From IMG/VR virus record IMGVR_UViG_3300042402_006309, positions 1,887 through 65,886 of that record: a DNA stretch of 64,000 bases; one strand, 5' to 3'. The translations under genes were made by a program, and so were the position numbers. The DNA is from a virus. Its lineage: Duplodnaviria > Caudoviricetes. A model generated the notes under the pieces. That model was given only the letters and a program-made list of their open reading frames with translations. It ran no database searches and was not told the origin of the DNA. Shown here piece after piece: positions 1 through 64,000 of the stretch (within the stretch, counting starts at the first letter, position 1; each line of letters begins with the position of its first letter).

Positions 1-1428
1 TGCTGGATCTAATGGATCTAATGGATCTAAGCTCTCTGGATAGTAGGATGTTGTCGTCACTTGCCAAGAATCCGGATTGGTTGGATCACCCGTGCCAGTC
101 CAGTTTTTTGTAATAGTTAGGTTCTCTTCTTCTCCTGGAATGAGAGTGCTTTGCGAGATGGAGACAAGCTGGCCTGCGACAAATGATTCCACGGTGCTAT
201 CACTGGCTGTGACAGTGGTGACGGTCTTTTTTGCCTGTTCCCTTTCATCCAGCTTGAGATCCTTCCATCCCGAATATTCCGCGATAATGGAGACAGGATT
301 TTCGAGTGAGACGTTGTATTCGTGGAAATTCCATGATCCGTCCGGATGATTCGTTGATTTAAGACGTCCGTGTTTTGCGGGATTTTCTGTATCCATGTAA
401 TACTCATACGTTGTTGTTTGCTCTGATTGACCGGAAATATCATAGGCATCGATTTTCTGAACGAGGCGCTTCATTCCCTGTTCACCACCGGTTTCGGAAG
501 AGGTTGAGAAATCGTCGTAATTCTCCAATGATTTTGCCGTCAGGACGAGATCGCCTTGAGTGGATGCGGTTCTGACTTCACGAATAACGGTATAGTCCCA
601 TTGCTTCGCACCAGGAATCCTAATGTAAGTCAGTTTTTCCTCGGACAAAGGATTGCCGGTGGCTCCCTCGCCGGAATAAAGCCTGAAGAAATCTACCTGA
701 TTTCCATCGTTGTCGGTTTCCTCGCTTATCTTGCTGGTGATGATGCGTGTTCCAGAACCAGTTCTTTCTACCTGGATGTATAGCAATTTGTCTTCAGGGT
801 TTCCTGTGGCTGGATCTTTGAAAGTGACGTCCGTGAGTGGATATACTGATTGCGAGGTGAATCCCGCGGTAACATAGTAACCTCCGGATTTGGATAGCAC
901 AGAGGCATCGCGCTTCCAAACGCGGAGACGCCAGCCGGTCTCAGGCGGTGTAAGCTGCTCAATGAGGGTAAATGCGTCATCAGTGAGTATCTGGTGAATA
1001 TATTCGGTACCGTTTGCTGCGGTCTTCCTCAGTGTCTCGTAAATAGCCTCAGACTGAAGAAACAAGCATGATGGATGAAGGGTGGCACTGGAGACTCTAG
1101 GTTGAGACAGTCTAAGAATGACTTGTTTCTGCTGCAATGGATCAGAAGAAAAATACCGGTCGTAGATCTGTTTGAAGGTAGGAAGGTTGCCACTGGATTC
1201 GAAGGCGGAATGTCCTAATTCGGAGAGTGAGGATGGTTTCGCATAGCGGGCTAGACCGACGCTGATATCCCACCTGATGCTTCCCCCGCTAGGCGCACCA
1301 GAGCCCCCAGTGCCATTCTTTTCGCAATCGTTCGGTGTATCGGTGGGGGTGCCTCCGGGCGGATTGACGCCCCAGGCCGGGGTAGTGACAAGCAGGGCGG
1401 CGAGTAGGAAATAACGGAGCGGAGACAT
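1..1428 (-). CDS. Secreted Rhs/YD-like protein, N-terminal part (runs off the left edge)
   Basis: Not in the ORF track because there is no stop in the window. Manual translation from ATG 1428 gives a signal peptide MSPLRYFLLAALLVTTPAWG. The same frame is open at the left end and reads ...LKSTNHPDGSWNFHEY...WQVTTTSYYPESLDPLDPLDPA, beta-rich and YD-like. The middle was not fully translated. Confidence 0.65.
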   Translation of the reverse strand, partial: MSPLRYFLLAALLVTTPAWGVNPPGGTPTDTPNDCEKNGTGGSGAPSGGSIRWDISVGLARYAKPSSLSELGHSAFESSGNLPTFKQIYDRYFSSDPLQQKQVILRLSQPRVSSATLHPSCLFLQSEAIYETLRKTAANGTEYIHQILTDDAFTLIEQLTPPETGWRLRVWKRDASVLSKSGGYYVTAGFTSQSVYPLTDVTFKDPATGNPEDKLLYIQVERTGSGTRIITSKISEETDNDGNQVDFFRLYSGEGATGNPLSEEKLTYIRIPGAKQWDYTVIREVRTASTQGDLVLTAKSLENYDDFSTSSETGGEQGMKRLVQKIDAYDISGQSEQTTTYEYYMDTENPAKHGRLKSTNHPDGSWNFHEYNVSLENPVSIIAEYSGWKDLKLDEREQAKKTVTTVTASDSTVESFVAGQLVSISQSTLIPGEEENLTITKNWTGTGDPTNPDSWQVTTTSYYPESLDPLDPLDPA

Positions 1429-1462
1429 GGCGATGACGGATGGGTTGGAGTTTTTTTGTGAG

Positions 1463-2455
1463 TTATTCGGAAGGGGCGGGGCTGTCGGCGCGTGCAATGC
1501 TGCTAGATAGGGAGCGGTGGGCGTCGCGGGCCGCATAGGAAAGCTCCGGGAAGGTCTCGATGATCCGTTGGAGCGCTTCGAGGTCGGCGGCTTCGCCGCA
1601 CTGGCCGATGGCGGCGATAGCGGGCAGGCGCAGTGAGGACTGTCCGGTTTCCGAAAAGGCGATGCCGCGCAGAATCGGGCGGAACTCGTCTGGGGCGACC
1701 ACTCCGGCGGCATGGACGGCGGAGACGCGCACTGGATTGGCCAGCTTGCTGCCGTCGCGCAGCGCCTCGGCCAGCCATGGTTTGAGCGTGGATATGGCGG
1801 AGGAGCAATCTACGCCACCCGGACCGCGGGCGAGCGAGGTGAGCATCATGAGGGTGGTGCCGGGGATGGTGCTCTGGGAATGGGCAGGATCCATGGCGGC
1901 GGCGGCGAGGCGGTCTAGCACGAGAGCGGCGGTTTCCGGTGAAGGCTTGGCGGCGGAGGCTGGCGCGGCTTGTGAGGAGCGCGGATTGAGCCAGGATGCC
2001 AGATGTTGGACGGCATAGTCGCGTAGCACGGGCGGCTGGCGGGTGTCATCGAGGATGTCGAGCAGGCGTGTGGAGAAGCGCTGCTGATCGGGATCGCGCA
2101 GCCGGAGCTGCTCCATGAGATCGTTGGCAATCACATACCAATGTTCGGACAGTTCGCCGGCGGCCGGGCCGCGTGCGAGCATTTGATACATGTCGCGGAT
2201 CTCGCTCTCGTCGCACTCGGAGCGGAGGGAAGAGCGCAGGAAGTCAATGCGTGCCTGCCACGGTTTTCCCGGGTCAAGGACGGCTTCGAGGCGGGAGGGT
2301 GCGGGGCTTTCCTGATTGCTAACGGACTTGGATTTCGCAGGCGTGGCGGGAAGTTCCTGCGCCGGCCCGGGACGGCTGGTTTTCCATGCGAAGAAGCCGG
2401 CCGCGCCGAGCAGGACGGCGGCGGATACAGTCAGGGCGTGACGTTTGGCGGGCAT
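1463..2455 (-). CDS. Membrane-anchored HEAT-repeat-like protein
   Basis: N-terminal hydrophobic anchor; helical repeats LRDYAVQHL, VRVSAVHAAG, LRLPAIAAIG. Confidence 0.75.
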   Translation of the reverse strand: MPAKRHALTVSAAVLLGAAGFFAWKTSRPGPAQELPATPAKSKSVSNQESPAPSRLEAVLDPGKPWQARIDFLRSSLRSECDESEIRDMYQMLARGPAAGELSEHWYVIANDLMEQLRLRDPDQQRFSTRLLDILDDTRQPPVLRDYAVQHLASWLNPRSSQAAPASAAKPSPETAALVLDRLAAAAMDPAHSQSTIPGTTLMMLTSLARGPGGVDCSSAISTLKPWLAEALRDGSKLANPVRVSAVHAAGVVAPDEFRPILRGIAFSETGQSSLRLPAIAAIGQCGEAADLEALQRIIETFPELSYAARDAHRSLSSSIARADSPAPSE

Positions 2456-2480
2456 GGATTGGCGGGCATGGATTGGCGGA
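2445..2480. repeat. 14-bp tandem repeat TTGGCGGGCATGGA x2.5 over the start codon
   Basis: Copies at 2445, 2459 and a partial copy at 2473. Confidence 0.8.
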
Positions 2481-2521
2481 CGGTGCGGTAACCGGCGGTG
2501 GATTCCGGATTGCGGGATGGC

Positions 2522-5500
2522 TCAGCGGGTTCCGAGGTATTCCCCGTTGCGGTCGAAGACGGAAAGGGCGTGGCAATAGCCGCCGGCAACGCCGATGGGG
2601 AAGAGGAACTGGAGGTTGACGCAGCCGTTGGTCAGATCGGCTGGCTGGATGACGCGCAGGTAGCTGCCGTCGGGGAACATGACGCCACCCCGGTAGATGT
2701 TGGCTTCAATGCGCGCTCCTTCCGGCAGGTTGGTGACGGTCAGCGGACTGTTATAGATCTTGTAGCCGATGATGCCGCTCAACCCTGGGGAGGTCATGTC
2801 GTTCTGGACGGCGTCTGATAGCCCGATGACGTTTACCCGTAGCATGGCGAGGATCGGGCCGCCTGTTCCAAGGCGGGCGGCGACGCCGAAGTGACGCGGG
2901 GCGAAGGTGTTCATCGTGAGGCTTGCGGTAGTGGATGTAGGCCGCCCCACGGCCAGGAGGCAGATATCCGCAGGGGCTTCGAATGCAATTTCAGAATCGG
3001 CCGCGCAGGTGATGGTGCGGGACATCGCGTCAAGGACGTCGATTTCTCCGCTTGGGAATGCGGGCGCGCCACAAACGATGACGGTGAGCGTGCCGCTCGT
3101 GCTGTTGGCAAGGGTGCCGGTGAAGGTGAAGGTGCCCGGCGAGGAAAACGCCACGACGACGGACTGGAGGCCTGTCAGGTTCCATGAGCCGCCTGCGGTA
3201 GAGGCGAGCGTGGCGGTCATGGAAGGATCTCCGTTCCATGCGCCGACGCGCAGCGAGTCGCCCTGGCGGATGACAAGCGTTTCGGCGTCGAGGGTGTTGG
3301 TGGCCTGCCATGTGAACGAGCCGGTCATGCCATAGCCGGACTCAAACTGGATCGAGTGGGCTTGCGGGCCGTCCTGGGCGGCAAGCGTGACGTTCGCGAA
3401 CCAATGTCCGTCGCCCAGCCCCTCGCTGGCGGCCACGCCGTTGACCGTGACCGACTCCTCGTCACGGGCGTAGCCTTCAAGGAATGCGGGCGAGGTGCGG
3501 CTGTTTTCGGCGTGGTCCACGACGCGGTTGTCGCGTGCCAGCAGCGCGGTGGCATTGGCGGGAGCGAGGATTTTCAGCGAGACCAGACGCACCGTGCGGC
3601 GGGCGAACATGTTGTCCACCAGAATCGAAATCTGGTGGTTTCCCGCGTCAAGAAACGGTGTGAGTGTCTGGAGGATGGCGAACTTGCCGGAGCCGAAGTG
3701 CAGTGAGCGCCGGGATACGATTTTGCCATCCACCTTGATCAGCATCGATACGGTCTCGTTGTTGTAGGTGGAACCCATCAACTCGGCGCTCAGGCGCAAC
3801 AACCAGTTGCCGGCGGTAGGCACGCTGAAGTTCCAAGTCACCTCGCCCCGGAAACTGTTCGGGAGAAGGCCGCCGGAGGTGCTGATCCAATTGGTGGAGG
3901 AGCTGACGAAGGAGCCGAGGTTGATCTCGCCGAGCAGGGTGTCGTTGATGGAATCGGCGACCAGGGCGTTGGAGCCAAGAGCGTTGACCTCGTCATTGTC
4001 GCTTTCGCCGTCGCCATCGGTGTCGGTATTGGCCGGATTGGTGTTGAGGACATATTCTTCGCGGTTGGTCAGGCCGTCTCCATCGAAGTCGCCGAACTCA
4101 CCCTCGCGGGCAATATCGAAGCCACCGGCATCCGTCGCGCTGAGTCCGTATTGGATTTCCCATGCATCGGGCAGGTCGTCGTCGAGGTCGTCCGGAGTCG
4201 GGACGTAGGAACTCAGACAGGCGGACGGAATGGGCTGGCGCGTGCCTCCGCGCTTGGCCCAGGCGATACTGACGTGACTGTAGCCGGAGTGGCCGAATTG
4301 ATAGTCGGATTCCATGAAATAGGGATTTCCCGCTTCGAGATAGACCTCCCGGCTCATCTGGAAGGCATAACTGTCCCACAGGGCCGGGGAATCCATCGGC
4401 ATCCCGTGGCCGGAACCGAGATCCCCAGACAGGCCGCAGAGATATTCTTTGTGATATTTGTTTCCCGCCACGGTGGACAGCCACAGCTCGGCGGCCTCGC
4501 CGGAACTGATCCAGAACCGATACCAGCCGCTTTCCTGCGGGGTGACGAATCCGCGGATGCGTCCCGCAATGAAGCGTGTAAGCCCGCCGCTCAGTGATCC
4601 AGCCTGCACGGTGTTTTCCTGCGGAGGCTGGAAATAACGGACATCCTTGCGAGTCCTGAGCAGCGTGTAATGCGGCATGTCCGTCCAAGTGGAGCGCAAC
4701 AGTCCCGGAGATGTCTGGTTCCAGGGCGGCAGCATGTCGAAAGTGACCAAGCTCAGCGCAACCGGCCCCACGCCCGGCGCGTTCTGCCAGAGCGCGATGT
4801 TGAACGTGTCCCCGGGGTTTCCGGTAAGATCGAAGAAAACCATGTCCGGCACGCCGTCTCGTGTCAGCGGAGCCGAGAAGACAGTGCCTGTGTCGTTGTG
4901 ATAGACCGTGATATAATTAGGCGCGTAGGTGCCGGAAGCCACCGAATCCACCGCCAGACCGATGCGGAAACCGGCGCTCGCGCCCAGGCTGAATTGAAAC
5001 ACATTGCCCCAGTTGCCGCTCCCGCCCGGAGAGGTGCCGGGATAGGGGGTGGCGATGGAGAGCGCGCCCTGCTGGCGCAGGTTCACCCCGTCCGCCGCAC
5101 GATAGATCGAATAGCTGGGAAAGTTCACATAAGTGCCGGCCCATCCGCGCGGATTTTCCGCCAGGAACGACGGCTTCACGTGCGCGGTGGTCTCCTGCCC
5201 GGCTGGCGGCGGCATGCTGGCCAGGGTGATTCCAAGGTCATTGGCATCCGGAGCACCCTCGTAAAGAACCGCTCCCGTGTTGGGGACGAGTTGATAGTAT
5301 CCCGCGGTGCCGTATTTCTCCGTCACGCCGATGTCAAAGTTCTTGGCGACCCAGCCATTCGTCCAGTTTTCAACCGCGTAACCGGTGCCGGGGCCGCCAA
5401 CCTCGGTGCCGACATAGGTGATGCTCGCGGCCTGAGAGCCAGCGCATAGGGCCATGACGGCGACACTGCCAAGCAATGCGGAAATGAGATCAGGCTTCAT
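2522..5500 (-). CDS. Secreted PA14-domain protein with Ca-binding DxDGDG (TSP3-like) repeats
   Basis: Signal peptide MKPDLISALLGSVAVMALCAGSQAA; PA14-like RIRGFVTPQESGWYRFWISSGEAAELWLS; DFDGDGLTNREEY and DTDGDGESD. Confidence 0.8.
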   Translation of the reverse strand: MKPDLISALLGSVAVMALCAGSQAASITYVGTEVGGPGTGYAVENWTNGWVAKNFDIGVTEKYGTAGYYQLVPNTGAVLYEGAPDANDLGITLASMPPPAGQETTAHVKPSFLAENPRGWAGTYVNFPSYSIYRAADGVNLRQQGALSIATPYPGTSPGGSGNWGNVFQFSLGASAGFRIGLAVDSVASGTYAPNYITVYHNDTGTVFSAPLTRDGVPDMVFFDLTGNPGDTFNIALWQNAPGVGPVALSLVTFDMLPPWNQTSPGLLRSTWTDMPHYTLLRTRKDVRYFQPPQENTVQAGSLSGGLTRFIAGRIRGFVTPQESGWYRFWISSGEAAELWLSTVAGNKYHKEYLCGLSGDLGSGHGMPMDSPALWDSYAFQMSREVYLEAGNPYFMESDYQFGHSGYSHVSIAWAKRGGTRQPIPSACLSSYVPTPDDLDDDLPDAWEIQYGLSATDAGGFDIAREGEFGDFDGDGLTNREEYVLNTNPANTDTDGDGESDNDEVNALGSNALVADSINDTLLGEINLGSFVSSSTNWISTSGGLLPNSFRGEVTWNFSVPTAGNWLLRLSAELMGSTYNNETVSMLIKVDGKIVSRRSLHFGSGKFAILQTLTPFLDAGNHQISILVDNMFARRTVRLVSLKILAPANATALLARDNRVVDHAENSRTSPAFLEGYARDEESVTVNGVAASEGLGDGHWFANVTLAAQDGPQAHSIQFESGYGMTGSFTWQATNTLDAETLVIRQGDSLRVGAWNGDPSMTATLASTAGGSWNLTGLQSVVVAFSSPGTFTFTGTLANSTSGTLTVIVCGAPAFPSGEIDVLDAMSRTITCAADSEIAFEAPADICLLAVGRPTSTTASLTMNTFAPRHFGVAARLGTGGPILAMLRVNVIGLSDAVQNDMTSPGLSGIIGYKIYNSPLTVTNLPEGARIEANIYRGGVMFPDGSYLRVIQPADLTNGCVNLQFLFPIGVAGGYCHALSVFDRNGEYLGTR

Positions 5501-6313
5501 GGGTTTTCGGGTTGTTCGTGTTTGGATGTGAATCATCAATCAGGGCCAAAAGAGAAACCGCGGGCGCGCTGGAATGACCCGCGAAAGGCAGGCGGCGGCC
5601 CGGCAAGTGCCGGCGATCCGGGCACGCATGGATATTCCATGGACCGGCGGTGCCGACGGATGTGACAACCCAAGCCTCGCGGCCGGAGTGTGGAGCGGCG
5701 ACATGCCGCGCGCCTTCCCGGCGTCTCGGGGAATTATTGGGGAAATTGCGGCAGCCGCGCTCCGCAGCGGAAAATCTGCTGCTAGAAGCCCGAAGCCCGA
5801 ACGGGTTTCTAACTTAGAAGCGGCACGCATTACTTCAAAAATCAAACGGACGTAAATCTAGCAAGAAAATTTCAAAAAATTTCGGTGTCGGCGCATTTAT
5901 CCTGCTAGATAAGGATTTCTCACTCATTCGCCCATGCGGTACGTTAGATTGGAGGCGGATAAGCAGGACATGTGAAATATACAAATCGCAAGTAATGCTA
6001 AACAAATCGTAAAATATGCGCAGATTCGCCACATTGAACCGCTTGCCGAAGCCGTTGGAAGTCGAGCGACGACAACCCGCATTCCGCCCGCCAAGGGGAC
6101 TCCATGAAAGCGCTCAAGGCCATTCCCGGTAGGAAGTCGGCCTGACTGGTCAGGTTTTCATCCATCCTTCACACCTCTGCCAAATCGGTGATTCGGGTCA
6201 AGATCCGATTGCTGCGCTGATGAATTTCCCTTAGCCTCTCGCATCGCAAGAATCGATCCGCATCCCTGACCGAGTGTCCGATCCCGACTCGCCATGATCA
6301 CATATTCCGATTC

Positions 6314-7027
6314 ATGAAACCCAGAGCGCTTACTTGCCGGTGCATTCATGCGATAGTTCTCGTAGCAATCGCTTTAATCACCCCCGCCGCCGGGGCGCTT
6401 TCCTTCACGCTCACCTCGTCGCAAGTGGTTCACGAGTTCACTCCCAGCTGGTCCTTTACCATTCCAGGCGATCCGCCAAGACAGTTTACTGTCGCTCCTC
6501 AGGCAACGGATACTGTCACGTTCGATGCCACCGGCATATCACTCAGTGCGGACGGCACCACCTCTTTCGAAATCATTCTCACCGCGCCCGCCGGATTACT
6601 CTTCACAATCAATCCCGGGTTAAACCAATGGCAATTTGGATTTAGCCTCACATTCTCCGATGAAGGCCTCGATGCCATCTACGCTAACCTCACGGTGATG
6701 CTCCTCGATGTTTCATCCGGCACCGCGCCGGAACTCGGCATCAGCGCTCCGGGTGGCAGGGGAAGCGGAACCACCCTCATGGGGCGCTCATTCGATGGCC
6801 CGTTCGACGTCTTCGCCTTTAGTGGTCTCCGCATCGCCGGCGACATCACACCGATCTCCGCCGCCCCTATCACGCTGGAATCCGCTTCCTTTAGTTTCTA
6901 TACCCGTGACCTCTCCGCCGATGTGGACCCCGGCGATGCACTCCGCATCGTCCCGATTCCCGAACCTGCCTTTGGACTCTATTGCCTCCCCGTCATCGGA
7001 CTGCTCTTCAAAAGACGAAAGACCTGA
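6314..7027 (+). CDS. PEP-CTERM sorting-domain surface protein
   Basis: Signal peptide; C-terminus IPEP + hydrophobic stretch + KRRKT. Confidence 0.9.
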   Translation: MKPRALTCRCIHAIVLVAIALITPAAGALSFTLTSSQVVHEFTPSWSFTIPGDPPRQFTVAPQATDTVTFDATGISLSADGTTSFEIILTAPAGLLFTINPGLNQWQFGFSLTFSDEGLDAIYANLTVMLLDVSSGTAPELGISAPGGRGSGTTLMGRSFDGPFDVFAFSGLRIAGDITPISAAPITLESASFSFYTRDLSADVDPGDALRIVPIPEPAFGLYCLPVIGLLFKRRKT

Positions 7028-7223
7028 GCACGCTTTCTTTAGCGAGCCGTGTCCCCGACAGAATCCCGATCTTTAAGCAATTTTACAATTCTTGGAACGT
7101 AAGCAATGTATTAGTCCTTAGCCAAGTCTTCACTGAGCATGTTGCCGTCGTCAGAGTGTTTTATATTCAGGTCCGCATGCTTTGATCTAAAATAGGTTGG
7201 CACATACGGTTCACCGCACCTCA

Positions 7224-7598
7224 TTAAAATTCGGCGAGGATTTCTTGAATCTCACGGCCCGTTTTTGCAGTTCTGGACAAATACATCTCAGAAAAACTCT
7301 TCGCCAAATCTCGATTGGGCATGACGACATCATAGAAATGCGCAAGATCTTCAATTACCTCCAAATCTTCGCAATTTATTTCATGTGCTTGAAGCAGATG
7401 CTTCTCAGCTTCTTCAAGCCCTCCTTCCCTATCAATTTCACTTAGCTGAATAAGACGCGCCTTCATTAGCAACAGATATGGGGAAATTTGGTTTCTTTTT
7501 GAAAGATCGTCCAATAATTCGAGAGCATCGTCGTATCGACGCTCTCGCATTAATATCTTAATTTCAGAAAGCAACTGAATATCTTTTGATGTGCTCAT
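7224..7598 (-). CDS. Putative immunity protein (TPR-like)
   Basis: AT-rich small helical ORF immediately after the Rhs stop (ATG 7598; alternative start 7616). Confidence 0.75.
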   Translation of the reverse strand: MSTSKDIQLLSEIKILMRERRYDDALELLDDLSKRNQISPYLLLMKARLIQLSEIDREGGLEEAEKHLLQAHEINCEDLEVIEDLAHFYDVVMPNRDLAKSFSEMYLSRTAKTGREIQEILAEF

Positions 7599-7602
7599 TG
7601 AG

Positions 7603-10600
7603 TTATTTTCCTCCACATTTACCCATTAATCGCTCTTCTTCCTTGATCAACTTTAGCATCTGCTGCGCCGCTCGTCTTGCCGCCTTGTCTCCGTACTTAG
7701 CTAATCTAATTACTTCAGCGTAAGTTTTTTCGGCAAGCTCGCTTCTATATGATTTCGACCGCTTGAGCGTAGCGCGAACTAGATTTCCAACAGGTGTTTT
7801 TAATCGGCTGATGGCCGTCCTACATGCTGCTGCCTGAGCTCCTTCAGTTCCTGCCATGATGGACTCCAAAGCAGCAATGTCACCTTGAGCTATCGCAGAA
7901 GTAATGCCTGTCGTAACTGAATCCACTTCAAGTCCAAATGGGTCAGTGAACTGGGCTGGGTTTCCTCTAACATACCTATAAAGATTGATATCCGCATCTT
8001 CCCCGATGGGGTCAATGCTAAGCCATCTGCCGAATTCTGGATCGTAAACCCTGAAGAAAGTCATCACCATTTCTGTCTGGCCTGCAACGGGACTGGGTAG
8101 CGTGTGGTGACCGGTATAGCCGATGTCGCATCCTCCGGTGTATGTGGTGGCTTGGTATTGGGTGCTGCGTTTGCCGTATGGATCGAAGTCGTATCTTGCG
8201 AGCAGATTCCCATCGGAGTTGACGACTTCACGGACGCTTCCGAGATGGTCGCGGCAGTAGTGAAGGTTGTCCCAAGTGGTGCCATTGTGGCGTTGCTCAC
8301 CTTGATCGAAGTAACGGCGGTCGATGTTGCTGGCGGCGGTGCCGCCGGTGTAGCGGTTCACTAGCTCGATGCCGTCGAGGAGGAAATAATGATAGGCGGT
8401 GACACTGCCGCTGGTTTTCTCGATCTGCTCACTGCGCTGGCCTAGGGCGTTATATCTGAATTCCGTAGTTTTTCCTGTGGTCCAAGTGATTTTTGTCAAA
8501 CGCGATTGGCTGTCCCACTCGTAGGAGCGGATGCCATCACTGAGCAGGTTGCCGTCGTCATCGTGAGAGAAACTGCGCGACGCGGCGGAGGCGACATCTA
8601 TCGCGAAAACGTAATCGGAACGGTTGTAATTGCCATCCAGAGCTGTGACGCTGATGGAGTTGTTTCCTACTTGGAGTGGCAGTTCGGTCTCGAAGCGATT
8701 GTCCTGGATCATGCGGGCGGGTTTGTCGCCCTGGCCGACGATACCGACAGAGGCTTTCCCGGGTTCATCGAGCGTGCCGCGGATGGTAGTGGGACCGCCG
8801 CCGCCGAAGCTGTTGATTTGGTTGAGAGAGTTGTGACCGCGGTTGGTGATGGCGGCCAGGTTGGCGGGACCGGTGCTAGTTTGGACTGAGGCGATGTTCC
8901 CGGCTGGGTCGTAGGAGTAGTCCCAAGCGCCTTGAATTACCCCGGCGAGGGTCTTCTCGGCGACAGAGGCGAGTTGTGAGGCGAAGTCATGGCGGGTGCT
9001 CCATTCGAATGAACGGGTAACACCAGAGGGGTTGGCGAGGATGGCTTCGCGTTTCCATGAGTCGATCCTGCCCAGGCTGTCATAACCGTAGGTATGCTTG
9101 GCGATGATATTGCCTCCAGGGAGTTTCGACGTGATGGTTTCCAGTGCCTGTCGCTGGTCGTCATCGTACCAGGTAAGCAGAGTGTCAAAGCCGGAATAGG
9201 GCGTGCCGTTGGCAAGTCCATTCGTGTGGATGATGGAGTCGGGTTTGGAAGACTCGCCGGTGTAGTTGTGGGTGAAAAGGCCGAGCGTGTTGGTGACGCT
9301 GGCTATCCTACCCAGCGAGTCAGTTACAGTTTCAGTAACGACGCTTCCGGGGGTGGTGCGAGTCACCTTGCGGAGAGCGTCGTTGTAAACCCATGAAATC
9401 GTGTCGTCGGTCCAAGGACCGTCGATTTCCTTAATTCTGCCCAACAGGTCGTGCTCGAAGTCATGTGCCTGCATGGATTGATCCGCAGGCGTGTGTTCGA
9501 TCCGCTCAATGCGGTCCCAGTTGTCGTAGATGTAATCGGTAGTGAAATCCGGAGCGTCAATGTAGTCGATTCGAGAGTGGGCATCGTAGTAAAACCAAGT
9601 GGTCTGCTGCCTTCGGTTCACGATGCGTTCCATCTGTTCGGCGTTCTGCCAGTAGATGTTTTCCTCAGACAAATTAGGGAAAATCTTTTTGGAGATGCGT
9701 CCGAAGTCATCATATTCCCACGTCGTTTCATTTTTGTTGGCATCTGTGAGAGTTTGCAGGCGTGATGCCCCGTCATAGCCGAATCGGGTCACGCGTCCCG
9801 CCGTGTCGGTGACACGGGTTGGCAGCCCACGTCCGTCATGCGCGAACACGGTTCTTTCGAGCATCCTGTCCCCGCCGCCGGTGATTTTGCCAGAACGGAT
9901 TTCCCCGATGTGGCAGCATTCCCAAATTCTCTCAATGAATGAATCGTCGGGATGCTCCTCACGGGTCAGGCGGTTGAGATCGTCGTAATCAAGAGTCACG
10001 AAATACCCGGCGGCATCCAGAGTGGAGCGGAGCCGCCCCTCCAAATCGTAGGCGGTTGTGAATACCGTCTGGTTGTTGATTTTGATGCCGGCTGGCCTCC
10101 AGTTGGAGTCGTAATCGTAGGTGATGACATCGGATGAAGAACCGATCGTGATCGTGTTCGGCATTCCGTTGGTGTGCCAAGTGTAGGTCAGTGTGCGGCC
10201 GAGCGCGTCGGTGACGACGTGGGGATCGCGGTTTGCATAGTAGGTAATGTCCAGCAAGGTTTTTTCAACGCCTCCTTGATCTCGTTTGATCGTGCGGAGA
10301 TCCTTGCCGTTGGCTGCGTAAGTGAAACGGATTTCGTAATCGGTATCAGGGTCGCCGTAAGATTTAGGAAGCCGAACCCATTCCAGTCGTCCTGCACCCG
10401 CGCCTGATGAGTAATATCCGCGCCAAGTAGTTTCACCAGTGGCGTCGGTGAACTCGGTGTCTTGTCGGCTGATGGAATCGTGGGAGTATGCTTGATAAAC
10501 TCCGATGTTTTCCTGAGGAGACACCATTCGTGCCCGATTCACCTTGCCCCGGCCTTCTACTAGCCCCTGGCCATATTCCGTGTAGGGACCACTCCAGCCT

Positions 10601-12855
10601 TTGCTTTCATTCGAGTCCGCGACCGCCTTGGCCAGTTGTTCCGCATCTCTGTGCCATGTTTCGGTCGAAGCCCCGTCAAAGTGGTATTCCTGCGCGTAAT
10701 CCTCCGGGTCGGTGATGGTGATGCGGTAATTTCGGCCCATCGGCCCTCCAGATGGTGGATAAACCGTCAGCCACACGCTCTGATCGCCATCAGCGGGTTC
10801 GGTGTAAATGGTTGTCCAGCCCTTGGGTGTCTGGATGCCTGAAATGAACAATTCTTCGGAAATTGGCAATGTCTTGCTTGGCGGATAGCCTCCCAAAAGA
10901 TCGTTCACATCCTCCGCGTTCTTGATTGTGTAGGTATAGCCATACTGAAGACCACCCATATCGATCTGACTATCCAAACGGTTTTCGGCGTCGTATCCAA
11001 AGTGGCAGGACCTGCCGAACGGGTCCTCGATCCTTGTTACACGGCTGACCGGCAGATTCGGATCGTAAACGAAAGCCCACTTGGGATCGGTGGGAGGGTT
11101 GGCTTGAGGGTCGGCGGGAAGCGCGGAGTGGCGCAGGGCGAGGATCGCGCCTTGCGCATTGTGTTCGATGGTCAGGCTGTTGCCATGGCGGTCGGTGATT
11201 GAGAGCAAGAGGGGCACATCCGAGTTGCCCTGCATTGCGGCCGGGATGCCGTAGAGGTAAACCGTGCCGTCGGGTTGGATCAGTTCGAAGTCGTTGGTAT
11301 CTGTCTGGACCAAATCTCGATCATCACCCGCGGGACGTTCATAGCTCAAGGGAAACGAACCGCTGCCGGGGTGGGTGAAACTTAGGAAACGACCGTCTCC
11401 ATCTCTCACAGTGGCTGATTGCCCCGGATCGATCAGCAAATAGGAGGCATAAGTGAAGGCCCACTTGGGGCCGAATGGCTCCATGTTGTTGAGAGAATCG
11501 AGGCTGTTGAACAGCAGCGAGATTTCCACTTCCGGCCCGTATGGGGGATTCCACCACATCGGCGTGTCCTGCACGCGGAAGTTCATGTTGACCGTGTTGA
11601 TGCTCCATCCAGGCATTCCGCAGTTCTTCTCCGCACACGGGTCGTCCCCAAGTTCGGAGGGATAGCGCGGAAAACCACAGCATCCGCCGACGATGGAATC
11701 GGTGTCCGCCGCCCGCGAGATCACCGCGATTTCGGGCACCTGGTCGAAAACCACCGCGAATCCGGACCACTGGTATTCGAAGGCCGCACGGGGTATCTCA
11801 TGGGTGCGGTTTACGCGGGTGTCGTGCAAGGTAACTGATTCAGCCGTGACATTCTCGACCGTCACGAAATGTCGGTCGCTGTAGTGGGCGATGAATGGCG
11901 TGGGAAGCTGTTCGAGCGCGGTCGATGCGTAAACCGCTTCCGGGTCGAGTCCCTGCATGAGCGCCGTGTTCATCAGTTCACGGGCTGTGAAGCCGTGCGG
12001 GCCAGCCGCGGTCATGTGACGCAGGTCAGAAGCGGCGGCCGGATCGTCACGCAGCTCACAAACTCGCGCCAGTGCCCGCTGCCCGCAGTCGCGCAGGGCG
12101 GTTTCGTGTTTGCCCAGCAAGCTGATTTCCCGAATCCAGTAGGACGCGTAGGTTTTGTGATCCGGATCGGGGTCAGAGCGATACATCTCCGCGAAGCCCT
12201 TCCTTGATTCTTCCAGATTTCCCTGGTCGAGGTGCAGGATGGAACGGCGGAGCTTGGCCTTCTGGTGCATCCGGTGGTCGGATGGAACGGTTTTCAGTAT
12301 GTCTTCAAAATGCTCCGCAGCCTCAAGATAGCGTCCTTTGTATTGGCAGTAGCAGCCCAGATGAAGCTGCGACTCGGCGGCCCATGGGCTGTTAGGGGAG
12401 TTCTTAATGTGCTGTTCGAAGAGGGTGAAAGCATCTTCGTAGCGGTGTTCGTTCCATGCCTGAATGGCGGTGCCGAAGGTTAGATTGTCGCGTTCCTGCC
12501 ATACTTTTTGTGCGGGATTGGTGATTTGCGCCGGATTGGCCGTTCGAGTCGGGGTCAGTGGTTGGCCAAGATTGCCCGCTGCGATGAGTTCCGCTTCGCC
12601 GGGCGGGCGGCTCAGGTCCAGATGGGTCAGAACGGTATAGTCACATGCCCGGGCCGCGGCAGAGGTCTTGATTTCCTCGGGTGTCAGCGCTCTGCCGGCG
12701 ATTCCCTTTCGTGGCCGCATCCCACCCGTGATTTGCGATTCTGGAGAAGTGGACTGCGGAGAATGGCGCTGGCTGGTGGCCTGCCAAACGATTGTGCCCA
12801 GCAAGGCAGCTCCTGCGGAAACGCACCAGATGGTTTTTCGAGATTGAGCAGTCAT
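7603..12855 (-). CDS. Rhs polymorphic toxin with N-terminal TM, TPR and peptidase C39 domains
   Basis: YD repeats; Rhs core RDHLGSVREVV...YDPEFGRWLSIDPIG...NPAQFTDPFGL; ~108-aa AT-rich C-terminal tip; C39 motifs DCGQRAL, HFVTV, LHD. Confidence 0.92.
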   Translation of the reverse strand: MTAQSRKTIWCVSAGAALLGTIVWQATSQRHSPQSTSPESQITGGMRPRKGIAGRALTPEEIKTSAAARACDYTVLTHLDLSRPPGEAELIAAGNLGQPLTPTRTANPAQITNPAQKVWQERDNLTFGTAIQAWNEHRYEDAFTLFEQHIKNSPNSPWAAESQLHLGCYCQYKGRYLEAAEHFEDILKTVPSDHRMHQKAKLRRSILHLDQGNLEESRKGFAEMYRSDPDPDHKTYASYWIREISLLGKHETALRDCGQRALARVCELRDDPAAASDLRHMTAAGPHGFTARELMNTALMQGLDPEAVYASTALEQLPTPFIAHYSDRHFVTVENVTAESVTLHDTRVNRTHEIPRAAFEYQWSGFAVVFDQVPEIAVISRAADTDSIVGGCCGFPRYPSELGDDPCAEKNCGMPGWSINTVNMNFRVQDTPMWWNPPYGPEVEISLLFNSLDSLNNMEPFGPKWAFTYASYLLIDPGQSATVRDGDGRFLSFTHPGSGSFPLSYERPAGDDRDLVQTDTNDFELIQPDGTVYLYGIPAAMQGNSDVPLLLSITDRHGNSLTIEHNAQGAILALRHSALPADPQANPPTDPKWAFVYDPNLPVSRVTRIEDPFGRSCHFGYDAENRLDSQIDMGGLQYGYTYTIKNAEDVNDLLGGYPPSKTLPISEELFISGIQTPKGWTTIYTEPADGDQSVWLTVYPPSGGPMGRNYRITITDPEDYAQEYHFDGASTETWHRDAEQLAKAVADSNESKGWSGPYTEYGQGLVEGRGKVNRARMVSPQENIGVYQAYSHDSISRQDTEFTDATGETTWRGYYSSGAGAGRLEWVRLPKSYGDPDTDYEIRFTYAANGKDLRTIKRDQGGVEKTLLDITYYANRDPHVVTDALGRTLTYTWHTNGMPNTITIGSSSDVITYDYDSNWRPAGIKINNQTVFTTAYDLEGRLRSTLDAAGYFVTLDYDDLNRLTREEHPDDSFIERIWECCHIGEIRSGKITGGGDRMLERTVFAHDGRGLPTRVTDTAGRVTRFGYDGASRLQTLTDANKNETTWEYDDFGRISKKIFPNLSEENIYWQNAEQMERIVNRRQQTTWFYYDAHSRIDYIDAPDFTTDYIYDNWDRIERIEHTPADQSMQAHDFEHDLLGRIKEIDGPWTDDTISWVYNDALRKVTRTTPGSVVTETVTDSLGRIASVTNTLGLFTHNYTGESSKPDSIIHTNGLANGTPYSGFDTLLTWYDDDQRQALETITSKLPGGNIIAKHTYGYDSLGRIDSWKREAILANPSGVTRSFEWSTRHDFASQLASVAEKTLAGVIQGAWDYSYDPAGNIASVQTSTGPANLAAITNRGHNSLNQINSFGGGGPTTIRGTLDEPGKASVGIVGQGDKPARMIQDNRFETELPLQVGNNSISVTALDGNYNRSDYVFAIDVASAASRSFSHDDDGNLLSDGIRSYEWDSQSRLTKITWTTGKTTEFRYNALGQRSEQIEKTSGSVTAYHYFLLDGIELVNRYTGGTAASNIDRRYFDQGEQRHNGTTWDNLHYCRDHLGSVREVVNSDGNLLARYDFDPYGKRSTQYQATTYTGGCDIGYTGHHTLPSPVAGQTEMVMTFFRVYDPEFGRWLSIDPIGEDADINLYRYVRGNPAQFTDPFGLEVDSVTTGITSAIAQGDIAALESIMAGTEGAQAAACRTAISRLKTPVGNLVRATLKRSKSYRSELAEKTYAEVIRLAKYGDKAARRAAQQMLKLIKEEERLMGKCGGK

Positions 12856-12884
12856 GGGATGGGGGAATTGGAAATTACGCGGAA

Positions 12885-13574
12885 TCAGGGACCTGAAACA
12901 AAGATGGCGTTCGTGGGAGCATCCAGAGTGACGAGCGGTCCGGTTTGATCCGACGGATCGGATGCCGGAAACGCATGACGTTCCGGATCTAGCGGATACG
13001 CGTCCGAGCCATCACCCACCCCGTCCCCGTCACTGTCCCACAAGGTCGGGCTGGTCCCCATCCTCGCCTCGGCCACATCACTCAGTCCGTCTCCATCGGA
13101 GTCGCCCGAATGAAGAGGATCACCATCCAGATTAGAGAGCGGATCGCCGTCTACCCCGTCAATGACCCCATCGCCGTCGGTGTCCGCATTGAGTGGATCG
13201 GTCCACAAATTGACCTCTGCAAGATTGCCGAGGCCATCGTTGTCGAAATCCGCAAGCTCCGGATCTGAGGTCGGGATGTCGGCGAATTTCAAACGCACGA
13301 AAAACGCCGGTGCATCGGATTCGGCACCGTAGGTGTGGACGCCAAGCGGCGCGACTCCGTGAGCCATGACAGGCGCGATTGTCCAATCAACCAAATCCAG
13401 CGACCACTGGAAAAAATAGGTTCGTTCGGCGATTCCGATCCATTCCGCACTGTAACTGTTCGATGTTCCCAGCGAGAATTCCATTTGCGGCTGTGGCGGC
13501 ATGCCTCCGATGGCCGTGCTAACAACCGCCAGAAGGAATGAACCGGTCCGCGTCAAGCGTGGCAAACGATTCAT
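12885..13574 (-). CDS. Secreted protein with DxDGDG Ca-binding repeats
   Basis: Signal peptide; DFDNDGL, DTDGDGV, DSDGDGL, DSDGDGV repeats. Confidence 0.8.
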   Translation of the reverse strand: MNRLPRLTRTGSFLLAVVSTAIGGMPPQPQMEFSLGTSNSYSAEWIGIAERTYFFQWSLDLVDWTIAPVMAHGVAPLGVHTYGAESDAPAFFVRLKFADIPTSDPELADFDNDGLGNLAEVNLWTDPLNADTDGDGVIDGVDGDPLSNLDGDPLHSGDSDGDGLSDVAEARMGTSPTLWDSDGDGVGDGSDAYPLDPERHAFPASDPSDQTGPLVTLDAPTNAIFVSGP

Positions 13575-14512
13575 GGCGTGCCTCCTTCCTGCGTCTCCTT
13601 CGCTGATGCCGCCTTCGCGACTGGACGATTCCGCTTCCAGAAGCGAACGGTCACATCATTCGGTTTCGGAGGATTGGCCAACAGGTATGCCTTGCGTTCC
13701 TCCCGGGCTTTTTCTCGGGCGTGGTAGGCTTCCTCCATTCGTGCTCCCTCCTTGCGATAAAGGTCATGGATTTGCTCCAAGGTGTCCATCGCCGGACTCT
13801 TCGCGTCGCCTTCGACTACGATGAAAGAGGGGCCTCCATCGGCAAGGTCCGTCATTTCCGGGATTTCGGGGATTTCCGGCCCTTTGTATTCGATGCCCCG
13901 CGCTTCGGCTATTTCCTTCCAGCGGCGGGTGTCGATGCCGCCGATTCCCATCAGCAGTCCGAAGTCATAAAGCGTGCCGTCCTCAGCGTCCTTCACCCTG
14001 TAGGTCGAGAAACCGCTGAAATGGTTGAAATCCAGATTGCTCCAAGCTGTGACCGAATCGACGAGCCGGCCATTCGGATAGATGCGGAGAAACGTGCGGT
14101 TGTGGTCATAGACCGTCGCCGATAGGAACACCAATTCGGTGCCGCGATAGTTTTCCCTCAGTTCCGCCAGTCTGGCAATGACGGCGGGATCTTCGGGCGG
14201 CAGCGCGGGAAGTGGTGGAGGTGGATCTGGGAGATTCGGATCCTGAACGAGCTGCACGGTGACGTTGATCGTTCCGGTGATTGGAGGGAGGTCGTGCATT
14301 TCGGGTGCCTCCGTGACTTCCATCCGGGTGGTGCGAGAACTCAGGACCTTGAAGTCGATGGGTTCAGGCTTCGGAATCGGCGGGGACGGAGTTCCGTCGG
14401 TGATCGGGCCTGGAATCTCGACGTCCCATTTGGTGGCGACTTCCTGGGCGTTCAGACAGGAAAACGAAACGCTGACGAGAAGGAGCGGGATGGCTCTTGA
14501 TAATGTTTTCAT
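13571..14512 (-). CDS. Secreted hypothetical protein, first gene of the Rhs operon
   Basis: Signal peptide from MKTLSRAIPLLLVSVSFSCLNA (ATG 14512); 4-nt overlap with the next gene. Confidence 0.75.
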   Translation of the reverse strand: MKTLSRAIPLLLVSVSFSCLNAQEVATKWDVEIPGPITDGTPSPPIPKPEPIDFKVLSSRTTRMEVTEAPEMHDLPPITGTINVTVQLVQDPNLPDPPPPLPALPPEDPAVIARLAELRENYRGTELVFLSATVYDHNRTFLRIYPNGRLVDSVTAWSNLDFNHFSGFSTYRVKDAEDGTLYDFGLLMGIGGIDTRRWKEIAEARGIEYKGPEIPEIPEMTDLADGGPSFIVVEGDAKSPAMDTLEQIHDLYRKEGARMEEAYHAREKAREERKAYLLANPPKPNDVTVRFWKRNRPVAKAASAKETQEGGTP

Positions 14513-14885
14513 GGGAAGGCTTGCTGGTTTCCTTCCTGGTGGACGGGGAGTTAGAAGAGCCGCACTATGACGACTGCGATGGCCTTTGGCCCCATGCCCT
14601 AAGGCATGCGGCTTGGACATGCGCCACCGCCTTCCCGGCCATTTGGTTGGTTTGGCGGCATCGTCGCGGTCGATACTGGCCGCGTAGTGGCGTAACCCCT
14701 AAATTCCCATCCATCGAAATGGATAAACATATCCCATGGCAAGAAACTCGGTACGACAAGCCAATAATGTGCGCAAATTTTGCACTCTATTGTGCATAAA
14801 ATCTGATTCGGCCCGAATACCATAGCCGGCGTCAATCGACTGCCATGGCCGCGAATGTGGTATGCGCGGGTTAATGCAGGAAAAG

Positions 14886-15239
14886 TTATGTCTTACCCTT
14901 GCCAGATGTCTTGTTGTGTTTAGCTTTCGATGCCTTCTTCTGGACGGGACTGAATTCGCGACTAACGGCTTCCGCGATCCGGGCGTTGAATACTTGTGTG
15001 GGGATTTCACCTGCGTCGCGCATGGACGAGAGCATGTCGTAGTTCGCCTTCAGGGGATCTTTCGGGCACCGCAGGTGTTTGGGCCAGTCCGGCAGTTCAT
15101 TCGCTAGAATCTCACCGCATACGATCACACACTCGTCGCAGATGTAGGTTCCGGGGCCGGCGATGAGCTTGGCAACCTGGGTGGAGAGTTTGCCGCAGAA
15201 CGAACAGCAACACGAGTTCTGTGATTTTGAGGGGTTCAT
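14886..15239 (-). CDS. Stand-alone ClpX C4-type zinc-finger protein
   Basis: CSFCGK...[17 protein letters not shown]; no AAA+ domain. Confidence 0.8.
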
Positions 15240-16171
15240 CGGATTGATTTCCCTTGGGAGATTTCGTCTGCGTCCTCCATCAATGATGACAGGAATTTCA
15301 CGATCTGATGGAGACTGGTGCTCCGTGAATAAAGCTCAGCGCGCTGGAGTGCGGCAGCCAGTTCCTTGGGCGTTTCCCATAGATGGCGTGATCCATTGAC
15401 GAACTCGACTCTCATCTGACGGATTTCTTGCTCGCTGTGTCGGGTGGTTGGCGTCCACTCGAAGTGCGAGAGAAGATTTTCGATGTCCTCCTCCGAGCGA
15501 AAACAATCAATCGGCTTGCCAGGTTGTATCGCCTCGAAGCGATTGTAAAAATGGTCTTCGATGCGTTCCCGCCATCCGTGGCGACTCCACTTTCCATCAT
15601 TCAAGTTTCCGCATCGGGGGCGGAAATCCATGTGAGCGGCGGCGATATTTTGCCAGCCGGGATAAGCGTCGGCGAATGACCATGCAATATCGACTGTCAG
15701 TCGAGTGCCATAACTGATGATGTCCGCCACGGTGTAGCCTTGCGATGCCAGTTCATCGGTGAGATTTACGACGCAATTCGGCTTGTAGATCCGTCCGGGT
15801 TCGCGATTGGTGGAAACCGGGATCAGCGAGCGGAACTCCCTCAAAAAATCCTCCAGCTTGATCGCCGGTTTAAGTGTGCGAAAAACTTCATTCAACAGAG
15901 GAGAAATGGCCACAAGCAGGCCAGTGTGTGCGTGCCTTTCGTGGACACCTCGAAATCTGAAATCGACCGGCCAGCCGTGATGTGGCTCGGCGAAATAGAA
16001 ATCATCGAAGGACGCGTATTGGCCGTTCAAGTGGGAAACATCCCGGTAGATCGGGAGCATGTGATGCTCACCATCGACTACCAATTCCATGCTGTATCCA
16101 GTGTGCGCGAACCCATCAACGGTGAGGTCTTGATGCTCGCTACGTGTCAGAAATGGACCAAATGCGATCAT
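15236..16171 (-). CDS. Hypothetical protein (prophage cargo)
   Basis: True start probably MIAFGPF at 16171, just downstream of the res stop; the longer track ORF overlaps res. Confidence 0.65.
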
Positions 16172-16193
16172 GGCATGTTCTGTTGTGATAGGC

Positions 16194-18872
16194 TCATGCC
16201 TCAATCGCCTTCCGGATGGCATCACGGATTTTGGCCTTTTCACCCGGCCCCTTGACCATCTCGAAGAAGCACTGGCCGCCGCTGCGTTCTTCCCAGAGTT
16301 TGCCGAGGCGATCTTTCTCACCGGAGTCGTCATTTGTGGAGCGGTCTTGGCCCTTGTATTCGACGACGAGGATTTTGCCGTTCTTGAGCTTCGCGACGAA
16401 GTCCGGGTAAAACCGGTCGGTGCTGGTTTGGAGCCAGAACGAATGCACGGGCTGTTTGTCGAGATTGCGGACCCACCACTCGATTTCCGGTTGCTCATCG
16501 AGGTATTGGGCGCAAAGAAACTCTTCCGGGGTGTTTCCCTTCTCTGTCTCGATCTCCAGTTCGCCGACGTTCTCGTAATAGTGCTTGGTGAAATCCCCGC
16601 TGCGTTTGCAGATCCAGCGCGCCGGGTAGGCGTTCGGATCGTAAACGAAGTTGTAGCCGCCGCCGACGCGCACCTTGACGGTGTGGTGCTCGCCGAAGAG
16701 CGCCATCTGGTATTCCTTGCGCCTTGCCTCACGCCTGAGCTGGGCAAGGACGGTCTCAAGCGAACGGCGAAGGTCGAAACGCTCGCGGACCAGTCTTCCC
16801 AGCGGAACTTCTTGCTGCATCCGCTGGACCACGGCGTCGAACCATGCACGGGCGACGCCGGTATCGAGGTCGTTGTGAGGGATGTTGCGGTCGAGCCATG
16901 ACACCAGCTTGACCTCGTTCCAGTTCTCGCGGACTTCGATCAAACGCATCCGGTCGGCGACTTCCGGGAGTTCGCGGGTGACGACGTTGCCGTCCACCAC
17001 GTCGATGATGCCTGAGTTGCGAGACTTTTCGGCACGGGTGAGCGTCGGGATGTCCTCTTTCCTCGGTGGCAGCGGCGGCCGCCACTCGGTTTCCAGCCAG
17101 ATTCCTTCGTCAGCGGGAAGGATCTCGCCGTCGAGTTCCAGCATCATCTGCGGGACGGCGAAATGTTCCTGCCGCTCTGCCGGGCTGGCCATGATGGTTT
17201 CCTGCATGCCGAGCTGAGCGATGGCGGCGCGGAGAATTTCCTTCGTTTCCGGTTCCTGCACGGCGTCCACCAGTGCTTTCATGGCCTTTTTGTCGGGTTT
17301 GCCGGTGAGGGTGATCTCGCGCTTGGCGGGGTTATGTTTCGACACATGCTCGCGGGCGGCGGGTGGCAGGGAATCAACCGGGAAATCTTCCGGCAGGGTG
17401 ACGGTGACGCTGCGTTTGCCGTCGGTATTGAAATCAAACGCCGATTGTTTTTTGCGCTGCACGAAGAATTCCCGCGCCTCCTTTTCCTCGTATCCGGACT
17501 TTTTGACGAGCTGGTCGCGCAACTGGTTCGCGGCCAGATAGAAATTCGGGCTGCGGACGAAGGCATAGGCGCGGTTGAGCGCGGGACGCTTCTTCTCCTT
17601 CGCGTTTGGCATGCGCAGGATGCGGCCTAACATCTGCTCGACCGCCGTGTTGCTGCTCAGGTTCGCCACGCTGCATAGCACATAGGCGAAGGGACAATCC
17701 CAGCCTTCCTTCAAGGCACTCTGCGTCACCACAAAACGAATCTGGCAATCCTCCGCGTTCAGGTTCACGTCCTTGAGTCCCTTCTCGTCGCCGGTGTGGA
17801 CGGCGATTTGATTGGCCGGGATATGGTGTTCTTCGCGCAAGGCGGCTTCCAACACCTCGAATGTCAGGGCATCGGGGCGGTCCTTGTTGTGTGGCTCGGA
17901 TTGGAAGAGCAGGATCGGACGAATGTATTCGCCGGTCTCGGCACGTTCCAGAGCGGCTTCCGCTTCGAGGGCTTCGCGCTGGGCGATGGCGGCGGCCATG
18001 ATCTCCTTAAAACCCGGCTCGGCGGTGAGTTCCACCGGCAGCTTGATCATCTTCTCCGCCTTCAACTCCATCGCGGAAACGCTGTGCAGCACGTTGCTCG
18101 GCGGGTATTCCTTGTGATCCGTGATGGGTGTCGCGGTCAGTTCGACGATGGCTCGTGGCTGGAATCGCTCCAAGGTCTGCAAGCTCAGGTTGCTGCGTGC
18201 GCCGTGCGCCTCGTCCACGATGACCAGCGGCCGGTGCATCCGCAGTACGTTCACGAGGCTGTGAGGGAAACCACCGGGAAATGAATTCTTCACCTCCAGT
18301 GGGATGTGATCGAAGTGGGACATCAGCCCGCCGCTGTTGTCATAGACGCGCCTGCCCTCGGTGGCTTCCACGCGATAAGCCTGGATGGTGGAAACGATGA
18401 TCGTCGCCTTGCCCGCGATGATGTTCGGCTGGATGCCAAGCGCCTCGGGACCGTCGTAAATCTCCACGTCGCCAAGTTCATCGTCGAGCACGCGCCGCAG
18501 GTCGCTGGACAGGTTCTTCATCAGGTTGACCGTCTGCGATTTGATTGCCTCGCTCGGCACCAGCCAGAGAACCAATGGCTGTTCTTCGTCCAGAAGCTCG
18601 TCTTTGAAAACCCGTACGGCACGCGCTCCGATGACGGTTTTTCCGCCGCCGGTGGGCACGCGGAGACAGACGAATGGCATGTCCTCTGGCAGTTCCGTCT
18701 CATTGCCGAGCGCGCCGACCTTGTGATAGGGATGCGCCATGCCGTGGAGTTCGGAGGTCGCCTCGATGAAGGCGGTTTCCGGGTTGCCGCTGATCCGGCA
18801 CTTGCGCCAATACTCCCGGAGCGATCCGAGGGTGGCGTTTTGATAGTCCTTGTGGCCGTAACGGTCGCTCAT
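16194..18872 (-). CDS. res: Type III restriction enzyme Res subunit
   Basis: VPTGGGKT, DEAH, EGWDCP, QMLGRILR and C-terminal FYPDF...VVEYKG nuclease; ATG 18872 overlaps the mod stop. Confidence 0.9.
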   Translation of the reverse strand: MSDRYGHKDYQNATLGSLREYWRKCRISGNPETAFIEATSELHGMAHPYHKVGALGNETELPEDMPFVCLRVPTGGGKTVIGARAVRVFKDELLDEEQPLVLWLVPSEAIKSQTVNLMKNLSSDLRRVLDDELGDVEIYDGPEALGIQPNIIAGKATIIVSTIQAYRVEATEGRRVYDNSGGLMSHFDHIPLEVKNSFPGGFPHSLVNVLRMHRPLVIVDEAHGARSNLSLQTLERFQPRAIVELTATPITDHKEYPPSNVLHSVSAMELKAEKMIKLPVELTAEPGFKEIMAAAIAQREALEAEAALERAETGEYIRPILLFQSEPHNKDRPDALTFEVLEAALREEHHIPANQIAVHTGDEKGLKDVNLNAEDCQIRFVVTQSALKEGWDCPFAYVLCSVANLSSNTAVEQMLGRILRMPNAKEKKRPALNRAYAFVRSPNFYLAANQLRDQLVKKSGYEEKEAREFFVQRKKQSAFDFNTDGKRSVTVTLPEDFPVDSLPPAAREHVSKHNPAKREITLTGKPDKKAMKALVDAVQEPETKEILRAAIAQLGMQETIMASPAERQEHFAVPQMMLELDGEILPADEGIWLETEWRPPLPPRKEDIPTLTRAEKSRNSGIIDVVDGNVVTRELPEVADRMRLIEVRENWNEVKLVSWLDRNIPHNDLDTGVARAWFDAVVQRMQQEVPLGRLVRERFDLRRSLETVLAQLRREARRKEYQMALFGEHHTVKVRVGGGYNFVYDPNAYPARWICKRSGDFTKHYYENVGELEIETEKGNTPEEFLCAQYLDEQPEIEWWVRNLDKQPVHSFWLQTSTDRFYPDFVAKLKNGKILVVEYKGQDRSTNDDSGEKDRLGKLWEERSGGQCFFEMVKGPGEKAKIRDAIRKAIEA

Positions 18873-20491
18873 GAGATGCGGAGGTTGTAGGGGATTTGCT
18901 TGAAGTCGATCCTGCCGCGCTTGAGCCGGGCCGGGGAAAGGCGTTGGGACGTGCCATAGACCACGGTCTGGGCGATGCCCTCGTGGCCGACGTTGATTTC
19001 CTCGATCACTTGCAATGTCTCGCGGCAAAGAGCGTTGCCGCCGCCGATGCTGCGGTCGCTGAGGATGCCGTTGTAGAGCAGATAGATGGCCTTGCCACGG
19101 TGAATGCCAAGCAGCGGCGACTTTGCGGAAACGCGCTCCTTGGGCAGCGGTTCGCCGGTCTCGGTGAAATAGACATGCCGCGCCAGTTCGGCAAAGCGCA
19201 CGGTGTTGCGGATCTGGCCGGTTTCGTCGAAAAGCGCATCGCCAAGCGTCACGTAGCGGAAGCCGCCGCCGAGTCCTTCGACCTGATCACCTTTGGCGTT
19301 GGTGTAGCCTTTGGCGACGCGGCGAACCCGTTCGCGGGTGATTTCCTTGGCGATTTCAGGCTGCATTTCCACCATAATGAACTGGCGCGGATCGTGTTGC
19401 GGTGAGGCAGCGTTGAGCTTTAGCACTGCGTGGCCAGTGGTGCCACTTCCCGCAAAACTATCAAGAATCAGATCACCGGGATTTGTTGAGATTTGGAGCA
19501 TTCTTTCTATTAGAATGCTAGGCTTTGGAGTGGCAAACGAGGCTGATTCAGAGAAGATGTCGCGCATCTCGTTTTTTGATGTTCTGTTGCTGCCGGCATC
19601 CTCCTTGTTCCAAAGTGTTCGCGGGACCAAATCGCTCACTTCGGTCAAATACCGCTTGATACTGGGTCGAGCTGAGCGGGTTGGTCCCCACCAGATCCGA
19701 CCATCCTTATCAAGCTCTCTGAGCTTCTCCTCTGACACCCGCCAGAAACGGCCAGCTGGTGGCGAGAACTCTCTGCCTGTGGGACCAGTGATAGTATAGA
19801 GCCCTTTGGAGTAGGGCTTGTTGGCATAGGGATCGCCGGGAATCCACAGGCCCCGCTCGTCATTGTCTGGATTATTATAGATAGAGTTAGAGGCATCTGT
19901 TCGCGGCAGTTTATTGGGTCGCCACGAAGGATGGCGTGAATAAACCAGAATATGGTCGTGATCTTCCGAGAACTGACGTGCTGAATTGCGAGGGGAATCG
20001 GCTTTCTCCCACACGAGATTTGCGACGAAATTTTGTGAACCAAAGATTTCATCCATGAGAAGCCTAAGGTGTCCGATTTCATTATCATCAAGGCAGACGA
20101 ATATCGTGCCGTCTTCCGTCAGGAAATCCCTGAGCAAGGCCAGCCTTGGATACATCATGCACAACCACCGATCATGCCGGTCGAGGGTTTCGCCTTCCTT
20201 GCCGACGGTTTCGCCGAGCCACTTGCGGATCGCGGGGCTGTTGACGTTGTCGTTATAGGCCCAGCCCTCGTTGCCGGTGTTGTAGGGAGGATCAATGCAG
20301 ACGCATTTCACCCTGCCTCTATAATACGGAAGGAGCGCTTTGAGCCCGACGAGGTTGTCGCCTTCCACGATCAGATTGCCGCTTCCTGGATCACCGCAAG
20401 AGAGCTCTGGTACGTCCTTGAGCAGATGGAACGGAACCTCCAGGTGATGATTGATGACGGCGTCCTTGCCGATCCAGTTGAGTGTGGGCAT
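18869..20491 (-). CDS. mod: Type III R-M methyltransferase Mod subunit
   Basis: IDPPYNTG, TPKP, LDSFAGSGTTGHA (beta-class order). Confidence 0.93.
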   Translation of the reverse strand: MPTLNWIGKDAVINHHLEVPFHLLKDVPELSCGDPGSGNLIVEGDNLVGLKALLPYYRGRVKCVCIDPPYNTGNEGWAYNDNVNSPAIRKWLGETVGKEGETLDRHDRWLCMMYPRLALLRDFLTEDGTIFVCLDDNEIGHLRLLMDEIFGSQNFVANLVWEKADSPRNSARQFSEDHDHILVYSRHPSWRPNKLPRTDASNSIYNNPDNDERGLWIPGDPYANKPYSKGLYTITGPTGREFSPPAGRFWRVSEEKLRELDKDGRIWWGPTRSARPSIKRYLTEVSDLVPRTLWNKEDAGSNRTSKNEMRDIFSESASFATPKPSILIERMLQISTNPGDLILDSFAGSGTTGHAVLKLNAASPQHDPRQFIMVEMQPEIAKEITRERVRRVAKGYTNAKGDQVEGLGGGFRYVTLGDALFDETGQIRNTVRFAELARHVYFTETGEPLPKERVSAKSPLLGIHRGKAIYLLYNGILSDRSIGGGNALCRETLQVIEEINVGHEGIAQTVVYGTSQRLSPARLKRGRIDFKQIPYNLRIS

Positions 20492-20536
20492 GCGGGTTGA
20501 TGTCTAATGGAAGATGATGGTGAATGGAATGAAAAC

Positions 20537-21637
20537 CTATGCGCGGAAGTTGTGATAACCCTCCTCGTCCGCATCGAAGACGGAGCGCGGGGCGTCGAAG
20601 CGGATTTCCTCGTCTTTGTCGTCGGCTTCCCAAGCGGTGACTTGTTTTCGGGCGACGGAGCCATCGACGCGGAACTCGGCGGCCCAGCCATCGCTGCATT
20701 TTTTGAACGGCTTGTCGTTGTGGATGCCGATGAGATCGACCAGGAGCTTGCGGGCGACGGAGATTTGCTGCCTTTCGGCTTCATCGCGGCGGCGTTGGGT
20801 GATGCGCCCGCCATTGGCCAGCATGCCGATGAGTGCCAGGGTCTTGTTGGTTTCTCCGCTGTGGATGGGTTTCATCCCGAGCTGAGCCCAGGATTGAAAG
20901 GCGTCCTCGCCCCGGATGCTGAAATTCAGACCATCGCGGCGCATGGTGATGAGGAGGTCTTTCCACTGCCAGTCCTTCTTCGGGGTGAAGAGCTGGTTGC
21001 GGGAAGGGCTGCGCTTGCCACGCGACGGCCGCTTGGAGGGTGCGATGGAGAGTTTTTCCAATCCTGCCGTGGTGGCGAGCACGCGGACGTGAACATCATG
21101 CTTGGCTGCCAGTTCCGCAACGTCCGAGGTGTAGCCGATGGACACCGGGATCAACACGATGGCACGGGGAATGCCGCAGATCCCCGCCTTCATGACCGAC
21201 TGTCGCGAGCGGGAGTCGGGAATGAAGAGGTGAACCGGGCGCGGGTTTTCGCGTCCGCATGGGAGAGTGCCGATTTCGTGCAGGCAGGTATCGCTCCAGC
21301 GCGGTGCTTCGGCGGCATCGAATCCGAGTTTTTCCGAGAGCATCGCGGCGAGCGCCCGGAGGTCCGGCGCGAGACGGACACACGAGGCTCGTGGCACCCG
21401 CAGCGGGGGGCGGTGTGCGGGAATGGCCGTGCTGAAGGCGATGAAGTCTCCGGTCGGTGGTTTTTCGAGTTCAAGGATCTCGCTGGGGCAATCCGGATCC
21501 TCGATGGAGTCCACGGTGCCACGAGGTTGGAGGAACTCGCTCCATGCTTCGAAATCGTCGCCCAATGCCGTCTGCCATGCGGCACGGGTGGCACCGATCT
21601 TGCCGAAGAGGTCAATGGTTTGCCAAAGCTGGAGCAT
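20537..21637 (-). CDS. Hypothetical protein (possible C-terminal winged helix)
   Basis: Long ORF within the repressor operon; start 21637 or 21700. Confidence 0.65.
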   Translation of the reverse strand: MLQLWQTIDLFGKIGATRAAWQTALGDDFEAWSEFLQPRGTVDSIEDPDCPSEILELEKPPTGDFIAFSTAIPAHRPPLRVPRASCVRLAPDLRALAAMLSEKLGFDAAEAPRWSDTCLHEIGTLPCGRENPRPVHLFIPDSRSRQSVMKAGICGIPRAIVLIPVSIGYTSDVAELAAKHDVHVRVLATTAGLEKLSIAPSKRPSRGKRSPSRNQLFTPKKDWQWKDLLITMRRDGLNFSIRGEDAFQSWAQLGMKPIHSGETNKTLALIGMLANGGRITQRRRDEAERQQISVARKLLVDLIGIHNDKPFKKCSDGWAAEFRVDGSVARKQVTAWEADDKDEEIRFDAPRSVFDADEEGYHNFRA

Positions 21638-22763
21638 GGGAAAGGAGGTTGAACGGACAGTGGTCGAGCCATTGCCTGACGACCGGGTGATGGATGTCAC
21701 CGCGGATCACGTCCTGATCCGGGCAGATGACGACGGATGGGGATTTGCGCTCACCTTCGACATCGAGAGTGAATCGGGCACGCACGAGATGAAATGGACG
21801 GAGGAAGTTCGATCCAAGTTCTTCAAGTTCGTCGAACACGTTGTCGCCATGAATGAAAAGCGAGCGATTGACACCGCGTCGCTTGATCTGCAACTCGCGC
21901 AATACCGGCGTGGCGGAGGCATCAAGTTCGGTGGGATTCAGGCAATCGCGCCCACGGCGGATGGGTTCGAGGGTGAAGCGTTTGGAGGGAACCAGAACTT
22001 TCTTGTCGCCGAAGAGATGCTGCGAAAACACGCTGCGATAAGTTTCCCTGGCTCCCTCGCTACGTCCGGAGAGCAAGACTTCGCCGGTGTGATAGACGAA
22101 TGCAACGTCATGCTTGAGAAGTCGCAGGGCGCGGGTATCGCGCTTGTTTTCGTCGTCAAGAATCTCGAATCGCTTCACATGCTCGCCATGGCGGATGAGG
22201 AACGCGTGGCCGTCGTCGTCGTCAAAGGAAAGCACCTCGCAGGTGGGGCTGTCGAACAGGTCGGCGCAGGCAAATTCGAGGTCCTTTTCCATCGCCCGGC
22301 AGACGGCGCGGTCTGGAGTGACGGGCCTGTGCCCCTTGCCGGGACTGAAGCATTTCATGGTGCGACCGCGGTCGATGCTGAACTTGGTGTAGATGCGTTC
22401 GAGCGCGGTGCGGTCCATGAGCCAGACCTTGACGGCGATGTCTCCTGCGGAGTCGCCCTTTTCCTGCACCTTGCGCACTAATTCCCCGTCCACCATGCGG
22501 AGTTCGTCGAGGCCGGCGTTCGAACTGAGGGTGTCGAGCATGTCCACGGCATCAAGGAACGCTCCGGGGCAGGTGCTTGGCGGCGATACGATGAGTGCGG
22601 ACAGTTGCTCAAGCTGGGCGTCGTTCAGTGATGCTCCACTGAAGTCCATGCCGCGACTCCGGAAAAAATCGTCGAAGCATCGCAAGAGCTTGAGCAGCGT
22701 CTCGGGCTTGATTTTGCGGAGGAATTCGGGGTTTCCGAAGCGTTTGATTTTCGGTTTGGCCAT
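21612..22763 (-). CDS. Hypothetical protein
   Basis: 383-aa ORF co-oriented downstream of the ImmA gene. Confidence 0.75.
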   Translation of the reverse strand: MAKPKIKRFGNPEFLRKIKPETLLKLLRCFDDFFRSRGMDFSGASLNDAQLEQLSALIVSPPSTCPGAFLDAVDMLDTLSSNAGLDELRMVDGELVRKVQEKGDSAGDIAVKVWLMDRTALERIYTKFSIDRGRTMKCFSPGKGHRPVTPDRAVCRAMEKDLEFACADLFDSPTCEVLSFDDDDGHAFLIRHGEHVKRFEILDDENKRDTRALRLLKHDVAFVYHTGEVLLSGRSEGARETYRSVFSQHLFGDKKVLVPSKRFTLEPIRRGRDCLNPTELDASATPVLRELQIKRRGVNRSLFIHGDNVFDELEELGSNFLRPFHLVRARFTLDVEGERKSPSVVICPDQDVIRGDIHHPVVRQWLDHCPFNLLSHAPALANH

Positions 22764-22790
22764 GGCTGGTTGTGGGGCGGTTGGGATTGG

Positions 22791-23504
22791 TTAGAAAAGG
22801 GACGGCTGGCGGGATTGTTCGAACCACCACTTGCCAAGGCGGATCGAAACCATACGGCGGCTGACCTTGAACAGGGCGGCCAGTTCACGCTCGGCGGCAG
22901 TCACGCGTGCCTCGAAGGTGCCGGAACCTGATAGAACACGCGGAAGATGGGCGCGGGCGGCTTCGATCACGAGTTGCTTGGGCAGCAGAATGGCGGCCAT
23001 CGCGAGATTCGCCTGATATTCCCACCACTCGAATTTCGGCACCTGGGCCATACCTGCCTCGGCGCGGCACATGAATCCTTCACCGCTGACGCTATCGAAA
23101 ATGCCGCCGCCATCGTCCAACAGCCGCAAGGTGGCGTCGCGTTCGAGTTTCTCGATGAAAAGCTGGCTGTGAAAGATCCCGTGTCCCACTTCGTGGGCCA
23201 GCGTCGAGCGAACACGGAGGCGGCTCACCGGATCATCCAGTTCGGCGAGTTCGCGGTTGATGGTGATGCGGCAAAGCCCGCGCAGGGTGAATTTTGCGCA
23301 TCCCATGATCTGATCCGGCAGGGTTTCATATTCCTCCTCGAAGCCAAACAGCAGGTAGATGAGGCGCTCGATGCGGATCGGGCCGGGTGTTTCGGGCAGC
23401 AAATCCACCGAGGCAAGAGCCTCGCGGCACATGCGCTCGATGTCGTTTTCTGGGATGTAGAGTCGCCGACAAAAAGGGCCGGCTGCTTGGCTTCCGGCAC
23501 TCAT
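22791..23504 (-). CDS. ImmA/IrrE-family metallopeptidase
   Basis: RSTLAHEVGH (HExxH) and EYQANLAMAAILLP; coupled to the XRE gene. Confidence 0.9.
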   Translation of the reverse strand: MSAGSQAAGPFCRRLYIPENDIERMCREALASVDLLPETPGPIRIERLIYLLFGFEEEYETLPDQIMGCAKFTLRGLCRITINRELAELDDPVSRLRVRSTLAHEVGHGIFHSQLFIEKLERDATLRLLDDGGGIFDSVSGEGFMCRAEAGMAQVPKFEWWEYQANLAMAAILLPKQLVIEAARAHLPRVLSGSGTFEARVTAAERELAALFKVSRRMVSIRLGKWWFEQSRQPSLF

Positions 23505-23857
23505 GGTTTTTTCGGCAACCGCTCCGAGATGTCCATGATCTCGGAAGGGGGTATGTTATTCTCTCGCACCGCATCGACGAATTTGCGGAAGGCGAGGCTG
23601 TATTGGGTGTCCTGTTCGATGAGTTCCTCCATCTGCCTCGACGGCGGACGGGTGGAGTATTGCAGCAGGTGGTCGAGCTCGGTATCGAGCGCGGCGGCCA
23701 TTTTCTCAAGCAGAGCCTCGGACGGACGCCGATTTCCCTGCTCGATGTCGCGGACGTGTGGAGCGGACGCGCCGACCAAGTCCCCCATCTCTCGAAAGGA
23801 AAGTCCTTTGGCGAGGCGGAGTTCCTCAAGTCGCTGACCTAGTGTCATCTCAGGCAT
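23501..23857 (-). CDS. XRE-family phage repressor
   Basis: TLGQRLEELRLAKGLSFREMG...DIEQGNRRPS HTH; divergent from the lytic genes. Confidence 0.88.
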   Translation of the reverse strand: MPEMTLGQRLEELRLAKGLSFREMGDLVGASAPHVRDIEQGNRRPSEALLEKMAAALDTELDHLLQYSTRPPSRQMEELIEQDTQYSLAFRKFVDAVRENNIPPSEIMDISERLPKKP

Positions 23858-23863
23858 GTAAGC

Positions 23864-23892
23864 AGCGTTGCTTCGATGCCTCGCCGCGTCAA
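23864..23892 (-). promoter_or_regulatory. Putative leaderless sigma70-type promoter of the repressor
   Basis: TTGACG-17 nt-AACGCT, then 6 nt to ATG 23857. Confidence 0.5.
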
Positions 23893-23923
23893 TTCTGTTT
23901 TTTCGCATGCTGCGATTTTCGGG

Positions 23924-24087
23924 TGTGTGAGGACACTGGCGGAGGATGTGTGAGGACTCTCACACATGGAAATGCCGGAATTTAGAGGCTGGCGGAATCG
24001 TTCTTTTCATCTGATGGTCAATGGATTGTGAGGAAAGAGAATGATCTGGGGGAGGGTGAGACGGGTGCGTGTGTGAGGACTCACACA
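23924..24087. promoter_or_regulatory. Operator array (TGTGTGAGGA boxes and palindromes)
   Basis: TGTGTGAGGAC at 23924, 23947, 24070; partial copy at 24027; inverted CTCACACA at 23959 and 24080. Confidence 0.7.
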
Positions 24088-24133
24088 AGGGCGAAGCGAC
24101 GGCGGCCATTTGACACCCCGCCGCATTCGCCAA

Positions 24134-25162
24134 ATGCAAACTACAACCAAATCCACCACTCCCCTGGCCATCCGCCGGGGCCGCATCCCGCGACCGCAGA
24201 AGGTCGTCATCTACGGACCCGAAGGCGTCGGCAAATCGACGCTCGCCGGTCAAACCCCCGATCCCGTCTTCATCGACACCGAAGGCGGCACGCACCACCT
24301 CGATGTCGCCCGTTTCGACGTGGCGGCTACCTGGGAGGAAATCACCGCCGCCATCGCCCAGCTCGCCAAAGCGGATCACCCATTCAAGACGCTGGTGGTC
24401 GATACCGCCGACTGGTTAGAGAAGCGGCTGGCCGAACATCTGTGCCGCAAAGCCAACAAGGATTCCATCGAGGATTTTGGTTATGGCAAGGGCTGGGTCC
24501 AACTCGCCGAGGAATTCGCCCGGTTTCTCGGCACACTTGACACGATTCTGGCGCGGGGGATGCACGTCGTGTTTCTGGCTCACTCGATGGTCCGCAAATT
24601 CGAGGCTCCCGATCAGGCGGGCAGTTATGACCGATATGAGTTGAAATTGAGCAAACAGGTCGCTCCCCTGCTCAAGGAATGGGCCGATCTGGTTCTGTTC
24701 GGCAACTTCGTCACCAAGGTCGCCGAGAAGGACAACGGCAAGATGCGCGGCGTCGGCGGCAAGGAGCGCGTTCTGTTCTCCACCCACGCGGCGGCCTACG
24801 ACGCGAAGAACCGCCACGGTCTGCCGGACAAACTTCCGTTCACCATCGAGGCCCTGGCCCCGGTGTTCGGTGCGGCGGCGGCAGTGTCGGGGGGCGCTGT
24901 CGCCGCAAAGCCGAAAGACGAAACTCCGGTTCCGACGCTCACTGACCGGATCTTCGCCGCATTCCAGCATAAAGCGGACATGGCGAACGTGGTCGATTTC
25001 CTCGTCGCCCGCGGCCAACTCCACTTCACCGAGGAAGGACCGCTCGAATCCATCGATAATCTGGATCCGGACTACGCGGCGCGGATGCTTGGCGAGCCGG
25101 ACCGCTTCGTCGCCACCGTCAACGAGTGGGCGGCAGCCAATCAGAAGGAGGGCACGCCATGA
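24134..25162 (+). CDS. Sak4-like AAA_24 ATPase (single-strand annealing)
   Basis: YGPEGVGKST, IDTEGG, VVDTADWLE, AKNR. Confidence 0.88.
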   Translation: MQTTTKSTTPLAIRRGRIPRPQKVVIYGPEGVGKSTLAGQTPDPVFIDTEGGTHHLDVARFDVAATWEEITAAIAQLAKADHPFKTLVVDTADWLEKRLAEHLCRKANKDSIEDFGYGKGWVQLAEEFARFLGTLDTILARGMHVVFLAHSMVRKFEAPDQAGSYDRYELKLSKQVAPLLKEWADLVLFGNFVTKVAEKDNGKMRGVGGKERVLFSTHAAAYDAKNRHGLPDKLPFTIEALAPVFGAAAAVSGGAVAAKPKDETPVPTLTDRIFAAFQHKADMANVVDFLVARGQLHFTEEGPLESIDNLDPDYAARMLGEPDRFVATVNEWAAANQKEGTP

Positions 25163-26163
25163 GTGCCCTGCGTCCATCCAACCTGCCGAAGCTGGCAGTG
25201 TGTCCATGCTACGAGAGCAATCCCGTAGCCGGTCCCGCCGCCGAGCGAGGCACCTTGTTAGACACGGCATTCCGCGCCGAACTGCTAGGACTCGAAGAAC
25301 GGTTCATCATCGCCAACAAGCTGACGGCCGACGAGATCGCCGCCGTTTCTTGGTCGGTCTCGATGGTGCGGGCGATGTCGGGCCGCGAGCGGGTGCTTGC
25401 CCGAGAGGACGATTGCAGGGTGAAGGTGCTCAACCTCACCGGCACCGCCGACGCCATTGTGCCCACGCGCCTGATGCACTTCGATCTGAAGACCGGGGCG
25501 CGGCGTAACTACATGGAGCAGATGGCAGCCTATGCGCTTGGGTTGATGGGCGCGCACTTCTCCGGCGAGTGGTCGGCGCATCTCTTGTTCTGCGACCAGC
25601 GCGAGATCGTGACGCACAAGTTCACCTACGAGGAGGCGCACGACATCGTCGATCAGGTCGTCAAAGCGTTCTACGACCCGGAAAAGAAACCGGCACCCTG
25701 CGAATACTGCGGTTGGTGCGCCAAGGCGGATACCTGTCCGGCACGGCTGGCGATGGTCGGCGAGACCCTGACCGTCACGGACCCCGGCTTCAATTTCGAT
25801 GCCGTGCTCGCCGACCCGGAAAAACTCGGGTGGTTTCTATCAGCCTGCGCGGTGGTCGAGGACTTCCGCGAGCGGGCGAAGAAGATCGCCACCGAGCGGC
25901 TCAAGACCGGCGGCGAGGTCCCCGGCTGGAAGCTCGTCACCCGCAAGGGCAGCGAATTTGTCGATTGCGAAACCGTCGGCCACCACATCCAGCGGATGGG
26001 CTTCGGCCCGGTGCTCGCGGCCTACGGGAATCTATCAGCCACGAAATTCCGTGACCTGTGGAGCCAGCGGATGGCCAGCGAAAAACCATTCCCGGAGGAG
26101 TCGGTGAAGCACGCCGCGCCCTCCACCTATCTCAAACAAACCAAAACCACCAATCAGAACTAA
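25159..26163 (+). CDS. PD-(D/E)XK exonuclease, DUF2800/Cas4-like
   Basis: GTADAI...DLKTG, QMAAYALG, CEYCGWC...CP. Confidence 0.8.
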   Translation: MSALRPSNLPKLAVCPCYESNPVAGPAAERGTLLDTAFRAELLGLEERFIIANKLTADEIAAVSWSVSMVRAMSGRERVLAREDDCRVKVLNLTGTADAIVPTRLMHFDLKTGARRNYMEQMAAYALGLMGAHFSGEWSAHLLFCDQREIVTHKFTYEEAHDIVDQVVKAFYDPEKKPAPCEYCGWCAKADTCPARLAMVGETLTVTDPGFNFDAVLADPEKLGWFLSACAVVEDFRERAKKIATERLKTGGEVPGWKLVTRKGSEFVDCETVGHHIQRMGFGPVLAAYGNLSATKFRDLWSQRMASEKPFPEESVKHAAPSTYLKQTKTTNQN

Positions 26164-26167
26164 GACC

Positions 26168-26581
26168 ATGCCCTCATACACAGCATCCATCCCCAGCGAA
26201 CGCCCCGATCATGTCGAACCGGGCGATCATGAAGTCGAAGTCGTCGATGCGATTGAGACGATCAGCAAGGGCGGCCACGAGATGATCGAGCTGAAGCTCA
26301 AGACATCCGCTGGCAGCTACCTCTACGACTTCCTCGTCTTCATCCCGACCGCGTTCTGGAAGATCGACGCATTCCGCGCCGCCACCGGCGAAGTCGTGGA
26401 ACCCGACCAGGACGTCGAAATCACCGCCGATCACGTCATCGGCCGCACCGGCACCGCCCGCCTCACCGTCGAGGAATACAACGGCAAGAAGCGCAACAAG
26501 GTGGCCGCCTGGATCATCGGCGACGCGAAGCCCGTCACTCAACCCCAACCCTCACGCCGTAATGCCAACGAACCATTCTGA
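26168..26581 (+). CDS. Phage ssDNA-binding protein (DUF669-like)
   Basis: OB-like, EEYNGKKRNKV, C-terminal EPF; located in a Sak4 module. Confidence 0.7.
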   Translation: MPSYTASIPSERPDHVEPGDHEVEVVDAIETISKGGHEMIELKLKTSAGSYLYDFLVFIPTAFWKIDAFRAATGEVVEPDQDVEITADHVIGRTGTARLTVEEYNGKKRNKVAAWIIGDAKPVTQPQPSRRNANEPF

Positions 26582-28088
26582 AAAGATGGGCCTTCGCGCC
26601 TATCAAATGAAGGCCCGGCAGGACATCCACAAGGGCTTCGAGGATTTCGACCGTCAACTCGGCGTGCTGCCGACCGGTGCTGGGAAAACTATTTTGTTCA
26701 GCCGTCTGGCGCAGGATTACCAACCCCAGCGCACGTTGATCCTCGCCCACCGCGAGGAACTCATCACCCAGGCGGTGGACAAGCTCCGCGCATCCACCGG
26801 CATCGAGGCCCAGGTGGAGATGGGCGAAGAACGGGCGTCACTCGACGCGCCGGTCGTGGTGGCATCCGTGCAGACGCTCATGCGTGAAAAACGCCGTGAG
26901 CGGTGGCCGCGGGATCACTTCGGACTGGTCGTCGTTGATGAAAGCCATCACATACTAGCCGACAGCTATCTCAATACTGTCCGACATTTCGACGATCACG
27001 CGAAGGTGTTGGGCGTCACCGCGACGCCTGACCGTGGCGACAAGAAGAACCTCGGAAAATACTTCGAGAACATCGCCTGCGAGGTGTCCTTGCTGGATCT
27101 GGTCAACCAGGGATGGCTCTCGCCGATCAAGGTGAAGACTGTTCCGTTAGGGATGGACCTTCGCGGCGTGCGGACGAGCCACGGTGATTTCAGCGCCGAC
27201 GATCTCGGGCATGCGCTCGAACCGTATCTCGAACAGATCGCCGATGTGATGGTGCAGCATCGTGACCGCAAGACGCTCGTGTTCCTGCCCTTGATCGCGG
27301 TCTCGAAACGCTTTGCCGAAATCTGTCGCGACCGAGGGTTGCTCGCCGAGCATGTCGATGGTCAAACGACCGAGCGGCAGGCGACGCTGGCGCGGTTCAA
27401 GCGAGACGAGACACGCATCCTCACCAATGCGATGCTGCTCACCGAAGGATACGATGAACCGTCGATTGATTGCGTTGTCTGTTTGCGGCCCACCAAGGTG
27501 CGTGCGCTCTACTCGCAGATCATCGGTCGCGGCACGCGGATCTGGCCCGGCAAAGATCACCTGCTCGTGCTCGATTTCCTGTGGCAGGCGGGAGAGCACA
27601 GCCTGATGCGGCCGGCGAACCTGATCGCCGAAGACGAAGCGGACGCGAAGGCACTCACTGAAAAACTCGGTGCCGAGGGCGACCTCGAAGAGGCACGCGA
27701 GGAAGTGAATGCTGATCGCACCCGCTCGCTCACCGAACGGCTTCGCGCCAACCGGACGCGTCGCGGGGGCGTGCTCGATCCACTTGAGCTTGCCGTCTCC
27801 CTTAACGAGGCGGCCTTGGCCGACTATGTCCCCACCATGCGATGGCAGGCGGACGCGCCCACGGCCAAGCAGCTCGATGTGCTGGAAAAGTTCGGCCTGG
27901 ATACCATGAACATCCTGACCAAGGGGCACGCGTCGCTGATCCTCGACCGCCTCATCACCCGTCGCAAGCTCGGTCTGGCGACGCCGAAACAAGTCCGCGT
28001 GATGCGCCGCTACGGCCACCAACGCCCGGAAATCGCCACCTTTGAGGAAGCCAAGGCATTCCTCGACACCCAATTCGCACATCGCTGA
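26562..28088 (+). CDS. SF2 DEAD/DEAH-type helicase
   Basis: LPTGAGKT, DESHH, TATPDR, TEGYD, QIIGRGTR. Confidence 0.92.
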   Translation: MPTNHSEKMGLRAYQMKARQDIHKGFEDFDRQLGVLPTGAGKTILFSRLAQDYQPQRTLILAHREELITQAVDKLRASTGIEAQVEMGEERASLDAPVVVASVQTLMREKRRERWPRDHFGLVVVDESHHILADSYLNTVRHFDDHAKVLGVTATPDRGDKKNLGKYFENIACEVSLLDLVNQGWLSPIKVKTVPLGMDLRGVRTSHGDFSADDLGHALEPYLEQIADVMVQHRDRKTLVFLPLIAVSKRFAEICRDRGLLAEHVDGQTTERQATLARFKRDETRILTNAMLLTEGYDEPSIDCVVCLRPTKVRALYSQIIGRGTRIWPGKDHLLVLDFLWQAGEHSLMRPANLIAEDEADAKALTEKLGAEGDLEEAREEVNADRTRSLTERLRANRTRRGGVLDPLELAVSLNEAALADYVPTMRWQADAPTAKQLDVLEKFGLDTMNILTKGHASLILDRLITRRKLGLATPKQVRVMRRYGHQRPEIATFEEAKAFLDTQFAHR

Positions 28089-28094
28089 TCCCCC

Positions 28095-30119
28095 ATGGCA
28101 AAATACCGATCACCAGGGCTCACCATGGCCTTGCCACGCCGCACGCTGGAATATCTCCAGCGCGGTGCGAGCGAGGGCATGCGCAATGCCGAACTCTTTG
28201 ATGCGACCTGCCAGTTCCGCGACGCCGGCCACCCGTTAGAGGAAACGGAAGGTCAACTCCTCGCCCGTGCGCTGGCCGACGGGCTCACCGAAGCCGAAGC
28301 GCGGACCACCATCCGCTCGGTCTATGCAAGGACCTCCAGGGAACCGCTCGGGGCGTCCGGGCCATTGCCTGCCGCGTCATCACCTGCGCCACGACGTGCC
28401 ACGCCATCACCGGTCCGGCACGAGCGGTCAACGATGGCGCTGCCAGTCACCATCGACGACGGCTTTGTTAGGCTCATTGACGCGTGTTTCCAGCCGGATG
28501 AATTCGTGGCCATCGCCCCGGCGACGGAAACCGACGAGGGCGAAATCGTCCCGCGCCGTGGTGTCACACTCACCGCGAGCGAGTGGAAATCCAAGGTGGC
28601 AGCCAAGGGCGGAATCGACCGAGCCTTCGGCACCAAGCTTGGGTTGTTCCTGCGCATCAATCCGATGACCAAGGGCGGGGCGAAGAACGAAGATGTCACC
28701 GCGTTCCGCCATGTGCTGGTCGAGTTCGACCGCGACGAGGCCGGCAAGGCGATTCCGAAGGAGGAGCAGTATCACGCGGTCGTCGCCAGCGGCATGCCGG
28801 TCGCGGCGTTGATCGACTCTGGTAATAAGAGCCTGCACGCATGGATCCGGGTCGATGCGCCGGACGAGAAGGAATACAAACGCCGCGTCGAAATCATCTG
28901 GGAATGGTTTTCTGGGATCAACCTGGACAAGCAGAACCGGAATCCGTCGCGTCTTTCCCGTTGTCCCGACGGCTGGCGCACGGTCGATGGTGATGTTCGT
29001 CGGCAGGCCTTGCTCGCTCTGGAATTTGGCGCGGAGTCGTGGACGGCATGGGAGGCGGCGCACTCGAATTCCGACCTGCCGCCGATCCTACCCGGCCATG
29101 CCTTCATGGGGCAGCCGGAACCGGAACCGCCGCAGCTCGTCGATGGCATACTTCACCAGGGGGCGAAGATGGTGCTGGGTGGCCCGTCGAAGGCACGCAA
29201 GAGCTGGTCTTTGATCGACCTGATGCTCTCGGTATCCACCGGCTCGCCGTGGTGGGGATTCCCGACGCGTCCCGGCCGTGCCCTGTATCTCAACTTCGAG
29301 CTGCCACCCTTCGCGCTCCAATACCGGATCACCCGAATCGCGGCGGCGAAGGACATTTCCGACTTCACCGGCTTCGACATCTGGAACCTGCGCGGCCACG
29401 CCACCGACTTCTCCGCGCTCATTCCGAAGATTCTCGGCCGCATCCGTGACACCGGGTATTCGCTCATCCTGATCGACCCGATCTACAAGGGCCTCGGCTC
29501 ACGGAACGAAAACGATGCCGGCGACATCGCCAGCCTCTTGAACGAGGTCGAGCAACTGGCAGCGAAGTCCGGAGCGGCTGCTGTCTTCGGCGCGCACTTC
29601 TCCAAGGGCAACCAGGCGGGCAAGGAGTCCATCGACCGGATCGGCGGCTCGGGTGTGTTCGCCCGCGATCCCGACGTGATCCTGACGATGACGCCTCACC
29701 AGGAAGACGACGCACACGTCATCGACCTCACGCTGCGTGCCCTGCCGCCCGTGAAGCCGTTCGTTGTTCGCTGGTGCGAGTCGATCTTCATCACCGACCG
29801 GAACGCCGACCCTGCCGCGCTCAAGGCTCCCCAGGGTAATCCCAAGAGCGAGAAGGCGAAGGCGACCTACAAGATGGGCAGCATGGCAGACCGCTTTGGC
29901 AAGGCGGTCGAAAACATGCCGCCAATGGCCAATGGACGTGTCCCGCAGGAATCCGCCGTGCTCGCCTACATCTCCGACCGGATCGCCGAGATTGATGGCG
30001 ACTGCACGCTCAAGGAAGCCCAGCGCGTCTTCTACTGCCTCGCCAACATGAAGAAGGGTTCACCGCTCATCTTCGACAAAGCAACTCGCCTGTGGAGGGG
30101 GTGTAATCATGCAATTTGA
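28095..30119 (+). CDS. Primase-helicase (primase-like domain + AAA_25/RepA helicase)
   Basis: LVEFD, DSGNKSLHAW, NRNPSRLSR; GGPSKARKS, LILIDP, GGSGVF. Confidence 0.85.
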   Translation: MAKYRSPGLTMALPRRTLEYLQRGASEGMRNAELFDATCQFRDAGHPLEETEGQLLARALADGLTEAEARTTIRSVYARTSREPLGASGPLPAASSPAPRRATPSPVRHERSTMALPVTIDDGFVRLIDACFQPDEFVAIAPATETDEGEIVPRRGVTLTASEWKSKVAAKGGIDRAFGTKLGLFLRINPMTKGGAKNEDVTAFRHVLVEFDRDEAGKAIPKEEQYHAVVASGMPVAALIDSGNKSLHAWIRVDAPDEKEYKRRVEIIWEWFSGINLDKQNRNPSRLSRCPDGWRTVDGDVRRQALLALEFGAESWTAWEAAHSNSDLPPILPGHAFMGQPEPEPPQLVDGILHQGAKMVLGGPSKARKSWSLIDLMLSVSTGSPWWGFPTRPGRALYLNFELPPFALQYRITRIAAAKDISDFTGFDIWNLRGHATDFSALIPKILGRIRDTGYSLILIDPIYKGLGSRNENDAGDIASLLNEVEQLAAKSGAAAVFGAHFSKGNQAGKESIDRIGGSGVFARDPDVILTMTPHQEDDAHVIDLTLRALPPVKPFVVRWCESIFITDRNADPAALKAPQGNPKSEKAKATYKMGSMADRFGKAVENMPPMANGRVPQESAVLAYISDRIAEIDGDCTLKEAQRVFYCLANMKKGSPLIFDKATRLWRGCNHAI

Positions 30120-30254
30120 ACCCGTCATCCAAGCAGGGTTTGAACCTCGGGTGCAAATCGGTTTGAACCCATTTGAACCTGTCATTTCTAACAGTCCGCT
30201 GCGGTGGATAGTAAGGCACCTTACTGTCGATCTGACAGTTATACGTAGTATAAC
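30115..30254. repeat. Iteron-like TTTGAACC x4 plus palindrome (candidate origin)
   Basis: TTTGAACC at 30115, 30139, 30162, 30172; GTTATAC-GTA-GTATAAC at 30238-30254. Confidence 0.55.
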
Positions 30255-30350
30255 AGCGCGAACTGGTGAACCAGGATTCGCGCACGCTGTTACGCTTGGG
30301 AGAGCGACAGCGAAAATCAGGGTGCCGTTGTCGCCGAAAGGAGGTGTGCA

Positions 30351-30635
30351 ATGAACCTCCGAAGGAAAGCCCGGAAGAAGATTCAAAAGCCAAGGGTTTC
30401 AAAATACACCCACCTTTGGCCCGAGCTGGAGTTCATGCCCTGCCTCGACCATTGGCCGAATCGTCCCGATCTCTATCGCCCGGAAAACAGCGAAGTCCTT
30501 CGATACCTGGTCGAGAGCTTCGGCACGACCATCGAAGACGCCGACCGGATCTTCCACTCAGCCGCATCCAAGGGCGTGATCAAGTTCAACCCGGTCACCA
30601 ACCTCTGGCACGGCAGGAAAGGAGGTCAGCAATGA
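30351..30635 (+). CDS. Hypothetical phage protein
   Basis: GGAGG RBS; overlaps neighbours by 4 nt. Confidence 0.7.
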   Translation: MNLRRKARKKIQKPRVSKYTHLWPELEFMPCLDHWPNRPDLYRPENSEVLRYLVESFGTTIEDADRIFHSAASKGVIKFNPVTNLWHGRKGGQQ

Positions 30636-31183
30636 ACTCCGACGACTATGCCCAAAAACAGGCGAAGCGGGATGCTGAATACGAACGCGACTACCGGAAA
30701 TGGGTCAGCACCATGTCACCGACAGAACGGCGCAATCTCCAGAAACTCGGCCTCGATAGCCCATGCCTGCAACGCCATGGCAACGGCGCTCCAGGTCATG
30801 ACATGGCCGACACTCCTGCCGCGAGCTACACGCCCGACATCGCCGCACTTGTCGATGGTGAACCGGACGAACCCGCAAAGGACGCCGGCATGGCGAGCGC
30901 GACCCGCATTCTTCGCTATCTGGTGGCTGACGTTCTGTCCGAAGGCAACGCACGTCTCACCATGGAGTGCTTGTCGGTGGCCCTCGGACTCAGTGCCTAC
31001 GACGGCGAGAGCATGACCGAGATCGCAAAACGATACGGCGTCACCCGGGCAGCCGTCAGCAAGCGCTGCGTTGACATTACCCAAAGGCTGAACCTCCTGC
31101 CATCCCGAGCTATGCGCACCGAGCTGGCCCGCCAAATCTACCGAACCTCACAACTCAAACGATACCAATCCGAAAAACAATGA
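30632..31183 (+). CDS. HTH regulator with sigma region-4-like domain (candidate late regulator)
   Basis: GGAGG RBS, ATG 30632; ESMTEIAKRYGVTRAAVSKR. Confidence 0.7.
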   Translation: MNSDDYAQKQAKRDAEYERDYRKWVSTMSPTERRNLQKLGLDSPCLQRHGNGAPGHDMADTPAASYTPDIAALVDGEPDEPAKDAGMASATRILRYLVADVLSEGNARLTMECLSVALGLSAYDGESMTEIAKRYGVTRAAVSKRCVDITQRLNLLPSRAMRTELARQIYRTSQLKRYQSEKQ

Positions 31184-31794
31184 CAACACTCGCAACACTC
31201 CAAGCCCACAACCCGAAATTCACTATCACTCCTCTCGGCATTCAGTTCGACGATGAAATCAGCTATGAGGAGTGGAGCCAAATGGGCGCTGAACTAGGCA
31301 GAGCCGGGATGTCTATCGGCTTTGTCATTGGTGACTGGATCAACTATGGTGAATCTCGCTGGCGGGAGAAATACGACGACGCACTCAAGATCACGAGGCT
31401 GTCCAGGCAGACATTGAAAAATTATGCCTACATCTCACGAAAGGTCGAATCGTCCCGACGTCGGGACGATTTGGATTTCTCCATCTACGAGACAGTAGCA
31501 AAACTCAAGAATCCAGATGAGCAAGCATTCTGGCTTCAGGTAGCCGCCCAACATGACTTAACTGTTCGGCGTCTCAGGAAATCAATCAACTTCGGCCGCC
31601 TCGCAACAGAGGAAGAGACTCAGGGCGATCCGTTGGACAAGGGACGCATCACCTACCTGGCTCTGCTGAATCGTATCCGCCGTTGGTGGGCACGCGAAAC
31701 CGAGAAGGCACCAGTCGATGAATGGGACGAAGAACGCAGGCAGGCGCTCAAGGAAGACTTCAAGCTGATCCTCGACATCTACCAGGCCCTCTAA
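31180..31794 (+). CDS. LmbU-like DNA-binding protein
   Basis: ISYEEWSQMG...FVIGDWINYGE...EKY...LTVRRLRK pattern. Confidence 0.6.
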   Translation: MTTLATLQAHNPKFTITPLGIQFDDEISYEEWSQMGAELGRAGMSIGFVIGDWINYGESRWREKYDDALKITRLSRQTLKNYAYISRKVESSRRRDDLDFSIYETVAKLKNPDEQAFWLQVAAQHDLTVRRLRKSINFGRLATEEETQGDPLDKGRITYLALLNRIRRWWARETEKAPVDEWDEERRQALKEDFKLILDIYQAL

Positions 31795-31799
31795 CCAAC

Positions 31800-31872
31800 C
31801 GCAGGGAGGGACGGTCCCAGGCGAGTCTCATACCCTCGCCCTCCGCGGGTTCAACTCCCGCCCCTGCAACCA
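31800..31872 (+). tRNA. Atypical tRNA-Met(CAT)-like element with reduced D-arm
   Basis: Acceptor CGCAGGG/CCCTGCA + A + CCA; T-arm GCGGG-TTCAACT-CCCGC; anticodon loop CTCATAC; D-arm only GGGA-CGG-TCCC. Confidence 0.65.
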
Positions 31873-31883
31873 CTCACCCGATC

Positions 31884-32087
31884 ATGACCACCCCGATCCA
31901 ACGAATCTCGCGACTCCTCGATGAAGGGGCGCGATTCATGGTCGAATTGCCCGGCAGCGTCTCCATCGACCTCACACCGGACGTAATCGCCGCGATGGCA
32001 GAGGTTCAAACTCACCGTGACGGATTTGAACCGAAGGAATCTATTGAAAGCCGACGCCCGCCGCCCGGATGTCCCGACCTTCGTTGA
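31884..32087 (+). CDS. Small hypothetical protein
   Basis: MTTPIQRISRLLDEGARF..., starts right after the tRNA-like element. Confidence 0.5.
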   Translation: MTTPIQRISRLLDEGARFMVELPGSVSIDLTPDVIAAMAEVQTHRDGFEPKESIESRRPPPGCPDLR

Positions 32088-32111
32088 ATTTACGTGCAAA
32101 ATCATTTTTTC

Positions 32112-32290
32112 ACTTCCCACATAACGGAGGGTCGGACGGTGTCGCCGGGCACGCGGAAAACCCTGTAAATTCAATGGTTTCCGCCGATTTCAGCTTCGGG
32201 TGAAACGTCCGAAAATGTGGGAAGTAGGGGGGTCTGCTTCCCACTTGCTTCCCACCTGCTTCCCATCGCCGCAGACTGGCAACTTCCCAT
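32112..32290. repeat. CTTCCCA repeat cluster (candidate terminase-binding / cos region)
   Basis: ACTTCCCACAT at 32112 with an exact inverted copy at 32215; TGCTTCCCAY at 32235, 32246, 32257 (11-bp period); ACTTCCCAT at 32282. Confidence 0.7.
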
Positions 32291-32319
32291 CGGCGGGTTG
32301 ACTTGGCGGGCCGGATCAA

Positions 32320-32682
32320 ATGGCAGGCTCCAAGCTCGAATCTCGGTTTCTCTTCCTCTGGCGCGTGGCGCAAGGCCCGTCCCTAGAGCGGGAAGTCCGG
32401 TTCAACCCCACCCGCAAATGGCGGGCTGATTTCGGACACCTGGAAAGCCGGACGCTGATCGAGATCGAAGGCGGAATCTTCATCCCCGGCGGCGGCCGTC
32501 ACAGCCGCGGGGCGGGTTACGCCAAGGACGCCGAGAAGTATCTCGAAGCGGTGCTGGCTGGCTGGACGGTTATCCGGCTGACCGAGAAGCAGCTCGACCT
32601 CGACTTCATCGAGCGGATCGTCGCCTGGATCAATACTCCTCAGGCAGTAAAATGCACGTCGATTGGCGTCCTGCCTCCGTGA
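32320..32682 (+). CDS. Small PD-(D/E)XK endonuclease (DUF559/Vsr-like)
   Basis: RKWRADF...LIEIEGG...RH...DAEKY...GWTVIR. Confidence 0.8.
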   Translation: MAGSKLESRFLFLWRVAQGPSLEREVRFNPTRKWRADFGHLESRTLIEIEGGIFIPGGGRHSRGAGYAKDAEKYLEAVLAGWTVIRLTEKQLDLDFIERIVAWINTPQAVKCTSIGVLPP

Positions 32683-32908
32683 TGATGTAGATGCGCCGGC
32701 CGCCGCCGAGCTTGTAGTGGCTCAGGATGCGGTCGCCGTGGATCAGGGCGTCCTCGTTCGCCTGCTTGTCCTCGTCGCACAGGTCACCCCAATCGCCGCA
32801 GTGGTGGCGGTGCATGTAGGATGCCAGGTCGATGCCGAGTGCCAGGGCTCCGGGCGTTGCCACGGTTCTTCCCAGCGGGAAGCGTGGTTCCATGATTCGG
32901 TATGCCAT
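32630..32908 (-). CDS. Conserved mobile-element small protein
   Basis: FPLGRTVATPGA...RHHCGDWGDL...N...RILSHY...IITE...LLPEEY, a pattern recalled from plasmids and ICEs. Confidence 0.8.
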   Translation of the reverse strand: MAYRIMEPRFPLGRTVATPGALALGIDLASYMHRHHCGDWGDLCDEDKQANEDALIHGDRILSHYKLGGGRRIYIITEAGRQSTCILLPEEY

Positions 32909-32913
32909 GGCTT

Positions 32914-33192
32914 TCAGTCGTTGGTGGTTCCCCATTCCGGATGGCGCTTGCCGGTGGCGATCAGTCCGGAGGCAAGCATGTCATCGACCAGCGCCTTGGG
33001 CGGCCACTGGCGGTGCGGTTTTCCGGTCTGCATCTTGGACGCGCGGGCGGTGGCGCGGCAGTAGGATGGCAGGTCGGCTTCCGGGTTGAAGCTATCGGCC
33101 CGGAGTTGGGTCATCAGGTCGGTGGCATCGGTGGCGGAGAACGTCGCGCCGTCGATGGTGTGGTATTCGGTGTTCATGGTGGTCATTGTCAT
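32914..33192 (-). CDS. Hypothetical protein
   Basis: Co-oriented downstream of the amidoligase gene. Confidence 0.65.
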   Translation of the reverse strand: MTMTTMNTEYHTIDGATFSATDATDLMTQLRADSFNPEADLPSYCRATARASKMQTGKPHRQWPPKALVDDMLASGLIATGKRHPEWGTTND

Positions 33193-33201
33193 TGGTGGAA
33201 A

Positions 33202-34008
33202 TCATGCGGCCAGTTTTTTGGCGCGCTCGGTGTAGAATTTGGTGAGGCCGCGGGCGTCGATGGCTTGGAAGAACCACTTCATGCGGGGCATCCCGACTCC
33301 GTTGTCCTCCGGGCGGTTGCGGACGGCGGCGGCGGATTCGGCGGCATCGAACATGCGGGCCATCAATCGCACCCAGTTGGTGATCTTGGCGGGATCGGTG
33401 GTGCCCGAGTGGTGGCGGACTTCGAGTGTCTGGTGGCGGAAGTAGGAATGGATGTTCAGCTTCCGATAGCGGCAGGGGTAGAGCTGCTTCATCTGTTCCA
33501 TGCTGCGGCAGGCGTCGATCTTGCGGAACATCTGTGAGCATTGGCCCCGGTGATTGCCGGCGTCGGTGATGCTGTGGTCGAGGTTCGTGCGGCAGTAGGT
33601 GTTGGCATTGCCCCGGCGGGATGCGGGCTGGAACGTATCCAGAACATCCTCGAATTTCAGCCACATCTTGAAGAGGTTCTTCACCGCCTTGAGTGACATC
33701 GTGCGGGCGTCGAAATGGACGTGAAGTCCGCAGCGCTTGTCCACCTGGGCTCCGGCGGCTTCGAGTGCGGCGGCGGCGATCCTGACTTCCTCGATGCCGG
33801 CCTCACCTTCGAGAACCGGTGAAACGAGTTCCAAACCGCAGGAGCCGTCGGTGACGATTTTCCAGTGAGGCGTCGTGTCGTGGGTGTAGTAGGAGGATTC
33901 GACCCGGATGCCTGCGGCTCTCAGGCTGGCGACGGCTTGTTGGGTGGAAATGGTGGCGAGGAATTCAATCTCGACTCCGAAGCGGCGGGACATCGTTGGC
34001 GTTGTCAT
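33202..34008 (-). CDS. Amidoligase_2 family (COOH-NH2 ligase) protein
   Basis: FGVEIE, WKIVTDGS, ELVSPVL, CGLHVH, RYRKLN, TLEVRHHSGT. Confidence 0.88.
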   Translation of the reverse strand: MTTPTMSRRFGVEIEFLATISTQQAVASLRAAGIRVESSYYTHDTTPHWKIVTDGSCGLELVSPVLEGEAGIEEVRIAAAALEAAGAQVDKRCGLHVHFDARTMSLKAVKNLFKMWLKFEDVLDTFQPASRRGNANTYCRTNLDHSITDAGNHRGQCSQMFRKIDACRSMEQMKQLYPCRYRKLNIHSYFRHQTLEVRHHSGTTDPAKITNWVRLMARMFDAAESAAAVRNRPEDNGVGMPRMKWFFQAIDARGLTKFYTERAKKLAA

Positions 34009-34015
34009 GGGTAAT

Positions 34016-34044
34016 ATCTGCCATGGTGCCACCTCACGTCCATG
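34016..34044 (-). promoter_or_regulatory. CATGGAC-N14-TGGCAGAT motif upstream of the amidoligase gene
   Basis: Same motif and spacing as the three plus-strand copies; 7 nt before ATG. Confidence 0.6.
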
Positions 34045-34093
34045 GCTAAGTGGAGTTAGAGGAAAAAAGACATAATCGGCACACGTCGTGGCA

Positions 34094-34274
34094 CCCATGA
34101 AACGTGCCAATCATGACAGAATCATAACCCTCCGAATGATGCGTGATTGGCACGCATCGTGACGCTCAGGAGGTGCGCCAATTCGATGTCTATCGAAGAT
34201 GTAATAACTCCGACTGAAAGACGAAAAAGACATGGACTCAAGTTGTCAGACTGGCAGATGAAGGATGATGAAAG
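34094..34274 (+). repeat. ~180-bp direct repeat copy 1 (inverted repeat + promoter-like motif)
   Basis: Shares blocks with 35071-35252; IR CGTGCCAATCA/TGATTGGCACG; CATGGAC-N14-TGGCAGAT at 34231-34259. Confidence 0.85.
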
Positions 34275-35044
34275 CAAACACACCCGACCTAACTACGAAG
34301 CCACCGATGCTGGCGAAGAATTGGGACAAGACCATGCGGCCGGACGGCTGGTGGATGTCAGAGAAACTCGACGGAGTCCGCGCCATTTGGGACGGCGAAC
34401 ATTTCCGCTCTCGCGGCGGCAACATATTCCACGCCCCGGCATGGTTCAAAGCGGGGCTTCCCGCTCTGCCGCTGGACGGCGAGCTGTTCGTCGGGCGAGG
34501 GAAGTTCAACGACGCAGTGAGCATCGTTCGGTCCATGACCGCTGACTGGTCGCCGGTTAGATATTTGATCTTTGATGTCCAAGCCGACGGCCCGACCGAA
34601 GACCGGCAACGCACGTTGCTCGCCCTGCAACTCCCCGGCCATGTCTCGATAGTCGAGCAGGTGCTCTGTCAGTCCGACAACGCACTGCTTGATTTCGAGC
34701 GCTCCATCCTCGACGGCAGGGGCGAGGGCGTCATGCTCCGCGCCCCGCGTTCATCCTACGAATTCAAGCGGTCCGGCCACCTCCGTAAGCTCAAGAGGTT
34801 CATCGACGATGAGGCCACCGTGATCGGCCATCAGGACGGCGAAGGCAAACACGAAGGACGGCTCGGGGCGTTGGTCTGCCAACTCAGGGACGGCACCACG
34901 TTCCGCGCCGGGTCCGGGTTTACCGACTTCGAAAGGGAAACCCCGCCGCCTATCGGTGCCATCGTGACGGTCCGCTACTTCGAACTGACGCCCGACGGCG
35001 TCCCGCGATTCCCAACATTCCTTGCCGTCCGCAACTACGAATAA
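34265..35044 (+). CDS. Minimal ATP-dependent DNA ligase
   Basis: SEKLDGVR, LDGEL, LIFDV, EGVMLR, LRKLK, OB-fold ending PRFPTF. Confidence 0.93.
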   Translation: MMKANTPDLTTKPPMLAKNWDKTMRPDGWWMSEKLDGVRAIWDGEHFRSRGGNIFHAPAWFKAGLPALPLDGELFVGRGKFNDAVSIVRSMTADWSPVRYLIFDVQADGPTEDRQRTLLALQLPGHVSIVEQVLCQSDNALLDFERSILDGRGEGVMLRAPRSSYEFKRSGHLRKLKRFIDDEATVIGHQDGEGKHEGRLGALVCQLRDGTTFRAGSGFTDFERETPPPIGAIVTVRYFELTPDGVPRFPTFLAVRNYE

Positions 35045-35070
35045 CCCAGCAACCGTCATACCACTGATAT

Positions 35071-35252
35071 CCCATGAAGCGTGCCAATCATGACAGATTC
35101 GAAGCGTGTGAAATGACGCGTGATTGGCACGCATCGTGGCGCTCAGGCACCATGCCAATTCATTATCTAACTGGCATTCGGAACGGGACGAAAAAAGACG
35201 AAAAATGACATGGACTCAAGTTGTCAGACTGGCAGATGAAGGACGATGAAAG
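35071..35252 (+). repeat. ~180-bp direct repeat copy 2
   Basis: IR at 35079-35090/35121-35132; CATGGAC-N14-TGGCAGAT at 35209-35237. Confidence 0.85.
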
Positions 35253-35464
35253 GGACTACCAACACCGCCAATGACACCCCATACGTCACCGGAATGTTGG
35301 TCCTGATCCGCCCCGAGTGGGATGGAGACGACACGCTCCATGAAGTCGCCGAATGGAACGGCGACCGCGGATTCATCCGGCCTGTCGAATGGCCGCACGG
35401 CGGGATTGTCCCGACCGAACTCGTCACCGCTGAAATGATCCAACCCGCAACCATCAACCCCTGA
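35246..35464 (+). CDS. Small hypothetical protein
   Basis: First ORF after repeat copy 2. Confidence 0.65.
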   Translation: MKGTTNTANDTPYVTGMLVLIRPEWDGDDTLHEVAEWNGDRGFIRPVEWPHGGIVPTELVTAEMIQPATINP

Positions 35465-35471
35465 AACCACC

Positions 35472-35639
35472 ATGTACACCGCCAGTGAAATAGACGCCAT
35501 GACCATCGAGGAAATCGAACAAGTCGCCGAACTGCTCACCGATGAAGCCCGTGAAGAATGGGCCGCTGCCGGATACTCCGGTGAGGCCTACCGCAAGCTC
35601 GGAATGAACGATGCCGAGAAAGCCGTCAATTCCCTCTAA
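35472..35639 (+). CDS. Small acidic hypothetical protein (55 aa, below track cutoff)
   Basis: MYTASEIDAMTIEEIEQVAELLTDEAREEWAAAG...; fills a gap in the operon. Confidence 0.65.
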   Translation: MYTASEIDAMTIEEIEQVAELLTDEAREEWAAAGYSGEAYRKLGMNDAEKAVNSL

Positions 35640-35662
35640 ATTCAACCAATAGAACCAAAAGC

Positions 35663-35887
35663 ATGAACGCCACCATCGACTTCACCACCTGGACTGATGC
35701 CCAACTCAACTCGGCGCTGATGTTCGCAGACTCATCCCCCACCGGACTCGCGCTGGTGGCAGAGATCGACCGCCGCAAGGCCGAGGGCATCTGGCTCACC
35801 GACGGCAGCACCGAGCGGGTCGCGCAGAGCATCCGCGACAACACGCCCGCCAGCCGCCGCAAGTTCTCCCGCCGCGCCCGCCGCTAA
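35663..35887 (+). CDS. Small hypothetical protein
   Basis: Operon context, phage-like codon usage. Confidence 0.65.
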   Translation: MNATIDFTTWTDAQLNSALMFADSSPTGLALVAEIDRRKAEGIWLTDGSTERVAQSIRDNTPASRRKFSRRARR

Positions 35888-35913
35888 CCACCAATCCGCA
35901 ACCAAACACCACC

Positions 35914-36204
35914 ATGGACATCGAATACATCAAACAACACCGCCGACTGACCCTCGAATTCGGGCGCGGCGAAACCTACCGCTCTAACAAGCCGACGCTC
36001 TACGGTCACTCGACCTATGGACGCAGCTCGGTTCTCGCCGGCCGTCCGCGCCGGGTCTTCCTCGAAAGCTGGGATGATCTGGACACCGCCCGCGCCGAAC
36101 TCAAGGCAGCGAAGATCCGCTACGCCGACCTCTGCGAGACGGGCGGCTCCACCCACATCCCGGTGGATGTCATCACCGCAGGCCTTCCCGACGAAGACAT
36201 CTAA
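35914..36204 (+). CDS. Small hypothetical protein
   Basis: Operon context. Confidence 0.65.
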   Translation: MDIEYIKQHRRLTLEFGRGETYRSNKPTLYGHSTYGRSSVLAGRPRRVFLESWDDLDTARAELKAAKIRYADLCETGGSTHIPVDVITAGLPDEDI

Positions 36205-36224
36205 CACCCAACCCCTGAGATCCC

Positions 36225-36926
36225 ATGAAATCCGAATCCGACATCCTCGATAAAATCCGCAAACTCCTGCGACTGGCCGACCGCTCCCGTGGCTCCACGG
36301 AGAACGAAGCCAAAGTGGCTCTCGCCAAGGCGCAGGAATTGATGACCCGCCACAACATCGACTCGGCGCTGCTCCGCATGGAACGCGGTGAGTCGGGCGG
36401 CGCGTCGTTCACCGTCAACAAGGGCAAGGTCGATCTGCCCAAGACCCTCAACCCGGCAGACCTCATGATCCTCTCTATCCTGCAGGCGCACTTCAACGTG
36501 AAGACAATCCTGATGCCCAATGGACGCGGGACACCGGTGGACATCATCGGTGCCGCCGCCGACATCGACTTCGCCATCTTCGCGTTCAACTACCTGCGGC
36601 AGACCTTCTTCCGCTGTTGGAATGAATTCAAGCGGACGCATGCCAATCCTGACAAGGCATCCTATTACCGGGGACTTCGCGACGGGCTCAATGCCGAACT
36701 CAAGGCGGCGAAAGAGCGCGCCGAGCAATCCTACGCCGCCGACCAGCGCCAGGCATACGGACTGGTCGTGGTGGATCAGGAGGCGGTCATCACCCGCTAC
36801 GTCGAGCAGGAATACGGCAAGCTCCGCACCCGGTCCCAACGCCGCCGCCACATCCATTCCGGCAGCTATGTCGCCGGTGAAACCAAAGGCCGCACCATCC
36901 AAATCAACCGCCCGCTTCCATCATGA
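36225..36926 (+). CDS. DUF2786-domain protein
   Basis: ILDKIRKLLRLA...ENEAKVALAKAQELMTRHNID. Confidence 0.85.
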   Translation: MKSESDILDKIRKLLRLADRSRGSTENEAKVALAKAQELMTRHNIDSALLRMERGESGGASFTVNKGKVDLPKTLNPADLMILSILQAHFNVKTILMPNGRGTPVDIIGAAADIDFAIFAFNYLRQTFFRCWNEFKRTHANPDKASYYRGLRDGLNAELKAAKERAEQSYAADQRQAYGLVVVDQEAVITRYVEQEYGKLRTRSQRRRHIHSGSYVAGETKGRTIQINRPLPS

Positions 36927-36940
36927 AAACCCGGCAACAG

Positions 36941-36984
36941 AAAGACGAAAAAAGACATGGACGTGCCCGATCAGACGGGCAGAT
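36941..36984 (+). promoter_or_regulatory. Third plus-strand copy of the A-tract + CATGGAC-N14-GGGCAGAT motif
   Basis: AAAGACGAAAAAAGACATGGAC...TCAGACGGGCAGAT. Confidence 0.65.
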
Positions 36985-36994
36985 GAGGGACGCT

Positions 36995-37225
36995 ATGACA
37001 ACAGCATCTATTCCTAACAAGCATATCACAAAAGCGATGCAGCGAAGCATTCGCGGACTTGAGAAAAACGGCTTCACCGCCCGGCGCATCCTGCCGGTCG
37101 ATCTGATGGCCGGCATCCATGCCCGCGAGTTCCGCGCCGACTTCGCCAAGCAAACCCCCACCGGACTGCTGGTGTTCAGCGTCCGAATCGACACCGACGG
37201 CAACGTCATCAACCCCAAACCATAA
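36995..37225 (+). CDS. Small hypothetical protein
   Basis: ATG 10 nt after the motif. Confidence 0.6.
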   Translation: MTTASIPNKHITKAMQRSIRGLEKNGFTARRILPVDLMAGIHAREFRADFAKQTPTGLLVFSVRIDTDGNVINPKP

Positions 37226-37237
37226 CCAACTGAAACC

Positions 37238-37756
37238 ATGAACAAACTGTATTACATCGTCTGCGACGACAAAGAAACCAACGTATTCGAAGGCCGCTAT
37301 CAGGGACGCACCCGAGGCGAAGCCTTGAAATTCCTCAAGCAATCCATCGGGCGCAAGACGCTCAACGGACTGGTCTTCACCATCACCGAAATCCCGGTGC
37401 CGCTGATTCGCGAGATTGTTGCGGAAATCCTTGCCGGTGGCGACGGCAGCAATGCTACCTCCGCTCCGAACGTCGTGCCGATCACCCGGCCGGAACCGGA
37501 AGCCAGCCCGGGACGCTACGATGCGTTCTCCGACGCCGCTGAGTCCGAACCAACGCCCGCAGAGGCCACGCCACCCAAGGCGAAGGCATCCAAGCCCGCC
37601 AAGAAGGTGGGCAATCCCGGCCACGGCGACGAGCAATGGTCACAAGTCCGGGCCTACTGGCTCGAATGCCGCAGCGTGAAACAAACCGCTGAGCATTTCG
37701 GACTGTCCCCCAACTCGATCAAGACCCGCAGTCGGAGGGAGGGCTGGGGTAAATGA
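37238..37756 (+). CDS. Protein with C-terminal HTH
   Basis: SVKQTAEHFGLSPNSIKTRSRREGW. Confidence 0.7.
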   Translation: MNKLYYIVCDDKETNVFEGRYQGRTRGEALKFLKQSIGRKTLNGLVFTITEIPVPLIREIVAEILAGGDGSNATSAPNVVPITRPEPEASPGRYDAFSDAAESEPTPAEATPPKAKASKPAKKVGNPGHGDEQWSQVRAYWLECRSVKQTAEHFGLSPNSIKTRSRREGWGK

Positions 37757-38088
37757 GCGCACCCCAATGGACACCGGCAATCGGTGACGGCGCGAGCGTC
37801 TGCCACTACTCCGACCGGACCGCCTGCACGGTGATCCGCATCAGCCCCAGCGGCAAAACCATCTGGATGCAGGAGGACACCGCCGTTCTGGACGGATGGA
37901 AACCCGAGTTCGTCGCCGGAGGCTTTGGCGGGCATTGCACCAACAACGCCACACAGACCTATCAATACTCGCCCAATCCCGAAGGGGCGACACATCGCGC
38001 CAGCCGCCGCAAGGACGGTTGGTTCCGCACCACCAACGGCGAGCCGGTCATTCCCGGCCGCCGCCACTTCCACGACTACAACTTCTGA
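37753..38088 (+). CDS. Hypothetical phage protein
   Basis: Coupled to the upstream gene; GDGASVCHYSDR...RRHFHDYNF. Confidence 0.7.
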   Translation: MSAPQWTPAIGDGASVCHYSDRTACTVIRISPSGKTIWMQEDTAVLDGWKPEFVAGGFGGHCTNNATQTYQYSPNPEGATHRASRRKDGWFRTTNGEPVIPGRRHFHDYNF

Positions 38089-38327
38089 TGAAGGTCGCAG
38101 TCGAAAAATACCGCAAACCCGATGGCTACGCCACGCGCTACTGGTCGGTGATCGTCGATGGCGAACTGCTCGCCGTCACGGTTTACCGCAAGGGCGCGGA
38201 GGCCGTCGCCAGGGCCATCAACAATTCCAACCGAGATCCCTATGTCACACTCCTTGAAGATTCTGCCCAGCCCGTCACCACGCCCTGCAAGCCCACCGCT
38301 GGCATGGCGACCTACCGGACCCGATGA
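38088..38327 (+). CDS. Small hypothetical protein
   Basis: TGATG coupling; RYWSVIVDGELLAVTVYRKGA. Confidence 0.65.
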   Translation: MKVAVEKYRKPDGYATRYWSVIVDGELLAVTVYRKGAEAVARAINNSNRDPYVTLLEDSAQPVTTPCKPTAGMATYRTR

Positions 38328-38910
38328 CCTCTGCGGCCCCGCCGCCACCGTCGCCCATCGACTCGTCGCCAAGGCACACAAGCTCCACGATGATCCCACC
38401 GTGCCTGTGAAGATTCTGCTCTACGGGCCGCCCGGTGTCGGCAAGACCAGCATCGCCGACATGGTGGCCGACACATTGTCCGGCACCCGCTTCGCCGTCG
38501 AGGAATTCAACGGCAAGCTCGTCACCGTCGAAATCGTGAAACAGTGGATGGCCACGCTGGGTGTCTGTTCGCTGTTCGGTGTCTATTCGGTGAAGATCAT
38601 CAACGAGATGGACCGCTGCACGCGGGATGCACAGGACTTGCTCCTGAGCTATCTCGACCGACTTCCACCAGGCCGCGCCGTGATCGGCACCAGCAACCTG
38701 CAACTCGACCTGCTCACCGAGCGATTCCAGACGCGCTTCCAGTCGATCAAGCTCGCGGCACCGTCCACCGAGGAAATCGCCACGATGCTCCGCCGCCACT
38801 GGCCGGTCGATGAAGCGACGTCATTGCGGATTGCGGTGGGCAGCGGTGGATGCGTGCGAGCCGCGCTTGCCGATCTGGAATCCTGGCTGGATGCCGAGGG
38901 GCTGTCATAA
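38242..38910 (+). CDS. AAA+ ATPase (clamp-loader/RarA-like)
   Basis: LYGPPGVGKT, IINEMD, GTSN, FQTRF. Confidence 0.8.
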   Translation: MSHSLKILPSPSPRPASPPLAWRPTGPDDLCGPAATVAHRLVAKAHKLHDDPTVPVKILLYGPPGVGKTSIADMVADTLSGTRFAVEEFNGKLVTVEIVKQWMATLGVCSLFGVYSVKIINEMDRCTRDAQDLLLSYLDRLPPGRAVIGTSNLQLDLLTERFQTRFQSIKLAAPSTEEIATMLRRHWPVDEATSLRIAVGSGGCVRAALADLESWLDAEGLS

Positions 38911-39206
38911 ATCAGTTCTCCTTGAAAAAACGCCCAATAAATCGCCGGACCAGGGGGAGTCCGCCCCTGCGGCGCTAACGCCTAACTAATGGGCGGCTCC
39001 CCAGTCAGACAAGCTGTATTGATCCCATACCATGAAATCTGCGCAATTCAATCCCATTTCCCAGATTTTGATCGGGATTGGGGGCGTGGTGTCCAATTTT
39101 GCAATGCGAATATTCATCTTCGGATGGTGCCCGCCGGATGCGTGGAAGGAGATCCTCCCGCTCTTGGCTCAGGCGATCCATGCCGTTGACACCATCCAAA
39201 GCGACG

Positions 39207-39863
39207 ATGACGGATGATTCCCCAAAAGCCCGGACGCTCGCCAATGGCATCGAAGTCTGGTGCAGTTTTGATAAGCTCGTGCCGGTGGGCGAACTGAAGC
39301 CCAACCCGCGCAACCCGAACACGCACCCGCAGCGGCAGATCGAACTGCTCGCCAAAAACATCCGCTACTTCGGATGGAGGCAAACAATTACCGTCTCCAA
39401 TCTCACAGGCCTGATCGTTTCGGGCCACGGCCGGCTGATGGCCGCCAGGCACCTCGGCGTGGAAGTCGTGCCTGTGGACTATCAGGACTTCGCCAGCGAG
39501 AACGATGAACTTGCCGTGCTGGTCGCCGACAACCGCTTGGCCGAACTTTCCACGGTCGATCTCAACGAACTCGAAAAAATCGCCAGCGAGTGGAAGGCCA
39601 TCGACTTCGATACGATCCTCGCGGGATTCGAGCCCGCCGACATCGAGGGGCTGCTCAATCCGGGTGGCAATGACGATGACGAGGATGATGATGACCGCCA
39701 CGACAAGGAACTCGACAAGAGCGACGTCACCGTCGCGGTCGGACTCTACCGGTTCCGCATCACTCAGGAAGACTTCATCGCGTGGTGCGACCGCGTGAAA
39801 CAGGACGCCGGTTTCGACAAGGAAAGCGTGCTCAACGAAATCCGCAGCCGCCTCGGACTATGA
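39207..39863 (+). CDS. ParB/Srx N-terminal domain protein
   Basis: LKPNPRNPNTH, IVSGHGRLMAA, ADNRLAELS. Confidence 0.88.
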   Translation: MTDDSPKARTLANGIEVWCSFDKLVPVGELKPNPRNPNTHPQRQIELLAKNIRYFGWRQTITVSNLTGLIVSGHGRLMAARHLGVEVVPVDYQDFASENDELAVLVADNRLAELSTVDLNELEKIASEWKAIDFDTILAGFEPADIEGLLNPGGNDDDEDDDDRHDKELDKSDVTVAVGLYRFRITQEDFIAWCDRVKQDAGFDKESVLNEIRSRLGL

Positions 39864-41374
39864 ACATCACACTTGAATCCATCGACTCCGTTAAACCATC
39901 GACTTACAACCCACGGTCGGCGGTGCCCGAGCGTCTCGACCTGATCGAGCTATCACTTCGCAAGCTCGGTTTCATCGCCCCGATCTTCGCCGACTCGGAC
40001 GGCGAGATTCTTTCCGGCCACCAGCGCCACCTCGTCGCATCGCGCATGGGTGCCACACACGTCCCGGTATCCCGGACCAAGGCGCTCGACCTCGACCAGC
40101 GAAAGGCGCTCAACATCGTATTCAACCGGGCGACCAATGATTTCGATTTCAACAGCACACCCGGACGGGTCACCAGCGAACTGCAATCGTTGGACATCCA
40201 AGCGCTCGCCGCACGCATCCCCGACAAGCAGGTCGGCGGCGACGGTTTCTTGCGCTGCCTCAAGCCCGCAGAAGTCGCGGTGAAGGATCTCTGCAAGGTG
40301 AACTCGGGCCGCTGGATCCAGTATGCCCGCAACCTCGCCCGCACGTTGCATCGCCACGGCATCCTCATGCCCATCGTTTGCCGCGAGGATCTGACGGTCA
40401 TCAACGGCATCGGTCGTTTGGAAATGCTCGCAGAGAAAGGCGTGGTATTCGCGCCAGTCGTGTTCGTCACCGAAGAGGAGGCGGAATTCGCCCGGGCCAT
40501 GATGAATTTGCTCTCGATGGATTTCGACATCCACACGCGCTATGCCGACATGCTCCGCTTCAATTCGTTCCGTCGCGCACGCCGCGTGAGGCGCGAACTT
40601 GGCAACGGATTCGTCTTCGCCACGCACGGCGCGAAGCCATGCAAGGACTTCGACATCGGCAAGGCGGCGGACCGTGCCCGCTGGACCAAGGAGCATGGCT
40701 CGACGATTCTCGACTTCGGTGCCGGCCACCTGACGGAAACCTTCCTCCTGCGCCAGGCCGGCATCGACTGCACGCCGTTCGAACCCTACCGGCTCGGACC
40801 AGGGGGCATCAACAAGGCGGAGAGTGTGGAACTGGCACGCACATTCCTCGCAGAAGTGGCGGCGGGCAAGGAATGGACCAGCATCTTCATTGCAAGCGTG
40901 CTGAATTCCGTGCCGTTTCGCGAAGATCGCGAGCACATCGCCTGCCTGTGTGCGGCCCTGTGCAAGCCGTTCACCAAAGTCTATGCCTGCGCATCCTCGG
41001 CGGGCGAGTCCGGTTGGCGACAGGTCAATGGCAAGGCGTTCATGAACGAGTCCAACGCTGGCAACATCGCGTTCCGCCTCGACTATGAACCTGGCATCCG
41101 CATCGGCGATTTTCAGGACAAGCCCAAGGTCCAGAAGTATCACACCGTTTCGGAGTTCCGCGACCTCTTCGGCCCGTTCTTCCGCTCTGTGAAGGTCGAT
41201 GACTTTTCCAACAACATCAACGCGGCCTGCGCGGCGGCACGTCCCGTCGATCCGGCCCGCCTCCGTGCGGCCATCGAGTTTGAATTCGACCTGCCCTATC
41301 CGGACGGCACCCGCATGGAACTCGCGCAATGCGCCATGGACTCTTTCTCCCAACGTCTTCAGATTACCCTATGA
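39860..41374 (+). CDS. Tandem ParB-domain + SAM-dependent methyltransferase-fold protein
   Basis: YNPR...LSGHQR; second ParB-like MPIVC...INGIGR; ILDFGAG...FEPY...ASVLNSVP. Confidence 0.82.
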   Translation: MNITLESIDSVKPSTYNPRSAVPERLDLIELSLRKLGFIAPIFADSDGEILSGHQRHLVASRMGATHVPVSRTKALDLDQRKALNIVFNRATNDFDFNSTPGRVTSELQSLDIQALAARIPDKQVGGDGFLRCLKPAEVAVKDLCKVNSGRWIQYARNLARTLHRHGILMPIVCREDLTVINGIGRLEMLAEKGVVFAPVVFVTEEEAEFARAMMNLLSMDFDIHTRYADMLRFNSFRRARRVRRELGNGFVFATHGAKPCKDFDIGKAADRARWTKEHGSTILDFGAGHLTETFLLRQAGIDCTPFEPYRLGPGGINKAESVELARTFLAEVAAGKEWTSIFIASVLNSVPFREDREHIACLCAALCKPFTKVYACASSAGESGWRQVNGKAFMNESNAGNIAFRLDYEPGIRIGDFQDKPKVQKYHTVSEFRDLFGPFFRSVKVDDFSNNINAACAAARPVDPARLRAAIEFEFDLPYPDGTRMELAQCAMDSFSQRLQITL

Positions 41375-41823
41375 TCATCCTGCTAGACCTCAACTACACG
41401 CTGGTGGCCAACAATCCGGCGCGCGGCACCACGCCAGAGCGCATGGAAAAGCGACTGGCCAACGAGCAATACCGGCAATGGCTGGTGGAACTCGTGCGGC
41501 CCCACACTGTCGTGCTCATCACCGCCCGCCCGGAAACCTGGACGATCAGGACGCTCGAACGCATCGAGGAGCAGACCGGATGGCGGCCGCATGATGCGTG
41601 CTTCGCGCCCAAGGGCTGGTGGAATCCACCGGCGATCAAGGAGCACTTGCTCAAAAAGGATGTGTTCCCGATCCACGGCGAGCACGCACGCTACCTCGCG
41701 ATTGAGAGCAATCCGCGGACTCGTGAGATGTATGCGAGGTTCTCCATCCCGTGCTTCTGGGTGACAGCGGAGGGCACCTGCCTGACCGAGGGAACGCGGA
41801 TCGTGAAACGACTGCCACGTTGA
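41371..41823 (+). CDS. HAD-fold (PNKP-phosphatase-like) protein with altered motifs
   Basis: LLDLNYTL (DxN), LITARPE, AIKE, AIESN. Confidence 0.7.
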   Translation: MIILLDLNYTLVANNPARGTTPERMEKRLANEQYRQWLVELVRPHTVVLITARPETWTIRTLERIEEQTGWRPHDACFAPKGWWNPPAIKEHLLKKDVFPIHGEHARYLAIESNPRTREMYARFSIPCFWVTAEGTCLTEGTRIVKRLPR

Positions 41824-41829
41824 TTCACG

Positions 41830-42027
41830 TCATTCAATGGCACCACGTTCGACGAGGCTTTTCTTCCAGTCGCCCTCAAAGCCAAACGTCGGAGCCTTCA
41901 CGGGCTCGGACAACCAGAAGTCAGTGAAGGCCGCAACGTTCGGAGCGCAAAACCAATGTGCTTCGCCGTTTTTGTCCATCGCCCACCAACGGGCATTCTT
42001 CGGAGCCGCGGACCAGTCGATTTTCAT
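41830..42027 (-). CDS. Small Trp-rich phage protein, antisense
   Basis: IDWSAAPKNARWWAMDKNGEAHWF...DWKKSLVER. Confidence 0.7.
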   Translation of the reverse strand: MKIDWSAAPKNARWWAMDKNGEAHWFCAPNVAAFTDFWLSEPVKAPTFGFEGDWKKSLVERGAIE

Positions 42028-42098
42028 TTGACCAAACTATCATTCCGTATCCGGCGAGCAAGGAAATCCGCCGTGGCGTTGACATCCACCACGCGGGC

Positions 42099-42821
42099 AT
42101 GAGTGAAGCCCAACGTGACGAGGTGATTCCACGCGGTGCCTGGCAGTTCGATCAGGAAGTGACCGCCGTGTTCGATGATATGCTCCAGCGGAGCATCCCT
42201 CAATACAACGCGATGCGCATGGTGACTTTTGAGGTTGGCCGGCGCTTCGTGCAACCCGGCACCGCAATCATCGACATGGGCTGCTCCCGCGGCCAGGCGC
42301 TGCTGCCATTCGTTTCCAACTTCGGCGCGGACAATGATTACATCGGCCTTGAAATCAGCGAGCCGATGATTGTGGCGGCGCGTCAGAACTTCAACTACCA
42401 CCCGCACGGCAATCGCGTCACCGTCCAGTCTGCCGACCTTCGCCACGAGTTCCCTGGTGTGACAGCGAGCCTCGTGCTCTCGGTGTTGACGTTGCAATTC
42501 ACGCCCATCGAATACCGCCAGCAGATCATTCGGCGAGTGTTCGAGTCTCTGGCTCCGGGCGGTGCCTTCATCCTCGTTGAAAAGGTTCTCGGCGCGACGT
42601 CCAAGCTCGATGAGGCGTTCGTGAACCTGTTCCTCAACATCAAGCGCGAGAACGGATATTCGGAGAGCCAGATCGACCGCAAGCGGATGTCGCTCGAAGG
42701 CGTGCTGGTGCCCGTCACCGCCCGCTGGAACGAGGAGCTACTCTATCAGGAAGGGTTCACGTCGGTCGATTGCTTCTGGCGGCATCTGAACTTCGCCGGG
42801 TGGGTGGCGGTCAAACCATGA
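42099..42821 (+). CDS. cmoA: CmoA-like carboxy-SAM synthase / methyltransferase
   Basis: WQFDQEVTAVFDDMLQRSIPQY, DMGCSRG, LTLQF, EKV, KRMSLEGVL, LNF, matching recalled E. coli CmoA blocks. Confidence 0.82.
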   Translation: MSEAQRDEVIPRGAWQFDQEVTAVFDDMLQRSIPQYNAMRMVTFEVGRRFVQPGTAIIDMGCSRGQALLPFVSNFGADNDYIGLEISEPMIVAARQNFNYHPHGNRVTVQSADLRHEFPGVTASLVLSVLTLQFTPIEYRQQIIRRVFESLAPGGAFILVEKVLGATSKLDEAFVNLFLNIKRENGYSESQIDRKRMSLEGVLVPVTARWNEELLYQEGFTSVDCFWRHLNFAGWVAVKP

Positions 42822-43438
42822 GCAATCCACGATCTCACGACGAAGCGCGGCCAACACTCGCCCCGGATGTGGCTGAGAAGATCCTCGACGCCGACTTTCA
42901 GAACGTGATTCGCAAAGTCGCGGCGGGCAAGCCGCTCACGGTTGCCGAGCGCACCCGCATCGAATCACGGGCGGCAGGCAGTAATGAGACGCTCGCCTAT
43001 GCCAATACTCTCGTGGAACTGGCCGCCGCGCTTGGGGTTTCCCGACGCACGCTTACGACCTGGCAGAAGATCGAGGGCGCGCCCAAGGCATTATCCAACG
43101 GCATGTGGCCGGTGGCCGACTGGCGCGAATTCGTCCGGCTCCGCGGCTTGAATGCTGGTCGCGTCCCGGTCGGCAATGAAGAAGCGCTCAAGGCCCGCAA
43201 GCTTCTGGCGGAAGTGGAGGAACGCGAACTGCGCATCGCGGTCAAAAAGGGCGAATACGTCCCGCTCACCAAAGTCCGCGAAGAATGGATCGGCCTGGTC
43301 GCCCAGGCGACATCCATCTTGCGGGCCAAATTCGAATCGGAGCTTCCGCCCGTGCTTTCCGGTCTCGACGCCACCGGCATCCAGCGGGAATGCCGACGCG
43401 CCATCGACGAAGTCCTGCGCTGCCTTCACGAATCATGA
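42818..43438 (+). CDS. Terminase small subunit (Nu1-like)
   Basis: HTH LVELAAALGVSRRTLTTW + coiled coil ...KGEYVP; directly before TerL. Confidence 0.8.
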   Translation: MSNPRSHDEARPTLAPDVAEKILDADFQNVIRKVAAGKPLTVAERTRIESRAAGSNETLAYANTLVELAAALGVSRRTLTTWQKIEGAPKALSNGMWPVADWREFVRLRGLNAGRVPVGNEEALKARKLLAEVEERELRIAVKKGEYVPLTKVREEWIGLVAQATSILRAKFESELPPVLSGLDATGIQRECRRAIDEVLRCLHES

Positions 43439-45255
43439 GTGTCCTCAAGGAAATCTGGCGTGAGGCATGGCAACCTCCTGACCGCCGCCCCGCCTGGCAA
43501 TGGTGTGAGGATCACATCGAGGGCATCCCGTATTCACCCAACCCGGGACGCTTCCGCTCGGAAAACTCGCCGTGGATTCGTGAGGTCATGGAATCTCTGG
43601 TCGATCCACGCATCCGGCTGGTTTCGATCATTGCATCCGTCCAGTCATCGAAGACCACCGCCCCAGAACTCACGCTTTGTTACATCATTTCCAACCTGCC
43701 GGGGCCCGCCCTCTGGCTCGATCAGACTGATGAGGATGCCCGCGATTATTCGGAATCGCGCCTGCAGAAGCTCTTCGACCAATGCCAGCCAGTCGCTCGG
43801 TTGATGCCGACCGGCGTTCACCGCCACAAGCGCAAGAACAACGCGATCCAGTTCAACAACGGCATGACGCTCTGGATTCTCGGAGCGCACAACAAGACCA
43901 ACCTCCAGCGTCGTTCGATCCGCTGGTTGATCGGCGATGAAACCTGGCGCTGGCCGCAGGGACACATGGCGGAGGCCGAGGCCCGCGTCACCGCATTCGG
44001 TTGGCTCGGCAAGTGCATCTTCATGAGCCAGGGCGGCGAGGAAGACGACGACACCCATCGCAAGTTCGAGATGACCGACCAGCGCGAGTGGACATTCGCA
44101 TGCCCTGAGTGCGGCCACCGCCAGCCGTTCAAGTGGGAGTGCGTTGAGTGGAGCAAGTCGGCTCGCGACGAAACCGGCGAGTGGGATTTCGACGAGGTCC
44201 GGCGCACCGCTGCGATGCGCTGCGAATCGTGCAACCACTACTTCAACGATGGCGAACGGACGCGGCGCGAACTCAACGCCACCGGTGCCTTCGTCGCCAA
44301 GAATCCGAAAGCCTCGAAAGAAAACGTCGGCTTCCACTGGAACGCCCTGTGCGCGATGAGCTGGGGGCAGTTGGCTGAACTCTATCTGCGAGCGAAGGCT
44401 GCGGCGCGGAAAGGCGACGTGTCACTACTCCAACAGTTCTATCAGAAACGGCTCGGTCTGCCGTGGCGCGAGTATGTCGAAGATTACAAACTCGAAATCG
44501 TCAAATCCGGCTACAAGCGCGGCGAGACATGGGAAGAGGAGGGCGCGATTGATCCGAAGACGGGCAAAATCCTCGCCGCCCCGCTGCCCGAGCGCACCAG
44601 CCTGATTCCTCTGCGCTTCATCACGGTGGACTGCCAGATGGATCACCTGTTCGCCGTGGTCCGCTCGTGGTCGGCGGAGGGATCGAGCCGACTGATGTGG
44701 AACGAACGCATTCTTTCATTCACCGACATCGACGTGTTGCAGGAACGCTTCGAGGTTCACCCGAGCCTCGTGTTTCTCGACGCCGGCTATGCGACCTACG
44801 ACGTCTATCGCGAGTGCTCCAAGCGAGGATGGGTGGCGCTCATCGGCGACCGCCGCCCGGTCTATGCGCACAAGGGGCGCGATGGCAAAACCGTCCAGCG
44901 GTTCTATTCGCCCCGGCGCAAGGTGGTGCTGTCGCATCGCCAACATTGCCACGTCCATTACTGGAGCAACCTCAACATCAAGGACACGCTGGCCCGCCTG
45001 CGTCGCAATCAGGATCCAGCCCAGGGGCCGACATGGGAAGTGCCGGACGACATCGACGATGACTATCTCGCCCAGATGGAAAGCGAGCAGCGCATCAAGG
45101 AAAAGGGCCAGTGGATGTGGAAGCAGATCGGATCACGTAGCAACCACTTCTTCGACTGCGAGGCGGAACAGGCCGCCGCCGCGACCATGCTCAAGATCGT
45201 AGGACGGGAGTCTATTGCAGCCGCGCTCGTTGACAGCGCGGACGGGGAGCAATGA
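43435..45255 (+). CDS. Terminase large subunit, GpA family
   Basis: SPWIREVM, SVQSSKTT, LIGDE, CPECGH, TVDCQ, NHFFDCE. Confidence 0.92.
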   Translation: MSVLKEIWREAWQPPDRRPAWQWCEDHIEGIPYSPNPGRFRSENSPWIREVMESLVDPRIRLVSIIASVQSSKTTAPELTLCYIISNLPGPALWLDQTDEDARDYSESRLQKLFDQCQPVARLMPTGVHRHKRKNNAIQFNNGMTLWILGAHNKTNLQRRSIRWLIGDETWRWPQGHMAEAEARVTAFGWLGKCIFMSQGGEEDDDTHRKFEMTDQREWTFACPECGHRQPFKWECVEWSKSARDETGEWDFDEVRRTAAMRCESCNHYFNDGERTRRELNATGAFVAKNPKASKENVGFHWNALCAMSWGQLAELYLRAKAAARKGDVSLLQQFYQKRLGLPWREYVEDYKLEIVKSGYKRGETWEEEGAIDPKTGKILAAPLPERTSLIPLRFITVDCQMDHLFAVVRSWSAEGSSRLMWNERILSFTDIDVLQERFEVHPSLVFLDAGYATYDVYRECSKRGWVALIGDRRPVYAHKGRDGKTVQRFYSPRRKVVLSHRQHCHVHYWSNLNIKDTLARLRRNQDPAQGPTWEVPDDIDDDYLAQMESEQRIKEKGQWMWKQIGSRSNHFFDCEAEQAAAATMLKIVGRESIAAALVDSADGEQ

Positions 45256-45629
45256 AAACCATCACTATCCTCCGCTTCCTCACCTTCCTCGGTTCCGGAC
45301 TCACCACGATTGCCGCGCTTGATCTCACTGGCATTGCCAACCTGCTGGACCCGGGCAGGGCGCAATACCTGCTCATCGCCGGACCCGCCGCACTCGCGGT
45401 GAAAGAGCTGGTCGTCGTGCTTGGCGATCTCTTCGACGACGGCAAGCCCAACAAATCGTTCAAGATCGGGTTGTTCTGCTTCGCCATGGCATTGCTGACA
45501 TTGCCGCTTCTCTCGTCCTGCACCGCACTGCCCGGAGTCACCGGTGAATTCATCAGCAAGGACGGGCGCATCCGGGTTCATCCGGACGGTCGTGTCGAGA
45601 TTGTGGTTGAACCCCGCACCTCCAAGTAA
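45252..45629 (+). CDS. Holin-like membrane protein with internal lipobox
   Basis: 2-3 hydrophobic segments, LLSSC; directly upstream of the endolysin. Confidence 0.55.
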   Translation: MKTITILRFLTFLGSGLTTIAALDLTGIANLLDPGRAQYLLIAGPAALAVKELVVVLGDLFDDGKPNKSFKIGLFCFAMALLTLPLLSSCTALPGVTGEFISKDGRIRVHPDGRVEIVVEPRTSK

Positions 45630-45632
45630 GCC

Positions 45633-46073
45633 ATGCCTGCCGAAACATTCAGTGAGTGGTTCACAGCCCAGGGGTTCCGCCACTTCGGCGCGGGCGAGTT
45701 CGAATACTACTTTGCTCGCGAGCGCAATGGCGTGAAGAACAACCCGCCGCCGAAGCGGTTGTGGAAGAACATCGTGCCCGCGCTCCGCATTGTGGACGAG
45801 CTTCGTGCCTCTTTCGGTAAGCCATGCCGCATCCTGAGTTCCTACCGTGCCCCGGCATACAACAAGGCAGTCGGCGGCGCTCCGCTCAGCCAGCATCTTG
45901 AGTTCACCGCACTGGACATCACCATCGACGGCATCAGCTCGCAGCGAGTCTATGACCGGCTCATCGAATGGCGCAAGGCGGGCAAATTCACCGGAGGTCT
46001 CGGCCTCTATCCATCGTCCGGTTTCGTCCACATCGACACGCGGGGACGCAACGCCACCTGGAAAGGAAAGTGA
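45633..46073 (+). CDS. Peptidase M15 endolysin
   Basis: SSYR...NKAVGGAPLSQH...ALDI...FVHIDTRG. Confidence 0.9.
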   Translation: MPAETFSEWFTAQGFRHFGAGEFEYYFARERNGVKNNPPPKRLWKNIVPALRIVDELRASFGKPCRILSSYRAPAYNKAVGGAPLSQHLEFTALDITIDGISSQRVYDRLIEWRKAGKFTGGLGLYPSSGFVHIDTRGRNATWKGK

Positions 46074-46225
46074 GCCGGTGATGCCCAGAACGGATCATGG
46101 CGTTCAAGGCCCTACGCACAGATGGGATACACATATTCCCCCAGCCGTGGGAGCAACTCACGGGGATAGATAACTCGTTTGCATCATTTTTCAAGCCGTC
46201 TTTCCGTTGACACCCATTGCCGTTC

Positions 46226-46486
46226 ATGGCGCGCGGACTCTTCATCACCGGATTCACGATTTCCGAAGTGCTCGCCATCCAGCAGCGGGCGAAGCAATTC
46301 CTGATCGAAGGGAAAACCCTCATGACCTGGAACGAGGCGGGAAGCTCCGCCACCAAGCAGTTCACGATGCCCGTCGATGAGGTGCTTGAGGAATGCGGCC
46401 ACGCGCTCCGCGTGCTCGATCCTGTCACCTACGGCAAACCCCGTATCGCCGCTGCTTCCTTCATCTCCGGCTATCTCCCAAAATGA
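46226..46486 (+). CDS. Head completion protein (gpW position)
   Basis: Small ORF immediately before the portal gene. Confidence 0.6.
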   Translation: MARGLFITGFTISEVLAIQQRAKQFLIEGKTLMTWNEAGSSATKQFTMPVDEVLEECGHALRVLDPVTYGKPRIAAASFISGYLPK

Positions 46487-47922
46487 ACCGCCTCAAGCAC
46501 ATTGCGCACCTGCTCTTGCCACCGATTTTCGTGCCGAAGGCATGGGGCTCACCATACGAATCGGTAAACTGGTCTCCTCGTCGCGGGAGTGTGCCGGGCG
46601 CGTCACCAACCGACGCCCGCAACGAACTTACGCCGGGTGTCCGCACCGAGTTGGTTCGCAAATCGCGATACATGCACAAGAACAGCGGGTTCGTCCGCGA
46701 GCTTGTCGCCAACATGGCGATCTACTCGACTGGTGACGGCATCCGCGTCCAGGCGCAATCGCCCGATCCTCAGTGGAACCGGACAGCGGAAGCCTATTTC
46801 GCGATGTGGTCGCCCCGTTGTGAGGTGACGCGGCGGTTTTCGTTCGAGGAATGCCAGGCGCTCGTTTGTCGCGGCATGGACATCGACGGCGAGTATTTCA
46901 TCCACAAGACCCGCGACACCCAAGGCGAACCACGAATCCAGTTGATCGAATCCCACCGCGTAGGCGACCAGTTCGGTTCACAAGAAACCATCGACGGAGT
47001 CGGCCTCGATGCGTGGGGCGCACCGGTTTTTTACCGGACGTTGGAAGACAACAGCAAACACCGGGATCTCCCCGCCCCGTCGGTTCTCCATATCCACGAA
47101 CCCGAGTGGGCCGGTGGTGTCCGGTCTCACCCGACAATCCAGCATTCGATCAATCATGTGCTCGATGAAATGGAATTGCTCGCTCTGGAAAAGCACGCGG
47201 TCAAAGACAATGCGGACGTGGCTCGCATCCTCAAGACGGCTCGCGGGGAAATCGACGACAACGGTGACTTCGTGGTCGGTGGCGCGGCGACTGGCAGTGA
47301 GTCCAGCGACCCGGTTTCGCTGCAACGCATCGTCGGCGGCAAACTGGTGGCTCTCAGACCCGACGAGTCTCTCGACAGCTTTCAATCGAATCGACCATCA
47401 CCCACGTTCACCGGTTTTCTGGAACACCTGCGGCGTGATTCCGCGCTCGGGATGATTCCCTTCGAGTTCGCGGCTGATTCCAGCAAGATCGGCGGAGCGG
47501 GTGTTAGATTGATCGTAGCTAAAGCGGATCGTCGCTTCTCATTCCGCCAGATGATTCTCGAAAGCCGACTCATCAAACCGGTCTGGGCCTATGTGATCGG
47601 CGATGCCATTGCCCGCGGCTTTCTGCCACCGGTCGATGGCTGGTGGAAGATCTGCACGGTCCCGCCGAAACGCGTCACGGTCGATGCGGGTCGCGAAGCC
47701 CAACAAAATCGTGCCGACGTGGAAATGGGACTGAAAACCCTATCCGATCACTTCAACGAACAAGGGGCCGACTTCGGCGAGGAAATCGAACGCCGCGCCA
47801 GCGATGCCAAACTCATCCTGGATACAGCGGCGAAATACGGCGTGCCGGTGGACATGCTCTGGAAACCTAATGGCATGCCCGTCACTCTGCCGGAGCCGGA
47901 AGAGCCCCCGCCTGGCCGTTGA
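46483..47922 (+). CDS. Portal protein, lambda family
   Basis: RTELVRKSRYMHKNSG, IDGEYF, QLIESHR; ~480 aa. Confidence 0.9.
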   Translation: MNRLKHIAHLLLPPIFVPKAWGSPYESVNWSPRRGSVPGASPTDARNELTPGVRTELVRKSRYMHKNSGFVRELVANMAIYSTGDGIRVQAQSPDPQWNRTAEAYFAMWSPRCEVTRRFSFEECQALVCRGMDIDGEYFIHKTRDTQGEPRIQLIESHRVGDQFGSQETIDGVGLDAWGAPVFYRTLEDNSKHRDLPAPSVLHIHEPEWAGGVRSHPTIQHSINHVLDEMELLALEKHAVKDNADVARILKTARGEIDDNGDFVVGGAATGSESSDPVSLQRIVGGKLVALRPDESLDSFQSNRPSPTFTGFLEHLRRDSALGMIPFEFAADSSKIGGAGVRLIVAKADRRFSFRQMILESRLIKPVWAYVIGDAIARGFLPPVDGWWKICTVPPKRVTVDAGREAQQNRADVEMGLKTLSDHFNEQGADFGEEIERRASDAKLILDTAAKYGVPVDMLWKPNGMPVTLPEPEEPPPGR

Positions 47923-47937
47923 CACCGGATTCCGGGC

Positions 47938-49251
47938 GTGAACCCGGTAATCCAACATCGCGAGTGGTTGATCCATCCTGACGCCCTGCAATCCATGGCC
48001 GCATCCCTGCGGGGGCTGGCGGATCGCGGCGGAATGCTTCCCAAACAGGCAGCCGAAAGCCCGCTGCTTTCCATTGATGATGGCATCGGCGTGGTTGCCA
48101 TCGAAGGGCCGATCCTTCGCAAGCCCGACCTCTTCGCCCGGATCTTCTTCGGTGCCACCAGCTCCGAAGACATCGGCGAGGCTTTGCGCGAAGCGGGCGA
48201 GCGCGACGACATCAAGGCGGTGTTCCTCAACATCGACTCACCTGGCGGCACCGTGGCCGGCACTCCGGAACTCGCGGCGGCGGTGAAGGCTTTGAATGGA
48301 AGCAAGCCCGTCTATGCGTTCTCTTCCGGCCTGATGTGTTCGGCGGCCTATTGGATCGCCAGCCAGGCACGCGCCATTTACGCCACACCATCAGCCCAAG
48401 TCGGATCCATCGGCGTGGTGCAGGCGGTCATCGACAACACCGTTGCGCTCGACAAGGCGGGCCTCAAAGTGGAGGTGTTCTCCGTCGGCAAATACAAAGC
48501 GATGGGTGCGCCTGGCACTCCGCTAACAGACGACCAGCGCGAGTTGATTCAATCGAACCTCGCCGAGATCGCGGCCGAGTTTCATGACGCGGTTCTTTCT
48601 CGTGGCCGTGCGATCCCTGCCGAGGCCATGGAAGGCCAGACCTTCAGCGGGAAGCAGGCCCAACGCCACAACCTTGCGGGCATGGTTCCGGACCGTGCCG
48701 ACGCAATGCGCCGCCTGCGCGTCTATCACGCCGCTTCGGTTGACACGGCATCACGGTCGATGAAAAGCATCGAAGACGAACTCGCCGAAGCCCGCACACA
48801 GGTCACCAACCTGCAGCGGGACCACCTAGCCCAAACCGATCTACTCAACGAAGCCTCGACCAGTGTCGATTCGCTTCGTGGCGAAGTCGAACTGCTTTCC
48901 GCTGAAATCGACACGCTCAAAGCGGAGCGCGATGACGCGAAGAGCCAAGCCTCCAATCTCATCACCGAGCGGGATGCAGCAAAGGTGCAGGTCACCTCGA
49001 TGCAATCCCGCATCACCGAGCTTGAGGCATCGCAGTCCGACTTCGATCGCAAGTTGCAACTCGATGTTGCCCGCGTCGTCGCATCAACCGGCACTACGAT
49101 GCCCGCTCAAGTGACGCCTGCCGGAGATGCCTCCCAGGCTGCGGATCTCCACGCGCGTTTTGCAGCCATCACCGATCCGGCTGAACAAACCGTCTTCTGG
49201 CGCAAGCTCACTCCCGAACAACAAGCCCTCATCCTCAAACACCAAGCCTGA
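47938..49251 (+). CDS. S49 head maturation protease with C-terminal scaffold
   Basis: LNIDSPGG, CSAAYWIAS, VGSIGV, GKYK; coiled-coil tail. Confidence 0.92.
   Translation: MNPVIQHREWLIHPDALQSMAASLRGLADRGGMLPKQAAESPLLSIDDGIGVVAIEGPILRKPDLFARIFFGATSSEDIGEALREAGERDDIKAVFLNIDSPGGTVAGTPELAAAVKALNGSKPVYAFSSGLMCSAAYWIASQARAIYATPSAQVGSIGVVQAVIDNTVALDKAGLKVEVFSVGKYKAMGAPGTPLTDDQRELIQSNLAEIAAEFHDAVLSRGRAIPAEAMEGQTFSGKQAQRHNLAGMVPDRADAMRRLRVYHAASVDTASRSMKSIEDELAEARTQVTNLQRDHLAQTDLLNEASTSVDSLRGEVELLSAEIDTLKAERDDAKSQASNLITERDAAKVQVTSMQSRITELEASQSDFDRKLQLDVARVVASTGTTMPAQVTPAGDASQAADLHARFAAITDPAEQTVFWRKLTPEQQALILKHQA
48760..49251 (+). CDS. Nested in-frame scaffolding protein (Nu3-like)
   Basis: Internal ATG (MKSIEDELAEAR...) at the coiled-coil boundary, 14 nt after a GTTGACA motif. 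Confidence 0.65.
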   Translation: MKSIEDELAEARTQVTNLQRDHLAQTDLLNEASTSVDSLRGEVELLSAEIDTLKAERDDAKSQASNLITERDAAKVQVTSMQSRITELEASQSDFDRKLQLDVARVVASTGTTMPAQVTPAGDASQAADLHARFAAITDPAEQTVFWRKLTPEQQALILKHQA

Positions 49252-49260
49252 TAACACGCC

Positions 49261-50157
49261 ATGTCCAACACACTCACCAACGTCAAAGACATCAAGGTCG
49301 CCCAACGGGCGCTCATGCCCTTCATGTCGAACCTTCTGCCGGTCACGGCGTTTTCCACCGACTTCAGTCCGATGCCGGCCGAAAAACTCGATACCGTTCG
49401 CGTTCCGCTCGTCGGCGCGCCCAGCGTGTCGAGCGACTTCGCAGGCGACTACTCGGCCAATGCCGATTCCACGGTCACCGTGGTTCCGGTCACGCTCAAC
49501 CGCCACAAATACAAGACCGTCCACGTAACCGCAAAGGAATCCGCCGAGACCGCGCTCAGTGTGCTCGAAACCCTGGTGGAAGCCGCCGCCCAGCAACTCG
49601 CCCAGGACGTGCTGGTGGACATCTTCAGTTGCATCACGCTCGCCAACTTCGGTGGTCCCAGCATCGCCGCGCTCGCTGCTACCGCCTTCGACTACAAGAA
49701 GGTACTCGAAATCCGCCAGAAGTGCGGCGAGGCCAAGATGCCGCCTAACCCGCGCTCGCTGGTGCTCGATGCCGGCTACTACACCAACATGCTCGCAGAC
49801 GACATCGTGGCCAAGAGTTTCAACCTGAACCTCAACGCCCCGGCTGTCACCGAAGGCATGGTCAAGCGGCTTGCCGGTTTCAACCTCCACGAGACGTCCC
49901 TCATCCCATCGGATCACGCGGAAAAACTCGTTGGTTTCGCCGCCCACTCCAGCGCCGTCGCGGTGGCCATGCGCTACCTTCAACCGGTGGCTGACTACCA
50001 GCAAGCCGGTGCCGTAACCGATCCCACCACGGGCATGACCTTCGGCTACCTGCGCTTCACCGACACCCGCGCCAACAAGATCTTCGTCACCCTCGAATGT
50101 CTTTACGGCTTCGCCCCGGCGAAAACCGACGCCCTCAAGCGCATCGTCAAACCATAA
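49261..50157 (+). CDS. Major capsid protein
   Basis: Follows the protease/scaffold; DTVRVP, GFNLHET, LECLYG; strong codon bias; terminator downstream. Confidence 0.85.
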   Translation: MSNTLTNVKDIKVAQRALMPFMSNLLPVTAFSTDFSPMPAEKLDTVRVPLVGAPSVSSDFAGDYSANADSTVTVVPVTLNRHKYKTVHVTAKESAETALSVLETLVEAAAQQLAQDVLVDIFSCITLANFGGPSIAALAATAFDYKKVLEIRQKCGEAKMPPNPRSLVLDAGYYTNMLADDIVAKSFNLNLNAPAVTEGMVKRLAGFNLHETSLIPSDHAEKLVGFAAHSSAVAVAMRYLQPVADYQQAGAVTDPTTGMTFGYLRFTDTRANKIFVTLECLYGFAPAKTDALKRIVKP

Positions 50158-50185
50158 GCTTCTTTGGAGTTCGATTGGCATCCAT

Positions 50186-50223
50186 CACCCTCTCTCGGGA
50201 AACCGGGAGGGGGTGTTTTGTTT
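50186..50223 (+). terminator. Intrinsic terminator after the capsid gene
   Basis: CACCCTCTCTCGG-GAAA-CCGGGAGGGGGTG then TTTTGTTT. Confidence 0.85.
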
Positions 50224-50306
50224 GGAGTAGCGAGAAAAGGTGCTTCAGCCTTGCCCAGAGCATTCTGAGTTTGCTAGAGCTAATTCAACCTTTCTTCAGG
50301 AAAACT

Positions 50307-50702
50307 ATGGCTGCCCGTTATGAATTCACCTGTGATCGTTGCGGCTTCAGCGTTGAAGCATGGGACGATGGAAATCCTTACATTGAATATCCTAAAGGAA
50401 AACGACATCATTTTTACCACCCAGGGGAAGACGAGCAGATCAAAGAGATCACACGAACCATTGTCGGGCACGAACCAACAAGACAGGAATGCGACAATAT
50501 TCTGAAGAAGTATGGAGGTAACGAATCTGATTTTATTTGCCGATCATGCTTGAAGATTGATCAGTATGACGAAAGCAAAGACCCTCTCGTATGCAAACAT
50601 TGTGGCGGAGAGTCTATTGAAAGGACTTTTGATCTCGCCGGAAAGAAGTGCCTCAAATGTGACGGCATATTTTCCGAAGGTGAGTTCACCGCAATCTCTT
50701 AA
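50307..50702 (+). CDS. AT-rich zinc-ribbon moron protein
   Basis: Four CxxC pairs (CDRC, CRSC, CKHC, CLKC); composition differs from its neighbours. Confidence 0.75.
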   Translation: MAARYEFTCDRCGFSVEAWDDGNPYIEYPKGKRHHFYHPGEDEQIKEITRTIVGHEPTRQECDNILKKYGGNESDFICRSCLKIDQYDESKDPLVCKHCGGESIERTFDLAGKKCLKCDGIFSEGEFTAIS

Positions 50703-50742
50703 CATTTCAGAGGTTCCAGCCGATTGACACGCCGCTCGGTGC

Positions 50743-51051
50743 GTGAACGCGATCCAAGCAGCTGCAGCAGAGGCATTCGTTGAAATCCTGCGTGACGCGG
50801 GCGTGCCGGTGACCATCGGTGACAGGGAGTATCAGGCGATGGTCTCGCCAAGTGGTCTTGCCGTCGATCTTGAGGAAGGCGGCTTCACCCAGGACGGCGC
50901 ACTCACGGTGAGGTTGCTCGTGGCCCATCTGCCAACTCTACCGCCTGCCCACAACGAAACGATCCTCATCGGCGGCGAGCGCCACAAGATCGAGGAAATC
51001 ATCCGCAAACCCGGCGCAGGCATCATCGAATACCGGGTGGCCCGCCGCTGA
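50743..51051 (+). CDS. Head-tail joining protein (gpFII-like)
   Basis: Position, size, DLEEGGF, beta-rich. Confidence 0.65.
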   Translation: MNAIQAAAAEAFVEILRDAGVPVTIGDREYQAMVSPSGLAVDLEEGGFTQDGALTVRLLVAHLPTLPPAHNETILIGGERHKIEEIIRKPGAGIIEYRVARR

Positions 51052-51062
51052 AAATAACCGCC

Positions 51063-51452
51063 ATGAACCAAGCCATCGAAGATTATCTAGCAGCCCTGAT
51101 TGGAACTGCGGACATCCAACCGCCCCCCGAGATTTTCACCGGCACCTCCGCTGCGATCCGCCCGCCCGAATCCCATGCCGTGCTCGTCACTGCCGACGAG
51201 ATTGAGAACGTGGTCGGTCCGCTGCACCGCGCCAAAATCAAGATCATGGTTTCTTCTCCCACCGATGACCGCGCCGCCCATTCCGCCATCGCCCAGGCGA
51301 TCCGTCCCTTGCTCACGGGCAGCCTTCCCGCAGCCACCGGGTTCCATGCGGCGGGATTCAAAGCGGGTGCCTTCACCACCGGAGTCTCGGACGACAACCG
51401 CTGGGTCACTTCGCTGGACGGCATCCTCGGTATCGAATGGACCGGCGGTTGA
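51063..51452 (+). CDS. Putative tail completion/terminator protein
   Basis: Position and size. Confidence 0.5.
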   Translation: MNQAIEDYLAALIGTADIQPPPEIFTGTSAAIRPPESHAVLVTADEIENVVGPLHRAKIKIMVSSPTDDRAAHSAIAQAIRPLLTGSLPAATGFHAAGFKAGAFTTGVSDDNRWVTSLDGILGIEWTGG

Positions 51453-51470
51453 CACCGGACACCGGGCGTC

Positions 51471-51785
51471 ATGCCTGCCACGTTCGGAGTCCAGAACACC
51501 TTCGGTTTGTCGCCCGCCAGCGGCCACGCGCACGAGTCATCCGATGACGCGTCCATCGAAGTGGCCACGCTGCGTGACGAGAACGGCGTCACCGTGGTCG
51601 CCAAGCCGAAGAAGATGGTGACACGCAACATTTCGCTATCCGGCAAGGGGCTGCCGAACTTCGCCGACGTGGCGGCCGGTGCCATCACCGCAGGGACCGC
51701 GTTTGTCACCTCGGTCAAGCAGTCCGAGAGCAATGACGACTTCCCAGGATTCGAGATCCAGGCGGTCGCCTATCAGGACAACTAA
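51471..51785 (+). CDS. Putative tail tube-like protein A
   Basis: 104 aa; ends VTSVKQSESNDDFPGFEI; paralog of the next gene. Confidence 0.55.
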   Translation: MPATFGVQNTFGLSPASGHAHESSDDASIEVATLRDENGVTVVAKPKKMVTRNISLSGKGLPNFADVAAGAITAGTAFVTSVKQSESNDDFPGFEIQAVAYQDN

Positions 51786-51799
51786 GCCTCACCCAAACC

Positions 51800-52138
51800 A
51801 TGCCCGCTGCATTCAACGAAATCGGAATCGGCTCCATCACCGCCTCGCTGGTCGAGTCGCTCGATGTGGAGAAGAAGATCGATCACAAGGTCATCAAGAC
51901 TTCCGTGGGCGGCTTCGCGCAGGGCCACCGCCACGACCCGATGTTCGAGTTCAGCGTCAAAGGTCGCGGCAGCGCGAGTGCCACATTGCTTGGAGGCAGC
52001 GGCTCCACCTACGCGCCCAGCCAGATCAGCGGCGGCGTGACCATTCTCACCAGCGTCAAGAACTCCGAGAGCAACGAGGACTTCAATTCGTTCGAGGTCG
52101 CCGGGGTCAACTATCCGGGCGCGGGAGCACAGGTCTAA
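51800..52138 (+). CDS. Putative tail tube-like protein B
   Basis: 112 aa; ends LTSVKNSESNEDFNSFEV. Confidence 0.55.
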   Translation: MPAAFNEIGIGSITASLVESLDVEKKIDHKVIKTSVGGFAQGHRHDPMFEFSVKGRGSASATLLGGSGSTYAPSQISGGVTILTSVKNSESNEDFNSFEVAGVNYPGAGAQV

Positions 52139-52149
52139 CAATCACCCAC

Positions 52150-52617
52150 ATGAAACAAGGAGATACCATCACCGTCGTCAGGGATCAGGACATCAAACCG
52201 TCCGAGAGCCGCAACACCCGCCTGATTGCCGCCGCCATTGCCAGCGGGGCCGTCTTCGCCTCCGAGAGCGCGTTTCTGGACGCAGTCGAGGAAACTGCCA
52301 ACGGTCCGCGCCGCACCGTCACCTGGTTGATGGACGGTGCGCGCAAGATCGAGTTCGAGCCGCTTGCCGAAGCCGAGCAAATCGACATGGCCGAGTTCCG
52401 CCGCCGCTTCGAGTCGCTGGCATGGTGCGAGGGCAACCCGAACCATCCCATCGCCTACATGCGGGCCATGACCGAGCACTACAACCGTCTGCTCGACAAG
52501 ATCAAGACGATGCGCCCGATGCTGCTCATTCGCAAAGGCAAGCGCTTCGCCATCGTCCCGAGCGGATCGGACGCCGCCAGCACGGCACAGCGTGAACACA
52601 TCCTCGCCGAGTTCTAA
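52150..52617 (+). CDS. Hypothetical phage protein
   Basis: True start MKQGDT at 52150. Confidence 0.7.
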   Translation: MKQGDTITVVRDQDIKPSESRNTRLIAAAIASGAVFASESAFLDAVEETANGPRRTVTWLMDGARKIEFEPLAEAEQIDMAEFRRRFESLAWCEGNPNHPIAYMRAMTEHYNRLLDKIKTMRPMLLIRKGKRFAIVPSGSDAASTAQREHILAEF

Positions 52618-52621
52618 CACC

Positions 52622-52987
52622 ATGAAGGCGCTGTCCATACTGCTTGCCATCACCACGGCGTCTATCCTCGGCGCGTCCGCCGGTCAGGTGAAACTGGCAT
52701 GGAATCCGAGTAAAGGTGCCCAGCCGATCACCTACCGGATCTGGCGCGGCATCGAGCAAATCGCCGAGGTGAGCGAAACCACCGCCACGGTCACGCTTCC
52801 TGACACGCCGGTCACCCTGACCGTATCCGCCCACAACGAGTTCGGCAACTCACCGCACTCCGCGCCACTCCACCTTGTTGCGCTGAGGGTCCAGGAAAGC
52901 ACCAACCTGCGTGCGTGGTGGTATGTGAAAACGATCTATCAGGAAAAGGAAACCGCCGCCTTTTACCGATTGGAAATCATCCCATGA
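52622..52987 (+). CDS. Secreted fibronectin-III-like protein
   Basis: Signal peptide; VKLAWNPS...YRIW...VSAHNEFGNSPHS. Confidence 0.75.
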   Translation: MKALSILLAITTASILGASAGQVKLAWNPSKGAQPITYRIWRGIEQIAEVSETTATVTLPDTPVTLTVSAHNEFGNSPHSAPLHLVALRVQESTNLRAWWYVKTIYQEKETAAFYRLEIIP

Positions 52988-53397
52988 ACGACCGAGAACA
53001 ATTACTTTCCGCCGCGATGGTGGAGCCGAGTGAAGTGGAGATCCTTGGCCTCAGACTGCGTCCGTTCACGTATGGCACGATGCTGCTCGCCCACATGCTC
53101 GACCTGCCGCTGGTGCGTGGCGCGGAAGTGGAGGATTTTTCCGAAGCCGACATCCACCGCCAGATTTCCACGTTCGCATGGATGCAATCGGTAGCGCCCG
53201 GCGAAGTGACCAAAGCCATCCGTGACAAGACGGTGGAGACGCAGGCATTGGAATTCGCCATGTTGCAAATGACCCCATCGCGCATTGAGGGCATCATGGA
53301 TCATCTGGCAATGGTCGCCGCCATGGTCCAGGCCGCCACGGTGCGGGCCGAAAGCCGCCACAAGGGAAGTGAGGAAGACGCGCCGGGAAAGTCCTGA
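52984..53397 (+). CDS. Tail assembly chaperone (gpG-like)
   Basis: Ends ...CCG GGA AAG TCC TGA, containing the slippery site. Confidence 0.8.
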   Translation: MNDREQLLSAAMVEPSEVEILGLRLRPFTYGTMLLAHMLDLPLVRGAEVEDFSEADIHRQISTFAWMQSVAPGEVTKAIRDKTVETQALEFAMLQMTPSRIEGIMDHLAMVAAMVQAATVRAESRHKGSEEDAPGKS

Positions 53398-53639
53398 GCC
53401 CGCACTGGCTGGCGAGTGTCACCTACACGCTGGCCAGGGACACGGGTTGGAGCGAGGAATTCATCCTGTGGCAAATGCCGCTGGCCCGCGCCATGCAATA
53501 CTATCACTGTGCGTTGCAGGCGGCCGGGTTGTGGACGCTCGAACCACCGGACCCGCAGACCGCACATGAGCTGGTATCAGCAGACCTGCTAGCCCACATC
53601 GACGCACTGGTTGACGAGGAGGGCGTGGATGATGAATGA
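53385..53639 (+). CDS. -1 frameshift extension of the tail chaperone (gpGT-like)
   Basis: GGGAAAG at 53385-53391; -1 frame open to TGA 53637-53639: VLSPHWLASVTYTLARDTGWSEEFILWQMPLARAMQY... Confidence 0.8.
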   Translation, partial: GKVLSPHWLASVTYTLARDTGWSEEFILWQMPLARAMQYYHCALQAAGLWTLEPPDPQTAHELVSADLLAHIDALVDEEGVDDE

Positions 53640-54303
53640 TTCGATGGAGCTGAGGCTGGATACAGGAGAATTCCGCGACGCCATGGTGAGGCTGCGGCAG
53701 TTCTCCAAGCGCGAGGGCAAGGTGTTCGTTGAAGAACAGGTTCGGGGATTCATCCGCAACCTGCTGGATGTCACCCCGCCGAACCGTGGATCACGTCGCG
53801 GTGTGGCGGCGAAGAAGGCGGGTGAAGCGGCGATTGCCTCCGACATCCGCGCGGTTTTCCGCGGGGTTACCAACGAAAACAGGGTCGAGGTGAAAAGCAT
53901 TTCCGAAATGGAACAGGTGCTCAAATCGAGGCGCAAAAATGGCTCCATGCGGGTGACGTCCGGCACGGGCAGGATACGCGCTCAGAGCGCCATGATTCGC
54001 GAATTGATCAAGATGCGCAAAGGCCGGGTCGGCAAACTCGCGTCGGCATGGGTGAGCGCCGCCCGCGGGCTCGGTAAGATCCGTGTTCCTGCGTGGATTG
54101 CCCGACACAGTGAACCCGGCCATACCCGCTTTGCTTACTCTGAGGACAGGGTTAGCGCAGCCGTTGTCAATGCCGTCGAGTGGGCATCCAACGTGGACGG
54201 AATCACCCGCCGCGTGCGCGCCGCGCTGCAAATGCAGACGAGGGCGATGGAACGCCGGCTCGAATTCTTCATCAATCAAGCCGGGAAGCGCAGTCGATTC
54301 TAA
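53629..54303 (+). CDS. Basic virion morphogenesis protein (HK97 gp10/gpZ-like)
   Basis: AGGAGG RBS; Arg/Lys-rich, VTPP motif. Confidence 0.55.
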   Translation: MMNDSMELRLDTGEFRDAMVRLRQFSKREGKVFVEEQVRGFIRNLLDVTPPNRGSRRGVAAKKAGEAAIASDIRAVFRGVTNENRVEVKSISEMEQVLKSRRKNGSMRVTSGTGRIRAQSAMIRELIKMRKGRVGKLASAWVSAARGLGKIRVPAWIARHSEPGHTRFAYSEDRVSAAVVNAVEWASNVDGITRRVRAALQMQTRAMERRLEFFINQAGKRSRF

Positions 54304-54317
54304 ACGCACAACACTCC

Positions 54318-55790
54318 ATGGCCAAACTCACTGCATTCCTCACGCTCAACGCTCAGGCGTTCAATCAGGCGCTCAAGAGTTCGCAATCCTCGGTCAAGGG
54401 GATGGAGGGACAATTGCGGGCGAGCTCCGGCAAGATGTCGTCGGCATTCAGCACCATCAGCCGCGCCGCCAAGGTGGGATTTGCGACGGTGGCCGCCAAT
54501 GCCACGGCAGCTTTTGCAGCAGTCGCCGCTTCGATGAAATCCGCACTCGATGAAGGCGGGCGCATTTCGGATGTGATGGCGCAAACCGGCGCGAGTGGTC
54601 GCAACCTCGTCGTTCTGGAGCAGGCATTCAAAAACGCCGGATTGGAAAGCGGGAAAGTGGCCACTTCGCTGGGCAAGATGCAGAAAACCATCGTGCAGGC
54701 GTCGGAAGGCGGGGCCGCAGCAGCAGCGACGTTTGGCAAGCTCGGGCTGGCGGCATCAGACCTTGTGGGGCTCGACGCCGTGGAATCTTTCCGCCGCATT
54801 TCAGAGGCGATTGCCGCGCTTCCCAGCCCAACCCAGAGAGCGGCCGCGGCCATGGAGGTTTTCGGTCGCAGCGGGGCAAGCCTAATGGCGGTGATTGATG
54901 ACCCGAGCGCGTGGAACAGCGCGGCCGACCTTGCGGGGAGCTATGGCGACATCATCGGTGAGAACGCAGTGCGATTTGATGCTGTGAGTGACGCGATGGG
55001 CAATATGGGAATCATCATGAAAACCATCGGCGCTGTGGCAGCCGAGGCGATGCTGCCGCGCTTGGAAAAGATGATGGATCTGCTGCCCGAACTGGCACGG
55101 GGCCTCAGCCTGATTGACTGGAGCAATCCGTTCAACACCGACGTGGACCCGGAAGCCGCCCGCCGCCAAGCGGAGCAATGGGCGAAGGATGATCCCAACG
55201 CCGGCCGCAGCCGCACGGAAGACGAAGCCGCCGCGCTTGCCCGCAAGAACGAAGCGTTCTGGGCAGGCAAGGAGGCGGAGAAGCAGGAAGCCATTGCCGC
55301 CGCAGAAGAAAAGGCACGCATCGAGGCGGAAAAGAAAGCCGAAGCTGATCGCAAGAAGGCCGAGGAAACCGCCAAGACCCGCGCTGCCGCACTGGACTCC
55401 TACAAGCTCGAAGCGGCGATCATCCAGGCGCGCATCGAGGGCAATGATGAAATGCTCACCAAACTCGAACGTGAAAAACGCATCCGCGAGGAAATGGCAG
55501 GGCTCGTGCAGGCGGGGTTCACCGACGAGGAAGCACGCAAAGGGGCCACGCTCATGGTGGACAAGCAGGCTCAGGCGGATGCCACTGAAAAAGCGCGGCG
55601 CGGCAGTGTGAGTTCAAACGCCAACCAGCTCGGTGGCTTCGCCCAATCCATGAACCTGCTCTTCGGCCGCAGCGCGAACGCCGGGTTGCTGGAAGAAAAC
55701 AAACGCCAGACGGAATGGCTGCGCAAAATCCACGACAACACCAATCCCGACAAACGTCCCAAAACCAACCCTGACGTCGTCTTCGCATGA
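54318..55790 (+). CDS. Tape measure protein (short, ~490 aa)
   Basis: Ala-rich helical; RAAAAMEVFGRSGASL. Confidence 0.85.
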   Translation: MAKLTAFLTLNAQAFNQALKSSQSSVKGMEGQLRASSGKMSSAFSTISRAAKVGFATVAANATAAFAAVAASMKSALDEGGRISDVMAQTGASGRNLVVLEQAFKNAGLESGKVATSLGKMQKTIVQASEGGAAAAATFGKLGLAASDLVGLDAVESFRRISEAIAALPSPTQRAAAAMEVFGRSGASLMAVIDDPSAWNSAADLAGSYGDIIGENAVRFDAVSDAMGNMGIIMKTIGAVAAEAMLPRLEKMMDLLPELARGLSLIDWSNPFNTDVDPEAARRQAEQWAKDDPNAGRSRTEDEAAALARKNEAFWAGKEAEKQEAIAAAEEKARIEAEKKAEADRKKAEETAKTRAAALDSYKLEAAIIQARIEGNDEMLTKLEREKRIREEMAGLVQAGFTDEEARKGATLMVDKQAQADATEKARRGSVSSNANQLGGFAQSMNLLFGRSANAGLLEENKRQTEWLRKIHDNTNPDKRPKTNPDVVFA

Positions 55791-56524
55791 GCACCACCAA
55801 TGACATCATCCTCGAAGGAGCCAGCGGCGGGCGCGATGACAACCGCGTCTGTTCGTTCACCGTGCCGTATCTGGCAAAGAACATCGGCGAACTGCTCACT
55901 GTCGGCAGGGGAGCATATCATGGACTCATGGAAACCGGCCGCGCGTGGCAGGCGATTGATGACGGCAGCGGTGGCTACATCGTCACCGTCCAATACAAGG
56001 GCTACACCGACGACGAGGAACCCGATCCCGAGGAAACCGAACAATGGAGCCTCGACTTCGATTTCGCGGAAGAGCCCATCGAGTCGCATCCCAAGATCGC
56101 CGACATAAAGGCAAAGTATGGGGCCTATTACGAGGAGTCGGGCGGGCCGTTGCGGTTTTCCGAGACAATGCCAAAAGGTGCCAAATCATCGTCGGGCCTC
56201 GGCGGCAAGGGCAAGCTCAAGGCGGGCGACCGCAACCCGATGCACGGTGTTTCGACTTATGCCGTGATGACCGCCCGTGTCACCCGCGTCTGGTCGTCGC
56301 GCAACATCCCGGCCAACGCGGTCAACGACATCGGCCGGGTGTATGAAAACATCCCCGACGCACCCAACGGCATCAACAAGATCGACTTCGGCGACCGCAA
56401 CTGGATGGCGATGCCGCCCAAGATCGCCCAGAACGGCGACGTGTGGCGCATTCAGAACGAATGGATGCTCTCGGCCGTCGGTGGCTGGGTCGAGGAAGTC
56501 TATGAAAAGGCCTCAAAACAATGA
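55787..56524 (+). CDS. Tail protein (distal tail position)
   Basis: Coupled to TMP; EEPIESHP. Confidence 0.6.
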   Translation: MSTTNDIILEGASGGRDDNRVCSFTVPYLAKNIGELLTVGRGAYHGLMETGRAWQAIDDGSGGYIVTVQYKGYTDDEEPDPEETEQWSLDFDFAEEPIESHPKIADIKAKYGAYYEESGGPLRFSETMPKGAKSSSGLGGKGKLKAGDRNPMHGVSTYAVMTARVTRVWSSRNIPANAVNDIGRVYENIPDAPNGINKIDFGDRNWMAMPPKIAQNGDVWRIQNEWMLSAVGGWVEEVYEKASKQ

Positions 56525-57201
56525 CCGCGCGCGAACTCAAGGTGAGGAAGGGGGAAAAGGTGCGCGACGCATGGGAACGTCTCGTGCGCTGGGTCGAGTC
56601 GCTCAAGATCGTGCCCGACAAGGACATCGACGTGCGCGTCACACCCCACGGCACGATAGTTCGTGTGCGCCACGACCGGCTTTACCGGCATCCGTTCCGC
56701 GTGATGGTCGGCGGGCAGGAGGCCGTCATCACCGCAGGCACCGTGAATGGCATCGTGCCGGTGGTGAGTGAAAGCGGATCCAAGCGGCGCATCGACAACC
56801 GCGACAAGGACGGGGCACGCGAAACCGAAAAGGAAGCGCCACGGCTCAAGCTCGACCTCGGCAAGGCATCCAAAGACGGGCGGATCTTCATTTCGCTGCG
56901 GGTAAAGCCGTCCGTTTCCGCCGGCATCGCGGGCGTGATCACCAACAAGGCTGGCGAGGACACCAGCGAAGACATCGGGATCGTGCAAACCGACAGCGCC
57001 AAAGGACCGCTCGACGGACACGGTTACTATCCACTGGCAATGCTCCATCTAACTAAAGACCGCAGCGGCGTGGAGCAGGTGTTCCAGATCGTCCATCACA
57101 ACATCCGCTATGCATTCCAAGAACGGAATCCAAGCGAGGGCGAGTTGAAGGAAAATCCTGAACTCAAGTCCGTCGGTCGCCACTTGTTTTTTCCGACATG
57201 A
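56521..57201 (+). CDS. Tail-region protein
   Basis: Coupled operon gene. Confidence 0.65.
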   Translation: MTARELKVRKGEKVRDAWERLVRWVESLKIVPDKDIDVRVTPHGTIVRVRHDRLYRHPFRVMVGGQEAVITAGTVNGIVPVVSESGSKRRIDNRDKDGARETEKEAPRLKLDLGKASKDGRIFISLRVKPSVSAGIAGVITNKAGEDTSEDIGIVQTDSAKGPLDGHGYYPLAMLHLTKDRSGVEQVFQIVHHNIRYAFQERNPSEGELKENPELKSVGRHLFFPT

Positions 57202-58271
57202 AACCCGTCACGAAAACCAAACTGCCGGTGCTGCGCCATCAGACGTGGAACGCAATGATTGATGAAATCACGCGGAGGCTGCCGATCAAGTTTGTGCGCA
57301 TGGGCCAGAAGTGGGCGCATCCGTGGAGCATTGTTCCCTCATGGGACATGGAGCGGGAAGCATGGCTGCTGCGGATCAAACCCGGCTTCATCAACGGGCT
57401 GGATGCAGAGATCGACCTGCCCGCTGAGATCGCGCCGACAAGATCGTTAGATCGAATCAAGGACACCAGCGGCAAAAAACCCGAAGGAAAGGAAAGCGTG
57501 ACAGCACGTCTCACTGAATTCCCCGACATCCCGGTGGGCAACAACACGCGCCTCATCGGCAAAGGAGCAAATGCCGAATCGTTTTCCGTGACGCCCGACG
57601 GCATGCCCGTGTTTCAGTTCGAGGCCGTGCCGGAAATGTTCCTCACCATGGGCGTGAAGCCGGAATCCGCCAACTTCATCGGCAACCTCAACACGGGCAT
57701 CCAGATCGTCGAAACGCCCGACGATGATCCAGGCGAGGCATCCATCCTGCGGGCGTGCGACGTGGCGCTCTATCTCGACCGTCCCTCAGCCAAGCTCGAC
57801 CTCATGCGCGGCGTGGGGGCACTCGATTCGTTCAACGCGGTGATGACCATCATCTACAACCGCAGCACTCCCGCCCGCGAACACCCGTGGCTCGACATCA
57901 CGCCGAAATACCGCCCGCGGGTGGACATCGACCTTGGCGACTTCCTCCAGGAATCCACCGATCCCGAGTTCGACACGCTCAAGATCGGCACCGTCTATTT
58001 CCTCTCGCCGCCGGGTGCCTCGCCAGACGATCCCATGGACGAGACATGGAACGCGTTTCCGAAGCACGATCAGTTCTGGAACCTGGTCCATGCGCCGCAG
58101 CGCATCCATGATCCGACACCCATCGAACCGATCCGACTGCAAACGGGATTGGCGGGAGGTCTGGCAGACATGATCTTTGCGGACCTGCTCGCCATGAACA
58201 ACGACGCGTTTCTTTCCGCCGCGCAAATCCTTCGCAATCGCAACCTCGCAGGAAGATTTTGGAGCTTATGA
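57198..58271 (+). CDS. Tail-region protein
   Basis: Coupled operon gene. Confidence 0.65.
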   Translation: MKPVTKTKLPVLRHQTWNAMIDEITRRLPIKFVRMGQKWAHPWSIVPSWDMEREAWLLRIKPGFINGLDAEIDLPAEIAPTRSLDRIKDTSGKKPEGKESVTARLTEFPDIPVGNNTRLIGKGANAESFSVTPDGMPVFQFEAVPEMFLTMGVKPESANFIGNLNTGIQIVETPDDDPGEASILRACDVALYLDRPSAKLDLMRGVGALDSFNAVMTIIYNRSTPAREHPWLDITPKYRPRVDIDLGDFLQESTDPEFDTLKIGTVYFLSPPGASPDDPMDETWNAFPKHDQFWNLVHAPQRIHDPTPIEPIRLQTGLAGGLADMIFADLLAMNNDAFLSAAQILRNRNLAGRFWSL

Positions 58272-58435
58272 GTGAATCCACCGACAGCAAAGACGGCTAC
58301 GGCCTCGACAAACAGGCGCGTCTGAATGCCAAGCGTCTCGGCAAGGACGAGGAGGAAGCATCGCAGGCGGCCCCGCTCGATCCGCCGTTCCCTTATCTAA
58401 TGGTGGCATTCGACGCGGAGTTTTTCGGGCTGTGA
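58268..58435 (+). CDS. Small protein (55 aa, below track cutoff)
   Basis: ATGA overlap; MSESTDSKDGYGLDKQARLN...FDAEFFGL. Confidence 0.6.
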   Translation: MSESTDSKDGYGLDKQARLNAKRLGKDEEEASQAAPLDPPFPYLMVAFDAEFFGL

Positions 58436-58458
58436 GTTGACGCGGGACTCAGGGCGAA

Positions 58459-61161
58459 ATGCAAGCCCTGGTCTTTGCCGACATCACCAACCGCAGATTG
58501 AGTTCCACCATCGGCGGCAGCGCCTTGAATCTGCCCGCGCTTGTCCAGGGGGATTCGGTGCGACTCGGCCTGCGGTTGACTGAAACCATCGAAGGCGCAA
58601 CCAGCGAAGTGCGCCGTGAGGTCGTTTATGCGCGGGCCTCGCTTGGATTTGTGGATGCACGGCCGACCGGTGGCTTCTTCGTCCTGCGCCTCGGCAATGG
58701 TCCCTACGTCGAGAACGTGAACCAAACGCCGCCGATTTCCCATGATGCGAGCGCCGACACACTGAAATCCGCTCTGCTGGCCCTCAGTCTCGATCAACTT
58801 GCCGTGGCCAAGCAGGACGGTTCGTGGCTCATCAGCCGCAATGGCGAACAACTCTCACTCGGCGGCGCACCATTCCCGGGCCTCGCCTCCGAACTCAAGC
58901 CGCTGTCCTTTGTGCGCGTCCGCGAGCAGACGATCAACGGTTCCCGCCGATACGAGGTTCGGCTGATTCAGGCCCCTCTGGCATCGACCGCCTCGTTTGA
59001 TTTGCTGGTGCCGCCTGCGCCATTGGTCACGCGTGTCCAGGAAGGCGGAAGTTCGGCCACCACCGTCTGGCCCGAAATCCAGTCCCTGCGCATCCAGCCG
59101 ACGTTTGGTGGCACCTATCAGATCCGGCGGGGCTACAAAAAGACCGGCGAGCTCTCGGTGGAGGATGGACCCGAGGAAATCCAGACCGCATTACAGGCGC
59201 TTGCCGACGAGGATGGATCGTTCACGGTCACCAATCCCATCACCAACACCGCGCATATCACCTTTGGCGGTTCGATGGCCGGCATCCCCCAAGACCTATT
59301 GGAAATCGCCGTGTTCGCCGCACCCGAAGGCGACCCGACGATCACGCTCAACCTCAACACCGCCGAACTGGCCGCCGCGCTTCGTGCCTCGGATGACATC
59401 CGCCCGACGCTTGAAATCGAACTGACCGTCCGCGACGAAAACGACCCGGCCAAGCTGCATGTGCTCACGCCATTCCGCTCGCCAATCACAGTGGTCCGCG
59501 AGTTGAACTGGGAGGGACTCGAAACCGCAGCTAACATCGACTGGCTGCGCCCGCCCTACGGCAGAAGTTATGTCCCGTTCACTCCCGACCAGATCATCAC
59601 CGGCTCGCAGCATCATGTCAGCGTGATCGGCGACGGCGGCAATCAGGAGTTCACGATTTCACACAACCTCGGCACCCGCGACCTGCATGTCACGCTGCGC
59701 AACAACGGCGGCGACCTGGCCATCATTCAACCAGAGTCCGTCACGCTCGACAGCGATGATGACCTCACCATCACGCTTGCCGATGTGGCCGACCTCAACG
59801 GCATCGTGGTCACGATTTCCACCGCAGGCCCGGTGAGCGCGTTCCAAGAGCACGGACACACCATCGCTCAGATTGAGGGCTTGCAAACCGTGCTCGATGA
59901 CCTCGGCGGACGTGTGGAAGGCCTCGAAGCCTTCATCCCTTCCTCGTCGTTCTCGGTGAGCAGCACCCAACAAACGATCATCGCCGCGTGGGAACTGCCT
60001 GAGATTTTTGAGGTGTTTCCAACACGCGCCAAGATCGAGGCCAAGGACGTTCCTTCGATCAAGCCCGCCGACCTGCCGCGTGAGGGTGGATTGCTGCCTG
60101 CCGTCTATACCGGCGACCTGATCCGCGACTATGTGGTGACGACCAACGAATTGTGGACCGGAACAAATCCTGAAGACTTCGGCCCGCTCAGGTATTGGAG
60201 TGACATTGACGGTTGGCATGTCTGGCACGGAGAACTCAACGGCTACGACGAAGTGACTGGCGACCTCATCTATGGCACCGTGCTGAGGAAAAGCCCGAAC
60301 GCGAATGACAGCAGATGGGTGCTCATCGTTCAGAGCGAGGGCGGTCCTTCCGTGCTCTACTTGGGGCCTTGGCAGGAACCGCTGCCGGATTCGCCGCCGA
60401 TCACCGGATGGCCGCCATCGATGGCCTTGGCATACACGCCGCTGGCCTTTCCGGATTACAATGGCGAGCTGCCATCTTTATCGCAAGCCGGTGCCATCTA
60501 CGGTCATTACAACACCGCCGTCGATCTGATCCTGCCAGGATACCTCGGCCGCAGGTCCACCAAGCTCAAGGCACCCGCCACCTACACATACGACGGGCGC
60601 GGGTTCTATCAGGTGGGGCAGATGAACGAGAACGAGCTGGTGTTCTATCCGAAGGATTTCGAGCGCGAGCTGTTCCGCATCCACGTCAACGGCAAGCAGC
60701 TTCGACTCGGCAAGTCGCTGCGACTCGACTTTTCGTTTGTCGCGGCCGTCTTCAAATCCAACACGTCCGTCCAGTGGGGCGTGGTCATCGACATCGGCCT
60801 GCCATCGGCGAATCCCGCGAGTCCAAGCAACATCTATGATGTCACGTTCCTGCCGCCATCGCTCGATCACGCGTTCATGCTCACTGCGGTCCCGTCATCA
60901 CATAACTTCGGCCTGCGTGTGACGAGGAAGCTGGTCGATGCCGTGGAAACCTTCGCGGTGGACCGTGTCATCTATGGGGCACTCGAAGCCAGTGGCTCGG
61001 CACTCAACAGCGCGAACTTCATCGTGCGTGGCCGACTGGTCCGCTTCGACACCGACAATCACCAGACTGATCCACGCGGCCTCGTCGCGTTTCACGGACT
61101 TAAAGCCACCCTCGTTGAAGGCGGTGACGAATCGGAATTCGGCAAAGCAACCATCCAATAA
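58459..61161 (+). CDS. Large tail/baseplate or fibre protein
   Basis: 900 aa beta-rich; HNLGTRD and HGHTIAQIEGLQ fibre-like motifs. Confidence 0.7.
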   Translation: MQALVFADITNRRLSSTIGGSALNLPALVQGDSVRLGLRLTETIEGATSEVRREVVYARASLGFVDARPTGGFFVLRLGNGPYVENVNQTPPISHDASADTLKSALLALSLDQLAVAKQDGSWLISRNGEQLSLGGAPFPGLASELKPLSFVRVREQTINGSRRYEVRLIQAPLASTASFDLLVPPAPLVTRVQEGGSSATTVWPEIQSLRIQPTFGGTYQIRRGYKKTGELSVEDGPEEIQTALQALADEDGSFTVTNPITNTAHITFGGSMAGIPQDLLEIAVFAAPEGDPTITLNLNTAELAAALRASDDIRPTLEIELTVRDENDPAKLHVLTPFRSPITVVRELNWEGLETAANIDWLRPPYGRSYVPFTPDQIITGSQHHVSVIGDGGNQEFTISHNLGTRDLHVTLRNNGGDLAIIQPESVTLDSDDDLTITLADVADLNGIVVTISTAGPVSAFQEHGHTIAQIEGLQTVLDDLGGRVEGLEAFIPSSSFSVSSTQQTIIAAWELPEIFEVFPTRAKIEAKDVPSIKPADLPREGGLLPAVYTGDLIRDYVVTTNELWTGTNPEDFGPLRYWSDIDGWHVWHGELNGYDEVTGDLIYGTVLRKSPNANDSRWVLIVQSEGGPSVLYLGPWQEPLPDSPPITGWPPSMALAYTPLAFPDYNGELPSLSQAGAIYGHYNTAVDLILPGYLGRRSTKLKAPATYTYDGRGFYQVGQMNENELVFYPKDFERELFRIHVNGKQLRLGKSLRLDFSFVAAVFKSNTSVQWGVVIDIGLPSANPASPSNIYDVTFLPPSLDHAFMLTAVPSSHNFGLRVTRKLVDAVETFAVDRVIYGALEASGSALNSANFIVRGRLVRFDTDNHQTDPRGLVAFHGLKATLVEGGDESEFGKATIQ

Positions 61162-61163
61162 CC

Positions 61164-61910
61164 ATGGCCATCCCTGTCATCAGCAACACGACCTCGATCC
61201 TCGGCTATCGCCGCAAACAGCCCTTCGCCTACCAGCCGTATGCGAGCGATGCGCCGACATCGTGGACCGCCACCGGACTGCCGCAGGGCGTCACCATCAA
61301 TGCCGCCAGCGGCTTGATTTCCGGCGCTGCGGATGTAGCGGGCGTTTATGTGGTGAGCCTCAAGGCGACCAACGGGACGGGCAGCTCCGCCGCGCACCTG
61401 ATTGCGATGGGCATCGAGGACGCGGCAATGAACGACAGTATCGGCGTGGAGTTGAACGTGGATGCGCGCAGCGGCTATGTCGCGGCTTCAGGTCAATCGC
61501 AGACCGATCCCGACCAGGCGATCCTCTTCGCCAAACGCGGCGATGTGGTCTTTCTCGACGTGGGCTTTTGGAAGGACGGCGTGTTGCAGGATTTGCCAAT
61601 CGCCGATTTGAAATTCCAGATGCGCGAGTTCGACGGCGAAACCGTGCTGGTGAGTTCAAGCGGCACCATCGAGGATCTCGGCGGCCCGGCTGATCCCCGC
61701 TACCGCATCGCGGTGAATTTCACTTCGGACGAACTCGCCGCCGCGCTTGGTGGATACGAGGGCGACTACCGCACCGGCTTTCTCGCCATTGCCGAAGTGC
61801 AATGGACGATCATGCACGCGTCGCCTGCCTATCCCGAAGCGGAACTGGCAACCCGCTCATCGCAAACCTTCCGCGTGTTCGTGCAGCGCGACCTCATCCC
61901 CAACACCTGA
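61164..61910 (+). CDS. Ig-like (He_PIG) domain tail protein
   Basis: WTATGLPQGVTINAASGLISG...VSLKATNGTGS. Confidence 0.8.
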   Translation: MAIPVISNTTSILGYRRKQPFAYQPYASDAPTSWTATGLPQGVTINAASGLISGAADVAGVYVVSLKATNGTGSSAAHLIAMGIEDAAMNDSIGVELNVDARSGYVAASGQSQTDPDQAILFAKRGDVVFLDVGFWKDGVLQDLPIADLKFQMREFDGETVLVSSSGTIEDLGGPADPRYRIAVNFTSDELAAALGGYEGDYRTGFLAIAEVQWTIMHASPAYPEAELATRSSQTFRVFVQRDLIPNT

Positions 61911-61918
61911 TCTGACTC

Positions 61919-63238
61919 ATGGAAGGCATCGGAATGATCTGGCCACTGGCCGCCGCATACGCCCGCAAAGGATGGGCGGTGCGCCGCGCCGGATGGGAAA
62001 ATCCCTACATTGCGACGGGAGCGGCTCTGGCATCCAACTCGCTGCGCTGGATTGTCTGGCAGAACGCACTCTTTCACACGATCTATCAGGAACGCGGTGA
62101 CGATTACATCGGCACACGGATCAGCCGCCCGGTTCTCAACACCGATTTCACCGAAGCCGATTTCCGCGCCGACGACTGGACCGTTCTCACCCCGTCCTGT
62201 CTCGCTTCCGGTGGCTCCGGCAATCCAGGGCAGCAGGGGTTCCAGCCCTATCCTCAAAACGGCACCGAGTCGCCCTCCGTCGATCCGCAATATCCCAACA
62301 TCTATTTCGGCACCTGCCCGACGGTTCCGCCCGTCATTTCCAGCGGCGATCCAGGCACCGGAGATTCCCCCAACGAGCAACCACCGACGTTTCCCGCATG
62401 GCCGATAGACGAGCCAAATTCGGATCCAGGAAGTTCTCTCCCGCAAGGCCCGCTTCCATCTGGAGGTTTTGGCGGCGGCGGTGGTGGCGGTGGCGGTGGC
62501 ACTAGCGGGGACCGCAGCCCGCGTGAGCAGCCCAAGCGTCCGGCCGCAGCACCGCTCTCGCTCGTGGTATCCGCCTCCACCCCGGCATGCCACCTCGGGG
62601 AAAATGCCACCGAACAACTTATCGTCACCGCGTCCATGGGTGCCGCGCCAAGCGCTCAGGCCAACGGGCTCTACTGGGTGACGGTGACGGTTCAAAATGT
62701 TTCGCAACGCCACAACCTCGCGCCTGGAGACAGCCACGCGTTCACCTTCGCCAACATCCCGGGCAAACCCGGCGTGACGCAATTCGTCATCAACGGCACC
62801 GCCTACCTTCCTATCAAACGTCTCACCTCCCGGGCCTCGCTGCGCAAGACAATGAACGAAGGATGCGTCGGCTATTATCTCTCGCTGCTGTGCCAGTCGG
62901 AGCCATGCCATGAGGGAACCGGGCGCATGACGGTCACAAGTCCTGGTGCCGGCCAGATCTATCAAGGGTGTCCGTCCATCGGCAATGTATTCATTGCCGG
63001 AACACTCGAAGCCAACACGCAAATCCAACTCGCTTACTCTGCAGCCGACCCATGCCAATACCATTGCTGCGACAACGCCGTATTCGGCATCCTGCTCAAC
63101 CGCCACATCGAAGGCGTCTCGCCGGATGCATTCGTGAACCTCGGCTCGGTCAATCTCAACAACGGCTCCGACTGCGGCAACCGCTCCGGTTCCGTCACCG
63201 TCACTGCTGCTCATCTCGACGCGCTCGCCGCACCTTGA
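61919..63238 (+). CDS. DUF2829/Tad2-like N-domain + Pro/Gly linker + Cys-rich domain protein
   Basis: WPLAAAYARKGWAVRRAGW...DFRADDWTVL; Gly run; Cys-rich C-terminus. Confidence 0.65.
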   Translation: MEGIGMIWPLAAAYARKGWAVRRAGWENPYIATGAALASNSLRWIVWQNALFHTIYQERGDDYIGTRISRPVLNTDFTEADFRADDWTVLTPSCLASGGSGNPGQQGFQPYPQNGTESPSVDPQYPNIYFGTCPTVPPVISSGDPGTGDSPNEQPPTFPAWPIDEPNSDPGSSLPQGPLPSGGFGGGGGGGGGGTSGDRSPREQPKRPAAAPLSLVVSASTPACHLGENATEQLIVTASMGAAPSAQANGLYWVTVTVQNVSQRHNLAPGDSHAFTFANIPGKPGVTQFVINGTAYLPIKRLTSRASLRKTMNEGCVGYYLSLLCQSEPCHEGTGRMTVTSPGAGQIYQGCPSIGNVFIAGTLEANTQIQLAYSAADPCQYHCCDNAVFGILLNRHIEGVSPDAFVNLGSVNLNNGSDCGNRSGSVTVTAAHLDALAAP

Positions 63239-63241
63239 CCC

Positions 63242-63634
63242 ATGATTACAATTCCCGTCGCCACCCTTCACGCCGTCGCTCCGAACAAGCCCGCCGGTTA
63301 CGTCACCGCATGCCTGGCCGCAGGCACCGTGGAAAACGGCATCCTACACATCGCCCCGGCTGAATTCGCCCGCATTCGCGGCACGTATTCCACCCCGTCG
63401 CTCGTTCGGCAGGCCGTGTCGCTCGGCAAGGCGCTGGTCCATGAATGCCGCAGCATCGCCGCCGACGTCGAGCCCGTGACGAACGAAGCCAAGGCCGCCC
63501 GCCACGCCATCTGCGCCGAATGCGAGTTCATGATAGCATCCGAAAACCGCTGCTCGAAATGCGGCTGCAATCTGGAGGCCAAGGCCGCCATGCGCTCGCA
63601 GTCATGTCCGCTTGGCAAATGGCCGCGCAGTTGA
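63242..63634 (+). CDS. Cys-rich zinc-binding protein (DUF6171-like)
   Basis: RHAICAECE...RCSKCGC...K...CPLGKW. Confidence 0.75.
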   Translation: MITIPVATLHAVAPNKPAGYVTACLAAGTVENGILHIAPAEFARIRGTYSTPSLVRQAVSLGKALVHECRSIAADVEPVTNEAKAARHAICAECEFMIASENRCSKCGCNLEAKAAMRSQSCPLGKWPRS

Positions 63635-63649
63635 CAGCCGCTCATGGCC

Positions 63650-64000
63650 GTGAAGCTCTACGTCAGCCTGGACCAACTTCAACTGATCGAGGGACCGGGA
63701 CTCACCAACCCGGTCACCGCCCTGAGGTTCAAGCGCGGGGATGAAAGCAGGCTTGAGGTTGTCTTTCTTGTTGCTGGCAGTCCCGTGACCATCGGCGATC
63801 CCGCGCTGCTCGCCATCCAGTTCGGTGCCAAGGAGCGCGGCAAGTTTCACACGTCCTATCTCGTCCACTCTAACGATTGGACCATGCCCGCCACCGGGGC
63901 AGAGCCGCCGACCTATGCCTGCGCGGCGAACTTCAACACCACCGAACTCAACTCCGCGATGGGCGTGGGCGGCGACACCGAGTTGTCAGAAATCACCCTC
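63650..64000 (+). CDS. Tail-region protein, partial
   Basis: GTG 63650 (or ATG 63644): KLYVSLDQLQLIEGPGLTNPVTALRFKRGD...; runs off the right edge. Confidence 0.7.
   Translation, partial: MKLYVSLDQLQLIEGPGLTNPVTALRFKRGDESRLEVVFLVAGSPVTIGDPALLAIQFGAKERGKFHTSYLVHSNDWTMPATGAEPPTYACAANFNTTELNSAMGVGGDTELSEITL

Follow-up and report, generated by a model that had tools for sequence, protein, structure and literature searches.

A candidate phage module for carboxymethylation of nucleic acid, pairing a carboxy-SAM synthase homolog with a double-ParB methyltransferase-like protein

Results

Within the window, i.e., the whole 64,000-nt stretch of viral DNA that was analysed, we studied a four-gene cassette that encodes a stand-alone ParB-like protein (ParB1), a ParB-ParB-methyltransferase-like protein (PPM for short), a HAD-like protein and a homolog of CmoA, the synthase of the rare cofactor carboxy-SAM (Cx-SAM). 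PPM is the sole methyltransferase-fold partner in the cassette and almost always adjoins a CmoA-like gene, a pairing that is kept across very different phages. We tentatively read the cassette as a module by which the phage attaches carboxymethyl groups to nucleic acid, with a transferase of a new family. With slightly less than even confidence, we favor phage DNA as the acceptor and Cx-SAM made by the phage as the donor that PPM uses.

Organization of the locus

The cassette genes lie on the plus strand in the order ParB1, PPM, HAD-like and CmoA-like, followed by terS and terL (all coordinates in Table 1). Stop/start overlaps of the form ATGA, read directly from the letters, join ParB1 to PPM (at 39860), PPM to the HAD-like gene (41371) and the CmoA-like gene to terS (42818); a fourth, between terS and terL at 43435, is deduced from the ORF coordinates. 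The original prediction had described the first three genes as coupled and the CmoA-like stop as overlapping the terS start, and both descriptions hold. Coupling does not extend from the HAD-like to the CmoA-like gene, since 275 nt, which include a small ORF on the minus strand, lie between them. This ORF is outside the conserved module: it has no tblastn match in 80/80 close viral loci, and among 55 genome loci only L095 and L105 carry it. Given the translational coupling to terS/terL, the cassette is probably co-expressed with the packaging genes.

Across loci, the module adjoins terminases of three Pfam types. The proposed link of terminase-adjoining ParB-methyltransferase genes to DNA modification is in keeping with the ParB-Tls locus, for which the accessible text of Iyer, Zhang and Aravind (2016, PMC4738411) predicts DNA modification around packaging. 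No tRNA genes were found in the window, and neither a nucleotide kinase nor a polymerase adjoins the module.

Table 1. Coordinates of the cassette, its context and further features
Feature	Position	Strand	Description
ParB1	39207..39863	+	stand-alone ParB-like, 218 aa, GHGR motif, acidic linker
PPM, whole gene	39860..41374	+	504 aa
PPM residues 1-117	39860..40210	+	first ParB N-terminal-like domain, SGHQR motif
PPM residues 128-214	40241..40501	+	second ParB-like domain, degenerate, NGIGR replacing SGHQR
PPM residues 222-504	40523..41374	+	class I SAM-methyltransferase-fold domain, N-terminal lid
HAD-like	41371..41823	+	150 aa; T4 Pnkp 3'-phosphatase-type fold, Asp6-x-Asn8 in motif I
Small ORF, 65 aa	41830..42027	-	within the 275-nt HAD/CmoA insert; phrog_1972 E 9.5e-9
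CmoA-like	42099..42821	+	carboxy-SAM synthase homolog, 240 aa, Arg199 kept as R196
terS, small terminase subunit (context)	42818..43438	+	phrog_57 E 7.9e-12
terL, large terminase, GpA type (context)	43435..45255	+	Pfam GpA_ATPase E 5e-39, GpA_nuclease E 7e-27
Amidoligase_2 protein	33202..34110	-	Pfam PF12224 E 6e-41
N6_N4_Mtase	18869-20491	-	paired with ResIII helicase; other DNA methylase of the virus record

Linkage of PPM and CmoA-like genes

PPM and a CmoA-like gene occur together in 80/80 close viral loci and in 41/55 genome loci; of the 14 loci that miss the pair, 12 are on cut contigs. For the diverse viral loci the count is 74/78, on the same strand every time; the CmoA-like gene is downstream of PPM in 71 of them and lies at most 1 kb from the PPM stop in 66/71. 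When only representatives (below 85% identity) are considered, 44/47 carry both genes. Two genome loci (L113 and L115, with 7-8 kb downstream) hold PPM and HAD genes without a CmoA-like gene and without a terminase. ParB1 has a tblastn match in 77/80 diverse loci, while a HAD-like gene is present in 52/78. Hosts of the module belong to Verrucomicrobiota, Planctomycetota, Pseudomonadota and Actinomycetota; among cultured phages, SM1/PaMx31 (Pseudomonas), HJ05 (Aeromonas) and Evaa (Gordonia) carry it.

Domains and fold of PPM

In PPM, two ParB-like domains precede a class I methyltransferase fold. Over its full length it matches phrog_5475, annotated as 'unknown function' (E 5e-101). In its AF2 model (pLDDT 81.8, low-confidence stretch 240-250), residues 2-117 superpose on CTP-bound ParB (7bnr_A; VIA-align Z 13.0, rmsd 1.9 Å, 93 residues), and via this first ParB-like domain the PPM profile finds Noc/ParB in the PDB at E 2e-9. 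An hhalign comparison of the profiles of residues 1-112 and 128-214 yields 97.4% probability (E 9e-12, 43 columns), which together with the ParB superposition bears out the predicted double ParB.

For the catalytic part, a Pfam search of the window PPM itself found ParB_N alone, and 30/37 members of its family match Methyltransf_23 (best E 3.4e-11); the PPM profile reaches UbiG (4kdc) at E 3e-4. Residues 222-463 of the model superpose on METTL6 with Z 13.4 and rmsd 3.3 Å over 186 residues. The nearest folds are METTL6 (tRNA m3C) and small-molecule N-, C- and O-methyltransferases, among the latter GNMT, CcbJ, ToxA and TylM1; their Z values differ by no more than about 2. The domain carries D285-G287-G289, E308, N349-P352-F353 and R357 as well as the basic residues R239 and K423. 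Judged from sequence and model, its cofactor-binding motifs appear intact, consistent with a working cofactor-binding enzyme.

With D285, G287 and G289 invariant in 91/91 sequences, the DFGAG motif of the original prediction is well founded. Its SVLN motif had to be given up: the invariant residues after beta4 are N349, P352 and F353 ('NSVPF'), and the stretch that was taken as an amino-methyltransferase mark aligns with LxHVP, an ordinary region in enzymes of the UbiG/Methyltransf_23 type. Membership in a known DNA-methylase family was rejected, as PPM matches none (no PF01555, PF02086 or MT-A70); an identity as CmoB was rejected as well (no TIGR00452 match).

ParB1, the HAD-like protein and the substrate

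ParB1 matches two PHROG ParB families (phrog_498, E 2e-37; phrog_620, E 3.7e-33) and, weakly, Pfam ParB_N (E 1.5e-3). It is a probable DNA-loading or activating partner. The HAD-like protein matches phrog_32036 and has no match in Pfam. Its AF2 model (pLDDT 91.0) resembles the T4 Pnkp 3'-phosphatase fold (5uj0_A; Foldseek E 3.8e-6, TM 0.70/0.73, rmsd 2.8 Å). Residues D6, N8, T10, T51, K90, E112, S113 and N114 are invariant in 13/13 aligned sequences. It thus shares the HAD fold, the nucleophile Asp, the motif II Thr and the motif III Lys with the 3'-phosphatase domain of T4 polynucleotide kinase, but lacks a kinase domain and has Asn in place of the general acid Asp at +2 throughout; the HAD had rightly been called altered.

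Because PPM has no resemblance to known DNA methylases and its nearest folds are METTL6 and small-molecule methyltransferases, a non-DNA substrate is possible. The pair might carboxymethylate a pre-replication nucleotide (with the HAD-like protein as nucleotidase), an RNA such as tRNA, or a protein of the virion or of packaging. The ParB/Srx fold is also a nucleotide binder, and Trm9 is a further near neighbor of PPM by fold. An ESM-feature search, which gives a lead only, places the HAD-like protein near T5 5'-deoxynucleotidase clusters (score 0.94), but by structure a polynucleotide 3'-phosphatase matches it best. Against a non-DNA target as a whole, ParB proteins that clamp DNA can be superposed on the first ParB-like domain of PPM, and the position next to terminases of three families fits action on DNA that is being packaged. 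The lack of tRNA genes in the window and of a nucleotide kinase or polymerase next to the module also speaks against it, as does the experimental example of a phage ParB that works together with an enzyme modifying DNA bases (PMC13229309). We regard a non-DNA target as unlikely.

The CmoA homolog and its relatives

The CmoA-like protein aligns over its whole length with E. coli CmoA (PDB 4gek; E 4.9e-38, residues 12-239) and matches phrog_4752 (E 4e-73). Against TIGR00740 it scores 164.8 bits (E 2.7e-48), i.e., under the equivalog cut-off of 193.3 bits (NCBIfam). In E. coli CmoA numbering it retains Y39, D62, G64, S66, D117, E164, K198 and R199, while N132 is changed to V, N90 to I and D89 to E. 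R199 of CmoA, a residue confined to CmoA relatives, forms a salt bridge with the Cx-SAM carboxylate, as described in the accessible part of Byrne et al. (PMC3663124). Hence, the Arg199 region is kept as predicted, along with most cofactor contacts. The reported NF motif is not found at Asn132, where the window protein has Ser-Val; only the C-terminal LNFAGW retains NF. The protein is 46-49% identical to phage CmoAs clustered with asparagine-synthase-like ligases, relatives that match the published carboxymethyl-plus-amide logic.

The predicted absence of a CmoB-like tRNA enzyme extends to the whole virus record, and 0/5 host genomes encode a CmoB above cut-off (best 34 bits vs 275); strong CmoA matches in those genomes are found only within prophage loci. 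Since CmoB is missing from the record and from 5/5 hosts and the window has no tRNA genes, a tRNA route for Cx-SAM is disfavored.

The partner CmoA-likes of the module score 51-165 bits against TIGR00740, all under the equivalog cut-off. Of 89 CmoA-likes (not deduplicated), 42 have R at the Arg199 position, 21 have E, 14 A, 6 T and 6 another residue. The partner type switches at least 5 times along a PPM tree, which is a quick tree only. With many module CmoA-likes devoid of Arg199, this residue is either dispensable or relocated there, or those modules use another donor. One might thus suppose that module CmoA-likes, possibly including that of the window, make another SAM derivative or are themselves methyltransferases, and that PPM uses or cooperates with that product. 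The low scores, the replacement of Arg199 in about half of the partners and the loss of Asn132 even in the window protein point that way. However, the window protein retains Arg199 and K198 and is close to the ligase-clustered phage CmoAs, and the Arg199-less types have an Arg one or two helical turns further on (203 or 207, as read off the alignment). Considering also the PPM residues discussed below, we deem another product quite improbable.

Covariation of PPM residues with the CmoA-like gene

R239, K423 and S350 are kept in 80/80 distinct CmoA-linked PPMs. In the sole PPM clade without a CmoA-like neighbor (7 loci, 5 with at least 4 kb downstream), R239 is replaced by N/G, K423 by M and S350 by Q. 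This covariation represents one clade, i.e., one evolutionary event, and R239 borders the low-confidence stretch of the model. Basic residues serve known Cx-SAM users: CmoB binds the Cx-SAM carboxylate via K91 and R315 (PMC4482062) and CmoX via R350 (accessible text of PMC12783734). Regardless of the type of CmoA-like partner, R239 and K423 do not vary, which argues for one common anionic donor and against differing CmoA products.

The CmoA-less clade retains all SAM-binding motifs; a CmoA partner is hence not needed for the fold to work. PPM could accordingly be an ordinary SAM-dependent DNA methyltransferase of a ParB-terminase locus, with CmoA doing a separate job, e.g., draining host SAM into Cx-SAM and so starving defences that depend on SAM. 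Terminase-adjoining ParB-linked methylases are indeed a known predicted DNA-methylation locus (PMC4738411, accessible text), SAM depletion by phage CmoA is raised as an open question in the available text of PMC12783734, and Arg199 is missing from many partners. Yet a SAM-draining phage would starve its own SAM-dependent methylase, and PPM falls outside the amino-methylase families of ParB-terminase loci. For two independent functions, it is hard to explain why the genes are almost always adjacent and why precisely the CmoA-less clade has lost R239 and K423. Overall, we consider separate roles an unlikely account.

Proposed mechanism and comparison with known systems

In the preferred reading, i.e., carboxymethylation of phage DNA, the CmoA homolog would convert SAM and prephenate to Cx-SAM, as homology and the retained Arg199 suggest. 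The two ParB-like domains of PPM would hold it on DNA or a nucleotide, its methyltransferase-fold domain would move the carboxymethyl group from Cx-SAM onto phage DNA, and the cofactor carboxylate would be bound by R239 and K423. An exocyclic amine such as that of N6-adenine as the acceptor, anti-restriction as the purpose and action at packaging time, all from the original prediction, would be speculative additions to this scheme. By analogy with the phage ParB of a thymine dioxygenase, ParB1 probably helps the enzyme to act on duplex DNA, while the Pnkp-like Asp-x-Asn HAD may be an optional accessory. DNA-acting relatives of the other parts (ParB, T4 Pnkp 3'-phosphatase fold) lend support by analogy to DNA as the target.

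A precedent for a phage CmoA that supplies a DNA carboxymethyltransferase is CmoA-CmoX-CmoY, which yields 5-carboxymethylcytosine and its glycine amide in Synechococcus phage S-B43 (Nat Commun 2025, PMC12783734, accessible text). Both systems have a phage CmoA homolog without CmoB and a methyltransferase-fold gene alongside, ParB-domain proteins (often found in the same contigs), an Arg/Lys expected to bind the cofactor carboxylate, and an amide-forming ligase encoded at another site of the phage genome, in our case of a different family (Amidoligase_2). The virus record has no PF00145 C5-methylase; therefore, the cassette is not the published CmoA-CmoX system. Unlike CmoX, and in line with the original prediction, PPM is not a C5-methylase: it has no SPPC motif and fuses two ParB-like domains to a Methyltransf_23-type domain. 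As far as the accessible text of PMC12783734 goes, a preliminary search by its authors gave no CmoA-linked N6-adenine or N4-cytosine carboxymethyltransferase candidates.

With E. coli CmoA/CmoB (tRNA cmo5U34) the cassette shares the fold of CmoA, its contacts to the cofactor (Arg199 among them) and, in PPM, a class I methyltransferase-fold presumed Cx-SAM user with basic residues as presumed carboxylate binders. It differs in the ParB fusions, the terminase neighbor, the missing TIGR00452 match and the lack of tRNA genes and host CmoB. The ParB-Tls locus likewise has a ParB-domain gene, a methyltransferase and a large terminase side by side, but its N6-adenine methylase families do not include the PPM catalytic domain, which is tied to a CmoA-like gene. 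For ParB-dependent phage thymine dioxygenases, the available text of the report (PNAS 2026, PMC13229309) describes a phage ParB that activates a post-replicative base-modifying enzyme on dsDNA and is required for it to act there. There, too, a ParB homolog gene adjoins that of a (here putative) DNA-modifying enzyme, with the ParB1-PPM pairing being inferred only; the chemistry is Fe/2OG oxidation, whereas PPM additionally carries two ParB-like domains within its own chain.

Mom of phage Mu makes N6-carbamoylmethyl-adenine (PMC7261163), i.e., a two-carbon carboxymethyl-type group on temperate-phage DNA as proposed here. Mom is a GNAT-fold, acetyl-CoA/iron enzyme without sequence relation to PPM, for which adenine would be a conjectural target. 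A carboxymethyl group that is subsequently amidated would yield a product of this kind. Amidoligase_2 has tblastn matches in many close relatives, but in 1/80 diverse loci, and is possibly a clade-specific tailoring enzyme outside the conserved core. The N6_N4 methylase of the record could in principle use Cx-SAM as well.

Gene order of the cassette

The virus record has 65,886 bases, nearly all of which are covered by the window. From about 22.8 kb of the window on, the gene content reads like that of a temperate phage: a repressor pair of the XRE/M78 kind is followed by helicases for replication, by a DNA ligase and by the cassette, after which come the terminase, a lambda-type portal, an S49 protease and the coat. 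The gene content of the original prediction (ParB, ParB-ParB-methyltransferase (PPM), HAD and CmoA ahead of terS) was recovered in full on the plus strand, see the table below. Its claim of coupled genes and of a CmoA/terS overlap holds as well, since ATGA overlaps can be read directly at the ParB1/PPM, PPM/HAD and CmoA/terS junctions; the ORF coordinates imply another one for terS/terL. A ParB-domain gene, a methyltransferase and a large terminase are adjacent, which is the gene order of the ParB-terminase locus. The CmoA/terS overlap is not universal, because several close relatives (L055, L056, L045, L050 and others) carry an extra 1.5-3.8 kb between both genes.

Coordinates of the cassette and of other features discussed in the text
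Feature	Position	Strand
Polymorphic-toxin-like or host-like region	2522-14620	-
1750-aa RHS-repeat protein	7603-12855	
ResIII helicase, 944 aa	16194-19028	-
N6_N4 DNA methylase	18869-20491	-
Amidoligase_2	33202-34110	-
DNA ligase	34265-35044	+
AAA+ clamp-loader-like ATPase	38158-38910	+
ParB1 (stand-alone ParB-like protein)	39207-39863	+
PPM, 504 aa	39860-41374	+
HAD-like protein, 150 aa	41371-41823	+
65-aa ORF in the HAD/CmoA gap	41830-42027	-
CmoA-like protein	42099-42821	+
terS	42818-43438	+
terL	43435-45255	+

HAD and CmoA are separated by 275 nt that hold a 65-aa ORF. In all 80 close viral relatives this ORF is missing and CmoA directly follows HAD, while it recurs in 2/55 genome loci only. 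Given zero matches in the 80 close loci, we rejected it as a module member and consider it an insert. A promoter/terminator scan of positions 37500-45500 provided no excess over shuffled sequences (1 vs. 1.6; 11 vs. 7.3) and is thus uninformative on the operon. The gene directly upstream of ParB1 encodes a clamp-loader-like ATPase of the AAA+ class (PF00004 with E 2e-9, and NCBIfam matches of delta-prime-like type), for which tblastn reports a match in most close relatives, but only in 8/80 diverse loci.

Linkage of PPM and CmoA-like genes

In the close viral loci, PPM is accompanied by a CmoA-like gene without exception (80/80). The same holds for 41 of the 55 genome loci, where 12 of the 14 without are contigs that end too early; in L113 and L115, 7-8 kb downstream of PPM contain neither CmoA nor a terminase. 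A further viral scan, for which distant PPMs served as seeds, resulted in 80 loci, from which 2 were dropped (no intact PPM ORF) and 78 kept. Within these diverse loci, a CmoA-like ORF is present in 74/78 and invariably shares the strand of PPM. It is located downstream in 71 of them and less than 1 kb from the PPM stop in 66/71. When collapsed at 85% identity, 44/47 representatives show the CmoA-like gene, and one of the three without has only 1.2 kb of downstream sequence. For nine distant partners, i.e., the CmoA-like proteins beside the respective PPM, CmoA is the best NCBIfam match in every case (E 1e-13 to 2e-46). The association between PPM and a CmoA-type gene is genuine and of ancient origin. 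Of the other cassette members, ParB1 occurs in 77/80 and HAD in 52/78 diverse loci.

The hosts belong to four bacterial phyla, namely Verrucomicrobiota, a Phycisphaerae MAG, several Pseudomonadota and, via cultured phages, Actinomycetota. Among cultured phages, the module is carried by Gordonia phage Evaa (gp1-gp6), Aeromonas phage HJ05 (gp1-3) as well as Pseudomonas phages SM1/PaMx31 and relatives (gp051-053), such that the chemistry of the module is directly measurable. Among the literature matches listed, there is no account of DNA modification in the Samunavirus phages SM1/PaMx31.

A terminase was recognised downstream in 20/47 representatives and only a portal in 3 more. The large terminases are of three Pfam types (GpA, Terminase_3, Terminase_6N/6C) and thus the module's place in front of the packaging genes is kept independently of the terminase family. 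In this respect it resembles the "ParB-Tls locus", for which Iyer et al. (2016) predict DNA modification during packaging (PMC4738411). In some modules (L124, L129, L151, L152, L162, L178), a HAD-like gene is present both upstream of ParB1 and behind PPM. In L217 (3775-6903), the module is followed by a 1042-aa protein that is probably the terminase and shows a LAGLIDADG homing-endonuclease or intein-like insert.

tRNA and CmoX routes

To our knowledge, carboxy-SAM (Cx-SAM) was long known from one pathway alone, i.e., tRNA cmo5U. For the window, the predicted absence of the tRNA enzyme CmoB was corroborated: TIGR00452 has no match in the virus record, PPM shows no CmoB match in the NCBIfam scan, and the window is free of tRNA genes. 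In five bacterial genomes with related prophages, the best CmoB hit reaches 34 bits compared to a cut-off of 275, and the strong CmoA-like matches of these genomes are prophage copies only. Any Cx-SAM made must therefore serve a phage protein.

In December 2025, a study demonstrated that Cx-SAM also serves one DNA modification of phages via a C5-methylase homolog (PMC12783734). There, Yang et al. describe a phage CmoA whose Cx-SAM is used by CmoX, which is homologous to C5-cytosine methylases and has an SPPC motif and Arg350, and a ligase, CmoY, that subsequently adds glycine. The same authors state that ParB-domain proteins are common in CmoX-system contigs and that a preliminary search gave no CmoA-associated N6-adenine or N4-cytosine carboxymethyltransferase candidates (PMC12783734). 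Since the 65.9-kb record has no PF00145 C5-methylase match anywhere, the system investigated here is not the published one.

The CmoA homolog

The window's CmoA homolog matches TIGR00740 with 164.8 bits (E 2.7e-48, profile positions 9-239 of 239), which is under the equivalog cut-off of 193.3, and the E. coli CmoA structure 4gek aligns with its residues 12 to 239 (E 4.9e-38). Byrne et al. list the cofactor-holding residues of CmoA and report a salt bridge between Arg199 and the Cx-SAM carboxylate; Arg199 is conserved among CmoA relatives, but not among other SAM enzymes (PMC3663124). As originally predicted, the Arg199 region is kept, with R196 of the window protein aligned to R199. In E. coli numbering, Y39, D62, G64, S66, D117, E164, K198 and R199 are retained, while D89 is replaced by Glu, N90 by Ile and N132 by Val.

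The closest cultured relatives (46-49% identity) are the CmoAs of Erwinia jumbo phages and of Alcaligenes phage Afa-NA1. Those of Erwinia phage Y3 and Afa-NA1 likewise have Val in place of N132 and Glu in place of D89, but Thr and Val instead of Ile at N90. In Y3 (L140, NC_047880), CmoA is followed by an asparagine-synthase-like gene, in line with the use of an amide ligase by the phage system already published; a 2OG-Fe(II) oxygenase gene is located next to CmoA, too. The Arg199-type CmoAs of Y3 and Afa-NA1 (L139), 46-48% identical to that of the window, are found 3-5 kb from D12-class N6-adenine methylases. No C5-methylase is annotated within 6 kb of either CmoA (4 ORFs of both loci in the Pfam scan), and both loci may represent further non-CmoX uses of Cx-SAM.

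Domains and fold of PPM

In contrast to CmoX, PPM has no PF00145 match, and Pfam reports only a weak ParB_N match for the window protein. PHROGs provides a full-length match to phrog_5475 of unknown function (E 5e-101). The family is large, with 951 clusters at 90% identity (among 8000 candidates scored), annotated solely as "ParB N-terminal domain-containing" or hypothetical. When only the C-terminal half is used as query, 314 clusters at 50% identity are obtained, of which almost all are about 500 aa long with the same layout.

The AlphaFold model of PPM (pLDDT 81.8, pTM 0.76; low confidence for 240-258 and 384-402) superposes with residues 2-117 on the CTP-gamma-S-bound ParB 7bnr_A (Z 13.0, rmsd 1.9 A, 93 residues), and the PPM profile finds Noc in the PDB (E 2e-9). 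This first ParB-like domain is repeated in degenerate form within PPM, at residues 128-214 (hhalign 97.4%). The arginine patch with which ParB binds CTP has the motif GERRxRA. Here, the sequences read SGHQR (PPM domain 1), NGIGR (PPM domain 2) and SGHGR (ParB1).

For residues 222-463, the model shows the fold of class I methyltransferases, preceded by a lid on the N-terminal side. When searched against the PDB, the single sequence identifies ParB/Noc only, such that the family profile is needed to detect the methyltransferase domain (UbiG, E 3e-4); Methyltransf_23 (PF13489) matches 30/37 family members. The predicted DFGAG motif is in place, with D285, G287 and G289 of D285-F-G287-A-G289 invariant in 91/91 sequences, as is the ribose-binding E308 after beta2. 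The "SVLN" of the original prediction falls into a stretch whose counterpart in UbiG-type enzymes is their common LxHVP region. After beta4, N349, P352 and F353 are again invariant (91/91), and N349-S-V-P352-F353 is one residue longer than NPPF, whereas DNA amino-methyltransferases have (D/N/S)PP(Y/F/W) as motif IV. Judged from the alignment, this Asn...Pro-Phe arrangement would be compatible with attack by a nitrogen.

The structural neighbours bear on what PPM acts upon. The best VIA-align match is the tRNA m3C enzyme METTL6 (Z 13.4, rmsd 3.3 A, 186 residues), and glycine N-methyltransferase (GNMT, Z 12.1), CcbJ, toxoflavin N-methyltransferases, several C-methyltransferases and Trm9 follow within about 2 Z. 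Foldseek ranks XrdM (E 3.8e-5), CcbJ, ToxA and glycine-sarcosine N-methyltransferase at the top. Pfam families of DNA amino-methylases (N6_N4_Mtase, D12, MT-A70) do not match PPM. A rival explanation with a non-DNA substrate can draw on these observations, and the place of the module ahead of the packaging genes as well as the ParB-like domains speak for DNA. For the latter, i.e., ParB1 and the fused ParB-like domains of PPM, the best precedent is the thymine dioxygenase system of O'Toole et al., in which a phage ParB homolog is required for dioxygenase action on duplex DNA (PMC13229309). The predicted complex of PPM and ParB1 scores 0.22 compared to a mark of 0.32, a value obtained without controls that has no bearing on binding either way.

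The HAD-like protein is modelled with a pLDDT of 91. Its profile yields only unrelated PDB proteins by sequence (best E 0.11), and it was placed by fold search alone, where the 3'-phosphatase domain of T4 polynucleotide kinase is the best match (5uj0_A, TM 0.70/0.73, rmsd 2.8 A, E 3.8e-6). HAD motif I reads Asp-x-Asp-x-Thr and provides nucleophile and general acid. The original description as an altered HAD is apt, since the protein has D6-L-N8-Y-T10, i.e., in contrast to the T4 phosphatase an Asn replaces the general-acid Asp, which is observed in 13/13 aligned sequences.

R239 and K423 of PPM

One PPM clade is without CmoA-like and HAD-like genes (7 loci: L156, L183, L224-L228; 5 with at least 4 kb downstream). 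It retains the SAM-binding motifs and shows, where covered, Asn or Gly as residue 239, Gln as residue 350 and Met as residue 423, whereas all 80 distinct sequences of CmoA-linked PPMs have R239, S350 and K423. In known Cx-SAM users, the carboxylate is recognised by K91 and R315 of CmoB (PMC4482062) and by R350 of CmoX (PMC12783734). The R239/K423 pattern is what would be expected if both residues were carboxylate binders. It rests on one clade and the covariation thus amounts to one evolutionary event.

These data also concern the rival explanation that PPM performs plain methylation and CmoA has an independent role. The SAM-binding motifs kept by the CmoA-less clade fit this explanation; the tight linkage with CmoA and the residues specific to CmoA-linked PPMs argue for a use of Cx-SAM by PPM.

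The CmoA-less clade adjoins N6_N4-type methylase genes in at least two loci. In L183, a 450-aa N6_N4_Mtase protein follows PPM, while L224 has a 531-aa minus-strand neighbour with N6_N4_Mtase motif and a PLP-dependent (PALP) domain. L225 and L226 contain ORFs of the same length and position, with the Pfam content being read in L224.

Variation at position 199 of the partners

Over 89 partners (not deduplicated), residue 199 is distributed as R 42, E 21, A 14, T 6 and other 6. Lys198 is kept in all aligned partners shown except for the truncated L158. On the PPM tree (quick IQ-TREE, 84 rows, identical rows dropped), the partner type changes at least 5 times. The Arg-type clade of the window is sister to a Puniceicoccales/Opitutales clade, whose PPMs are 63-71% identical to that of the window but whose partners are just 28-32% identical, with Ala or Val at 199.

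Two readings are possible. First, genes of different CmoA subfamilies might have replaced one another as the partner in this place, pointing to subfamilies that are interchangeable. Second, the modules might differ in their donor. A rival explanation is that a different SAM derivative is used, to which the partners without Arg199 lend themselves, and against which K198 and R199 of the window protein as well as the R239 and K423 seen in PPM with every partner type are to be weighed. Among the Arg-less partner types are KA..LRG, KE..QRP and KT. The Arg-less partner types have an Arg at position 203 or 207, i.e., one or two helical turns on, and we conjecture from the aligned sequences that it could replace Arg199.

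Proposed mechanism

We consider Cx-SAM synthesis by the window's CmoA homolog combined with carboxymethyl transfer to phage DNA by PPM to be the likeliest mechanism, with a chance that we tentatively put at slightly below even. Here, the CmoA homolog would make Cx-SAM, from which PPM would transfer the carboxymethyl group to the DNA. N6-adenine specifically as the modified base appears quite improbable.

A more detailed joint reading, which we regard as unlikely when taken as a whole, would make PPM a second widespread family of Cx-SAM-dependent DNA carboxymethyltransferases unrelated to C5-methylases. It would comprise a ParB-tethered Methyltransf_23-type enzyme, in which R239 and K423 clamp the carboxylate, that alkylates a DNA-base nitrogen (exocyclic or ring) and is activated on duplex DNA by the stand-alone ParB. 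Arg199-less partners would still synthesise Cx-SAM, their Arg having shifted to a later place in the helix, and the Amidoligase_2 of the window clade would amidate the carboxymethyl product to a Mom-like carbamoylmethyl base via a different route.

In the literature searched, mostly outside subscription journals, the PPM family is nowhere described as a Cx-SAM user, and phage Cx-SAM use is essentially covered by PMC12783734 alone. The same search found no natural enzymatic N-carboxymethyl DNA base; among the matches listed, N6-carboxymethyl-dA occurs just as a chemical DNA lesion. If PPM uses Cx-SAM, this would widen the set of natural DNA modifications, provide a new enzyme scaffold that places a reactive carboxyl handle on DNA, and explain the recurrent ParB-methylase-terminase loci. 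The prediction is that cofactor choice is decided by R239 and K423.

Other genes of the window

About 5 kb upstream of the cassette, an Amidoligase_2 gene (PF12224, E 6e-41) is located beside the DNA ligase. Many close relatives have this gene as well, but there is a single tblastn match in the 80 diverse loci, and it was therefore rejected as a core module member. By analogy to CmoY, though of a different family, it could amidate a carboxymethyl group.

The N6_N4 DNA methylase gene (E 4e-39) overlaps the start of the ResIII helicase gene, and both are arranged like a type III restriction-modification pair. Given this arrangement, its distance of about 19 kb, the other strand and its place outside the conserved module, the methylase is an unlikely Cx-SAM user.

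Finally, TSP3-repeat proteins flank a protein of 1750 aa in which RHS repeats are combined with TPRs and a C39 peptidase domain; the respective region looks like a polymorphic-toxin or host-like region.
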